From the NCBI RefSeq assembly GCF_000143415.4, contig NW_003314279.1, forward strand, positions 558,130 through 622,129: a stretch of 64,000 nt of DNA. Direction: 5' to 3'. The position numbers were made by a program, and so were the translations under genes. Below are positions 1 to 64,000 of this stretch, piece after piece. The notes beneath the pieces are model-generated. The model worked only from the letters and a program-made list of their open reading frames with translations, did no database searches and was not told where the DNA came from. This DNA is from Selaginella moellendorffii (lineage: Eukaryota > Plantae > Lycopodiophyta). Numbering within the stretch: the first letter of the stretch is position 1; each line of letters starts with the position of its first letter.

Positions 1-654
1 CACCGGCGTCTCCTTGAACCTCACGTCGCCAAACACCTGGATGGCGGTGTCGAGCCGGCCACACTTGCCATACATGTAGATGATCGCACTCTGGAGCTTG
101 TGATCCTGCCGGACGCGCCGATCGATGAGCAAGTTGTGGAACTCGGTGCCGGAGGAGAGATCGCGCAGCTGGCCGCACGCCCGGATGGCGAGCGCGAAGG
201 AGACGGCGTCCGGAACGGCCCTCTGGAGGAGCATCCGCCGGAAGTTCCGGTAGACCATCTTGCCGGACCCATCGTTGCGCGCGAGCATCCCCAGGAAGGC
301 GTTCCAGGACTGGACGGTCCTCTTGTCCATGGTCTCGAAAACCTGGCTGCCCCATTCCAGATTGCCGCACCGGGAGTACATCCGGATCAAGAGATTGGCC
401 ATGGATGTGTCGTCCAGGTACTTGGTGGCGTCCATGTGGCGGTGGATGCGAACGCCGTAGGAGAATGCGTGCTCGCGGGCGCAGCGCCGGAGGAGGGAGG
501 CGTACACGGAGGGATTCACCCGGTTTGGCGAGTAGGATTGCTCCAGCGAGTCGACGGCGTCGGCGAGGCCCTGGGACACCCATGGCTCGCGGGGGTACCT
601 GATGCGCCGCCGCCGCTTGAAGCTCAGCTTCCTCCGCTGTAGCCCTCGCAGCAT
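1..654 (-). CDS. PLS-class pentatricopeptide repeat protein, 5' part (runs off left edge)
   Basis: Manual translation from ATG at 654: MLRGLQRRKLSFKRRRR...VYASLLRRC...NLLIRMYSRCGNL...VQSWNAFL...PDAVSFALAIRAC...SAIIYMYGKCGRLDTAIQVF. These are L-S-P-L-S PPR motifs after a basic transit-like N-terminus. No stop before the window edge, so it is absent from the ORF track. Confidence 0.9.
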   Translation of the reverse strand, partial: MLRGLQRRKLSFKRRRRIRYPREPWVSQGLADAVDSLEQSYSPNRVNPSVYASLLRRCAREHAFSYGVRIHRHMDATKYLDDTSMANLLIRMYSRCGNLEWGSQVFETMDKRTVQSWNAFLGMLARNDGSGKMVYRNFRRMLLQRAVPDAVSFALAIRACGQLRDLSSGTEFHNLLIDRRVRQDHKLQSAIIYMYGKCGRLDTAIQVFGDVRFKETPV

Positions 655-759
655 TCCCAAGAGCCCTAAACCCCGTGAATATTCTGCGGAATATTCGATT
701 TTTTGAGTTTAAACCAAAAAACGGCGGGGCTTCGCGGGAATTTCGCTCGCGCGGAGAAA

Positions 760-910
760 GGGTTCCTCGTCTTCCAGAGGCAATCTAATTTGCTCGCATC
801 CATAACTGTTGCAAGCGTCGAGTGATTCCACTGCCAAAAATTGGCATGGGCACAAGATTAAGCCCTTGGAGCGTGATGTTTGTCCACAACTATACAAAGC
901 CCTAAATAAT
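760..910 (-). pseudogene. Degenerate remnant of the last exons of the HIBCH-like gene
   Basis: cctcgtcttccagaggcaat...aatttgctc and ttggagcg.gat.tt.tccacaac match 25030-25235 (EQIQLPLEDEE; VVDKDRAPK). Confidence 0.7.
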
Positions 911-1066
911 TGGAAATAGAAGTGAGAGAACACCTGGGAAGCGAAAAACAAAAGCAGAACTTGCTTTGTAAAAGGATCATCCCCGAGTAGACTCTAAAAG
1001 TCGATCATAACAGTTATAAGTTCGTTGACAAGGAAGAATGATTTAGAGCAAGCATCATAAAAGGTA

Positions 1067-2695
1067 CTACTCTGAAGTTAGCTCTGTTGCGCTCTTGGGA
1101 ATGTGAATGGTAAGCAAGCCATTCCGCAAAAATGCTCTAGCCTTCTTCAGGTCAGCAGTAGAGGGAAGGTTGAACTTCCTTTGCTTGAAGATGTTGGCGC
1201 TGGTCTTTACGGTGAGTTGATCCGGACCTGAACATACCACAATCACTTTCTCTCGTGACAAGCCTGCACAATTGCAAAACCAAAAGCTCTTGGGAAAGCG
1301 TGGAAGTCTTAAGAGACATACCTGGAACTTCGATATAAAGGGTGTGGTGATGCTCCTCATCTACAATAGTTGCCTCGAGACGTTTGTTCGTGGCTGTAGC
1401 AGAGAATAAAAAAAGGAAATTAGTGGAGGTAAAAAGAAAAACAGAAAAATACTCATGTCCAGCTCAGCCTCATCACGGTCCTCAATTGGCACTGTCGAAG
1501 CTGTCCGTTTGAGCGCAGCAGCCCCCTTGGGAAAGCGAATAGTGAGAATCTCATCCTGGAGATTCACTATTGCACCATCGACATTGGCGTGAGTAGGAAC
1601 CACAAGGTTCTCGGGGCGGAATACGTCCTTCTCCGTGGAAACATGCACGCCCTGTCCATCTTTTGCAACACGCACTTGATCCAGAGATGTGAGACCTGTA
1701 CAATAGTAGGCAAGAATAAGAAAATTTATTGAGATATGTCTGCAAATGACTTTACCGGGCACTTGCACATCGACAGTGTAGAACTGCTGGTTCTCGAATG
1801 ACGAGCACAAGAGCTTGCGCTTGTCATATCCTGCAAGCCACAGCAAGGAGAAATAAAAAACTCCAGGCAGGATCAAAGCCATACCTTTATTGTGCTTGAG
1901 GCAGTTTAGCAGTAGTTGGTGTGCATGTTTCTTCTCAAAGTTGTAGAGAGCAATGAGGCCTCCGTGCTGAGAGAACTGTGGGAGTCCCCCGGCATCAGCC
2001 ACCTCTTGCGCTAACCTGAGGCCCCTGGCACACCTTTTCAGGTGATCACTGGAGAAGACAGCGTGTGGGACGACCGGTGTAGCATATGATGGAGAGCGCT
2101 CATGGATCAGAGAGGTGAGGCTTGTCGATTGCAGACCAAAGAGGTTGGGATAAGACTCAGCAGCAAACACACGCGCCTGCTCCTGCAACTCTTGCATGTT
2201 TGGCTCCCCGGAGAAGACTTCCTTCTCAGCTCGGCAAGCAGCACTCCGGCAAAAGTCATGCACTAGGCGAGTTTCTTCCTGTGTAGGGTGGTGTATGGGT
2301 GGCTCTCCACGGAAGCGGCGGAAGTCATCCTCTGAGGCGATGTTCACGAGCTGGATCATGTGTGGATACGGGCAGGGGTAGTCGCCACAGTCGTCAAACC
2401 CGAGTGGTTTTTCGGAGGGTGGAGGGAAGTCGCCGCTCACGATTTCGGTGTACCTGAGCGTGTGATCCAGGAGATGCGCCTGGAAGCAGCCGGTGGCACA
2501 ATCAGAGTCACCTAGCGCCCAAAAGACTTGGCCGAGGACACGGTTGTTTAGGCGGAGCATCACCATCCACAGAAACTCTCCATATTCATTGTAGGCATCG
2601 TCCGTCGGTGGTTTGCTCGCCTGAGGGAGCTTCTTGCCTTTGCTGCTGCTGCTGCTTGATGCCCTCCTTGCTGTATGGACAAGCCACCTTAACAT
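1067..2695 (-). CDS. Orphan N-terminal domain plus two tandem alpha-crystallin (HSP20-like) domains, ~465 aa, intact copy
   Basis: Exons 2695-1885, 1830-1756, 1695-1453, 1393-1322, 1263-1067; all GT-AG, total 1398 nt in frame. ACD1: FYTVDVQVPG-LTSLDQVRV...VPTHANVDGAIVNLQDEILTIRFPK. ACD2: HTLYIEVPG-LSREKVIV...FKQRKFNLPSTADLKKARAFLRNGLLTIHIPK. N-terminus MLRWLVHTARRASSS resembles a mitochondrial presequence. Confidence 0.8.
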
Positions 2696-2739
2696 TTTCT
2701 AGGGTTAAACGTGTGTTCTGCTAGGGTTTTAGGAAGGGC
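2696..2739. promoter_or_regulatory. 44-bp spacer between divergent ATGs with two telo-box-like TAGGGTT(T) motifs (putative bidirectional promoter)
   Basis: tttctagggttaaacgtgtgttctgctagggttttaggaagggc lies between ATG(-) 2695 and ATG(+) 2740; a similar ctagggttttgggtttt occurs in the second cassette at ~53382. Confidence 0.45.
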
Positions 2740-3740
2740 ATGATGTGGGGTTCTCTTTTCAAGCGTTTGCAGCAGCCAAGTTTAATGTTGTTTCGTCTCC
2801 ATAGCAAGGCTCGCACTCATGGTCATGCTCGGGTGTTCTTGGACGCGGGAATTGATATAGAAGTAGATCAATCGGAATGGGATAAACGTGTAACACGGAC
2901 TTTTGGAGAAACATGTACGACTTCAATGCTACAATTGCTCTATTTTAAATATTTAAGGCAAATCCGGGTGAACACTCTCTACAGGATGAGGCACGAGGTA
3001 GGATGATTTCAATACTAGAAATAATATTGATTGAATTTTATAAAAATAAAATTTTGTTTCAGGTTTGGAAAGAAATGATAAGTATTAATCCATCAAGAAA
3101 GGATATAGACCAAGCAGTGACCCTGTTGTTACGCAAAGGAGGTTTGAATTTTTTTTTCTTGATTTCTTTTATTTCTTTTTTCTTCATAGGGATAAAAACT
3201 TTTGGAGACCTTGCTCAGTTTCATCATACTTTTAATGCTCTTTGGACAATTAAACGAAGTCTTCACAAGGATTGGGCACTGCTTACTCCTGATAAAGCAA
3301 GGCATTTGGCACAAGCTTATTTTAAGGTATAATTTAGATTAGTTTTTATATGATAGTTTTTCTTCTTAGGCAGCTGTAGATGACCTGTGGAGTGGTTGCA
3401 ATCCACTTACATTATCTGAAATCATGGACATTCTTATGGGTGGACAAGTATATTTTATTGCTAAGCAATATAGGTTTGCTCTCAAAAAATTTCTTTATTA
3501 TATTTGAAACAATTTTACAGTGATGAGGGAGCTCATCATGATAACAATATTTACAATGTGGTATGGCATTCCTATTCATCTCCATATCCACCAATTATCA
3601 AGATCAACAGATACACTCCACTAGAGGATATGGAAACACCAGATGTATTAATCCAAATTGGTGAAGCTTTACATAACAAGGACTCTCGGCAATTTCTGTT
3701 TTTGAAGGCATTTACAGCAAGTGTGACAAGAAGAGGTTAA
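2740..3740 (+). CDS. Uncharacterised 265-aa protein, five exons, head-to-head partner of the double-ACD gene
   Basis: Exons 2740-2997, 3063-3141, 3190-3326, 3370-3473, 3521-3740; GT-AG, 798 nt in frame, ends TAA. Splice positions and sequence (RM.HEV, GG.K.FGDLA, DWA.L...AR.L.QA.F) recur in the copy at 53460-54050. Confidence 0.7.
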
Positions 3741-3854
3741 TCTTTTTCTGTATTTACACAACAAATTTTGCTTCCAATATATTATATTGAATAAATATAT
3801 TTTTGGTTTGCTTAAGCAAACCCAATATACTTAAAATATGCTTAGATATTCATT

Positions 3855-4045
3855 ATACAATGTGGTATGGCATTCCTATTCATCTCCATAAGATCAACAA
3901 ATACACTCCACTATAGCATATGGAAACAACAGATGTATTAATCCAAATTAGTGAAGCTTTACACAATAAGGACTCTAGGCAATTTTTGTTTGTGAAGGCA
4001 TTTACAGCAAGTGTGAAAGGAAGAGGTTAATCTTTTTCTGTATTT
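3855..4045 (+). repeat. Degenerate tandem duplicate of the last exon and 3' flank of the partner gene
   Basis: tacaatgtggtatggcattcctattcatctccata...agaggttaatctttttctgtattta repeats 3552-3756 with a deletion and stops. Confidence 0.85.
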
Positions 4046-6843
4046 ATAGAGTTTAATTACACAATAAATTTTATTTTAGAGTAATCTCTAATAGATTATA
4101 TACCATACATTATAAATATTATATTAATTCTGAGCTAGTGGTAGTGAATATATCTAGAATATGCTTAAATATTTAGAGATATTCTTGGTTGTTATTCATT
4201 TAGATTAGTTATGTATTTAGAATTTATAAACAAGTTTTATGAGTGCATAGAATATAGAAAGAGAATATAATAAATGTGCATATTATTTAGCCCAAAAACC
4301 CTAGTTTATATACAAGGGTAAGTGATCCAAATTAAAATCAATCCAATAATTACCAAAATCCCACTATGCTAATATTAGTATATAGCATTGTAACCGTACA
4401 CTTGAACCTCACATTATCCGCTCCTTTTGGAATGATGGAAGAGCATTAGGGTTCTCTTATAGGCCACAATCTGAAGGAACATTAGGAGGAAGCATTAGTG
4501 GATCTCTAAATGGTGTTAATTGTTCTTGATCCTTTTGTACAAAACATTACTGTACATGCATAATTTTTGGAAGATTAACTTGTTAGATGTTATGCCAAAC
4601 TTCATAAACTTACAATCTAACTTGCCACACACCTAATATGGACCTTTCCATTGAGCAAAAAGCCCTTTAGATAAACCACATACCATAAGATGAGGAAAAT
4701 GGATTAACACTAAGTCATCCACTTTATACTCCATAGGTGGACGATAATAAAAGTTGTAGTGCTATTGTTGTCCCACTTGTATCGGCTAAGGTGTTTGGTA
4801 GACTCTACTCGGATAAGTGGAAGAATGCTCATCAAATACTATTCCCAGAATCTAGCATCGGCAACTCGCGACAATTGTGAAAGTAAACCCAACTCTATTG
4901 GCAGTATTGGATCATGATCATATAAGAGTTTATATGATAAAGCACCAAGAGAACTCTACAGCCCTATGATATACACATACTGAAGAAACAATAAATAACC
5001 ATCCCAATCCGAATGCAAAAAGTTTAAATACTTCATGATCATCCTTTTGAAGGTCTAAATAAACAATTCCACCAAACTATCTGATTGTGGATGATAAGCA
5101 CTGGTCAAAATATAGTATATCCTCAACTGAGATGCCAAAATGTAAAATGCCTTAGCCATAAATGCAGTTACATTATCCAAAACAATCTACTTCAAACAGG
5201 AATGTTAGAATGCCACTTGATTGAGAAAGAAGTATCCAACAACAATTGTAGATGCACTAACAAGAGCATTAACTTCAACCCAATGAGTCAAGTAGTCAAA
5301 AGTAATAATGACATACTCATTGCCAACAATTGCTCTTGGAAAAGGTCCTATTAAATCAAATACCACCAACTCAAATTGATGGGACATTACAATTGACTTC
5401 AATCGTACTTTCACAACACGAAGGGGAGTATTATAAGTTTAGCACCAAATGCAGCTATGCACATATTGAATAACATCACATTGCATTTCCGGCTAATAAA
5501 AAACTTGTGCAACTTCTCAGTCATATGACGATATTTAATATGCCCACATAGAATAAAAGAATCATGGTAAGTGTGGAGAAAGTGTGGAATAAAAATTAAA
5601 GGCACCACTAGTCGTAAATGATCATCATGATCCATCCCTAAAAAATACCATTCTCAAGATGATATTCAGATTGTAAATGCGGAAATGGCAAGTCATTAGC
5701 AAGTGATGTCAGATTTTCAAACCTGTCGCAAAGCATTCAAATCCACAACTCAATTCTTTAAACCTCATGAACCTTGTTAAGAGAACGTAAATCTTGCTCT
5801 ACACTTTGTGGATATGGAACATCAAGTACAACAACTGCTAATGGTATAGAATCCTCATCTAAAAAATCCATAAATGTTGGAACAACATATTCTTCAGAAA
5901 CATGAAAAGGGAGTGAAGAAGGAAGAGGTGCTCGAGAAAAGGCATCAACATCAGTTATAGAACTCCCCGGGCGATGAACAACATCAAAATCATATATCTG
6001 AAGCTTCAAAGCCCACTAAGTAGTACAACCAACCAAATTATTCTGTTTTAATGATGAAGTAACTACAACATGATCACCATCTAATAACATCTGAGAACCA
6101 TGTAAATATGCATAAAGTTTCTCAAAACCCCAAACTATTGCTAAACACTCCTTCTCTGTCATGGATTAATTCATCTCCATTAGTTGTAATGTACGGTTGA
6201 TATATGCAATGGGATGGCGCTAACTAGGCACACTCGAACTCTCTTGCATCAACACACCTTCAAAACTAATATTAGAAGCATCTATGTACAAAATGAAAGG
6301 ACAAGTGTAGTTATGATACACCAAAACTAAAGGAGTCGTCAATAGCTCTTTGAGATCTGTAAATGCCTATTCATAGTCTACAGACCAAATGAAAGATGAT
6401 GTTAACGACTTCAGCAACGCTCACAATAGTACAATATGATCAGAAAGATGATGTAGCGCACCTTATCTCTCTCCCCTTAAGCCAACTGGAAAAAGGGCAA
6501 TTGCTTGATGAGAGAGCCCTTAGTGGCTATTTTATCCCCATTTATTCCCTAAGGTTCCAAGGATCCACAGTGACAGTATATCCAAATCTCATCCCATGAT
6601 CACATGTGCTACAAATGATCAACAAAACAACCGAGATACTGCACCTTGCCAAATAAGCATTACACATCATTCATACACTTTAGAGTAGAGAACTTTAAAA
6701 CAACCATAAGTTTGTCAGAATCAACTTGCAAATTCTCACAAAAAATATAGTATCTAAGATAAGTTGTGTCCTTAGACCCAAACATACAACTTTTTATAGC
6801 CAATCCAACACCTTACGAACATCATGGACATGTTCCTCCCATG

Positions 6844-9800
6844 TGTAAGGAACTGAGTTTGGACTTTCCAGGAGGTCACCCAACCCAGTACTATTCAAAC
6901 CTAAGGACGTTTAACTTCAAATATCCCAAGACCTTTAACCGATTGGAAAAGGGGGTGCACTCTTGTTCATGGGCCCTTTCCCTTTATATTTGAACCCCTA
7001 TGGATTGTCTTTCGAGTTGTTCCCTTTGGTTGCTTACAATCAGACCGAGTCTGAGTACTAATACAGGTCAAGGGGTGAAAGCCCAAAGCATGCGTCTCCC
7101 GGGGGGGGGGGGTTGCAAGGGGTTCCAAAAGTATAGTAGGGATAGTGAGATCTAGGAACCAGTCTTGAAAGAACTCTCCAGTGGTGCTTTCAAACTGATT
7201 TGAAGTTGAAATTGGGGCCAAGGGGCCTTGGGGCCTTGGGTGGGAGTGAGCATGGACTTAGGTGGTGCCGGAGGGGCCACCCAAAGAAGTGCTCAAGAGC
7301 AACTCCCACTCCCGAAAGGGAAACCGACTACGGTGCTCCTGGCTCATATGGAGTGGTGCCCCACTAGAGTACCTTGTGGCTCATTGGTCCTCGCCCTTCT
7401 TAGGGGCTTGGGCCTTCCCTTCGGGATAGAAGTGGGGGGGTAGAGGTACCCATACCAGGCCGTTAGGCCACGGTGTTTCGCCCCGGTGTCCCGAAGCAAG
7501 TGTTGCACCCAAAGCTTGGGATTTAGAGGGTCCTATGATCAAGTCTTGTTATACTAAGGGATGTTAGGAACCTGGAGGCTTGGTGTTCTTGGTTGCTTAT
7601 GGCTGCGGGGAGTGTAGCTGAACCTTAAGTCCAGTCTAACCTGGGGAGGGGGATTGGGAGAGATTTGGGAATCCGTGGATGAATGGCTAACGCTCCGTTG
7701 CTTGTGCAGTGAGTAGTTAAAACAAAGTAGGACCAAGTAGGAGCTGGTATAATAAGTGGAAACCTTGGCAAAGGAATTTAACAAAAGCCAAAGCAGTGTT
7801 GGTCAGATAGATGAGGTAAGTTGGCAAATTGGAAAGGAAAAATTTGTGGCTTGCAATTTGGTATCGGAGCCTTTTCCTCAATTCTAGCAAAGGATAGAGG
7901 TGGATTGCTGGGAGATGGCAAAGGCAGGTTATAAACGAACCAAGGCGGAGACAGAACCTCCGCTAGAGCTAGAGCCTCTGGTCGAACAAGAGGCTATGGA
8001 TGAGGAATCCTTGCATTATGAGGACTCTAGTGAGGAAACTTTCAAACAGGAGTCTAGTGGCGAGGTTCGGTCGTCAAAGGCTCGATTGGACGTTCTAGAA
8101 GGAAAATTGGCACAGACCAATGCCCTGCTGGAGACTCTCATACGCAAGCTAAAGCGTGACGAGAAGCGGAAGAAAAAGTGAAAGACTATGGATGTTAGCA
8201 GTGCAGAAGGTGCGGACCCTTCGGTAGGGACCAAGGCAGAACTAAACAAGGTTGAACAGACCGATGTGGAATCAGTCCCTTAGGCAGTTCCCAAGTATAA
8301 ACCAAAGCCCCCACCGGTCTTTAAGGGAGTGAACTACTATAAGGTGGTGGAGGATTGGTTTTACGATATAGAGAACTACTTTCAAGCGTTGCGGTTACCG
8401 AGCTCAAAGAAGGTCCCATGTGCAAAACCATACTTGGCAGATAACGCCAAGTCTTAGTGGAGAACGACAGAGGCCAACGAAAGACCGGTAGCCACTTAGG
8501 AAATGATGAAGGCGAGGATTCGCGCGACATACGTTCCTCTGAATGCTACTCTGCACCCAAGGGATGAGTTGAGTAGGCTGAAGCAGACCGAAACCATTCA
8601 AGAGTATGTGAATGGATTTATAGCAAAGAGGATACTAGTCACAGATATGGGTGATATGGATGCGTTCCATGCCTTCATATCAGGCTTGCAAATCTGGGCT
8701 CACGGCAAGGTGATGCGTTGGAACCTGACCAATTACAAAGAAGCATTGGATGTGGCTATCAAGGTGTATTTCAATGATAACCTGCGAAAGGGGAACACGA
8801 TGGGGTCAGGGTCCACGTTTAGCAAAGGGGCCAAACAAAGGGGAATATATAGCAAAGGGAAATTCAAGAAGAGTTCCCTAAGAATGAGTCCTCGGGGTTT
8901 CGGAAAGGCAAATCCGGTGGCTAGCGAGCGAGTACATGGGGGAGTCAAGCAAAAAGAAACAAACCCACGGATAAAAAGGGCAAGTCGGTTAGCAGCGTGG
9001 GAAAAAACGTATGATACAACTGCGGTGAAGCAGGACACTTCTCAAGGGAATGTCCCTACCCGAAGAAGGCTAGAGCCAATATGGCCATTAAGTCGGGTGA
9101 AATCCAAATTGAGGTATGTGATCCAGTCCCTAACTCAAAGTTACTCATTACAAGAGAAACTTTGGTAGAGAGTCGTTCGCGACATCTACTAGCCCTCCGA
9201 GGGAAGTTGGGAGGTAGCTTTGTTAAGATCCTTATTGACACGTGTGCTTCGGATAATTTTGTGGCTACAGACATAGTCCGGCAAGCCGGACTAACGGTGC
9301 AGCGGCTGGGCAAACCAAGGACTATAGAGTTTGTTCAAGGTAGCCAAAGCACTGATGAGGTACTTCGACAAGCAAGAGTCGAAGTAGGGACATGGAAAGT
9401 AGACATGGATTTCACCGTGTTGGACATGGCGGGATTTGAGATAATCTTTGGGATGGATTGGTTCAATCGGTTCATGGTAGCCCTGCATGGACAAGGTAGG
9501 AACCTTGTGGTACTAGCAAATGCCCAAGGAAGAAGATCCAAGGTGGAGGCCCAGGATCTAAAGGTAGGGCAATGCAAGGCCAAAGATTCCTGCCTAAACC
9601 TGGTGTCCACGAGAGGACAACTCACTAAAGGGACCAAGGTAGCATTTTTGTGCTTACTCTCGGTGAGAAGTGACAAAAAGACTGGAACAGAAGAAGTACC
9701 TTTAATGATCCAACGGGTGTTGGATCAACTCCAGGATACCATGCCAGAGGAGCTACCGGCGGGGTTGCCCCCTACACGACCGATAGAATATAAGATTGAG

Positions 9801-11332
9801 CTAGTCGAGGGTGCTGAGACGGTGGTTCGCCCCCCCTATCGTTTGAACGAAAAAGAATTCGCGGAGCTCAAGTGCCAACTAGAGGAGTTGGTGGACAAAG
9901 GGTATGTTAGGTTGAGCAAGTCACCGTATGGGGTGTCGGTGCTATTTGTGAACAAGAAAAGATGGATCTATGCGCATGTGCATAGATTACCGGTTGCTCA
10001 ACAAATATACCAAGAAGAACAAATACCCTTTGCCAAGGATTGAGGATCTGTTTGATAGGTTGGGAAACGCAAAATACTTCTTGAGGATTGACATAAGGTT
10101 AGGATACTACCAAATCAAGGTAGCAAAGGAAGATGTCGAGAAGATAACCTGTCGAACAAGATATGGAAGCTTTGAGTTTCTGGTGATGCCCTTTAGGCTA
10201 TGCAATGCGCCAGCAACGTTTTCGGCGTTCATGAACCACATCTTTATACCTTATTTGGATCGCTTTGTGGTCGTCTATATTGACAACATCCTGATCTATA
10301 GCGAAACGCTAGAGGAACATGCCAAACACCTGACGAAAGTGTTTGAGAAACTAAGGGAACACCAGCTATATGCTAAAGAGTGCAAATGTGATTTTGCTCA
10401 ACAAGAGGTAAAGTTTCTCAGGCATGTGGTGGGCAAAGATGGGCTCAAAGTGGACCTTGAGAAGGTCCAAGCAATCCAGGATAGGGAGTTACCATCGAAT
10501 GTACACAAGTTAAGGGCATTCTTGGGGCTATGCAACTATTACCAAAAGTTTATCAGACACTATTGGAGAGTAGCCTTGCCCTTAACAGACCAAATGGGAA
10601 AAAGGAAGATGGTATGGACAGCAGAATGCGAGGTGACATTTGTCCACCTCAAAGGGAAGTTGAGGAAGGCTCCCGTGTTGGCGTTACTAGACTTTGGTAA
10701 GGACTTTGAGGTAGAAATGGATGCTTCGGACTTTGCATTGGGTGTATTTTTGAAGCAAGATAACCATCCAGTAGTGTTCTTCTCGAAGAAGTTGGACAAG
10801 GCTCAAAGGAAGTGGCCTGCCCACGAGAAGAAATTATTTGTAGTGGTTAAAGCGCTCAAGGAGTGGCGACACTACCTTGGGAGACACTTCAAGGTTGAGC
10901 ATGGACTGACTTGAGGTTGAGACTGGGGCCGAGGGGCCTTAGGTGGGAGTGAGCATGGACTCGGGTGGTGTCGGAAGGGCCACCCAAGGAAGTGCTCAAG
11001 AGTAACTCCCACTCCCGAAAGGGAAACCGACTGCAGTGTTCCCAACTCATGTGGAGTGGTGCCCCATTTGAGTACCTTGTGGCTCATTGGTCCTCGCCCT
11101 TCCTAGGGGCTTAGGCCTTCCCTTCGGGATAAAAGTGGGGGGGTAGAGGTACCCATACCGGGCCATTAGGCCACGATGTTTCGCCCTAGTGTCCCGAAAC
11201 AAGTGTTGCACCCAAGGCTTGGGATTTAGAGGGTCCCATGATCAAATCTTGTTGTACCAAGGGATGTTAGGAACTTGGAGGCTTGGTGTGCTTCGTTGCT
11301 TGTGCTTGTAGGGAGTGTAGCCGAACCTTAAG
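6844..11332 (+). mobile_element. Chromovirus-family Ty3/gypsy copy A: 5' LTR 6844-7855, gag-PR-RT-RNaseH, integrase deleted, partial 3' LTR 10905-11332
   Basis: LTR TGTAAGGAAC...GCTTGCA; tRNAi-Met PBS TGGTATCGGAGC 7859-7870; protease ILIDTCAS; RT RMCIDYR and VVYIDNIL; RNase H MDASDFALG. Several in-frame stops and frameshifts. Confidence 0.92.
6861..6918 (-). other. 5S rRNA-derived segment (A-box / intermediate element / C-box region) inside the U3 of LTR A
   Basis: Minus strand GAAGTTAAACGTCCTTAGGTTTGAATAGTACTGGGTTGGGTGACCTCCTGGAAAGTCC aligns ungapped to plant 5S nt ~48-105 (GCAGTTAAGCGTGCTTGGGCGAGAGTAGTACTAGGATGGGTGACCTCCTGGGAAGTCC, recalled from memory), 47/58 identities by hand. Confidence 0.85.
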
Positions 11333-12234
11333 ATTGGTAGTAAGAGTAGGAGGAATTGTACCATGCATTGTGAATGCTGCCATCAATTGAGTTTAATTAT
11401 TCAATTGCAACCACATAACATTAAAAAATTGCACCAATGTAAGCCACAAATTTTTCCTTTCCAATTTGCTAGCTTACCTCATTTATCCGACCAACACTAC
11501 CTTGGTTTTTGCTAAGTTCCCTCGCCAAGGTTCTCACCTATTGTACCAGCTCATACTTAGTTCTACTTAGTTTCAGCTACTCACTACACGAGCAATGGAG
11601 CGTTAGCCATCCATCCATGGATTCCCAAATCTCTCCCAATCCCCCTCCCCAAGTTAGACTGGACTTAAGGTTCAGCTACACTCCCCGCAGGCACAAGTAC
11701 CCAAGCACACTAAGCCTCCAAGTTCCTAACATCCCTTGGTACAACAAGACTTGATCATAGGACCCTCTAAATCCCAAACCTTGGGTGCAACACTTGCTTT
11801 GGGACACTGGGGCGAAACATCATGGCCTAACGGCCCGGTATGGGTACCTCTACCCTCCTCACTTCTATCCCGAAGGGAAGGCCCAAACCCCTAGGAAGGG
11901 TGAGGACCAATGAGCCACAAGGTACTCAAATGGGGTATCACTCCACATGAGCCGCGAGCACCGCAGTCAGTTTCCCTTTCGGGAGTGGGAGCTGCTCTTG
12001 AGCACTTCCTTGGGTGGCTCTTCCGACACCACCCGAGTCCATGCTCACTCCTACCCAAGGCCCCTCAGCCCCAGTCTCAACCTCAAGTCAGTTTGGAAGC
12101 ACCATTGGAGAGTTCCTTCAAAACTAGTTCCTAAACCTCACTATCCCTACTATACTTTTGGAACCCCCTGTAGCTCCCCCCCCCCCCCCTAGGAGATGCA
12201 CGCTTTGGGCTTTCCCCTTGACCTGTATTAGTAC

Positions 12235-12530
12235 TCAGACTCGGTCTCGGGCTCGATCTCAGACTCGATCTTGGACCCGACTTCGGAGTTGGTCTCGGAC
12301 TCGATCTCGAACTCGATCTCAGACCTGATCTCAGACTCGACTTCGGACTCAACCTCGGACTCAGTCTTGGACCCGATCTCGGATCTCGGACTCGGTCTCG
12401 AACTTAGTCTTGAACTCGGTCTTCGAGTCAATGAACTCGGTCTTTGAGTCAGCCTCAGACTCGATCCCGGACTCTATCTTGAACCCGGTCTCAGAGTCGG
12501 TCTTGGACTTGATCTCAGACTTGGTCCCAT
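12235..12530. repeat. Degenerate hexamer (CTCGGA/CTCGGT/CTCGAT) tandem array in U3 of the copy B 3' LTR
   Basis: Visible 6-nt periodicity; yields spurious (ES)-rich ORFs. Confidence 0.9.
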
Positions 12531-15500
12531 CTGATGAACTCTTTGTCATTTTGGTCATGCTTTCGGGGATCCTTTAGTCTATGACATCTCGGGGAGTTGG
12601 TTCCTTACAACTCCACCACCCATAGAAGAAGTTTGATGCCCACATTGAACATCTCTTTTCATCCTACGACTTGTTGACCATGTCTCCGGGGGCATTCCCC
12701 CCACTTAGCGGTGTGCCTAAGTTAACCTCCCTAGCCAAGAGCCCATGACAACGGAATATAGGTGTCTCTATACCCCTCACCCCACCATGCCCTAGTATGG
12801 GGTTGGGACTTGAACCTAGCCTTGCTTTACTAGCGAGTTAGGACTCAAACCCAACCTTTGTAGAATATGTCTACGGATTCAACATCCCCGCGAGGAGTCG
12901 GGCGTAGTTCCCTACACTTGGTCGACCTAGCTAACCCATGCTAATTAGCTTACCTTTGGCGTGCCTTTGGGACCCAACATATGCCATTGCTCAACTTCAC
13001 AAATTGATACTTTCATTGAACTTTGCATAAATACATAGAGTTCTGCCTCGCAGAAATTCCTCCACTAGATCTTGCGCGTGCACTAGGTTCTCTTTCGGTT
13101 CCCATGTTGCTTCGCAATGTGGAAATCCTTTCCACTTCACATAGAATTCTCTCACCTCGCGTCCTTGTCACTTGCTCTTGCGCGCATTGAGTATGGCCTC
13201 GACTTCGTATTCCTCTTCCCCTTGGATAACCTTAGGTAAAGGTCTTACTTGGTCCTTGCGAAGCGGATCCTCAAAGTATGGCTTGAGTAAGTTCACGTCG
13301 AACACTAGGTGCATCTTCCCCATCTCTCGAGGAAGTCGAAGACAGTAAGCCACTTTACTAATTCGTGCCTCAATCTCGTAAGGCCCCGCGAACCTACTTA
13401 AGGAACTCAAGATTAATTCATTTATAGGAATACATGCATTTTTACCTTTGGGTCAACTTCCGGCTGATCCCACTTGGTAACCTGAGGTTCTTGGTGTTCA
13501 GCCACACCTTCTCCCCAGCTTGGAATTCTACATCCCGGCACTTCTGGTTCGTGTACTTGGTTTGCCTTTGTTGAGCCCATTCCAAGGAATCCCTCACTAG
13601 ATTCCAAATGTTAAGTCTTTCTGCCGTGAATGCCTCCACTGCAAGTAACTTTCCATGATACTCAGCCACGCCGAGTTCCACAGGACCTTCAATAGTTCGC
13701 CCATTGATGACTTCCTATGGACTCACCCCAATACTTGAATGTGGTGAGTTGTTATAACACATTTTCGCAAGTCCCAAATGACTTACCCAATCGGTCTGGT
13801 CTCCCGAGACATAGCATCGCAAATAATCCTCCAGTTGCCTATTCACCCTTTCCGTTTGTCCGTCTGTCAAAAAGTGTTAGAGCCATCAAACTTGACTTAA
13901 TACTCAATACCTGTCTGTGGGTGATAGCCTATGCTAAATTTCAACTTAGTGCGATACTGTTCCAGGAGAGTTCTCCAGAACCTACTAGTGAAGATCTTAT
14001 CTCGATTTGAGATAATCTCTTCTAACCTTCCCCACACTTGAACCATTTGTTCAAAGAACAGCTTTGCCACACCTTCCGCATCCACTTCCGTTGTGGTGGG
14101 TATGAAATGTGCCATCTTAAAAAATTGGTCCACCACCACGAATATTGCATCGAACCCCTCGCTTGGGGGGAGTCCCGTGATGAAGTCCATCGTAAGACAT
14201 TTCCACGGATGATCTGGAATTGGGATGCTTTGTAACAAGCCCCCACTAGCCTTAGTCACGGCTTTGACTTGCTGACAAGTTGGATATGTCTTTACATAGT
14301 CTTGGACATCCTTAGCCACATCTGGCCAATAATACTTCCTCTTGAATAAGCCCATCATCTTGGGCACTCCGCCGTGACCTGCAAGAGGTCCATCATGACA
14401 CTCTTCTAAGGCTACCTTCCTTAGTTCCCCTTCTGGAACATACACCCTCGATTGTTTGTAATAAATGAGTCCGTTGTGTTCTGCATAGCCCGTTTTTTCT
14501 TCCGTTGGCAGCTCACCTCTCTAGTGAGCTTCCCGTGCCTCTAGATTCCTCAGCAACACTTCTTGTGCTAGCCCATTTTTCTCATATGCTGTCCGCACAT
14601 CATCCCAAAAGGTTGTTGTCGCGCTGGATATCGCTAACTTCAAGCTCGCTTTTCGACTTAGCGCACACCACGATGTTGCTCTTCCTAGGCTTGTATAGAA
14701 TCTCGCAATCAAACTCGGCCAAAGCATTGGCCCACCGACCCTATTTCCCTCTCAGGTCGGGCTATGACAAGAAGTGTTTCATTGCCACATTATCCGTGTA
14801 AACCTTGAAATGTCTCCCAAGGTAGTATTGCCACTCCTTGAGTGCCTTGACCACCGCAAACAATTCTTTCTCGTGGGCAGGCTACTTCCACTGAGCCTTG
14901 TCCAACTTCTTTGAGAAGAATGCTACTGGATGGTTGTTTTACTTCAAAATTGCGCCCAACGCAAAGTCCGAAGCATTCGTTTCTACCTCAAAGTCCTTAC
15001 CAAAGTCTAGTAACGCCAACACGGGAGCCTTCCTCAACTTCCCTTTGAGGTGGACAAATGCTGCCTTGCATTCTGTTGTCCATATCATCTTCCCTTTTCT
15101 TGTTTGGTCCGTTAAGGGCAGGGCTACTCTCGAATAGTGTCTGATAAACTTTTGGTAGTAATTGCATAGCCCCAAGAATGCCCTTAACTCATACATTTGA
15201 TGGTCGCTCCCAATCCTGGATCGCTTGGACCTTCTCAGGGTCCACTTTGAGCCCATCCTTGCCCACCACATGCCCGAGAAACTTTACCTCTTGTTGAGCA
15301 AAGTCACATTTGCACTCTTTAGCATACAACTAGTGTTCTCTTAGTTTCTCAAACACCTTTATTAAATGTTCGGCATGCTCCTCTAGCGTTTCGCTATAGA
15401 TAAGGATGTTGTTAATATAGATGACCACAAAGTGATCCAAATAGGGTACAAAGATGTGGTTCATCAACGCCAAAAACATTGCCAGCACATTGTATAGCCC

Positions 15501-18102
15501 AAAAGGCATCACTAGAAACTCAAAGCTCCCATACCTTGTTCGACAAGTTGTCTCTTCGACATCTTCCTCTGCTACCCTAATCTAGTAGTATCTTGACCTT
15601 AGGTCAATCCTTGAAAAGTATTTTGCCTTTCCCAATCTATCAAATAGGTCCTCAATCCTTGGTAAACAGTATTTGTTCTTCTTTATATACTTGTTGAGCA
15701 ACCAGTAGTCGATGCACATGCACATAGATCCATCTTTCTTTTTCACAAATAACACCGGCACCCCATATGGCAACTTGCTTAACCTAACATACCCTTTGTC
15801 CACCAACTTCTCTAGGTGGCGCTTGAACTCCTCGAGTTCTTTTTCATTCAAACGATAGGGGGGACGAATCAACACCCTCGACCAGCTCAATCTTATATTC
15901 TATCGGTCGTGCAAGGGGCAACCCCGCCAGTAGCTCCTCGGGCATGGTATCCTAGAATTGGTCCAACACCCGCTGGATCACTAAAAGTACTTTTTCCATT
16001 CCCGTCTTTTTGTCACTCTTCACCGAGAGTAAGCACAAAAATGCTACCTTGGTTGCTTTAGTGAGTTGTCCTCTCGTGGACACCAGGTTTAGGCAGGAAT
16101 CTTTGGCCTTGCATTGCCCTACCTTTAGATCCTGGGCCTCCACCTTGGATTTTCTTCCTTGGGCATTTGCTAGTACCACAAGGTTCCTACCTTGTCCATG
16201 TAGGGCTACCACGAACCAATTGAACCAATCCATCCCAAAGATTATCTCAAATCCCGCCATGTCCAACATGGTGAAATCCATGTCTACTTTCTATGTCTCT
16301 ACTTCGACTCTCGCTTGTCGAAGTACCTCATCAGTGCTTTGGCTGCCTTGAACAAACTCTATAGTCCTTGGTTCACTCAGCCGCTGCACCATTAGTCCGG
16401 CTTGCCAGACTATGTCTGCAGCCACAAAATTATCCGAAGCACCCGTGTCAATAAGGATCTTAACAAAGCTACCTCTAAGCTTCCCTTAAAGGGCTAGTAG
16501 ATGTCGCGAACAACTCTCTACCAAAGTTTCTCCTGTAATGAGTAACTTTGAGTTAAGGACTGGATCACATACCTCAATTTGGATTTCACCCGACTTAATG
16601 GCCATATTGGCTCTGGCCTTCTTCAGGTAGGGACATTCCCTCGAGTAGTGTCCTGCTTCACCGCAGTTGTAGCATACGCTGTTTCCCACGCTGCTAACTG
16701 ACTTGCCCTTTTTATCTGTGGGTTTGTCTCTTTTTGCTTGACTCCCCTACGTACTCGCTCACTAGCCACCAGATCTGCCTTTTTGGAACCGGAGGACTCA
16801 TTCTTAGGGAACTCTTCTTGAATTTCCTTTTGCTATATGTTCCCCTTGGTTTGGCCCCTTTGCTAAACGTGGATTCCGACCCCGTCGTGTTCCCCTTTCG
16901 TAGGTTATCATTGAAATGCACCTTGATGGCCGCATCCAATGCTTCTTTGTAATTGGTCAGGTTCTAACGCATCACCTTGCCACGAGCCCAAGTTTGCAAG
17001 CCTAATATGAAGGCATGGAATGCATCCATATCACCCATATCCGTGACCAGTATCCTCTTTGCCATAAATATATTCACATACTCTTGAATGGTTCCGGTTT
17101 GCTTCAGCCTACTCAGCTCATCCCTTAGGTGCAGAGTAGCATTCGGAGGAACATATGTTGCGCAGATCCTCACCTTCATCATTTCCCAAGTGGCCACCGG
17201 TCTTTTGTTGGCCTCCGTCGTTCTCCACCAAGACTTGGCATTACCTACCAAGTATGGTTTTGCACATGGGACCTTCTCCAAGCTCGGTAACCGCAACACT
17301 CGAAAGTAGTCCTCCATATCGTAAAACCAATCCTCCACCATCTTATAGTCGTTCACTCCCTTGAAGACCGGTGGAGGCTTTGGTTTGTACTTGGGAACTG
17401 CCTAAGGGACTGATTCCACTTCAGTCTGTTCAACCTTGTTTGGTTCTGCCTCAGTCCCTACTGAAGGGTCTGCACCTTTTATGCTGCCAGCATCCGCAGT
17501 CTTTCGCTTTTTCTTCCGCTTCTCGTCACGCTTTAGCTTGCATACGAGGGTGTCCAGTAGGGCATTGGTCTGTGCCAATTGTCCTTCTAGGACGTCCAAT
17601 CAAGCCTTGGACGACCGAACCTCGCCACCAGACTCCTATTTGGAAGTTTCCTCACTGGAGTCCTCCTTATGCAAGGATTCCTCATCCATAGCCTCTTGTT
17701 CGACCGGAGGCTCCAGCTTTGGCAGAGGTTTTGTTTTTGCCTTGGTTCATTTATGGCCTCCCTTTGCCATCTCCTAGCAATCCGCCTTTATCGTTCGCTA
17801 GAATTGAGGAAAAGGCTTCGATACAAAATTGCAAGCCACAAATTTTTCCTTTCCAATTTGCCAGCTTACCTCGTCTATCCGACCAACACTGCCTTGGCTT
17901 TTGCTAAATTCCCTCCCCAAGGTTCCCATCTATTGTACCAGCTCCTACTTGATTCTACTTGGTTTCAGCTACTCACTGCATGAGCAATGGAGCATTAGCC
18001 ATCCATCCATGGATTCCCAAATCTCTCCCAATCCCCCTCCCCAAGTTAGACTGGACTTAAGGTTCGGCTACACTCCCCGCAGGCACAAGCAGCCAAGCAC
18101 AC

Positions 18103-18352
18103 GGACTCGATCTCGGACCTGACTTCGGACTCGGTCTCGGACTTGATCTCGGACTCGGTCTCAGACCCGATCTCGGACTTGACTTCGGACTCGACCTCGT
18201 ACTCGGTCTCGGACCCGATCTCGGATCTCGAACTCGGTCTCAAACTCGGTCTCGAACTCGGTTTCCGAGTCAGCCTCGGACTCGATCCCGGACTCTATCT
18301 CGAACTCGATCTCAGAGTCGGTCTTGGACTTGATCTCAAACTTGGTCTCATC
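18103..18352. repeat. Same hexamer array in the copy B 5' LTR, adjacent to an internal LTR deletion of ~570 bp
   Basis: ccaagcacac joins directly to ggactcgatctcgg at ~18102, whereas the 3' LTR has 11711-12240 in between. Confidence 0.88.
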
Positions 18353-19919
18353 GAATGAACTCTTTGTTATTTCGGTCATGCTTTTGGGGATCCTTTAGCC
18401 TACGACACCTTAGGGAGTTGGTTCCTTACAACCAATTGTTGCTCTAAAGTCAAAGGAAAAAAAGGCTACTACTCTACCATAAAGATAAACAAAAAGGAAA
18501 GAATAAAAAAGAAGAAGTTGAGAAAAACAATAAAAAAAGGGAGATCTCAAAAATGCAAAAGCTAAATCTAAACCAAAATCCCAAAAACAATAAGAAAAGG
18601 GAGACCTAAACAATGCAAAAGCTAGATCTAAACTAAAATCCCAAATCCTAACACTCCTCAAAGACAATTAAAACTGCCCCTCACCTTTACCAATGTGAGT
18701 GTATAGAATATGAAAACAAAATACAAGAAATGTGCATATCAATTAGCCCAAAAACCTTAGTTTATATACAAGGATGAGTGGTCCAGATTGAAACCAATCT
18801 GATAACTACCAAAATCCCACTATACTGATATTAATATATGTTATCATAGCTGTACACTTGGACCTCATAATTTATAAAACTAGAATATACTAAGAAGTAA
18901 GTTATTCTACCATCTAATAGTTGATATGTAATATATTCATAATTATAATCATCCAATTGATCAATATGATTGATAAAAATAAGCACTATTAATAAGAAAA
19001 TGAAGAATTGCTGCATGCAATATGCAGAAAATTATTTAATATCATATTATAAACTTAATGATCTAAAAACTTCTAAAATATTATTTATAGAAGTGGGTTA
19101 TAAGTAAATATTAAAACGCTAAAAGGTTTTATGATAGAAGCTCAGTATAAAATTTAGTAGAAATATTCTAATAATACATACCTCATAAAGAGGTCCAAGT
19201 ATTCTATGAATCTTTTCAAAACTGTCCCACCTAAAAAAATTAAAATATTTATAATATCAAAAAGCTTTTTTTAAGATTATAATAATAAAAACTATTTTAA
19301 ATTAATTATCAGCAATGTAGTTGAACATATTCCATCTGAAACCCATTGATAATTTTCATGTTGCTACTTAGATTTGTGACTATTGATCACCTGTTTATCA
19401 ATGTCAATTGACTCTAGTAAGGCCAAATTTACAAAGCAGGCTAGAAGAAAAGTTATACTAGTCAACATCATCAATGCACTATTCAATTGTTATGTAACCT
19501 TGCTATGTCTCTAATGTACTTTCCAAGGGAGAAAAATGAAAAACTAAACTCTAATGATGAATCAGTTTAAGAACTCCTAGGATATGGAGATGGCTCAAAC
19601 TGTCCCTTTTTGCTAAGATAAAAGAAAATTATCTTAAAATTTGGAAAGATGAAAACAAAATATTAGGAAAATTTATGTTTCAGAAATACAATCTCTCTAA
19701 AACATATTTGATCCTTTGCCATTCTCCTCCCCTAAGTAAAAAGTATGTTTATAAACACTACAATAATTTGCTACATGTTGAATATAACAATGTTTGGTTT
19801 GCTTAATAGTAGTGTTTATTATTTACCAACAATGTTTGGTTTGCTTAATAGTAGTGTTTATTATTTACCAATAGATTTAATGAAGTTTATAATTAACACA
19901 CAAGATTAATCATAATACA

Positions 19920-20002
19920 CTACATACACACACAGATATAGAGAGAGAGAGAGAGATACATACATACATACATACATACATACACATGTATGTATGTCTG
20001 TA
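19920..20002. repeat. Compound microsatellite (CA)n(GA)n(TACA)n
   Basis: Seen directly; a ~43-bp tandem duplication lies just upstream at 19787-19871. Confidence 0.9.
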
Positions 20003-20339
20003 TAACTTATTGTTGTAATATCCTCTGAAGACAATGTGAAACCTGACATCCAAAGTGCAAGGTTTTGCATTCATCACCACACTATTGTTTCTATTAAAGA
20101 AAAAAAATGGCAGTTGTCCACAAGGTGGCATGGACTGAATTCAGCCCAATAGATTAGCTTATTCTCAAGACAGCAAGTAGTAAAATATTCCATTCGAACT
20201 CCCAGCTTAACTCTTGTCTAAAGCTATTTTATTCTTCTAGATTTGCTAATTATGCATGTAGAGGGTATATTTGGAACTATCGAGACTTCTGCAACTGAGA
20301 CTTGCAACAAAATGTTCATTGACAAGGAAGGATATAACT

Positions 20340-21567
20340 CCATTGAGCTCTTGGAATGCAAGCCATTCCCGAANNNNNNNNNNNNNNNNNNNNNNNNNNN
20401 NNNNNNNNNNNNNNNNNNNNNNNNNNNNNNNNNNNNNNNNNNNNNNNNNNNNNNNNNNNNNNNNNNNNNNNNNGCTCTAGCGTCCTTCAAGTCAACACTA
20501 AAGGAAATTTTGAGCTTCCTTTGCTGGTGCTGGTCATAACGATGGGTTCTGGCCCTTCACAACCCACAATCACTTTCTCTAAAGCAAAAGCTTTTGAGAA
20601 AATACGTGAAAGTTTCACGGGACTATATAAAGAATATGGTAATAGTTGCCTTGAAACATTGATCCAGTGAAGTGAGACCTGTGCGATAGGAAGAAAAAGA
20701 AATAAATAACAACATCTGCAAATGACTTTACCGGGCACTTGCACATCGACAGTGTAGAACTGCTGGTTCTCGAAGGAGGACCACAAGAGCTTCCGTGCGT
20801 CATATCCTGCAAGCCACAGAGAAAAAAGGAAAATAAAACTCCAGGCATGATTAGAACCATACCTTTATTGTGCTTGCAGCAGTTTAGCAGTAGCTGGTAT
20901 GCGTGTTTCTTCTCAAAGTTGTAGAGAGCGACGAGACCTTCGTGCTGAGAGAACTGCGGCAGCCCCCCGGCATCAGCCACTGCCTGTGCCAACTCGAGGC
21001 TTTTGGCACACCTCCTCAAGTCATTGCTGGAGAAGGAAGCCTCTGGAATGACAGTATATGAAACTTCTTCGATCAGATTGGAGAGGTTCGTGGACTGCAG
21101 ACCAAGGAGCTTGGGATAACAATCAGCAGCAAACACACGCGCCTGCTCCTGCAACTCGTGCACGTTTGGCTCCCCGGAGAAGACTTCCTTCTCAGCTCGG
21201 CAGGCAGCACTCCTACAGAAGTGTGTGCGGTGATGTATGGGTTCCTCTTTACAGAAGCGGCGGAAGTTATCCTCCCAGGCATCGTCCACAAGCTTGATCA
21301 TGCGTGGATACGGGCAGGGGTAGTCGCCGTTGTCGTCAAACCCGAGTGGTTTTTCAACGGGTGGGAATTTGCCGCTCACGATTTCGTTGTACTCAAGCGT
21401 GTGACGCAAGAGATGCGACTCGAAGCAGCCGGTGGTAGCATCACAGTCGTTGAGCGCCCTACAGACTTAAGGAGCCGGACGGTTCTCTAGACGGAGCATC
21501 ACCATCCACAGAAACTCTCCATACTCTTTGTAGGCCTTGTCCGTCAGTTTGCTCACCTGAGAGCCTT
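20340..21567 (-). pseudogene. Double-ACD family copy 2; most of ACD1 deleted, premature stop; bounded by assembly gaps
   Basis: Exons 1-2 homologous to copy 1 (KPLGFDD.GDYPCPYP, DAGGLPQFSQH, FENQQFYTVDVQVPG), then GLTSLDQ jumps to the exon-4 homolog and stops. N gaps at 20374-20473 and 21568-21694. Confidence 0.75.
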
Positions 21568-21694
21568 NNNNNNNNNNNNNNNNNNNNNNNNNNNNNNNNN
21601 NNNNNNNNNNNNNNNNNNNNNNNNNNNNNNNNNNNNNNNNNNNNNNNNNNNNNNNNNNNNNNNNNNNNNNNNNNNNNNNNNNNNNNNNNNNNNN

Positions 21695-23305
21695 GCGCTA
21701 TCATATTTCCGTTGCATGCAAATGGTAAGCAAACCGTTTCTGGAAAAAGCTCTAGTCTGCTTCATGTCGGCACTAGAGGGAAGCTTAATCTTCCTTTGCT
21801 TGAAGGCGTTGGCATTGCTTTTAACGATGAGTTCGTTCCCTGCACCCACTATTATTTTCTCTCGCGACAAGCCTACACAGTCACAAACAAACCAACAGCT
21901 CTTGAGAAAACTAAAAAGTTTCAAGGGGTATACCTGGAACTTCGACATGAAAAATGTGGTAATCCTTGTCATCTTCAATAGTTGCCTTGAGATGTTTGTT
22001 CTTGGCTACAAATATGATATCAATACTTTTGTTTAGCTCACCCTCGTCGAAGTCCTCAATTGGCACTGTCAGATCTGTCTCTTGGCAAATGGTGAGAATC
22101 TCATCCTGGAGATTAACTATTGCACCATCGACATCAGCGTAAGGAGGAATGGCAAGCTTCTTGTGCCAGAACACGTCCTTCTCCGTGGAAACAAGCACAC
22201 CCTTTCCATCTTTCGCAACACGCACTTGATCCAGCGATGTGAGACCTGTCGCGCACAAGGAAAAAGAAATAAGATAACAACACCTGTAAATCATTACTTA
22301 CCGGGCACTTGCACATCAACAGTGTAGAACTGCTGGTTCTCTAAGAACGACCAAAATAGCTTGCGCTCGTCATATCCTGCAAGCCACAGAGAAAAAGAAA
22401 TAAAAAACTCCAGGGAGGAAAAGCCATACCTTTATCAACGAGCTTGTGGCAGTTTAGCAGCAGTTGGTAAGCGTGTTTCTTCTCAAAGTTGTAAAGAGCG
22501 ACGAGACCTCCGTGACGAGGGAACTCTGGCAACCCCCCGGTATCAGCCACCTCCTGCGCCAACTCAAGGCTCCTGGCACACCTCGTCAACTCAAGGCTGG
22601 TGACACCAGTATGTGGCACGACCGGTGTAGCATATGATCGAGATTGCTCCCAGACCAGAGCGGCGAGGCTCGTGGACCGCAGACCAATGAGCTTGATATC
22701 AGAGGCAAACAGACCGCCTGCTCCTGCAACTCGTGCACGCTTGGCCCCCTGGAGAAGACTTCCTTCTCGGCTCGGCAGGCAGCACTCCGGCAAAAGTCGT
22801 GCGCGAGGCGAGTTTCTTCCTGATCATGTCTGGATACGGGCAACCGTAGTCGCCTATGTCGTCAAACCCGAGTGGTTTCCCAGCGGATGGGGGGAATTCG
22901 CCGCTCACGATTTCGGTGTACTGGAGCATGTGATCCAGGAGATGCCCCTGGAAGCGAGATGTAGGGGTGGCTCTCCATGCAAGCGGCGAATTGCATCCTC
23001 CGAGGCATCGTTCACGAGCTTGACCATGGATGGAAACGAGTCGCCGCAGTCGTCAAGCCCGAGTGGTTGTTCAACAGGGGGGAATTCGCCGCTGGTTGTG
23101 ATGCAGGACATGCGACTGGAAGGCGTCGCTGGCCCACCCACTGCCGTCTAGCGCCCTAAAGACTTGGCCGCGGACACGGTTGTTTAGGCCAGAAACTCTC
23201 CATACTCGTCATCAGTGTTTTTCTCACCTGAGAGAGTTTATTGCATTTGCTACTGCTGCTCCTACTCCTACTCGCATTTGCTATGTGGATGAAGCGCTTT
23301 AACAT
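21695..23305 (-). pseudogene. Double-ACD family copy 3; both ACDs present, N-terminal exon frameshifted with an internal duplication
   Basis: ATG at 23305 (MLKRFIHIA...); the GEFPP..(K/Q)PLG.DD block is present twice (22860-22925 and 23040-23095); ACD exons conserved. Confidence 0.75.
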
Positions 23306-23389
23306 TCTGAGAAGTCTTTCAAAGAACCCTATACCCCGTAGGATTTCGCCACAACACAGAAACCAAAACTTAATTCCCTACACAGAAAC

Positions 23390-24090
23390 AGACTAGGCTC
23401 CTAGAGTAATCCGCAGCATTTCTTCAAGCTCTCCATCATGCCTCGCCGAATCTGTGTGGGCAATTCCAAACAAAATCAGCATAAATGTTATGCGTAACGC
23501 GCAGTTTTCACTAACCGGTTTGCTTGAGCGCAAGTGGCGAGAGGTGCCTCAGTGACCGAGCAGTTTCTTTACACCATTCTTCATTGGTACTGGCCTAGTT
23601 GACAAGAAAGAAATCAACGCAAAGGCTCACCAGAGACTCGATTATCTCTTCAACGCGGTCCTTCGAGAAGCAGTAATCCTGGAAAAGCATAGAAGCTTGT
23701 TAGTTCATACATAGAGTCCCATAAAAGCTTACTTTTTCATGACAATGCTCTCTCCAGCCTCTGGCATCTTAGGATAGCCTCCTGTATTCATGGAAATTCA
23801 CCAACGTCTTCTCAAGCTCCGGAACATCCTGCAATAGTTTGATTGAAATGTACGAAGAAATAAGAGAACGGAAAACCACCTTTAAAGGGACAAAATGCGT
23901 CGCTCGATGCCACAAGCTACCGTATAGGCCAGCCTCGAGCCCGTGAGCGCAAGGTATGAGGAAATACGAGGCACTACAATCGGTATGAAAACCAACGGCA
24001 ACTTCGGACTCTTAGATGCTCTCAAGTAGCAACCACAAAACTTATAACATTCTCGGTGACGATTCTAAACGTGCGGGGAAACGTAAATCC
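23390..24090 (-). pseudogene. Partial degenerate duplicate of the HIBCH-like gene
   Basis: Colinear with 25315-26230, with many small deletions and retained intron remnants. Confidence 0.85.
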
Positions 24091-24294
24091 ACAACGAAAG
24101 CACAAGAAATTAAGGCACAGGCTACTGGATAATCTCTTCAACACTCCTTGAGAAGCATCCATCGTGGAAAAGCATGCCAGAGTCTTACAGCAATTCTAAA
24201 ATCCTTGACACAAGCTTCCAATGTTCTTTCGAAAGGTTTTGGACGCAAAAATCAATCCTTATCTCTACCTGCTGGTATCTTCTAGTGTTTTCCT

Positions 24295-24695
24295 TTTTGC
24301 AGGCGAGCGACCAGGATATTGGTGCCGGGTTGCTGCTCTTTCCTAGCTGTCAACCTCTTCGACCTCTGTTTTCTCAATCTTTCAGGATCGTGGCCTGCAA
24401 TGGGGAGTGAAAGTCGCAAGTCTGTCAATGTTCGAATCATTTCAGTGTTCATCAAATCATCTCTTTCTCGTTAATCTTCTAGCTTGTCTAAAGTTCTCCC
24501 TTCCACCAGGATTACGCTCTTCCTCAATGGCATGTTCGGAACAATCCAGATGATGAGCGTGACAGACTAATTTGTGGAGCACAAGCAGCAGAGCTCTAAA
24601 AGTCGATCAAGATAAGTATAATAAATGCGCTACTAAATCGCGCTCTTTGGAATGCGAATGGTAAGCGAATAAAAAACTCTACCCTGCTTCGAGTC
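24295..24695. pseudogene. Mosaic of ZIFL fragments (+, ~24295-24555) and an ACD2/3'UTR tail (-, ~24590-24695)
   Basis: ctttctc...agcttgtctaaagttct...ccaggat and aatggcatgttcggaacaatcca match 32085-32230; ctctaaaagtcgatca and gcgctctttggaatgcgaatggtaagc match 992-1115. Confidence 0.65.
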
Positions 24696-25020
24696 ATACT
24701 CATGTTCTGCTCTTAGGCGGAAGATCACCACCCATCCAAACTCTGAAGACGAATTGCCGCTAGTGACATCCGCCACCACTCGGAGATCACTGCCGAGATG
24801 CGTACTGGTCTCCCATCGAAGTGGTTCTGGTTCCGCGTCCCCGAGAGTTTCTTCCCCTTCTCGCAAAAACCCTAAGCCTCTAAGCTCATGAATATTCGCG
24901 ATTATTTTGAATTCAAACAAGAAAATGGCGGGAGTTTGCCTGGATCTCCTAGGCCGAGTATTTGCCACTCCACCTTGAATTGAAGGGTTTGAAGGGATGA
25001 CGAAAGGGATTTTAGTTAGT

Positions 25021-26901
25021 TTACCTTTCCTCGTCTTCCAGAGGCAATTGAATTTGCTCCCTGGCAGTGTAGGTGTTCAAGATCAACTCTACCATGTCAT
25101 CCGTGACTTCGGCAAGAGTCGATGGATTCCACTGCAAAAGTTTCACCAATTAACATGGCTGAACCTTAACGTTTGAGAGCCAACACAACCAACCTTTGGA
25201 GCGCGATCTTTATCCACAACCACAGCTCTAATCCCCTAGTCATAATCAGAAAGAAGCAGAAAGAACTTTTATGGAACCAGGAAACCGAAGAACTTACTTC
25301 GTAGAGATCATCCGAGACTAGGCTCCTTAAGCAATTTAGAGTAATCCGCTGCTCTCTTTCCAAGCATTTCTTCAAGCTCTGAGTCCTGCCTTGCCGGATC
25401 TGTGTTGACAATTCCAAACACAATCAGCACAAAAATTGCGTACGCGCGCGCGCGAGAGAGTTTCTTCTAACCGATGCTAAGGCTTGCTTGAGCGCAATTG
25501 GCGAGAGGCGCCTCAGTGACCGTGCAGTTTCTTTACACCATTCGTCATTGGTACTGGCCTAGTGAAACGGTTGACAAGCGGGATTTATCAAGAAAGAAAT
25601 CAACGCAAAGGCCTCAGGGACTCACCAGAGACTCGATTATCTCTTCAACTCGGTCTTTCGAGAAGCAGCTGTTTATCCAAGTCATCCTGGAAAAGCCTGG
25701 AAGCTTGTTAGTTCATACGTAAACTTTGAACGATTAAGAAGTTTTGCCTTTTCATGACACTGCTCGCTCCAGCTTCAGGCGTCTTAGCAAATCCCTGGAT
25801 AGCCTCCTGTATTGAGCTTTCCGGTTGTAAATTCAGCAAAGTCTTCTCAAGCTCCGGAACATCCTGCAATAGTTTGATTGAAATGTAAGAAGAGATCAGA
25901 AAACGGAAAACCACCTTTGAAGGGACAAAATGCGTAGCGATGCCACAAGCTAGCATATCAGCGCTGTCCAGTTTCGAGCCTGTGAGCGCAAGGTATTCTC
26001 CTGAAAAACTTAAATTTGAGATCAAGTAAGAAATCTCAAAGAGTGATTTTTACCCAGATGTCCTGGAAGTCGTGGAAGGAAATACGAGGCACTACAATCA
26101 GTATGAAAACCGACAGCAACTTCGGGAGTGGAGAATGCCTGGCAGCGAAACTGTTAGATACTCTCAAATAGCAATCACAAAACGTACAGCATTCTCAGTG
26201 ACGATTCTAAACGTGCTGGGAAACGTAAAGCCTGCTCCCCCTCCCACAACGAGTCCGTGCCAAATAGCTACCTGTGAAGAACAAAAGTCTCTAAGTTCCA
26301 AGTCTTCTAGGCTTTGAGAAAGGTGATGTGAACATACTCTTGTTTTCCTGTAGCTGTACAGGTGATAGTCGAGCCAGTACTTTTTGTACACGACTTCCTT
26401 CCACGATTCGTCTGGGAAAGACACGCAAGGGAATCAAAATCACCAAAGCTTAATCCTTGAACAAAACCTTTCCTGTGATCGTAGAACATGCGCAGGTCAC
26501 CACCAGCAGAGAAAACCTTGCCTGCGGCCTGCGAGACAGGGATTAAAAAAGAGAAGAATGGTAGGTGGAGCTCACCTTGATGATTATAAGCTCCACACTC
26601 TCATCTCTCTCCCACTGCTCAAACAGCTCCGCGAGTCGGGAGACCTGAAAGAGAAAGCTCAAGAACAAAAACCAGGATGCCGCAAAGGCTTCTTGATCCA
26701 AATGCAAACTCTTACAACGGAGAGATTGAGAGAGTTGAGCACTCGAGGGCGATTGAGGGTCATTACTCGCACCCTATCGTGAGCATCCACGAGCACCTCC
26801 TCCATCTGGAACAGAAACAATCTATGAGAGAACAAGAAACAAAGAGACTGTTTGAGAGCTCCCTCTTTATCGCAAACCTGATTTTCGTCCGGCATGCCCA
26901 T
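25021..26901 (-). CDS. 3-hydroxyisobutyryl-CoA hydrolase-like (crotonase fold), multi-exon
   Basis: MTLNRPRVLNSL, GKVFSAGGDL, HGLVVGGGAG, PEVAVGFHTDC, GEYLALTG...ACGIATHFVPS, GIRAVVVDKDRAPKWNP. The 3' end may include a further small exon. Confidence 0.9.
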
Positions 26902-27209
26902 GGTGGACGGATGGATGATAGAAATGTGCTCGCTCGCTCGCTCGGCCCCAAACATCTTTTAACTTAAAGAGGTGGTGCTACGCCTCTACGAGTCAAAGCT
27001 TTACGACCAGCAGGCACACGTTGGTATCCAAACCAAACTCGATCTTCTCGCACAAACTGGTCAGATCATGTCACTGTGGTATTGTAGCACGCGTAAATCT
27101 TCGAAGAATGTTTTTCATTGCGCAGCCGAGTAGTATCGAAGCTCGAGTTTTTTTACATCGCTATGTAGTGGAATGGGTGTCATGCCAGGATCTTGTCACT
27201 GTATTGACA

Positions 27210-29671
27210 TCAAGCTAGCTGATCCGCTGCTTTCTCGTCTTGAAGCTTGTTGGTGGACGCGGGCAAGAAAGGCCTGAGCGTGGCCAGGACCGTAAGAAAG
27301 GCAAAGAAAATGAGGAAGAAGAACACCAGCTCGTCCCCTGCACATCCAAAGTTGTCAAGTTACTCTCACGCACGTCTCACGAATTTGCAAACTTGTTTCT
27401 CACCTGGAAGGAAGGCTGCGTGCTGGCGCTTTTGAGCCCAAGCAAACCTGAGAAAAAGAACTGCGTTAGCTCCTTCCTCCTTGGTAGCCAAATATCAGAA
27501 ACGAGTACTCACACTGATCCTCCTCCTGCCGGGCCAAGAGCCTTGAAAAGAGAAACAACGCTTAGTGAGAGTCCATTTGCAGCACCTCTCTGTTCTTGAG
27601 TCTGCAAGCAAAAAAGAAAAGAGAAGAGAGAAAGAGAAGAGAACGTGAACTTCCGGGGGAAAACCAAGAAATGGACGACTCATTATACCACGGAGTTGTT
27701 TATCAGAAGAAACGATCCGGTCATTGTGGCCGTCTGCAAGAACAAAGCCCATTAGCATTGAAACATGTAGTAGTAGACTGGTCACGTACGGTGAGCACGA
27801 ACTTAAGCACGGAGGCAGTGAGCAAGACTACCCACAGCCAAACGTTTTCCAGCTTTGACATGAGAGGATATATACAAAGTATAGGAATTGCCAGAATCTG
27901 AGAGAAAGGACAACAAAATCAGAAGAAGGAACTTATAGCATCTTACTTACAGCTGATATCCGAGTCATGAAAATAGGCCCAAGCATGTTCGCAACAGCAG
28001 GAAAAATTGTAAGCTGGAAAACAAGCATGGCGAAACCTGCAACCATAGTTCCCGATCAGTGCCTGTCAAAGCCACGGTTACACAGGGATTCACCTGAAAT
28101 AGCCAGCACTTCTCCAACGTCAGAGCTAGTGAAGCTAAGTCCTCCTTGTAATCTTGGACTAACAGCCCACAGTGAGAAAATCTACAATCAAACAGAAGTC
28201 AGCCCCACGCGAAGAAATGGTTGCAACGTATACCTCTGTGTAGGCAATGTCATGGAGGGACCAAAGGCAATACACAGTTGTTGATGCAAGGAATGGCCAG
28301 TTCTTGAGAATGGACTGCTTTCTTGCCGGTTGCTTGTCTTCAGCAGCTGATATGTCCCTTTTAGGATGCTTGTGGAGTGTTTCCTGGCAAAAGGAAAAGA
28401 AGAAAACCTCAAACACTGCACTGCCAAAAGAAAGAGCACTTACAGGTAGAGTAAAACACATACAGAGACCGAGTAACGCTATCGCGGAGACAACCAGAGC
28501 TTGCAATAAGTATGGAAACCTGCCACGCAGAAAGAAGAAGAAAAAGAACCATAAGAAAGAATCAGAAGTGCTGCCAGTTACCGTGCAAAGAGGGATCCAT
28601 GGTGGAAAACATTTGGATACTTTACAGCCGGCTGCAAGGGGAAATTTGTCAGCTGTATACAATTCTCCGCATAAATACCTGCGACAGGAACCCCCCCAGA
28701 GCTGGTCCAACTATAAGTCCTAGCCCCCAAGTTGTGCCAACCTACGAGAGAGACATTTTTGCCAGGAGTTAAGAAACTAGTGTAACACCGTACGTTGCCG
28801 AGAGACAAGGTTTTCAAGCAATTCAGTAACTTACGACCGACACACCTAGTGCTTGATGCTCGTCGCTGCAAATCTCCGATGCGTACGCCTGAACAGATTA
28901 AAACCGTGTCAACGAGATGAACTTCACTAGTAGAAGACCCGTACCTTAACCGGACCAAGCATGCCATTGAAGCTGCCAAGGCAAAACCGGGTCACCAGAG
29001 CCATGGTGAAGCTCGTGCTCACGCCAAACAACGTATTGAAGACCAACCTGATTATGAACAGATGCTCAGAATGAAAGATACTAGACAAAGTTTGACAAAC
29101 GACAGAGGAAGTTTGCTTACACTGACACAATTCCAAGCACCATCACTGGCCTCCGGCCAATCCTATCCGCCAAGTAGCCCCAGAACACAGCAGTGAAGAA
29201 ACGTCCAGCCATAAACGACGATCCTGAACAGTCGACTCACTCTCAGTTCCAAAAGCGAGCAACATGTAGACGACAAAGTAGAGAAAGCATTACCAATCCA
29301 TCCTGCGTAGAAACCAATATCGCTCTCGGCTTTCGCAACATGGAAATCACGCACCTGGAAAGAACAAAACGTGTAGCAAGAAGCCAACCCGGAGAGTATC
29401 TCACCATAAAATATAGAAACGGGTAAAGCACGGAAATCGGCAGCGCTGTCGAAACCATTTGGATCGATGAGACAGAACGAGAAAGAATAACGTAAAGCGC
29501 TGCTAGGATAGACAACGTACCATTGCAAAGAACCACGAATCCCAGGGACACCAGCTGCTTCAGCGGCGGCGGCGATCCCTTCTCGCGGAGCCGCCATATC
29601 TGGCAGCCGGGACAATCCGGGAACTCGAGCTCCGGCTGTTGACGATCGCGTCCTAGCAGCGGCTCCTCCAT
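27210..29671 (-). CDS. ZIFL: ZINC-INDUCED FACILITATOR-LIKE MFS transporter
   Basis: MEEPLL...[38 protein letters not shown]...[20 protein letters not shown]; ends [17 protein letters not shown]. Confidence 0.9.
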
Positions 29672-31503
29672 ATGGCTCGGGGATCGCGCAAAACCCTAGA
29701 CGCCAGTGGCGCGCGACACAGCTCTACGATTGCGACAATGCTCCTCTCTCTGAGCTTCTCGCTGGAAAGGAGATGCTTGGCCTTGATTATTCTGTCGACG
29801 TGGCTGGAGCGTTTACGTCCAAAGTGAAACGTGGTTGACTCGACTGGCCACCGCATTGTAATAATATCGCATAGCCCTTGTTTGCTTGCAGTTGCGTAGA
29901 AAAACCACACACTAAGTCCACGAGAATCTCGGAAGCATCAGATCACACTCTTGTTATGGAAATGTGAGCCGTGTTTGTTCTATATGAGCGTGCTACAAAG
30001 CTTGTCTTCACGTACGTGATGGAGCAAGCTGAGATGATTCTCTCCTTCCCAGGGTGACTGTTACATCGGCTTGATCGGGAAATTTCAATGTGCAAGGCTT
30101 TGAAGGCTCGAGATTTGCTGCAATGCCGGGCATTTCAGATCGAGTTTTCTGCTCGAGCAGAATCTAGAGTAGATGTCCAATCCTCAAATTCCATGGCAAA
30201 TGAATTGTAATAAAGGTGGCAGAACCTTGTCAAACATCATATATACGATCCAAAGAAGCATTTCATGGATCTATCGATCGAGTCAGAGACCCTCTGGCGT
30301 GTACTCTCGGCCTGGGCTTCCTAATTCGAGGAATGGCATCCATCTCGAGTTTTAGAAATAGCCTGCGCTTTTGTCACAAAGCCAGACCGATAGCTAGATC
30401 AAAAGAAAATTTCTTACTTGTTTTTCTATGGTTCTTGATTCTGACACTGCTCTCCTTACAAACACCCCACCAAACACACAGGCACACACGCTAGACAAGG
30501 CGAGAAAGATACAAAACAAATCAATCGTATCCAAGTCCTTGGCAATAACTCTCTCTATATAGCTGGATCATGTAGAGCTGCTATATAGATCGATACGATA
30601 CATGTTTCTTCTTTTCATGTGGGCGATCTCATCTCCGCAATGCGCGTGTGGTTTGCTGCCTGTCGGCACAGATTCGCTGGCGAGGAATGGGCTCCTGCAA
30701 AAGAATCCGGATGAAAAACAACCCAAGATGGAGAGAACAGGAGTCCTTATGAGTGGAGGCCGAAGAACACACTCTCTTAAAAGGTCTGTTCAGTTGTAAA
30801 TGTGGGTGGTCTCAAGTTGGAGGAGCACGGCCAGGCCTGCACTGCTCGTGGGTTCTCGCTGGATCGACTCTGCCCTTTATCTTTCGCTCGTAAGAAGATT
30901 TTTTGACCTTGACGTACAATCCATCAGCCATCAATCACCCAACAGGGTCAGCAAGTTGTAGAGGAATCCAGCCATCCATGTCCAGTTTTTTTTCCTTTGC
31001 TTTTCCCTTTTCTTCGTTTTCACCCGGTCAGTGATCACACATCGTCTCCTTCTCCTGGTAACAACACCCAGTGTGATACCACAGGGCGAAGGTCTTTTGC
31101 CTGTATGATTGAGCAGCATGGTACAAAAGGAATTGATGAGAGGGCTGGCCTACAGCACCTTTCAGTGCTTCATGAAATCTGACGCTGCTCCAACTTTGTT
31201 CACCACCACCACCACCACCACCACAAGATCACTGCTAGCGCATTTCCCGGGTCTCGTCTCGCTTCATACAAACACCCAACATCAGAGGCTCCAACATTCT
31301 CCGAAGAAAACAAAGGAGGATAGAAGAAAGGAGAGAGAGAGAAGTGACAAAGAGGGGAGAGCTCTCCAGCGCGCCTCGAGATAGAGTCCCAAGAGATCAT
31401 CTGACTTGACTTTCCAAAAGCGTGAAGCAAGGAAAGCGTAGAAAAAAGAAGTAGAAGATAGCGAACAAAGAGAAGAGTTTGTGAGCAAAGATTGTTCAGA
31501 GCG

Positions 31504-34039
31504 ATGACTACTCCCAGTGAAGATCTCATCAAGGAGCCTTTGCTGCTCAAATCGAGCCGAGAATGCCCTGGTTGCAAATGCATGCCGCACGAGGAGGACG
31601 GGCCGCCGATCAAGTATCTGGTTCTCATCGGATTCATCATGCTTTGCAATGGTGAGTTTGTTGATTCACCAATTTGCGAAGAACTGCTCTAACCATCTCT
31701 GTTTTCCAGCTTTGCCAATCACCATCTTGTTCCCTTATCTCTATCTGCTGGTAAACTCCCGATCTTCCGAAGTTCACGGCTTTTCTTCTTCGAGCAAGTC
31801 TAAAGTTTTTTCTTCCGCAGGTCCGGGACTTTAATGTCGCAGACTCGGAGAGCGACATCGGCTACTACGCAGGATTCATTGGTGAGAGGATTGAATTCGC
31901 TGCTCCTGATCTGTTTCACGACAATGACGATCCCTGCTTTCTCATAATCTCACGTTGGAAACTTTCAGGCTCATCCTTCATGATTGGGAGATTTTTCACC
32001 GGCTTGCTGTGGGGAGTGGCAGCGGATCGATATGGTCGCAAGCCCGTCATGTTCTGCGGAATCATCTCAGTGTTCGTCACATCATCTCTTTCTTTCCAGC
32101 TTGTCTAAAGTTCTTTCTTCCTCCAGGATCATCTTCAACACGCTCTTCGGCTTTAGCACCTCGCTCTGGATGGCGGTGGTCACCAGGTTCTGCCTGGGAA
32201 GCCTGAATGGCTTGTTTGGAACAATTCAAACCTTCGCAACCGAAATTTGCAACAAAAAGTATCGGAGCTTGGGACTGGCTGTGGTAAGATTCACAAGCAA
32301 ACCATCTTGTAGTTAGTAGAACTCGTAGAACTTTAAAAGTCGGTCTTGCTCGATAGCAAAACGTTGGATCTTGGGAAATTCCTCATTCGTTTCGATCCTA
32401 CAGGTTAGCACTGCTTGGGGATTCGGACTCGTCCTTGGACCGGCAATCGGCGGCTTCTTAGCCGAGGCAAGCAATGATATCTAGCGAAAACTTTTATCAT
32501 ATCGTCATTGAGAAAAACCATGTCAATGCCGTGATTTACAGCCAGCTCTCAAGTATCCGGAATTGTTCCAAGGCTCTTTATTCGACCGGTATGTAGTCTC
32601 CTCTCTCAAGTTGAAGGAATGAAGAATCTCTTTTCCTTCCTTTCCGCGATTCCAATCGATCGAGATTCTCATGGCCGTGCGATCTTCTCCGCAGGTACCC
32701 GTACCTTCTTCCGCCACTGTGTGTTACAGTGTTTGCGCTGCTTGTGCTCGTCGCTTGCCACTTTCTACCAGTAAGTCAAGACTACTATTGGCAAGTTCTC
32801 CAAAAATTTCTTCTTTTTACAGGAGACTTTGCACATCCATGCCAAGGAAGTTGCCAACACCCCTGAGATCGAGAGCGGGGTAATCAGCGATGACTGCGAG
32901 AAGCGATCCATTTTCCAGAACAAGGCGCTCATCGTCTCCATCGCTCTTTTTTGCTTTGCTTCACTTCACGACATTGCTTTCTTAGAGGTAAACAAAGTAT
33001 GCTCCAACTTTTTCTAATCTCTTGCTCTCTCCTTTACAGGTTTTCTCCCTTTGGGCTTTGAGCTCCAAGAGTACGGGAGGACTGTCTTTCACGAGCTCCG
33101 ATGCCGGAAGGGTTCTCACAGTCGCTGGTGAGTATCAAACCGTTAACTTTTCTCGTGGACGAGTCTTAATGTGGATGTTGCAGCTCTTGTCATGCTGATC
33201 TGTCAGCTAAGCTTCTTCCCTGTGGTCACCCGGCGCCTCGGACCAGCAATGGTCACTCGGATAGCATCCGTAAGTTCTATGGATTCTTGCGATCGCGCTG
33301 CTGAAATGTGAAACTCAAACTCATTCTGGCAGGGACTTACGCTGCCACTTCTCGTCATCTATCCGTTTATGTACGAGCTCACTGGAGCCTGGCTCTGGTT
33401 CGTGATCTTGACAGTGTCAACTCTTAAGTACATTTTCATGGTAAGCTCTCGAGACTCTCCTCGTTTCAGTTGTTTCACCCGGAGTTTCCATCTCCCAGGA
33501 AGCAACAGCGACAGGCCTGGCCATCCTCGTCAACGTCTCAGTGGTAAGCAGCTTTGTTTCTTACAGACCAAAGTGTTGATCCGTCAAAATCGTGGGGCGG
33601 CTTTTTGTCACAGAGGCAAGAGGAGCGTGGAACAGCGAATGGATTTTCGCTCAGCCTCTTGTCGCTTTTCAAAGCCATTGGGCCGACAGCTGGAGGCACA
33701 GTGTAAGTTGCTCCATCCATCGATTTATAGTGACATGTTTCGGTGGTTTCTCGATCCGGATCCAGTGCTTCTCCCCATCTCTCTCGCTTTTTTAATCCAA
33801 TCAAGCTTTATCTCTTTGCAGGTTTGCTTGGTCGAGAAAGAGGCTGCACGCTCACTTTCTTCCAGGTAAAAAGCCATTCTAGTCCTCCGTAAAGATCTCC
33901 GCGATTGATTTCTCTCTCGCTCTCTCTCTCTCTCTCTTTTCTAGGAAACGAGTTCGTCTTCTTCTTTCTCGGAGTTTGGATGCTTATAGTCTGCGTTGGA
34001 ACGTTGCATCGATCGCTCCCACGCTCTGCATTGATCTGA
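31504..34039 (+). CDS. ZIFL: Second ZIFL MFS transporter, divergently oriented
   Basis: KEPLL...[50 protein letters not shown]; one probable GC-AG intron (donor ~32467). Confidence 0.9.
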
Positions 34040-34937
34040 TCTTACATCACGCTGACGAGCAAATTCTACGTTTTGTGTGTGTGTGTGTGCAAGGAGGCAA
34101 AACCTCCAGGATAGCCAGTTATGTAGTTACAATGTGAAGTATCAACCGATAGATGAGATGACAAGAATGTATAAGTATCGTACCCAGGAATTATAAAATA
34201 CGTACTTCCAGGTCTTGATTGCTCGAAATCGACACCCTTTGACTTTACAGTCTGTATGAGTCAACTCTGGTAAAACTATACTATCTCCATGAATAGAGTG
34301 CACAGTTCTTGGAATTTTAGAAGAGGCCCAAAAAGGATCACAGATCAATTCGACTCGTAGCGTTTTTTCGGGAGACACACACGACAATGGACAAAACGAT
34401 CGACTGGGCACTGGGGATTCGTGTTCCTTGCGGTTGGAGAGCAGCAGGCCCTCTTCGATCGATGGTTCCCACTGTGGACTTATTTCGATCCCAAACCATT
34501 CAATTCGTCGAGATTTCACTGTCGAACAACTCGTCCTCTTCTTCTGAGCGAGAATTTTTAAGCTCTGTTTAGATAGGCATCAAAGCATCGAGATCTCCAT
34601 GATGAGCGCTCGAGCCCATGGAGAAAGATATTTTCCCTGGCGAGGGGAGAGAGAGAAAATCCCGGCCGTTAATGGTTAAGCATATTCGTCAGGCATAACG
34701 CGTGCTAGCCGTCCATACGGGGATCATCGTGGCCGTTGCCCACACTCACACGATGGCGCTTTTAAGCTAGTGAAGATCTCTCACTGGGACGGCCAACCGA
34801 TCCTCTCTTTGGATTCCAAGGAAAAGCGAGAGAGAGATCCATTCCATAGCAGCATTTGGACGATACCATCGGGGTAAGGAAGGGATTTTTGATGCTAGGA
34901 GAGATTCTAGAGGGGAGGAAGAGGAAGAAGAAGAGGA

Positions 34938-36779
34938 ATGCGGTGCTTCGCCCACAAGAAATCGCGGCACAAGAAGGCATCACTGGCGGGGCAGGACGCC
35001 TCCGCCAAGATGATGCGAACCATGTCGGCTCCACCCACATTCCTGGTCACGGATGACGACCCAATCCCGCCGCCGCCACCACTGGCTCACCCATCGCCAT
35101 CGCCTTCGCCATCGCCATCTCCCAGCGCCATCGCCAGGAACCCAAGATCAAAGCCCACCGCCATCGCCGTGCCCAAGATCTCCACCAGGTTGGAAGATGG
35201 CTCCTCGTCGCCCCTCGTCACCCACTCAGGCCCCAGTGGATACGCGAGCTTGAGCGGCGTGAGGAGGGATCCCATCGTCTTCCGGGGCCAGCCACTGCCG
35301 CTGCCCACGCCAGAGTCTTGCGGCCTCTCGCCAGAACCATCGAGATTCATGGGCTCCCCGGCGGTGACCAGGGATTCCACCGCTGCCAGTGATCACTATC
35401 GCCCCGGCAAAGAGTTCAAGAAATCGGCATCCATGCCACTGCCAAGGCCACCGCCAGTAGCCCACGAGAGGCTGGCCGCCGCGCACATCACCTTTTGCCC
35501 CGAGACCTCGTGCATTGGCGAGTCCGGCAATGGCCCGGCTTTCACTTGCACCGTCTCGATCGATGCCAATCCCCGCGGCGGCGGTAGCAGCAAGGACTCC
35601 ACGCAAGCGGTGCTCGTCCGGCTATCGGACACGACAATGCAGGTAAGAACCACGCCATAGCTTGGCTTCCATAGCTCAAAGCGCCGTTTGATAGGATTCC
35701 AAGGCTTGGATCGAGCACGTCAAGGAGATTGTGTGCCTGCGCGACGCGCACCTCAGCCGGATCCTGGGATTCAGCTTCACCACCGACGAGAAGCTGGTGG
35801 TTTACGAGATCCAGGCCAACGGGAGCTTGGACAGGCTCTTGTATGGCCGGAGCCGCGATCGGCCGCCGCTCGACTGGGCGACGCGGGTGAGGATCGCCAC
35901 CGATGCCGCGCGGGGGCTCGCGTTTCTTCACGAGCGATCGCCCACAAAGGTACGTCCGAAAGCTGGCTACGTCCAAAGTGCTCTCGCGTTCGTTGTTGCT
36001 CGTCACCCTCCACCATAGCTAAAAGCTTGTTTGTGCGTGATCTTCTTCCAGCTCATGTACAAGGACTTTAGAACTTTCAACGTGCACGTCGACAAGGAGC
36101 TGCGAGCACGACTCATGGGCTATGGATTCACGCAGAGGTTTATGAATCCGAGCTCGCTCATGGTGAGATCGAAAGTTTGGAAGAGAAGATCTTGACAAGA
36201 TGTTGCTCTTTGTGCTTGAAGGTGGCGGCCTACGCGGCGCCCGAGCTTCTCCAACGAGGAACGCAGTCGCTACCATCGCCCAAGAGCAACGTGTGGAGTT
36301 TCGGAGTGGTGCTGCTGGAGATCCTCACCGGCCGCCAGAACCGGGACGAGATGTTCGCGGTGGAGGAGCAGGACCTGGTCGGCTGGACGGCGCCGTATCT
36401 AGCCAACGACAAGAAGCTCTTCCTGGTCGTGGATCCGGAGCTCAAGGGGATGTTCCCGGCGAGATCCGTGTCGCTCTTTGCAAAGCTGGCGGCGCAGTGT
36501 TTGCAAAGGGACCCGGCGGCGCGGCCCAGCATGGATCAAGTTGTCCAGTCCCTGGAGCACGTCCAGGCCGAGCGCGATCACCACATCAAATTGTTCGATG
36601 CCTCGGCGGGGAGTGACAGTCGCAAGCCACTCATCGAAGCTCTCAGGGAGTGTAGCAGCCCCGGGGCGGCGGTGGCGATCCATCCGGCCTTCTCCACCGT
36701 CAATGGCACTCACGTCCAGAAGAAGATCGTCACCCGGATCATCAAAACGCTGTGTTCTTCGCCAGGAACTTTCGACTAG
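34938..36779 (+). CDS. Receptor-like cytoplasmic kinase-like protein, probable pseudokinase
   Basis: LVVYE...NGSLDRLLYG, LDWATRVRIATDAARGLAFLHE, YAAPE, KSNVWSFGVVLLEILTGR, CLQRDPAARPSM. VAIK Lys absent, HRD is YKD, DFG is GYG. Confidence 0.88.
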
Positions 36780-36805
36780 ATGGAGAGATGGATGGATGGA
36801 TTGGA

Positions 36806-39019
36806 TCATCGTGCTGCCATCGATGGAGCGCTCGACAGCGCGTTGGCTAGCACCGAGTGAAGCCCACCACTCTGGGAGGAATCCGCGAGTGCTCTCTCCA
36901 ACACCAGCTCTGGCAGCCGCCGGGTGGCGCTGGCACCGATGACGCTCGTCCAGTTGGGAGCATCCGGGACGAAGGGCATGCTCGCGACGAGATCCTCGGC
37001 GTCGCGCAGATGTCCCGCGCGGCAGAGAAGATCGATCATACATCCATAGTGCTGCTTCGTCAATCCAAGCCCAAAGTCGTAGCCAATGGAACCGAAGCGC
37101 GAGCGCCCGATCCTCACGTCGCCCGCGTGGTTGCAGCCGTGGAGAACGCACGCCAGCGACGATTCGTCCGGCGCCACGCCATGGATCAACATCCCGCCAT
37201 AACTCTCGAAGAGATCATCACTCTGGTGCCTGGCCTGCGCTTGCATCGCGAGGATCACGTTCCAGGCAATGGCGTCGGGGGCCTCCGGCGTGGACTGGAA
37301 GATGGCGAGCGCGCGATCGGCGTGGCCGCTCTGCGCGTAGGCCGAGATCATGAGCGTGCTCGAATAGAGGCTGACGTGATCCGGCATTAAATCCCAGAGC
37401 TCTCTAGCTCGATCCAGCCTGCCAGCGCCGACGAGCGCCGCGAGCATGAGGTTCCAGGAGCCGGTGTTCCTGTCCGGCATAGCCGAGAAGAGATACTCCG
37501 CGTCGGCGAAACGTGCTGACTGGACGTACCCCGTCAGCAAGGCGTTCCACGTGTCGGTGTTGTGCGAAGCCATGCTATCAAACAGGCACTTGGCGCGTTC
37601 CACGTGTCCTGCGTTCGCTAGCGCCGCCGCCATGGCATTACAGCACACCACGTCCGGGCGAGCAACCACGGTATCAAACGTCCTCTTGGCCTCCTCCACG
37701 TGCCCCCACTGGGAATATGCCACCACGAGCGCGGTGCACGACACCACGTCAAGCTCGGGCATGGAATCGAACTCGCGTTTAGTCTCCTCGAGCGTGCCGT
37801 ATCGTACGTACATGTCCAGCATGGCATTCCAGCACACGAGGTCCCGTTCAGGGAATCTCTCAAACAAGAGCTTGGCTTGAAGAATATCCCCTTTCTGGGC
37901 ATATGCTGTGAGCATCGTTGTCCACGAGACAAGATCTCGCTGGAGCATGCCATCGAACAAGATCTTAGCTTCGTCAACCCGATTGTTTGCGCAAAGCATC
38001 TCCAAGAGTGTGTTCCATGACACGAGATTGAGCTCTGGCATGGTTTTGGCGAACTTGATAGCTCCATCCAGATGCCCTGATTGGGCATACGCTGCAAGGA
38101 TCAGATTCCACGAGACCATGCTTCTTTCAGGCATCTTGTCAAACAACGCCTTGGCAGTTTCGAGCTGGTAGTGAGCGAGAGCTGTGAGCAAGGTGTTCCA
38201 TGACACCACATCCCAGAAGCTCATCGTATCAAACAGCAACTTGGCCTCTCTCCAGCAACCATTTTGCCCATAGGCGGCTAGCATCGCGTTCCACGATCTC
38301 AGGTTTGGATCCGGCATGGAATCAAACATGGACTTCGCTCGACCAACGTCTCCATTCTGGGCATATGCCGCGAGCATCGCTGTGCAAGCCACCACGTCGT
38401 GATCCGCCATAGTCGCAAACAGAGACTCGGCGTCACGCAAATACCCATGCTGTGCGTAAGCCACCAGCATTGTCGTCCAGGCCACGAAATCGGAGTCGGG
38501 CATAAGATCAAACACGCGTTTCGCGCCAGAAATATTCCCAGTCTCGGCATATGCTGCGATCATGGCATTCCACGAGACGCGGCTCCTGGACGGCATCTTT
38601 AAGAACGCATCCTCGGCTTGTTTGATGAGACCCTCGTTCGCATATAGCGTAAGAATGGTGTTCCACGAGACCGTGTCTTTCACGGGCATTACGGAAAACA
38701 ACATTCGAGCGTCCTGGAGATGCCCGTTTCGGGCATATGCCGAGAGCATCATGTTCCAGGAGAAGCTGTCCTTGTGGGCGATGGCGTCAAACACCGATCG
38801 AGCCTCAGCAGCGCTGCCGCATCTCCCATACGCTTGAACGAGCAAATTGGAGAGGTAGGAATGTGATCCAGCATCATTTCTCTCTTCCTGGAGCTTGATA
38901 GAGGCATGAAGACGCCTGGCCTGAGATAGACTGCTACACGATCTTAGCAGCTTGATGGAGTCCTGGTGCTGAGCTGAAAACTCGTGGACCATGGCTTGCG
39001 GAGCAGTATCAGGTATCAT
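36806..39019 (-). CDS. PLS-class PPR protein dominated by tandem ~31-aa S-type motifs with a C-terminal E domain, no DYW
   Basis: Intronless ORF; repeated VSWNAMLAAYAQNG...AK.LFD.MP; E-domain HYGCMIDLLCRAGHLRDAEDLVASMPFVPD...W. First ATG at 39019. Confidence 0.93.
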   Translation of the reverse strand: MIPDTAPQAMVHEFSAQHQDSIKLLRSCSSLSQARRLHASIKLQEERNDAGSHSYLSNLLVQAYGRCGSAAEARSVFDAIAHKDSFSWNMMLSAYARNGHLQDARMLFSVMPVKDTVSWNTILTLYANEGLIKQAEDAFLKMPSRSRVSWNAMIAAYAETGNISGAKRVFDLMPDSDFVAWTTMLVAYAQHGYLRDAESLFATMADHDVVACTAMLAAYAQNGDVGRAKSMFDSMPDPNLRSWNAMLAAYGQNGCWREAKLLFDTMSFWDVVSWNTLLTALAHYQLETAKALFDKMPERSMVSWNLILAAYAQSGHLDGAIKFAKTMPELNLVSWNTLLEMLCANNRVDEAKILFDGMLQRDLVSWTTMLTAYAQKGDILQAKLLFERFPERDLVCWNAMLDMYVRYGTLEETKREFDSMPELDVVSCTALVVAYSQWGHVEEAKRTFDTVVARPDVVCCNAMAAALANAGHVERAKCLFDSMASHNTDTWNALLTGYVQSARFADAEYLFSAMPDRNTGSWNLMLAALVGAGRLDRARELWDLMPDHVSLYSSTLMISAYAQSGHADRALAIFQSTPEAPDAIAWNVILAMQAQARHQSDDLFESYGGMLIHGVAPDESSLACVLHGCNHAGDVRIGRSRFGSIGYDFGLGLTKQHYGCMIDLLCRAGHLRDAEDLVASMPFVPDAPNWTSVIGASATRRLPELVLERALADSSQSGGLHSVLANALSSAPSMAAR

Positions 39020-39072
39020 AGCTCGTGACTTCGTGATCAAGAGCTTTAAGTTGATCCATAGCCCTGTGACTT

Positions 39073-40578
39073 TCAGTCCGACACCTTTTTTTCACGCTTG
39101 GCTTTCGGAGGAGTCGGCTTGGCTTGCATGACCCAACCATGGAGCTCGGTCTTGTCGATAGCAGCAGCATACTTCTCGGCACTGAGGTCCTCGGGTATCA
39201 CTATCCTGGCGGACGCTTTCTTTGAGGCGGTCTGGTAGACAGTCACGCTGTCGACTCGTAACCCCATGCCTTGTAGGTGCTGCTCGAGCTCCTTCTCGGT
39301 GATGCTGGGATTGAGCTCGGTGATGGAGATGGAAGGCCCGTCTGCTTTGCCACCTTGACGGACTTGCCTTCCCGTAGGCGCTAGTTTCGGCTTCTCTCCA
39401 GTTTCTTGTCCGATCTTCTCCCTCAGCTCCCGCAAGACGTTTACGCGGAGGTATTTGTCAGGTAGAAGCACGTCCCAGTAAATTCCTGGCAAGAGAAGAA
39501 GATGAGAGAAAACAATGGAGCCTTGTAAAGGATTTACAAGACTTACCGGTTGGTTTTGGAATTTTGGTGTTCGTGTGATAGATGTAATTTGGTGTGCAAA
39601 CTATATCGACTGGAAGGTCGTAAGGGAGCAGCTTGTCCACGGGGATGTCATTCACGAGCTGTTTATCGTGGACTACAACGAAAAACTTAAGAGTTATCCA
39701 TTACCATCATTCGTCGACATACCTGTAGTCACGACAAGTGTGGACTCGTCTATAATTTTCTTGTGACGAAGCAGCGCGTACGCCAGCTCCTCAGTTCCCT
39801 GAAATGAAAATCATCCACACCTCGCTACAAGCAAAAATGAGATTCTTACATGGCCAACGCCAACGCGAGCACCAGTGCCTGGATCCACCGCAACCGAGCC
39901 GATGACAAGAATGTCGACCCTGAAATCCGACTCAAGCCCCAGCTCTTTCCCCAGCAACTCACCCTCTGCACGACTCTGCTGGAAATAAATCTCACTCACA
40001 TCGTCTGAGAAACACTGGCGTACCAATGCGTGCCGAGGTCTCCCTCATCTTGTAGAAGGACAAGTACGTCGGGCTCACAACCGCGTAGAAGCCCTTCTTT
40101 AGCCCCGGTGGAGGAACAAGCAGCACTTTCATATCTGGAAACCAAGAGAAACTCCCATCACAACAAAGAGAAGAAAATTTGTCTGTCGAGATTTACGCCT
40201 GAGTGTTATGAATCTCACTTGTCTCTGCGGCGCATCCGGGCACACGCTCACGAACTGGGCCCCTCGATATTCGGGCAGAAGCAGCACCTAAGAGACAAAA
40301 GAAAAAGAGAATGAAATCTCTGAGCTGCTACTACTACTAGCTACTACTCTCACCTTGTCGGCTGCCTTGCCGGCTCCACGGAAATTCGGAATTGTGTTGT
40401 GCACCGGCCTCGGCATCAAAGCAATGCCCTTTTTCTCGATCAAATCCCACATTCGCTTCCGGATTCCCCATTTCCAGGCGCCAGGCTTCTCGTCGGCTGG
40501 CGCAGCAGCAGGCGCATCAGCATTCGAGCAAAAGCCTCTCGACCGGAGCGCGCGCCACCGCTGTGGGAGGCGCTGCAT
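39073..40578 (-). CDS. 5-formyltetrahydrofolate cyclo-ligase-like COG0212/MTHFSD protein with C-terminal RRM-like domain
   Basis: [10 protein letters not shown]...[50 protein letters not shown]; C-terminal [19 protein letters not shown]...ARIVI...[17 protein letters not shown]; transit-like N-terminus. Confidence 0.85.
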
Positions 40579-42161
40579 TTTCCCTCCCTCCTCCCTTAAA
40601 ACCCTAAACCTTCCGTACCATATAACCTTTCCGTACAAAAGATATACGAGCCCTAAATGACGAGAATATCTTTATTCCGCTCAAACCTATTATTAGCGTC
40701 AACCTTCCGATCTTTTGCTGGATCCACAAAAATCTCTTGGAATCGTCCGGATCCCTTTTAGAGTTTATAAGGATTCCATTGATGTGAGACTTCTGACATC
40801 AATGCATCACTTGGAAAATAGAATAGATCCAAATCTCATCGCCCACCCACTGGCGAATCGCCACATTCCAAGCCCTTGTTTATCCCAGCGCCAGAGCTGA
40901 TTGGCGCGAGCACTCCGCGATCTTGCGTCCACGTCGTGGCGCGAAGATGTGAACATTGTTGTCAATGAATATGATACTCGATTTCTCGCACTGTGGAGCG
41001 ATTTGCCGGCACAGACACGGTGCTCGATCGATCTCCACGGGATTCGAGAACGGAGCCCCGACCCACAAACCAGAGTTTAAAGCGGGGGGGACAATTCAAT
41101 CGTCTAATCGCTAAAGCGAATCAAATGTTTCCACAGAAAAAAGAGTGTGCGCAAGTATTTCAAGGGTGGCGTACGGATTGTCTCGCTTTTTCCGGAAGGC
41201 CCAGGTTTTTCAAAGGCTAGAAAACACGCGAAGGTGTTCGTCGCCAACAAATGGTCAAGCTTGTCGACATCCCGTTGGATGATTTTCTCCACTGATCGAC
41301 GAAATCAGCCTCGCGAAAACAAAGTCTTTTTCTTTGTAGATTCGCGCAACTTGTTGCTAGCTATAGAGTTTAACGTCTTAAACATTCCGTAATTATCTTT
41401 TGACTTTGGAACAGCCGATAATTGATACACCCCGGGGTCCATTTCGATGCAACCACATCCATAGCTATCGAAACTTCTCCCCTTGGTCAAAAAGTTTAAA
41501 TCGCCCAAAAGATCCCCGGAAACTCTCCCGGCTGCGAAAGCAACTTGGTAACCAATCAAAGCGAGACACGATGATTCCGGCGGACGCTGCACACGGCACG
41601 AAAAAAAGAAACAAAAAAAAAAAGAAAAGTGTCTTTGGGAGAGCCAAGCAGTAACTTGGGGCAATTGTTTATTGTTGCAAGAGTCTCTCCAGAGTTTCGC
41701 GACAACACAAAGTCCCCATCTCTCTTTCTCTCACTCTCTCTTTTAGCACTACTCTGGATGGAAGCACTGTTCTTTCTCTTCTGGGGGATGGATCATTCAT
41801 GGTGGCTCGCTGGTGGTTTTTTAAGGTGTGCTTTTCTTTTCTTTTCCACAGTGGGGGAGCTTGTCGAGAAATCCTTGCACACCTTTGCGGAAACACGGTG
41901 GTAAAAGAAGCGCTTCGCTTGGTGCTGTGGGACACTCACACACAACGTGACACAGTGATCACAGTGATATCATATACACGATATAATAGTATTATGTATT
42001 GTTATATAGTATCATATCATGTAGTATATATAAGTGCTTTCGATCCAGGCAGCAACCCGGTTCCTCACACCGCACTTCGCCGTTCGCTCGCTCTCGCTCT
42101 TGCGCTCTCTCCACCATCTCCACACAAAGACCCTCTTCTTCCAAGAAAGAGATTCTCGAGA

Positions 42162-42749
42162 ATGGCAAGCTTGTGGATGCTCGCGGTGCTTGCCGCAGCG
42201 GCCTTTGTTCTACTCCTGCTCCCTGGCGGGGCTGTTTGCGAGGGTGATACCACTACCAAGAAGGAGCAAACAAGAGGTTTGTTTAGCTTGATTTCGCGAT
42301 ATATATTTCTATGATTTGCATCCACTTGGTACTTGATCTTTCTTAGATGGCGACCGCAATGTCGCAGATATAGATACCGCACTGGATCATCAGCTGGCGC
42401 ACCAGCTTGCTTCTCGTCCCAAAATCCGTTGGTCTCGGAAGGTGCTTTCAATACAATGTTTGATCACACTGGGCTTTTCTCTCATATGATTCATTCTTGC
42501 TTGCAGATGCTAGATTCTCCAGCGCAGTTTGCAGATCACCCGGCGACGAGCAAGTCGCAAGCAGCACCGGAAGCTCAAGCAAAGGTTGCCAGAACTGTGA
42601 AGGAAAGAGACGCCGCTGGATCAGCAGTACCAAGCACGAGCTCATCCACCAAGAGCTCGTCCAAGCACGACAACACCGAGGACCTGTTCCACATAGATTA
42701 CACACCGGCCGCGATTCACCCTCCTCGCAGCCACGGTCACAATCCTTGA
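42162..42749 (+). CDS. RGF/GOLVEN/CLEL-like secreted sulfopeptide precursor, 150 aa, three exons
   Basis: Exons 42162-42276, 42347-42441, 42507-42749 (453 nt). Signal peptide MASLWMLAVLAAAAFVLLLLPGGAVCEG; SRKML motif across the exon 2/3 junction; C-terminal DLFHI-DYTPAAIHPPRSHGHNP*. Confidence 0.8.
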
Positions 42750-43899
42750 GATCACGGCCCAGAACAAAACGATTTCTTCACAGGCTCGATCAAGCACCAC
42801 ATTAAATAGAGCTTAGCAGCAGTCTGTACAAAGAAAAGAGTAAGAGGCCATCAAGCAGAACAAAAAAACAGAAGAGAATAAGCAAGCATATAGTAATCAA
42901 ATCACTGATCAGTATGTCAGTCGATCGAGCTAGATCAAATCTAGCTCCTCCTCCTCCTCCTCCTCCTCGGGTTTGCAAATGGCAATTACAAATGTGAATT
43001 CTATTCTCCGCGACGCTCTCTCCTTCGATCATCATGTAGCTCAAGACTGTGTTCTTGAGGAAGAACGCACAGTGGCGGCATATACCCTGCCTAGTGGACA
43101 AATTGGTGCAGCGCGGTATATTCCTCGGCACTCCGGCCGTGGACTGGATTAAACAAAAGGCCGGATTTGGGGTGGCGATTTGGTCGGCTGGAGCTAAGCA
43201 AAAACAAGCCCGGCCACTGTCTAGAGCTTACGCTCTCGTCATCATCGCCGCTCAGACAGGCCGACCGAGTGCCGACGTGGTCGCCTTGCCTATAGCCTCA
43301 AATCTCCCTCAGTCCACTCTAGTCAAAGCCTGTGGTCAACGGTGTGCGTGGGTGTGGTGATGTCAACGCGCGCAACGTCACTGCAAGTTGGGGGAGCTCT
43401 GAGTCCTCCACTACAAGCTGTCCGCGATGGGACGGGATTTTGGCGATTGGATCTACGGATACTGCGAGATTCCGGCATCAAGTATTCTGGAAAGGCGATG
43501 ACAACCGATCGATCGAGGGGAATGGGTGAATCACATCACACCCATTTTTTTTTGACACCACTGAGAAAGAAGAGCTCATTTCGCTTCTTCGTTTCTAGCT
43601 TCGTCCCCCCTTTGCCTTTAAGTGAGTGCACACACGAGCGTAGAAGAACACTATCATTCCGATACCTAGTGGATGACAGGTATTCCCTGGAGGGCATCAT
43701 CCGCCAACGCAATTTGGTGTTGACTTTGTACTTTCTTCCTCCCTCGCATCGCAGCAGTCAGTTCGGGGCAACTTGGAGCAAAGCTTCCCATCCCCTCTTT
43801 TCTCGCCACAAGTTGATCAAGTCACGCAAAGATGTGCTGTGGATGGTGGTGGTCACGGGATGGGTCCGGCGTCTGCGCGCTCGCATCCTCTCCAGGCAC

Positions 43900-45844
43900 C
43901 TCCAAACCGACAAGCCCAGACTCTGGAGCCCAAGGGTACGATCGAAACCTTCCCCCTGCCAGTCTTCTGGTGCAGATGTACGGCGGCTGCTGCGAAATCG
44001 AGGAGGCCCCGGCCGTGTTTGATGCTCTCCACTCCCGACAGCGTTTTCTCTGGAAACATCATGGTCGCGGCATTTGCCCAGAACGGGCATATCCCCGATG
44101 CGTGGCAAGTGTTTGATGCAATGCCGGAGAAGAACGTAGTATCTTGGACCACTATTATTGCTGTCTACTGTTCCGCCAGTCACGTCGAGGGAGCAAAGTT
44201 ACTGTTTGATGTGGCTGGAACGCTCTCGTCACGGCTTATGCCCAAAACGGGCATGTGTTTGAAGCGGCGGTGGTGCTCTACAGGCAGCCCACTAGAACGC
44301 TCGTCTCCTGGAACTCGATTCTCAAGGGCTACTCTCAAGACGGTGACTTGGATTCAACACTTGGAACGGTTCGCGACCTTCTTGGGAACTTGAGAAGGAT
44401 TCTTTCGCTCGGGCCGCTGCCATCCAAGCGTATGCCCGAGCTGGTCATGTCGGCGATGCAGCAGCCGTTTACGAGAGAATGCCTCGGCACTGTTCCGTTA
44501 GCGTAACCGCGATGATCCAGGCTTTCTGTCAGGCTGGGATTCCCAACAGAGCAAAGAAAGTTTTTGAGAGTCGCTGAGATATGATCACTGACAGCTTTTC
44601 TTTCGGCACTTGCGGCAAATGGGATGGTGCAAGATGTGAAGGATGCGTTCGAAGATGCCAGAGAAGAATTGCGTTTCTTGGGACGCTCAACAGATAGGTG
44701 GCTTTTCCTTCGGCGTATAGGATGCCTCAACACAGTTGTCACGGCTTCCAACTTCTTGATCGAAGCGCTCGCTCAAAACGATTCCAAAGTAACTTTTCTG
44801 GCGCTGTCTCACACGAGGGCTGGAGAAATGAAGGCCGCGGCTACGTTACTAGAAAGGATGCCACAGTACAACGTCGTGACTTGGACTACCATGGTGTTGG
44901 GATATTCCAGGAATGGTGATGCCGTGCGTGCCGTCCAAGTGTTCTTCCGGGAGATGACGCAGCGTAACATCGTGTCGTGGAACTCGATTCTCCAAGCGCT
45001 GCTGGTCTGGATAGAGCTCGCAAGCTCTTCGCTCAAATGCCGCAGCACGACGTCATCTCCTGGACGTCGCTGGCGGCCAAGTTCGCTTCGAAGCCCGAGT
45101 TCCAAGACGAGGTGAGGAACTTATTCCAGAGAACGCCTGAAAGAGATATTGCAGCGTGCAGTGCATTGATCGCCGCCTATGCTCACAGCGGTCAAGCGAG
45201 AGCGTCGCTGGAGCTCTTCTGGCTCATGGACTTGGAAGGACGCCGCGACTTTTGTGAGCGCGTTGGACGCGTGTGCTACTCTCTCGGCTCTTCCCCAGGG
45301 CAGGATTCTCCACTCGAGCATTCTCTCCAATACGAAGCTCGAGCTAAATCCTAGCAACCGCGCTCGTGAACATATAGTACCTATTGCTCTTGCATGGACG
45401 AAGCTCATGTGTTTGACAGCATGGAGGAGCGAGACGTGGTCTCCTGGAACGCATTGGTGGCGGCCACTCTCACCACGGCCACGGCAACAAAGTCTTCCTC
45501 GAGCTTCTTCCCGAGATGGTGCTACAGATAGTGCATCCAGACAGCGTGACGCTCACCAGCTGCGCTTACAGTCACGTAGGCCTGCTCGACGGCGGCTTGG
45601 AGTTCCTCGGCCGGATCCCTGAGGACTTTGGCATGCAAGCGACGCTGGACAAGGGCGATTGGAAGAGGCCGAGGAGCTGGTTGAGGTGAGGCCGTTTGAG
45701 CCGGACAGCTCTACGGGGATGAATCTAGTCGGTGCCTGTGTAAGCCACGGTGGCCATGCCGCAGGAGCTGGCCTTGTGCTCGAGCCGAAACCACATAATC
45801 GAGCTCCATACGTGTTGCTCGCCAACATGCTCGCTAACTGCTAG
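43900..45844 (+). pseudogene. Frameshifted PLS-PPR (E-class) pseudogene
   Basis: PPR motifs (AFAQNGHIPDAWQVFDAMPEKNVVSWT, NVVTWTTMV, AYAHSGQ, APYVLLANM) scattered over all three frames. Confidence 0.85.
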
Positions 45845-46034
45845 AGGAACTACGTCATGAGATCAAACGATCTCTCGCTTTTGTTTTCTGGAAAGGGATA
45901 CGAAGAACCGTGGTGTTGCAAGAGGCTCTTTTCAGAAGGTGTTACTTCGAAGTCGCGAGAAACAAGAAAGCCTAACAAAATCATCGATCGCCTTGATCAT
46001 TCTACGTAAAAGGGATTCTTTGTCTAGGTTATCT

Positions 46035-47019
46035 ATGGCGCTTGAGGCCTGCGCCAGCATGGCGGTCTCGTTTGTGCCTGCTCGCAATGTTGGTCCTCTT
46101 CTTCCACAGGAGAAAACGCGTGTGCTCTCACGCCAGCGCTTCCGGATTCGTGGGTTGAGTGCTGCGAGTGAGCAGCCGGATGTTCCTCCCAGCACACACG
46201 TCCAAGAAAACCAGGTTTCTTCTTCTCCATGTTTCTTCTCTAAAACTTCACGCTCTACCTAGTTGCCAGGCGGAGGTGAGAATTTTGGATCGCCCAAGAG
46301 CTTGCTAGCATCAATCCTCTCACGAAATGACGAGTAGGCCAACGTCCATTCGATCGGTGCTTCTGTTGAAAGTGAGTGATTCCATTCCATCTTAACAACG
46401 CAGCCTCAAGAGCCAACTGAGGAGATATGGAACCGCTGGGATACTTTCTTACGGCGTTTTCAACACCATGTACTACCTAGGAACGTTTCTCTTCTTCTGG
46501 TAAACGACCACCTGGCCGCCATAGCCAACACCTTACAGATAGTGATCGATGAAAACTGGTATTTTTTCACAGGTTCTATGTGGCTCCATCACCAGGAGGC
46601 CTTGGCCATGCCGCTGCTGCTCAAAGGTTTGTCCGTGTGTACTTTCCACTCGTTTTGATCGCGAGAGTTCGAGCTTTGTTACATGTATCACAGGTTTGTG
46701 AAGCTCTTTGCGATGGTGTGGGCAGGCAGTCAAGTGACGAAACTTTTGCGTGCTGCAGCGTAAGTTTCGCGTCGCTCTCAAATCTAAATTGCTTTCCATT
46801 CCAGCGCTCTGGCTCTGGCCCCGCTCGTGGACAAGTGTCTCAACTGGTTTACAAGCACGCTCCACTTCGAATCGAGGGAAAAGGTGCGTTTTGTTCTGGG
46901 ATTTCTAAGAACTCCACCTTGCGTTTTTGGTTTCTTTGCAGGCGTTTGGAACTCTAGTAGCCGGCTGCTTTGCTCTGGCTTTGCTCGTCTTCGTTGTCAT
47001 CACAAGCTTATGGGCGTGA
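46035..47019 (+). CDS. Uncharacterised plastid membrane protein (At2g38695-like)
   Basis: Spliced: LRRYGTAGILSYGVFNTMYY...WFYVAPSPG...MVWAGSQVTKLLRA...ALAPLVDKCLNWFT...KAFG...ITSLWA*; transit-like N-terminus. Family assignment from memory. Confidence 0.78.
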
Positions 47020-47199
47020 CTCCAATAGAGCAGAACAGGCTTTTGTCCAAACAGGCACTGAAAAATTTCTTTATACATGAGTAACTCCGGCAGTGCTTGT
47101 GGGACTCTAGAAACTCGAGGATCACTGCGCAGATTATGCGAAATTACGCTCCAAGATTGGAGGAGCAACAAAATACAAACCCTTCTCCACCGCCGCTGC

Positions 47200-48752
47200 C
47201 TAATACACGTGAAGCATGGTGTCTTTGTATCCTGCTGCCGCCTTGTGTTTTTCAAATAGCTCTTGAAGCGCGACTATGAATTTCTCCAGAACATTAGCCA
47301 CCTGCATTCCATTCCCGTTGTGCTACAAATGCAAACTTCGTGGATCATACCTCCTCTCTGGATGGCTGCGAGGTTTTGGTCACCTCGATCGGATTGCCTA
47401 CAGCTACGTACATCTCCTGCTGGCATGGAACAGGACTCCTGCACGATCATCGAGTAAGCTACAAGAAAAAAGAAAAGAGAGATCAACGTACCCATACATT
47501 CCCCAGAAGACGAGAGGGGTAAACCCGATAGCTCTTGAGAGCTTGGCGTAGAGCTCTCCTTTCGGCTTCCACCACTTGTAAGCTTCAGTCTGTAAGAAAA
47601 AAAGACGGGTGGTGCTAGAAAGAAAAAAAATCTTTGAGAAGTTCTTTCATACCTGGCCGAAACAAAACACCGGAACTAATGGAGCACCAGTCTCGATGGC
47701 CACCCGCACAAATCCAAATCTTTTCTTCAAGAAAACTACCTGGAAAACAGATAAGAGAAATCCAAAGCAGTCATGAAAAGGAGATGACGATGTGGCACAA
47801 ACCTCGTGTCCATGCTCCATGTAGAGGCACTCTTGGACACCTCCAGGCACGACAATACAAGAGTAGCCATCGTTCAAAAGCTTGCCAAAGGTTTTTCGCG
47901 AGGCAGGAACGAGACCAAGCCACGTCCAGATGTGACGCAGGATTGGAGTTGCAAACACCTGGACGTGTCACGGCAAAACAAATCAGCGCAAACTTAGAAA
48001 AAATCTTCAAAAAATTCAAAACGCTTTTACGCACAGCACTGCTGGCCAACGCTCGGATTTTCGTAAAAGGCATGTAGCCAGTGTAGTGGCAGAGCGAGAT
48101 AATCCCGATAGGGAGGATGGAGTGTGGCTCCACCGCGAACACTGTTCAAGCATTTATCTGTCATTCCAAAAAAAAAAAACATAGAGAGAGAGAATACCAT
48201 ATGCCTTGCTCAAGTCGAAGGATTTTATATCATCAACATGGAGCCTGATAGGAAAATGCTTCGGTGCATACTTGCAGATAAACCTACACGATCGAAGCAA
48301 CAAAAAAAAAAGAAAAAAATCCAAGCTTTTTGTAAGCAAGGATCGATCAAAAAAAAATAAAAATCGCTACTTACGTCGCGACCTTGCGACCCAAAGGGCT
48401 CTCGTGATGGGCCGGAAGAACCATGAGCAGCAAATACAAGCCCATGACCCTGGATCAAGAAAGAAGAGCGCCCATAAACCGAGAAGAGCGGGAAAACGAA
48501 AAAGAAGAGGAGAAATGCAAATGCTTACGCAATGGCCCAGGCTCGCCGCAAATTGGCAAGAACGACGAGGCCGACGATGGTGTTAAAATGGATGGCGCCC
48601 AGCCATATGAGCACCGCGATCCAGCTCAAAACGCCGCCGCTCGCCGGCGGATCCACCCGCCTGTGCAGCGAATTGCATGCATCGCTCCCGGCGCCGCCAT
48701 CGCCATCGCCATCGCCATCGCCGCCCTTGGCGTGAGCCGCGGCCGCCGCCAT
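47200..48752 (-). CDS. DGAT2: Diacylglycerol O-acyltransferase 2
   Basis: [38 protein letters not shown]...[16 protein letters not shown]. Confidence 0.93.
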
Positions 48753-49036
48753 GAATCGAGTGCTCCCCACACACTCCCCCATTGGCAGCACCAAATGCCC
48801 GCCCGCCACCGTCGATTTGCCAATCCTAGGGCTGCGATGCTGCCACTAGGTGACAGATCTCGCGGCCCCACGCCTCACAAATGCAGCCGCAGATCTCTGC
48901 GCACCGCGGTCGCTCCACGTGGGAAGTATCGGTAAACACGTGGCGCGCGTGTAGCCGTCGCGGTGCTCGCATAGATTGCCAAAGAACACGTTACATTCGA
49001 GCTTTGCAAACGAGCTCGTGCCCGGGAATGATGCTC

Positions 49037-50780
49037 TCAGCATATCCCGCGCTTCCGTACGCGGAGCTTCACGCCGTGGATGGGGCGTACGACAATGCTC
49101 AGGCGGACGGCCAGGGGGTTCTCCATGGCCGGCGAGTGCTCAAACGTGTAGCGCTGGTAGAAGTGGATCAAGGCCAGCTTCATCTCCAGGTAGGCCAACT
49201 TGTAGCCGATGCACATCCGGGGCCCGATTCCAAAGGGGGAGTGAGCGTACGGGTGGCGCTTCTTGGCCTCGGCGCAGTCGGGATCGAAGCGCTCCGGGCG
49301 GAAGAGATGCGGCTCCGGGAAATCCTCCTCGTCTTGGGCGAGCGCATTGATCACCAGCCAAACCCAAGTTCCCTGGTAGAAGAAAGTTTGGCTATCTCTA
49401 CAAGAAAGAGAGAGGGATGTTACCTTTGGAATGTGGTAGCCTACCACCTTGATATCCTCCATCGCCTCGCGAGCAACAACTGGGGAGAACGTGATCATCC
49501 TCATGGATTCTTTGATCACCTGTTGATCATTGACACTCTGAAGAGGGAGAAAGATTCGCGAGCACTGACCTGGTCAACGTACTTGAACTTGTCCACGTCC
49601 TCGAAGGCCACCGTTGACCCCAGTGGCGCGAGCTCGTCAATCTCCTTGACCATCTTTGACGCCACCTCGGGGTGCGCGGCGATGAAGTAGAGCGTGTAGC
49701 AGAGATTGGTGCCAGTTGACTCCGAGCCGGCCATCATGAGCTCGTAAGCCAGCGCCAGCACCCGCTCGTCGGTCAACAGCTCGCGCATCTCCTGGCTCTT
49801 GGCCCGCGCGTCCAGCAGCAGCGACAGCGCATCGCTCCTAACAACTCCGTCCCGCATCTCGGCCTCCCTCCGCTCCAGCAGCGCCCTCATCTGGGCCTCG
49901 AGCAGCAGATTCCCCGTGTACTGGTTCCAGTCGCCGGTCCCCGGGATCCTCTTCATGATCTCGCGGATCGGGTGCTGGAGGAAGGGAAAGAAGAGCCCCG
50001 CGAAGGTGCTCACCGGGGCCTTCTCGCTCATCGTCAACGTATCGAGCGAATTGAGTACCGCATTCACCATGTCCTTGTCCTCGCTGCGACCATCAGCCCA
50101 AGAGGGCTTGACGAGCTTGAAGCCGGTGCCAAATGCGCTCTCCCCGATCACGTCCAGGGCCATCCTCTGGAGGAGCTGGGTCATGTTGACATCCTCCCCG
50201 GCGTTTGCGTGCTTGTCCAGGATCTCCACCACTTGGCCCATCACTCGCTCCATGAGCGGCACGTACGCAGAGAGCTTCTCCGTGTGGAACGTGGGGAGGA
50301 GTATGTTCCTCATCCTCGCCCAATCAGGAGCCCTTCAGAAGGACACTAGTATTACGAATATTTGCAAGGCAAAGTCTTACTTTGTCATGAACAGCCCGTG
50401 TAAGTGGATCCAGCTCTCCTTCATGTAAGGAAGGATGACACGGTTTGGGAACACCTTGAACTTCCGTATGGCAATCTCCTGGCAGAGGTCAGCTGAGGCT
50501 ACAAAGACAATCGGTTGTCTGCCCAGCTGGAACCTGATAGCAACCGAGAACTGAGGCTAAGTTGGATCATAAATCCAAGATCTGTTTACCTGTAAATTGG
50601 CCCCAGCTGCTTGGCAAGCTTGATGAAAACGCCGGCTTGGTACTTGGCCATGAGTGGGAGGTGTCCCAGACCTGAGATGTATGGAGCAGCAGGAATTTTC
50701 GACAGCTTCCATGCGGGCCATTGCAAGTAAATCAAGATTGTCACAACAATCACAAAGAAAACTGCGATGATCAGCGCCAT
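49037..50780 (-). CDS. MAX1: Cytochrome P450 CYP711A (MAX1, carlactone oxidase family)
   Basis: GHLPLMAKY, GPIYRFQLGRQP, ALAYELMMAGSEST, KESMR, PEPHLFRPERFDP..AEAKKRHPYAHSPFGIGPRMCIG, YQRYTFEHSPAMENPL. Confidence 0.9.
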
Positions 50781-50871
50781 TTGCAGGCCGTCTATCCAAG
50801 GGGAGCTTTTTATATATGTGAAACCATGTTTGGACGACTCGGGGTAGCATTTTTCAAAGCATCTTACTTGT

Positions 50872-50989
50872 TTGTTAGCTGAAAGGCTTCGTCTATTCAA
50901 ATTTCAAAAGCCTCCGTAAATTACCCTTTCTTAATATATAAAATGTTTTGGAAATAAAATTTGAATAGACGAAACCTTTCAGCTAACAA
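50872..50989. repeat. ~33-bp inverted repeat (1 mismatch, ~50-nt loop) upstream of MAX1
   Basis: ttgttagctgaaaggcttcgtctattcaaattt and aaatttgaatagacgaaacctttcagctaacaa. Confidence 0.85.
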
Positions 50990-51053
50990 CTTTCTCACGG
51001 ATAGAATTCTGTTTGGGCGCGATTGGGATGAATTCTTCGGCCGCGGCTCACGA

Positions 51054-51330
51054 GCGGCGGCGTTTTGAGCTGGATCGCGGTGCTGACATCGCTGGGCGCC
51101 ATCCATTTTAACACCATCGTCGCCCTCGTCAATTTGTGGCGAGTTGCGTAAGTATTTGCATTTCTCCTCTCCTTTATTGTCTTGTTTTCCTGCTCTCCTC
51201 GGCTGATATGCGGTGCGGTACTGGGTCTTGAGCCGAAAGTTTTTGATCGATCGTAGCTTGTATTTTTTGTTTGCTTCTGTCCGTTTATCAGTATGTCTTT
51301 TCTTTCTCTCCTTTTTTTTTTTTAAAAAAA
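51054..51330 (+). pseudogene. Inverted fragment of DGAT2 exon 1, intron 1 and exon 2
   Basis: gcggcgttttgagctggatcgcggtgct...ttgcgtaag.atttgcatttctcctc is the reverse complement of ~48340-48640. Confidence 0.85.
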
Positions 51331-51404
51331 TGATATAATCGGGATTATCTCTGCAGTAAAACAACAAGGTTCTACACTGATTTATTTTACGTCCAGGATT
51401 TTGC

Positions 51405-51710
51405 GACGCCAATCTCCTAGCGGAGGCTACAAAGACAATCGGTTTTCTACCTGATAAAAACCGAGACTAAAGATCATAAATCCAATGCCTGTAAATTGGA
51501 CCCAGTTGCTTTGCAAATTTGATGAAAATGCCGGCTTGGTTCTTGGCCATGAGTGGGAGGGAGGTGTCGCACGCGTGAGATGTATGGAGCAGCAAGAATT
51601 TTAAGCAATGCAAAACTATTCATACCAGGAACCAAACTCTGATCAACAACAACCAAGATTGCCACAACAATCACAAAGTAAAATGCGAGCATCAGCGTTA
51701 TTTAAAAGCC
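51405..51710 (-). pseudogene. Degenerate duplicate of MAX1 exons 1-2
   Basis: gaggctacaaagacaatcggtt, cctgtaaattgg.cccag and acaacaatcacaaag match 50480-50790. Confidence 0.85.
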
Positions 51711-51802
51711 GTCAATCAAACGGGTGAAGAACACCTATAAGATTGGAACGCTTTTTTCTGTTTTTTCTTGACAAGAGAACAGGCACCATAAAATAAAAGG
51801 CG

Positions 51803-53350
51803 CTACTGAAAAGTTAGCTCCGTTGCACTCTTGGGAACGCGAATGATAAGCAAGCCGTTCAGGAAAGACGCTCTAGCCTGCTTCACGTCAGCACTGGAGG
51901 GAAGCTTAAACTTCCTTTGCTTGAAAACGTTGCCGCTGGCATTAACAATGAGTTCCTGCCCTGCACAGTCCAACAATCACTTCTCTCGCGACAAGCCTGC
52001 ACGGCAAAAGCTATTCAGGAAACGTGGAAGGCTTCAGGGACATACCTGGAACTTCGACACGAAGAATGTGGTGATGCTCGTCATCTGCAGAAGTTGCCTT
52101 GAGGGGTTGGTTCTGGAGAGAAAAACCGGAAACTATTAGTAGATGAAGAAAGAACAAAAACATAAGGTCGATACTCTTGTTCAGCTCAGTCTCGTCGAGG
52201 TCGTCAATTGGCACTGTCGAAGCTGTCCGTTTGAGCGCAGCGGCTCCCTTGGGAAAACGAATGGTGAGAATCTCATCATGGAGATTGACTATTGCACCGT
52301 CAACGTTGGCGTAACGAGGAACCACAATGTTCTCGGGATGGAACACGTCCTTCTCCGTGGAAACACGCACGCGGCCTTGTTCATCTTTTGCAACATGCAC
52401 TTGACCCTGAGACGTGAGACCTGTATAAGTGTACGCAAGAAAAAATTAAGATTACAACGTTGTCTGCAAAATGACTTACCGGGCACTTGCACACCGACAG
52501 TGTAGAACTGCTGGTTCTAGAAGGACAACCACAATAGCTTGCGCTCGTCATATCCTGTAAGCCACAAAAAGAAACGAAGTTAAAACACTCCAGGCAGGAT
52601 CGAAGCCATATCTTTATCAAAGAGCTTGCGGCAGTTTAGCAACAGCTGGTAAGCGTGTTTCTTCTCAAAGTTGTAGAAAGCGACGAGACCGCCGTGACGA
52701 GGGAACTCCGGCAACCCCCCGGCATCAGCCACCTCCTGGGCCAACTCAAGGCCCCTGGCGCACCTCGTCAACTCAACGCTGGTGACACCAGTATGTGGCA
52801 CGCCCGGTGTAGCATATGATCGAGATTGCTCCCAGACCAGACCGGCGAGGCGCAGAACAAAGAACTTGGTATAACACTCAGCGGCAAACAGGCGCGCCTG
52901 CTCCTGCAATTCGTGCTCCCTCTTGGCAGCACTCCAGCAAAAGTTGTGCACGAGGCGAGTTTCTTCCTCTGTGCGGTGATGTATGGGTGGCTCTCCACGC
53001 AAGCCGCGGATTACATTCTGCGAGGCGTTTTTCACGAGTTTGGTCATGTCTGGATAGCCGTAGTCGCCTATGTCGTCAAACCCGAGTGGTTTCCCAGCGG
53101 ATGGGGGGAGTCGCCGCTCACGATTTCGGAGTACTGGAGCATGTGATCCAGGAGATGCCCCTGGAAGCACCTGGCGGCACAATCAGAGTCACCTAGCGCC
53201 CGAAAGACTTGGCCGAGGACATGGTTCTCTAGACGGAGTATCACCATCCACAAAAACTCTCCATACTCCGTCCGTCAGTGGTTTGCAGCGGCAGCAAAGG
53301 CAAGAAGCTCTCTCAGGTGACCTACTCCTACTCGCGCTTGCTGTGTGGAT
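51803..53350 (-). pseudogene. Double-ACD family copy 4 (frameshifts in exon 1, premature TGA in ACD2)
   Basis: Same five-exon layout as 1067-2695; deletion before EYGEFLW; GLSREK* in the last exon. Confidence 0.8.
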
Positions 53351-53432
53351 GCCGCTCGCGCTTGCTTTTCTCGGGTTTGTCTCTAGGGTTTTGGGTTTTA
53401 GCGATCTCAAGCTAGCTCTCATTGCTCCTCCC

Positions 53433-54115
53433 ATGTTCTCTAGACTCGCTGGCAAGTGCAATACTTTGACTGTTTGCGAGACTCGGATGAAGCACGAGGT
53501 AAGGCTCTAATATTTTTTTTCTTGTTAGGTTCGAAATCAACTGGCGCGCATCCAGAGAAGCCGTGGAGAGCGCTGTCTCAAAGCTATTGAAAGCAGGAGG
53601 TTTGTGGGTGGGTTGTATTTTATTTGAATTTATTTTACAGCGGTGAAGAACTTTGGAGACCTTGCGAAGTTCGTAGGAGATACGGACAAGGCTTGGTTTG
53701 TCATCCAGAAATACGGGAACACGGACTGGGCTTCACTTTCAGAGCTCGATGCAAGGCTTCTTTCACAAGCGTTCTTCGAGGTATGGTCTTAAATCTTTTT
53801 TCTTATCCATCGGCTGTGGAGTGGCTGTCGCCGGTTGCCTTTCATTCAAGCGTTTATGGCTAGCATGAGGCAATTTCTTTCCTTTTTTGTTTTGAGGGAC
53901 AAAGCTCATGGATTGACAGTTATTTTGTTTTTAAGGGACCGATGTACATTTGGAACTGCTGACAGGTATTTCTTTTCATCAACGATGTTCATTTATAGGA
54001 ACAGCAGCAGAGAGCTCGTGGACAGCATCAGCAGCAAGCGCGAAAGAAGAAATGGAGCGGAACCCTATCTCCTTGCAGGAAGATGGGATAATCTGGGCAT
54101 CAGAAGATCCTAGAT
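53433..54115 (+). pseudogene. Diverged copy of the head-to-head partner gene
   Basis: RMKHE|gtaag, KLLKAG|gtttg, KNFGDLAKF, DWASLSELDARLLSQAFFE|gtatgg parallel exons of 2740-3740; N-terminal part shortened. Confidence 0.65.
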
Positions 54116-54489
54116 AAAAGCAGCCAATCCATGAGAAAATGCTCTACGCCATCACTGGGACTTCCCACTTGTTTGGTACTTCAACCTAGACCTGTGTTGT
54201 ACAGTCACCTCCTTCTGGTAATATCTGGTCCTTAGGAAGTACGTTGATGATGCTAGGGGGCCGCCAAAGGTGATGAAGTCCATCAAACTTCCTATGGGAA
54301 CTTTTCCCAAGATTGGGGATCTGCTCTTGCACAACTGATGATTGAGGAGCCTGTGACAGTAGACTTTAAGTAGAAGTGGCTCTGAATCCTGAAGACGAAC
54401 TAGAATAAAGAGCTTGTCGAGAGTTGTTGAAACTTCCATGCCTTGTACTGTGGCATTTGGTGTAGCTGAAAGAACTTTGGCATTTACTC

Positions 54490-54743
54490 GACTTCAGCTG
54501 CTAGATCACATTCTTCGTGTCGAAGTTCTGGAACTCTCGCGTTAGCTTTTGGCTTGTTGAACGTCCAGGCTTGAAGTGATTGTGGACTGTGCAGGGCCGG
54601 AACTCATCGTTAAGACCAGCGGCAACGTCTTCAAGCAAAATAAACTTAAGCTTCCCTCTAGTGCTGACGTGAAGCAGGCTAGAGAGTCTTTCCGTAACAG
54701 CTTGCTTACCATTCGCGTTCCAACAGAGCTAGCTTTTCAGTAG
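54490..54743 (+). pseudogene. Inverted ACD2 fragment of the double-ACD family
   Basis: DCAGPELIVKTSGNVFKQNKLKLPSSADVKQARESFRNSLLTIRVPTELAFQ*; reverse complement of ~51800-52090. Confidence 0.85.
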
Positions 54744-54964
54744 TGTCTTCTATTGTTATAAAAAACATTGTGTTACCTTTGATCAAGCTGAAAAATATGC
54801 AATAGAATTGATTGCAGTTTCTTTGAGCTCCATAAATTTAGACTAATTTTTTAAAATTTATTATTACTATTATTATTATTATTATTATTATTTATTTCAA
54901 ATCCAAGTTTGTTCAAACTATCTTTACATTTCTTCGTGATCAAAATATTGTAAGAATCGTCGAT

Positions 54965-55070
54965 GTAATGGTGATGGGCAACCCGGCCTTTGTCTGTACT
55001 CCACTTCTTCGGTTGCTCCAGCAAAATCCCATCTGTATGCATACATACACGATTCTGAGATGGCCAACCT
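54965..55070 (-). pseudogene. Duplicate fragment of the CYP707A last exon and intron
   Basis: Matches 56003-56151 with an internal deletion. Confidence 0.85.
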
Positions 55071-55993
55071 GTTTAAACACATCTTTTCCAGTGGCATTCT
55101 AGTGTTAGGATTGAGAGGGAGGCATTCCAGTGGAATGCGTGCTCCAAGAGCGGATGTCTCATGGTGGTGGCTGACGCTAACAATCCGAGAGCAATGTAAA
55201 GAAGCAGGCTGGTTTTGAGCAGTGTATATGAACTTTATGTCCAGCACTTAAACGATAACCAGTACCTTTTGACGAACTCAAACAATTTGGAAAAGATAGC
55301 AAGCTTTAGCACTAGATGGGGAGAAGCAAAGTCTTGATGTGCTCTTTTATAAGGGCGCCTTGGAATACGTGCCTATATATCATACATTGGTTACCTGATA
55401 TGTGCTATTCACAGGCAAACATTCAGTTATCAGCAATAGGTGAAGACTGATCAGCCTACCATAGATCAATGCGTCAAAAAGGATCTAGAAGTCAGAGAGT
55501 TGCAGCACAAACCCATATCAGTCAGCCGATCTATTTGATCTGAAACGTCACCTGGTTCTCTTTCTCTTCGTGATGCAAGAAAATGATAAAAGAAGTGAGA
55601 GCTATACCGAGAGCATAACTTGACAATGTCGAAACAGAGGAACTAGGGACGACCTTCAAGAAGATAGGCTGAGCTGTGAGTGAAGTGAAACTAGTGTACT
55701 AATGTTCTCGGCGGCACCCATATACTGCTTGCAAGCTTTTGTAAAAAGTAAATATTAAATTAAAGAATAATATCTGAAACAAAGTGGATTACTAAACAGT
55801 TTTCAAAACGGAACTTCATTTTGCGTCTGTTTGTGTTTCAAGGATGCCACCCACAGGTCTAGAACCAAATGGTTTGTCCAAATTGTTCGAATGAAATATT
55901 TTTTCTTTACATTAGTTTTTTTTAATGTTTTTCAAAATTTTGTAAGAATTGAGTTGTTTTATTTCGAATTTTTTTCACTCACTCTTGGGGGTT

Positions 55994-58432
55994 TTACTTG
56001 CGTGTAATGGTGATGGGCAACCCGGCCTTTGGCACTGGGAATGGTCTGTACTCCACTCCTTCGGTTGCTCCAGCAAAATCCCATCTGTATGTACACATAC
56101 ACGATCACACACATTGTTTGATAAATAAAAAGGCTGAGATGGCCAACCTGTATGTGGTGGTAAGGTGGTGCACAAGCACGAGTATTTCCAGCTTGGCCAG
56201 CTCGTTGCCTGGGCATGAATGGAGGCCATTTCCGAACGGTATGAACGTGTTGGGCTTGATCGGCTCCTCGAATCTGGAGGGATCAAACTTGAATGGGTCC
56301 GGGAAGAAGTCTGGGCTGTGGTGGAGCATCCTGAACAGCGGCATCACTTTCCAGCCCTTGGGGATTATGTAATCTATTTGTCACACGCAAGCCAGAGTTG
56401 ACAGTGTCAACTTTCAAAGCTCGAGGAGAAGAACCAAGACTTGTTTAACAAGTAAAATACCTTTGTATTGGACGTCTTCCACGGCTTCTCGGAAAGTGAA
56501 GGAGAGTATGGTAGCGAGTCGTAGGGTCTCTTGAATCGCCTGCACGGACTTATAATAAGTCGAGGTAGAAAAACTTGTGCAATACAAACCCGTGAAGTCA
56601 ATGGCATGTTCCTGGTATCCGACCACGATAAGCTTCTGTCGCCATCAATTATCGACCTTCGAATTCGCTCTTGCTCCGCCTGCAAAAGCAACAGCTCGAG
56701 CGATCAGCCAGATATATACACATAAAAAAACTGCTCCTAAAAGTTGACGACAAGAACAAAAAAACAAACGCCCAAAGCGTCGAGTGAGTTCCAGATGGCC
56801 TAGTTAGTCGTCACACAACTTACAACAAGAAGACGATAGAAAAGAAGATCCACAAAAATGTGGAACAGAAAAGAGGCGTTTGACTATTGCTTACCGTGAC
56901 AGCGTCCAAAAGTACGGGGTTCTCCTTGAGGTACTTGAGGAGCCACGTTAGAACACTGGCGGTGGTGTCCTGGGCCGCAAAGATAACTCCAATCACATTG
57001 TCCCCGATCTGCTCGTCGCTCATGCCGTCCTTAGAGTCCATGAGCCTGGTGAGCAAGTCTGTGTAGTGCAAATCCCCATCGTGTCCGCGGGCCTCTTCTT
57101 GTCGGTGCCTCCTGTCCTTGATGATCTGACTCACGACCGTGCTCAAGTGCTTCCTTGCCTGGACGGGACCAGAAACAAAAAAAAACTCCTCAGAAAGTCA
57201 GAGAAAAAGCAAAGCTAGAGAGAAATAAAGGGGGAAGAAGGGGAATCTAAAGTACTAAAGAAGCACTCTAGGCACGACTTCTCTCCTAGAGACCCACTAT
57301 GACATACAAGTAGACAGCACTATACCATTGTCAACGCAAGGGAGCTCGAGGACGACGGGAGTATATTCTAACGGTATTTTCCCACAGACAGAGAGAGAGA
57401 GAGAGGAGAGAGAGAGCACCTTCATGGCTGTATTGTATGGAGTCCCGGCAATGTCAATAGGAAATGAATTGTATCCTCGCTCCAGTGCTTGATAGGCACG
57501 CTTGAGATCCCCTCGATCTAGCCCACGCTCTTGCCCGCCAAATATCTGGTGGACTCCTACGTCAAAGGCATACTGCGGCCAGCAATGAATGGTGTGAGCA
57601 CAAAAGATCACAAGAAGATAAGTGTAGCAGTTTGACAAGGTAGCTGATGGCAAGAGAGAGTAAATTGGTGGAGTTACCTTCTTCATCTCGTGGAAGGTGT
57701 CGATCGGGTGTTGGGACGACTCCCACAAATCCAGGGCGGCCAGGGAGACAGCCTCGATGTGCGGGACGAGACCTCGGATGGCCTCTGGAGAGAAGCAGCT
57801 CTGCATGAGGCGCTTGAGCCGGCGGTGGTAGTCACCATCGTGAAAGAAGAGCGCGTGTGGCCCGATTATCCCCTCCTTGCTCGATGGGAATGTGGTCTTG
57901 AAGAGGTGGGCGTGCGTGACAAGGATGAACTTGGCGGCCTCGGGGCTGGCGATCATCACCGAGGGACAGCCCAGGATGTGTGTCTTGAAAATCTCACCAT
58001 ACCTAGAAAAGAACAAACGCCAAGAACACGGACGAGAGGAGTCAGTCACGCCCAACCAAAAAAAAAGAAGAAAGAGGCCAAGAAAACAATGGCACGAAAA
58101 AGCACAGTGTGTGCTTGGCGAGAGGGAGAGTGAAAGAGCATGAGCAGAGTATAGAAGCGCTTGGGTGTTGTAATGGTTTGATTCTTGGATCATGGTCTCT
58201 CGCTCTTTGCGTTGGTGTTTTCCCGGGAGGACATTTACCTCTTGTGCCTGGATGCGAAGAAGACGTTGGGAGACTGCGTGTAGAGCCTCAGTGTTTCGCC
58301 CAGGAAAGGCCAGCCCAGCGATCCCGGCGGCAGGTTGATCCGCCGCAGGCTCACGCGCTGGTAAATCCATGGCAGCAGCAGGGTCAATGCAAGCGCGTAC
58401 AGAGCAGCTGCCGCGACGAGGAAGAAAACCAT
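55994..58432 (-). CDS. CYP707A: Cytochrome P450 CYP707A (abscisic acid 8'-hydroxylase family)
   Basis: LPPGSLGWPFLGETLRLY, YGEIFKTHILGCP, FFHDGDYH, QIGDNVIGVIFAAQDTTASVLTW, QETLRLATILSFTFREAVEDV, PFGNGLHSCPGNELAKLE. Confidence 0.93.
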
Positions 58433-58737
58433 CCCTCCCTCTGTAGCTCCCGGGCAGAGAGCTTTGCGGAGAGCACAAAAAAACCCGATGGATGGATTGA
58501 TTGCGCTCGATCGATCGGCCAATTGGATTGGAATGGGCTCGCTCGGCTCGATTGTGGGCGGGCGGGCGGGCGGGCGATCGCGCAATTTGGCGAGCAGAGC
58601 AATCGATTCACAAGGCAAAGAATTTTCGGACTCTTGGAGAGACAGGAGGAAGAAGAAAGGAGAGACTTGGGAGGAGAAGAAACGCTTCTGTGGGCTCGGC
58701 TCTCTCCAGTGATGGAACGAAGGTGTGAGAGAAAAAT

Positions 58738-58826
58738 TATATATATACCGCTCAAACGCCTCACCCACTCACCCGCATCCACGTGGCAGAGGATATAACA
58801 ACTGGCTAACCCTCCCGGACACGTGT
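58738..58826 (-). promoter_or_regulatory. TATA-like run plus two ACGT-core ABRE/G-box elements upstream of CYP707A
   Basis: tatatata at 58738-58747; CCACGTGGC at 58779-58787; GACACGTGT at 58818-58826. Confidence 0.55.
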
Positions 58827-59890
58827 GTATTTCCACCGCCGGCGGCTACCCACCGGCGGCACGGCATATTCCGGTGCCTTCCGGGGTTCAATGTATGTGA
58901 GCTTGGAATCTTGAAATGTATGGTTGGTGTGCGCTGATGTTTGGGCTTGCTGATTATGCTTTGCTCGAAAATGGGCAATCGTTCACATCCCACTTAACAA
59001 AAATTCGCGACACACAGGGGCATTCATCCCCCTTCTCTGGCATTTTCATATTGTATATTGGGGGGATCCAGTGGTACTTTCCAGCAACACCAACACCCTC
59101 TTTTTTTTTTTGATACACAGTTGTATAGAAAATGTATTCGACCTGTAAGTTGATGAGTGAGCTTATCCAAGATATATGCTCCGCCAGCCCAGCTTTCCTT
59201 TCCTAAAAGAGAGCTAAAGCTTGGAATATTTCACCGAGATTGCATGACAACGAGCAAAAGTACCTATAAGTATGTCCTGGGATGGGTCAATTTTGGGAAA
59301 TCTTTGGTGCGCTACCCCGATTTGATCTCGATTTGGATTCTCCTCATTTTGGCCTTGAAGCTGCCCTGTGCTTGCGACGAAAGCTCACACCAACTTGTAC
59401 ATGGATCTTTCAGGAAAGAAGCACAATACAAGATGATAAATTCGGCTTGGTGTTTTTGCCCCTATTGTCTTTGCAATGGGACAGACACGACGACACGATT
59501 GTAATTCTATCCTTCCAAGGAAGATGATGGGGAAGAACAGCACGACGACACTAAGGGTGAGCTTTTGGAGCGAGTCAGAGGAGAGGGGCTAATCACAGAA
59601 AAGGTGCAATCAAGTTGGGAATGATCCATGACATTTGTCAAGGGCTCAAGGAGTTGGAGGCATTCCTCTTGATTTTATTATAATCTTTCGTGCAGTCTTC
59701 ACCTTCTCATGGCAAAGACCCGGAGTTTGCTCCGGTTTTTAGAAGAGGGGTCAAGAAAGGCATCGATCCAAAAGTCAGCTTAGCGTAAATCAAACAAGAA
59801 ATATCAATGCTCACAAAGTCAACATCCAATGCACCCCAAAGGCTTTGACCTTTGGGAGGGAAAAGTCCACTCCGAATCCACTCGCTCATG

Positions 59891-60566
59891 CTAGCTAGCT
59901 CTCCTTTGTTGCCTCGTTGCTACGTAATCAAGCAGAAAGAGTGGATTCTCCGCGATGTCGTGGAGCGCAGAGCCCCGGAGGTGGTCCAAAAGGGAGACCG
60001 GATCACGGTCATGGCCGCCGTCGCTGTGCTGATCGCCATCCTCCTCGAACATGGAATTCGTGTAAATCCTGCCGGGCATGGGGATATCGTCCTCGAATCT
60101 GCTCGAGGCCGTCGACGCCCTGGTGCATTTGCATCGCATCATCAGGCTCCAGGGGCTCGACCAGGATCTAGTGCTCGACCGCGACGACGATGGTTGTTCC
60201 GCGACGTGGAGCTCGATGGATCGGAAGGAGCTCGTGGCCAGATGGTTGAGCGACATCCCCAGGATCTCGCCCAGCGTCACGGGCTTGTCATCCGGGAAGA
60301 ACTTGGAGGAGCAGCTCGACTGCACGATCGAGATCATGATAACCCATAAACAGTGTCTTGATGCGTACCTCGGTTTCCAAGTTGGAGGTCTCGTCGGAGT
60401 AGCTGGTGGTGGAGATCTTGGCGCCGCCGGCGGTGCCTCTCATTGTGTTGCTGCTTGGATCTCGATCTTCGTCCACCAGTGTGTCGAGCACTCTCTTCCT
60501 CAAGTGCACGGGCTCGAGCCCGAGCGGCCATCCAGACGGCGGTCTCTCTTCCTCGTCGCGATCCAT
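59891..60566 (-). CDS. Uncharacterised At3g17950-like protein, two exons
   Basis: GWPLGL, SNLETE|SSCSSKFFPDDKPVTLGEILGM, resembling the family motif DLDTESTGSFF.D...TLG.L.G (recalled from memory). Confidence 0.72.
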
Positions 60567-61099
60567 TGAGAAGAGAGCGAGCGTGCCTCTAGGAATCAGC
60601 GCGACCTCCAGTAGTCTAGCTATCTATCTAGTATCGAATCTTACCTCTCGCATTCATTACAAGTGGGAGAAAGGTAGGGGCTTTGGAGAGATGCCCTATA
60701 GCCATAGCCAGCCGAGGAGTGCTCCCTCCTCCATCCAAAGTACTTTCTCTCCGAGGAAAGCACTCTCAATTAAGAACGAATGCTCCTGGGCTGCATTGCA
60801 ATGCGACACGAGCGAAGGATCCATTCATTCATGCTCAATCCATCCGGTCGCCCCTCCCCGACGACGAAGCAACGAGTGAGAGCAAGAGAAAGAAAAAGCT
60901 TTTTAAGGGAGTGGCAAGAAGTTCATGAGACCATCGTCGGGTCTGCACGGCCGTTGCCGGGCATTGAATGACAATCAAGGCTCGACACGGACAAACGCAA
61001 CAGCAGCGACTCCGCGAGCAAACGCTCTCCAAAATCTTTGCTTTCGCGATCGGTTCCTCTACCTCCTAGGCCTGGCAGCACGCACAAAAACTTTCAGCT

Positions 61100-63058
61100 C
61101 TACACCCACCGGATTGACACTTCTTTCCCTTTGTTTAATCCACTCGAGTTTGGTGGTGGTGGAGCATCGCCTCCTTCCATCTCCTGCAACGAGAAGAAAA
61201 GAAGATTAAAGGAATGATCAAACACACCAACGTGCCATGATTCCGCCATACCTCATGACTAAGTTGACGAAGAACAACCGAAACGCTCGGCGAGAGGGGT
61301 TTAACTCTCCTGGATCGCCTGGACGACGACGACGACGATTGGTGGTGAACCTGCTGCTGCTCGTCCCGGCAGCCATGAGATATCGATGATGGAGCCAGCA
61401 CGAGCGATGCAATGTCCTGCCTACAAAACGGACATGCTAGTGCTCCCGGCGGTGATGACGACGACGACGAGGAGCCGTGACAGCAGAGCTTGAGAGCACA
61501 GGTTGCACACATCTGGTGGCCACAGTCCTTGACTTGGATGGTGCACAAGTGGTCGAAGCAAATGCAGCACACGTCCTCGTCCTTGATGGAGCTGCTCCCA
61601 CTAGCAGCGAGTTCCTGTCCACAGCAGCAGCGAATTAATCTGTGCTTCTCTTGCCGTGTCACTCGCTCACTCGACGGAGATCATCCACTCAATCGTCCAA
61701 AGGAAAAAGAAAGAGAACAAAGTCTCTCGAGACCACTCGCACTCGTGGGGACAACAGTGAAAAGTTTGTCTTGCCTGGGATAGATCTCGCTCTTGTTGAT
61801 TTTGTTTTCGTGGTCGGTGCTGCTGTCGGTGGTGCCGCCGGTTGGCCTCGCGTAGAGCCGCCTCGAGCAGCTTCTTGGCCTCCGGCTCCAGCTCCTTGAT
61901 GAACTTGAGAGACGATGGCCACACCAGCGGCTCTGCTGCGTTGGGATTGAGCAGAGCCGCGCACGCGAAGTTGTGGTACTCGTTGGCCACTCCGTAAGCA
62001 GTGAACCTGTGAAGCAAACGATGATGAGAAAGAAGAGATCTACGTTTGATGCGATCACCCTTCGTTGTCACGATGCCTTCGGTCTGCTCCCCATGAGAGG
62101 AGCGCTTGCACGCATTCGACCGAGCCTCCACGAGCAGCAGCATGCAGCGGGGACATTCCGCCACCAAGTCTGACCAAGTCGAAAGTTTTCTCTTCTGTAA
62201 GACAGAAAAATGGATGACTTACTCATTGATCTGGCCATAAGGAATCGTTCTCGCGGAGACCAGCGCTCCGTTGCTTAGAAGTTCCTGGACGACGGCGGCA
62301 TGGCCGCTCAAGCTGGCCAGGTGAAGAGCAGTGATCCCGCTCCTGTCTTGCGCATTCAGGAATCTCGCCAGACCCCTGGAGAAAGCATACAAGTTGGCCA
62401 TCGGGGAAACAAAACGTTCAAAGGATTTAGAACGTACCAAGTACTTGAATCGGCTGCTGCCAAGATCTTCTGGACGCACGAAGAGTTTCCTCCCTTGGCA
62501 GCATAGTGTAAGCATGTTCTTCCGCGTGACGAACCAAATACAATTATCTATGGACCAAACGGGCAAGCAAAACTCGTTTAGAAGTCAATCCTGAGTGTAA
62601 GTTCCTTACATTCGCTCCGGCGCGATCGAGAAGCCACTCGGCACAAGCCCATTTCTTCTGCTTGCAAGCAAGCATCAAGGGTGTCTGGAATATGACTTGG
62701 AGCACTTACTTCTCACGCACAGATGATTCACGAGCGTGCTTACCTTGCCATACCGATCCAGAGGTTCTGCATCGGCGCCTCGCTCGAGCAATGCGATCAA
62801 GACCTGATGATCAAAAAGAGAAACCGAGCCATTGAAAAGAGGTTTTTTTTTGGTCCACCATACCTCGAGCTGACCAATGGAGGCCGCCAAGTGCAAGGGC
62901 GTTAGACGGCGCAGGGACCGAGCTTCATTGAGTAGATGTGGATGCTGCTCCGCCACATTCCTCACGCCACCCACATCGCCCTTCCGAATCGCTGCAAACA
63001 AGGCATGGGCTTCGTTGCGTTCTTTGTTTGGAGACAAGCTCCACAAGGCGCAAACCAT
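61100..63058 (-). CDS. Ankyrin-repeat RING E3 ubiquitin ligase (XB3/XBAT31-like)
   Basis: Ankyrin repeats (LTPLHLAAS.G, GITALHLASLSGH); LLNPNAAEPLVWPSSLKFIKELEPEAKKLLEAAL; RING CCICFDHLCTIQVKDCGHQMCATC...CPFCR. Last exon uncertain (stop at 61100 or 61135). Confidence 0.9.
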
Positions 63059-63439
63059 GATCGCCCACAAACATCACAGGGACCAGACAAGCCCTGAGAA
63101 AAGATCCCGCCGTGTGACAATAATGCTGTGGACTTCAATGGGGATCCCAGATGGCTCCCTAGCTGCTCTTTGATTTGTTTATAAAAAATCTGTCCCGGGT
63201 CATCGTTCGACCGAGAAAAAGGCTGCGAGAAGCAACCAAATTATATATAATATGCGATTGATATAAGATTTAGTAACAAGTGGAATGGTGCCTTTTTGCA
63301 CGACACTCTGATTAACAGATGTTTTCCACGAGCAAACGCCAAGTCCACACGGAATGGACATAATCATCCCTCTGCTGCATCAAAGTTAATTATTTTGATG
63401 TCTAGTCCTTTTATTTCTTCCCATAAAAATAAATTCTAT

Positions 63440-64000
63440 CATAGAGTGTAAACATATAAACTTTTTCGTAATGGATTGCACATATATATTTATAAATATA
63501 TATGCAGATATTTTTGGCAGTGAATATACCTAGAATATGCTTGGATATTCTAGGATATTCTACCATCTAACAGTTGTTATTCATTTTGATTAATCTTGTA
63601 TTTATAATTATAAACATGTTTATAGTTTATAAACATACTTAAACACTTTCTAGTATATTCTTTTTTATTCTACCATCTAATATAAGGTTAGTCTTGTGTT
63701 TATAAATTATAAATAAACTTTTATTTGATAAATTGAATTAATAAGTAGGAATAACACTACTTTTAAGCAAACCAAATGTTCTACATGCAACACATAGCAA
63801 ATTATTTTTATTTTTGAGTTCTATGAAAAAATATTATGCACATAATCACCTTTCAATTGCTATAAAAACTATTAAAATGTGATAATATATATATGTATAA
63901 TATTTTTGCATGGGATATACCATGTATAAATTAGGCATGACATTTCAAAATTGCCAACTATGAATTTAATGAGTTTTTATCTCTTTTTTTCATTAAGTGT
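63440..64000. repeat. AT-rich dispersed repeat, related to the sequence flanking the old gypsy element
   Basis: 63517-63620 resembles 4140-4237; ttattctaccatctaa also occurs at ~18902; 63740-63805 is the reverse complement of ~19762-19825. Confidence 0.6.

Follow-up and report, generated by a model that had tools for sequence, protein, structure and literature searches.

A Selaginella-restricted head-to-head gene pair joining a double-ACD protein to an orphan neighbor across a 44-bp telo-box spacer

Two genes, here termed A1 and B1, are arranged head-to-head near one end of a stretch of 64,000 nucleotides from the Selaginella moellendorffii genome (the window), raising the question of whether they constitute a unit that is used and inherited as such or whether they merely share an address. 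Entries for both already exist, as hypothetical S. moellendorffii proteins (SELMODRAFT_412520 and SELMODRAFT_412521), and a literature search on the two locus tags found no paper. The original prediction had read them as a divergent pair of intact genes, each with five exons, whose ATGs lie 44 bp apart, and this arrangement is confirmed by the exon/intron models (Table 1). On balance, we consider it probable that A and B are a real, co-transcribed divergent pair that is restricted to Selaginella.

Table 1. Features of the A-B pair and of its copies in the window (positions are counted from the first letter of the window)
Feature	Position	Strand	Remarks
Gene A1	1067-2695	-	five exons (2695-1885, 1830-1756, 1695-1453, 1393-1322, 1263-1067); 465 aa
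A1 leader	2603-2695	-	first 31 residues without Asp/Glu; 7 Arg/Lys, 9 Ser/Thr; presequence-like
A1 N-terminal ~240-aa domain	1885-2602	-	predicted helical; matches no known family
A1 first ACD	1525-1805	-	about residues 280-352; exons 2 and 3; predicted β-sandwich, pLDDT 58-70
A1 second ACD	1093-1375	-	about residues 383-457; exons 4-5; Pfam HSP20 match
A1-B1 spacer	2696-2739		44 bp between the two ATGs
Gene B1	2740-3740	+	five exons (2740-2997, 3063-3141, 3190-3326, 3370-3473, 3521-3740); 265 aa
Partial tandem duplicate of B1 last exon	3856-4046	+	past the stop codon; 87-92% identical to 3552-3756
Solo A copy, allele of P0005	20474-21565	-	assembly gaps on either side (20374-20473 and 21568-21694)
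Solo A pseudogene	21709-23263	-	three stops in the exon-1 equivalent
Remnant of ACD2 C-terminus	24639-24695	-	marginal, ~20 codons; E 0.015 in a 1.4-kb search
A2, A pseudogene (pair 4)	51812-53357	-	frameshifted and with stop codons, both in the window and in L007
Telo-box in pair 4 spacer	53383-53392	+	motif match
B2, decayed B (pair 4)	about 53437-53876	+	blocks homologous to exons 2-4; exon 1 truncated
Inverted fragment of A last exons	54507-54753	+	homology

Gene A1 has four short introns (54, 60, 59 and 58 nt) with GT-AG boundaries throughout, and its coding sequence of 1398 nt specifies 465 residues and a stop codon, all 465 residues being identical to the deposited protein P0021 (SELMODRAFT_412520). 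The allelic copy in the other haplotype, P0001, is identical at 445 of the 465 positions, and the dN/dS between the two haplotypes (0.29, p 2e-4) shows that A1 is clearly under purifying selection. Its product of ~52 kDa combines two ACDs with an extra domain of ~240 residues and a short leader at the extreme N-terminus. The original prediction had described the N-termini of both proteins as acid-free and presequence-like, and examination of the gene models bears this out, with runs of 31 residues in A1 and 34 residues in B1 that lack Asp and Glu and are rich in Arg, Lys and Ser (the chance of such a run is about 0.02 in each case). This basic, acid-free pattern recurs in the A paralogues P0002, P0003, P0017 and P0019 and is seen in both intact B proteins (B1 and P0013).

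Sequence and profile searches with the N-terminal domain of A1 recovered no usable match in Pfam, PDB, NCBIfam or the ESM Atlas, and no relatives of it were retrieved outside S. moellendorffii by word-based and pattern searches; pattern scans of bacterial and archaeal genomes and of JGI metagenomes likewise yielded no relatives of A. AlphaFold, run with an eight-sequence family input, predicts only helices in this region, at a pLDDT below 50. Constraint along the protein is also strongest in this domain, with a dN/dS of 0.13.

The two ACDs show 31% identity in an internal alignment of A1. Its last exon scores 24.9 bits against the Pfam HSP20 model (PF00011; cut-off 20.8), the paralogue P0003 reaches 40.2 bits, and searches of PDB with the family profile recovered the ACD of Hsp20.1 (5.7e-6), followed by HSP18.1 and HSP21 (about 4e-4 to 2e-3). 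The AlphaFold model of A contains two predicted β-sandwiches (pLDDT about 58-73), and in Foldseek searches this model matches many solved ACDs with target TM-scores of up to 0.75, the top match being the two-ACD protein Tsp36 (2bol, E 4.6e-8). With a profile-detectable ACD and a predicted β-sandwich fold, A is a member of the ACD/HSP20 superfamily; however, it falls outside the canonical small heat-shock proteins, which are single-ACD monomers of 12-42 kDa with a C-terminal I/V-x-I/V motif. This motif is absent from the C-termini of the A proteins, which extend for 4-8 residues past a final PKS motif (P0001, P0002, P0004). A is, in short, an unusual ACD-family variant with an orphan partner.

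Plant ACD proteins with extra domains are exemplified by IDM2 and IDM3 of Arabidopsis, which are nuclear and act as adaptors rather than chaperones. As in these proteins, the ACD of A is a module within a larger non-canonical protein, although the domain added in A is unrelated to any described family. The presence of two ACDs per chain is a feature that A shares with Tsp36 of Taenia saginata (2bol) and other two-ACD proteins of flatworms and annelids (PMC13226371). Relative to Tsp36, with which it has an identity of 13-14% in the structural alignment, A possesses in addition the ~240-aa helical domain and the presequence-like leader, and the family profile gave no sequence match to the two-ACD animal proteins in the PDB search. 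A is most likely a plant lineage-specific family with an independent ACD duplication. The chloroplast proteins HSP21/HSP25.3 (7bzw, 5nms) resemble A in having a leader followed by an ACD, and are matched by its ACD2 profile (E about 5e-4 to 2e-3); however, they have one ACD and a C-terminal IXI, weigh about 21-26 kDa and form dodecamers, whereas A is a 52 kDa protein whose two short ACDs are not followed by any tail past the final PKS motif. With a basic, acid-free leader, a constrained lineage-unique helical domain and tandem ACDs lacking a C-terminal IXI tail, A is less likely to be a small heat-shock protein of the classical oligomeric type than an adaptor or holdase in which the ACDs form an intramolecular pseudo-dimer in the manner of Tsp36.

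The coding sequence of its neighbor, B1, spans 798 nt (265 residues and a stop codon). Searches of Pfam, NCBIfam, PDB and the ESM Atlas detected no known domain in B, and relatives outside S. moellendorffii were absent from the results of an exhaustive HMMER search covering 1.84 billion representatives, so that, along with the results for the N-terminal domain of A, the orphan status proposed for the pair holds. A bacterial repeat protein, P0015, was considered as a relative of B, but its match consists of six short stretches (E 8e-5) and was judged spurious. Profile-profile comparison indicates that A and B are themselves unrelated (probability 1.6%). The structure model of B is of low confidence and partly disordered, AlphaFold giving a pLDDT of 42 for P0009 alone. 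B1 and the B paralogue P0013 are 37% identical (pN 0.42, pS 0.72), both with open frames and with introns 2-4 at matching positions; dN/dS between the two is below 1, but dS is saturated. The intact B proteins range from 265 to 336 residues and are each encoded by five exons. Between haplotypes, B1 displays only two indels, of 9 nt and 3 nt, both in-frame, and the five-exon frame and all splice sites are kept in both; the reading frame of B1 is thus maintained. The dN/dS check envisaged in the original prediction gave a divided answer, with purifying selection on A1 and an allelic value of 0.66 for B1 (21 differences) that is indistinguishable from neutral. The product of B is thus a protein that evolves fast, is probably helical and has an A-like leader.

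That the pair duplicates as a cassette, as had been surmised from the window, is corroborated by four occurrences of the head-to-head A-B unit, two intact and two decayed. Pair 1 is the only intact one within the window, again as predicted, and the second intact pair is found on another scaffold (L006, GL377712.1), where the A paralogue P0003 (7942-9941, minus strand) and the B paralogue P0013 (10001-11211, plus strand) flank a spacer of 59 bp. In both decayed pairs, located in L003 and at 51.8-54.1 kb of the window (with its counterpart L007), A and B are both broken, although the tally of such co-decay is small (two intact and two decayed loci). The B copy of L003 is only ~10% diverged from the P0013 gene and contains at least six stops; L003 and L006 were considered as alleles of one locus, which was rejected on the grounds that their neighboring genes are not colinear. 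The decayed divergent pair that had been recognized in the window proved to be just that: A2 is disrupted by frameshifts and stops, while B2 is truncated in exon 1, has an exon 2 of 71 nt as against 79 nt in B1 (8 nt shorter) with loss of the ancestral frame, and bears a haplotype-specific deletion of ~334 bp relative to L007 11678-12032. As for the further A copies expected in the window, three are upheld (Table 1), whereas the one at 24.6 kb dwindles to a remnant of about 20 codons.

All four B loci were found head-to-head with an A copy and no B occurs without A. The reverse is not the case: apparently intact A genes occur alone in L008, with no B within 10 kb (at least two, P0019/P0004 and P0017/P0002), A-only tandem arrays exist and A-only duplicates are frequent. 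The notion that the two genes always occur together is thus valid for B and fails for A, which, as the solo genes of L008 indicate, needs no B in cis, and this speaks against the pair as a module. On our reading, the A-B pair is older than the diversification of the A family; it has been copied as a unit and has stayed intact at two loci.

The spacer of pair 1 is identical between the haplotypes at 44 of 44 positions and contains the telo-box AAACCCTAG (in the sense of A) at 2721-2729, together with AACCCTAGA at 2698-2706. Pairs 1, 2 and 4 all have a telo-box in their spacers; the motif CTAGGGTTTT occurs four times in the window against an expectation of 0.15, with two of the four occurrences inside A-B spacers. 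The locus hence displays two attributes of bidirectional promoters, namely a head-to-head arrangement with a short common upstream region and a conserved cis-element. With 44-59 bp between the ATGs of the intact pairs, either transcript has to begin within, or right beside, the opposite gene. The shortness of the spacer, its identity between haplotypes and the telo-box in common with pairs 2 and 4 fit with co-regulation of A and B: the 44-bp spacer with its telo-box very probably serves both genes, which would then be transcribed together, and A and B are probably switched on together from one promoter. Divergent gene pairs with bidirectional promoters that contain a telo-box (for the motif, see PMC3212954 and PMC3022908) are comparable in combining a head-to-head orientation with a very short spacer bearing AAACCCTA near the starts; next to such divergent pairs the spacing of A and B is extreme, and its role as a promoter is predicted.

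Judging from their leaders, both A and B are predicted to be imported into an organelle. In S. moellendorffii telo-boxes are enriched at the promoters of mitochondrial and cytosolic ribosomal-protein genes, and do not mark those of plastid ribosomal proteins (PMC3212954); given this distribution, mitochondria are slightly favored as the destination. We tentatively raise the possibility that the A and B proteins act together in one organelle; a chaperone with its client, as suggested in the original prediction, is one conceivable form of such a partnership. Were they to cooperate, they would represent a lineage-specific two-protein module centered on an unusual ACD protein, in which tandem ACDs are joined to a leader and a new helical domain.

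A plausible if rather doubtful alternative is that B is a neutral passenger, born de novo from, or riding on, upstream antisense transcription from the A promoter, with neither function nor physical contact tying it directly to A. The geometry of the locus is compatible with such an origin, since a gap of 44-59 bp offers no space for a breakpoint and linkage would persist even without selection; the promoter of B might even reside inside the 5' end of A. The lack of relatives of B beyond S. moellendorffii and of any domain in it, its low-confidence and partly disordered model, its failure to appear away from A when A-only duplicates are frequent, and its paralogue dN of 0.62 versus 0.19 for A (~3 times faster) are all consistent with this origin. 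On the other hand, a five-exon B of 265-336 residues has kept conserved blocks and intron positions across saturated divergence, and B is intact in both cases in which A is intact and decayed in both cases in which A is broken. Moreover, the N-terminal domain of A is equally orphan, and missing homologues therefore say little about de novo birth. We regard it as improbable that B1 is an unexpressed relic, in which the B of pair 1, and perhaps A1 too, is turning into a pseudogene while the functional pair resides on GL377712.1. Such a fate might be read from the allelic dN/dS of B1, which is not significantly below 1, from the partial duplication of its last exon and from the composition of its exons 2-5, which resembles the adjoining repeat-rich flank (GC 0.34, with a CpG observed/expected ratio of 0.15 as in silenced DNA); further, pair 2 and solo A genes are represented by RefSeq XP models, whereas no XP accession turns up in the clusters of the pair 1 proteins for either haplotype. 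However, the preservation in both haplotypes of the five-exon frame and splice sites, a frame of 265 codons that is open despite the AT-rich composition, and the purifying selection on A1 all speak against this view.

The original prediction had also entertained a toxin-antidote system of the gamete- or spore-killer type, in which a harmful protein, possibly acting in mitochondria, is neutralized by its partner. Some generic traits of such systems are present (close linkage, restriction to one lineage, changes in copy number, rearrangement of the locality and, in B2, a haplotype-specific deletion), and they are reminiscent of Arabidopsis PK3, a set of linked, lineage-specific and structurally variable genes with a possible mitochondrial association (PMC11761171). 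The likeness is generic only: A-B shares no sequence or domain with PK3 and is not known to distort segregation, known killers and antidotes include none with detectable similarity to either protein, and both haplotypes carry an intact pair 1, leaving no 'sensitive' haplotype as only the dead B2 differs. Furthermore, A is under purifying selection, dN/dS between the B paralogues is below 1, A has spread without B, and the telo-box suggests control of a housekeeping type, linked to growth, and not expression confined to the germline. The idea thus received no specific support, and we consider it very unlikely that A-B is a selfish mitochondrial module with the birth-and-death copies of the A cluster as the remains of past drive; if it were, it would be without precedent among lycophytes. 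Carriage of the A-B unit as cargo of a transposable element, which would account for its multiple copies, appears hardly credible. Several copies do lie on three scaffolds, with LTR elements and repeats nearby, but the unit has no flanking terminal inverted or direct repeats, and domain searches revealed nothing transposase-like; the homology that links pairs 2 and 3 continues into unrelated flanks, as in segmental duplication, and the A-only tandem arrays point to unequal crossing-over.

Returning to the reading of A and B as a co-transcribed divergent pair, the new elements are the second intact pair, the constant location of B beside A, the co-decay, the telo-box in the spacer and the species restriction of B. 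The pair touches no major open question; it offers a clean case for the study of extreme bidirectional promoters, in that with 44 bp each promoter must overlap the other gene, and may illustrate the way in which an orphan gene remains bound to its neighbor through repeated duplications.

With regard to the annotation of B1, the deposited protein P0020 (SELMODRAFT_412521) is identical to its last 183 residues. Residues 30-86 of B1 are homologous to residues 70-137 of P0013, which indicates that the deposited model is N-terminally truncated. An exon-4 donor at 3447 was rejected, as it breaks the frame, and the deposited orthologue places the donor at 3473. The partial duplicate of the last exon of B1 occurs in both haplotypes.

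The locus comprises an unusual variant of the alpha-crystallin domain (ACD) family, encoded by gene A, and an orphan partner, encoded by the divergently oriented gene B. The gene models bear out the original prediction of two intact five-exon genes with ATGs 44 bp apart, and the acid-free N-termini noted at that stage hold for both products: residues 1-31 of A lack acidic side chains and have a high content of Arg, Lys and Ser, and the B leader is free of acidic residues for 34 positions. Beyond its leader, A is predicted to be helical across residues ~32-272, a region that found no match in Pfam, NCBIfam, PDB or ESM Atlas. This is followed by two ACDs (residues ~280-352 and ~383-457). The Pfam HSP20 model exceeds its threshold in the last exon, and the A family profile matches ACDs of solved structures. 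An AlphaFold model likewise predicts two β-sandwiches, with the two-ACD protein Tsp36 as its top Foldseek match; no IXI tail was found after the last strand. The reading frame of B closes solely with the exon-4 donor at 3473, and no known domain was found in it.

Coordinates and state of genes A and B, the A-B pairs and other features (window positions unless a fetched locus, L, is named)
Feature	Location	Strand	Structure or state
Gene A	2695-1067	minus	five exons, four GT-AG introns of 54-60 nt; 465 aa
Gene B	2740-3740	plus	five exons of 258, 79, 137, 104 and 220 nt; 265 aa
Pair 1	1067-3740, in both haplotypes	A minus, B plus	A intact, B intact
Pair 2	L006 (GL377712.1): A 7942-9941, B (P0013) 10001-11211	A minus, B plus	both intact; spacer 59 bp
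Pair 3	L003		A without 3' exons; B without 5' end, at least 6 stops
Pair 4	51.8-54.1 kb (= L007)		A frameshifted in both haplotypes; B decayed
A genes without B, apparently intact	L008: 10001-11664; 15137-17042	plus; minus	tail to tail, 3.5 kb apart
PPR gene	36806-39040	minus	intronless; 744 aa
Cytochrome P450 gene pieces	49516-50313; 57297-58478	minus	two pieces
LTR retrotransposon	~7040-18100		gag-protease-pol frames; aspartyl protease Pfam match 9081-10043

Both proteins were known before this analysis as hypothetical proteins in the databases: the spliced A model is identical to SELMODRAFT_412520 (465/465 residues), and the C-terminal 183 residues of B equal SELMODRAFT_412521, both placed on scaffold GL377583.1 (2.35 Mb). 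A literature search found no paper naming the SELMODRAFT locus tags. A region of GL377584.1 (~1.97-2.03 Mb) is colinear with the window, with 96-98% identity in genes and 81-86% in flanks, and is, we infer, the second haplotype of one assembly. The GenBank models of B, SELMODRAFT_412521 (P0020) and 413078 (P0009), begin at an internal Met (window 2986) and lack 82-83 N-terminal residues (window 2740-2997; L001 9705-9956) that are conserved with the pair 2 protein P0013. Residues 30-86 encoded by the longer frame show homology to P0013 residues 70-137, which makes the start at 2740 the better model.

Database and structure searches were queried with single exons, open frames or deposited proteins; the joined coding sequences, built from window coordinates, served only for local tblastn against the loci retrieved and for counting substitutions. 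In two word-indexed searches A matched only P0001-P0012, all from S. moellendorffii, and pattern scans covering prokaryotic genomes as well as JGI metagenomes gave zero matches. By these searches, less sensitive than the exhaustive one made with B, the N-terminal domain of A appears to be without relatives outside this species. With B, a word search returned P0009 as its sole match, and an exhaustive HMMER search across 1.84 billion representatives yielded only three real hits: P0009, P0013 (336 aa, E 4e-21) and P0014, a chimeric mis-model containing B2, the decayed B of pair 4. Therefore, as far as public proteins go, B is an orphan. P0014 (SELMODRAFT_413086, 521 aa; L007 10001-12341, window ~52.1-54.1 kb) is read over its first ~300 residues from A2, the pseudogene partner of B2, in antisense; its remainder is frameshifted B2.

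The cassette recurs to a greater extent than could be seen from the window, with four A-B loci found. The five-exon B of pair 2 shares the positions of introns 2-4 with B1, lacks B1 intron 1 and has one additional intron; the B of pair 4 has a truncated exon 1, an out-of-frame exon 2 and, in the window haplotype, a ~334-bp deletion. No B-like sequence is present near the two L008 A genes, the L002/L004 A gene, the tandem A arrays (L005; window 20.5-23.3 kb) or L003b. Thus, B was always found with A, but A also without B. When the A copies were compared in an exon 1 tree, those in pairs formed no clade and lay across the midpoint root, which suggests an ancestral paired state, with the solo copies arising by duplication of A alone. 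Three tandem A copies lie on GL377916.1 (L005), a small scaffold that seems to represent the second haplotype of the window array at 20.4-23.3 kb. Runs of N at 20374-20473 (100 nt) and 21568-21694 (127 nt) flank one A copy, and this array may be mis-assembled.

Between haplotypes, A shows a dN/dS of 0.29 (p 2e-4), with regional values of 0.13 for the N-terminal domain and 0.51 for the ACDs; for B the ratio is 0.66 (21 differences), not significantly below 1. The B proteins of pairs 1 and 2 are only 37% identical (dN 0.62; pS 0.72, saturated) and both frames are open, whereas the L003 copy, ~10% diverged from pair 2 B, has many stops; B has therefore long been kept as a coding gene. Between L003 1758-3146 and L006 9963-8529, A introns match A exons in identity (97-98%), against 88-93% for B and flanks, which suggests, from sequence comparison, gene conversion among A copies. 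The low A dS between pairs 1 and 2 (0.34) against the saturated pS of B agrees with such conversion, which makes A no reliable clock.

These observations bear on what the pair might be. A selfish toxin-antidote pair, raised in the original prediction, finds only generic support, and both the intactness of pair 1 in both haplotypes and the purifying selection on A speak against it; that the A-B unit is transposon cargo is unlikely. A co-regulated pair is a reasonable reading, while the organellar location and the physical partnership suggested with it are conjectural. The 44-bp spacer of pair 1 does not differ between haplotypes; upstream of the A ATG it carries AAACCCTAG (at 34 nt) and AACCCTAGA (at 11 nt). 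The same telo-box recurs in the pair 2 and pair 4 spacers, and also 20 nt ahead of the ATG of L008b, a solo gene. Across the window CTAGGGTTTT has four occurrences (0.15 expected), two of them within A-B spacers; the two remaining exact matches lie at 4295-4304 and 29690-29699. As a lead, the spacer telo-box fits a shared, growth-linked promoter. In S. moellendorffii the motif is reported to be enriched in promoters of mitochondrial and cytosolic, not plastid, ribosomal-protein genes (PMC3212954), and by this analogy it mildly favours a mitochondrial connection of the pair, likewise a lead.

B1 exon 1 has normal composition; exons 2-5 and the 3' flank (window 3063-6000) have a GC of 0.33-0.34 and a CpG observed/expected of 0.15-0.32 versus 0.83 for the window. 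This AT-rich, strongly CpG-depleted block may be the footprint of long-term cytosine methylation. The last exon has a partial duplicate directly downstream, and in protein clusters pair 1 is represented by GenBank accessions only, while for pair 2 and for solo A genes RefSeq XP entries are present as well. Together these features leave room for low or absent expression of B1.

Downstream, gene A is adjoined by the 5' part of a second PPR gene (window 1-857), likewise at L001 11986-14789. The window LTR retrotransposon is ~90% identical to a copy at L003 13148-21078.
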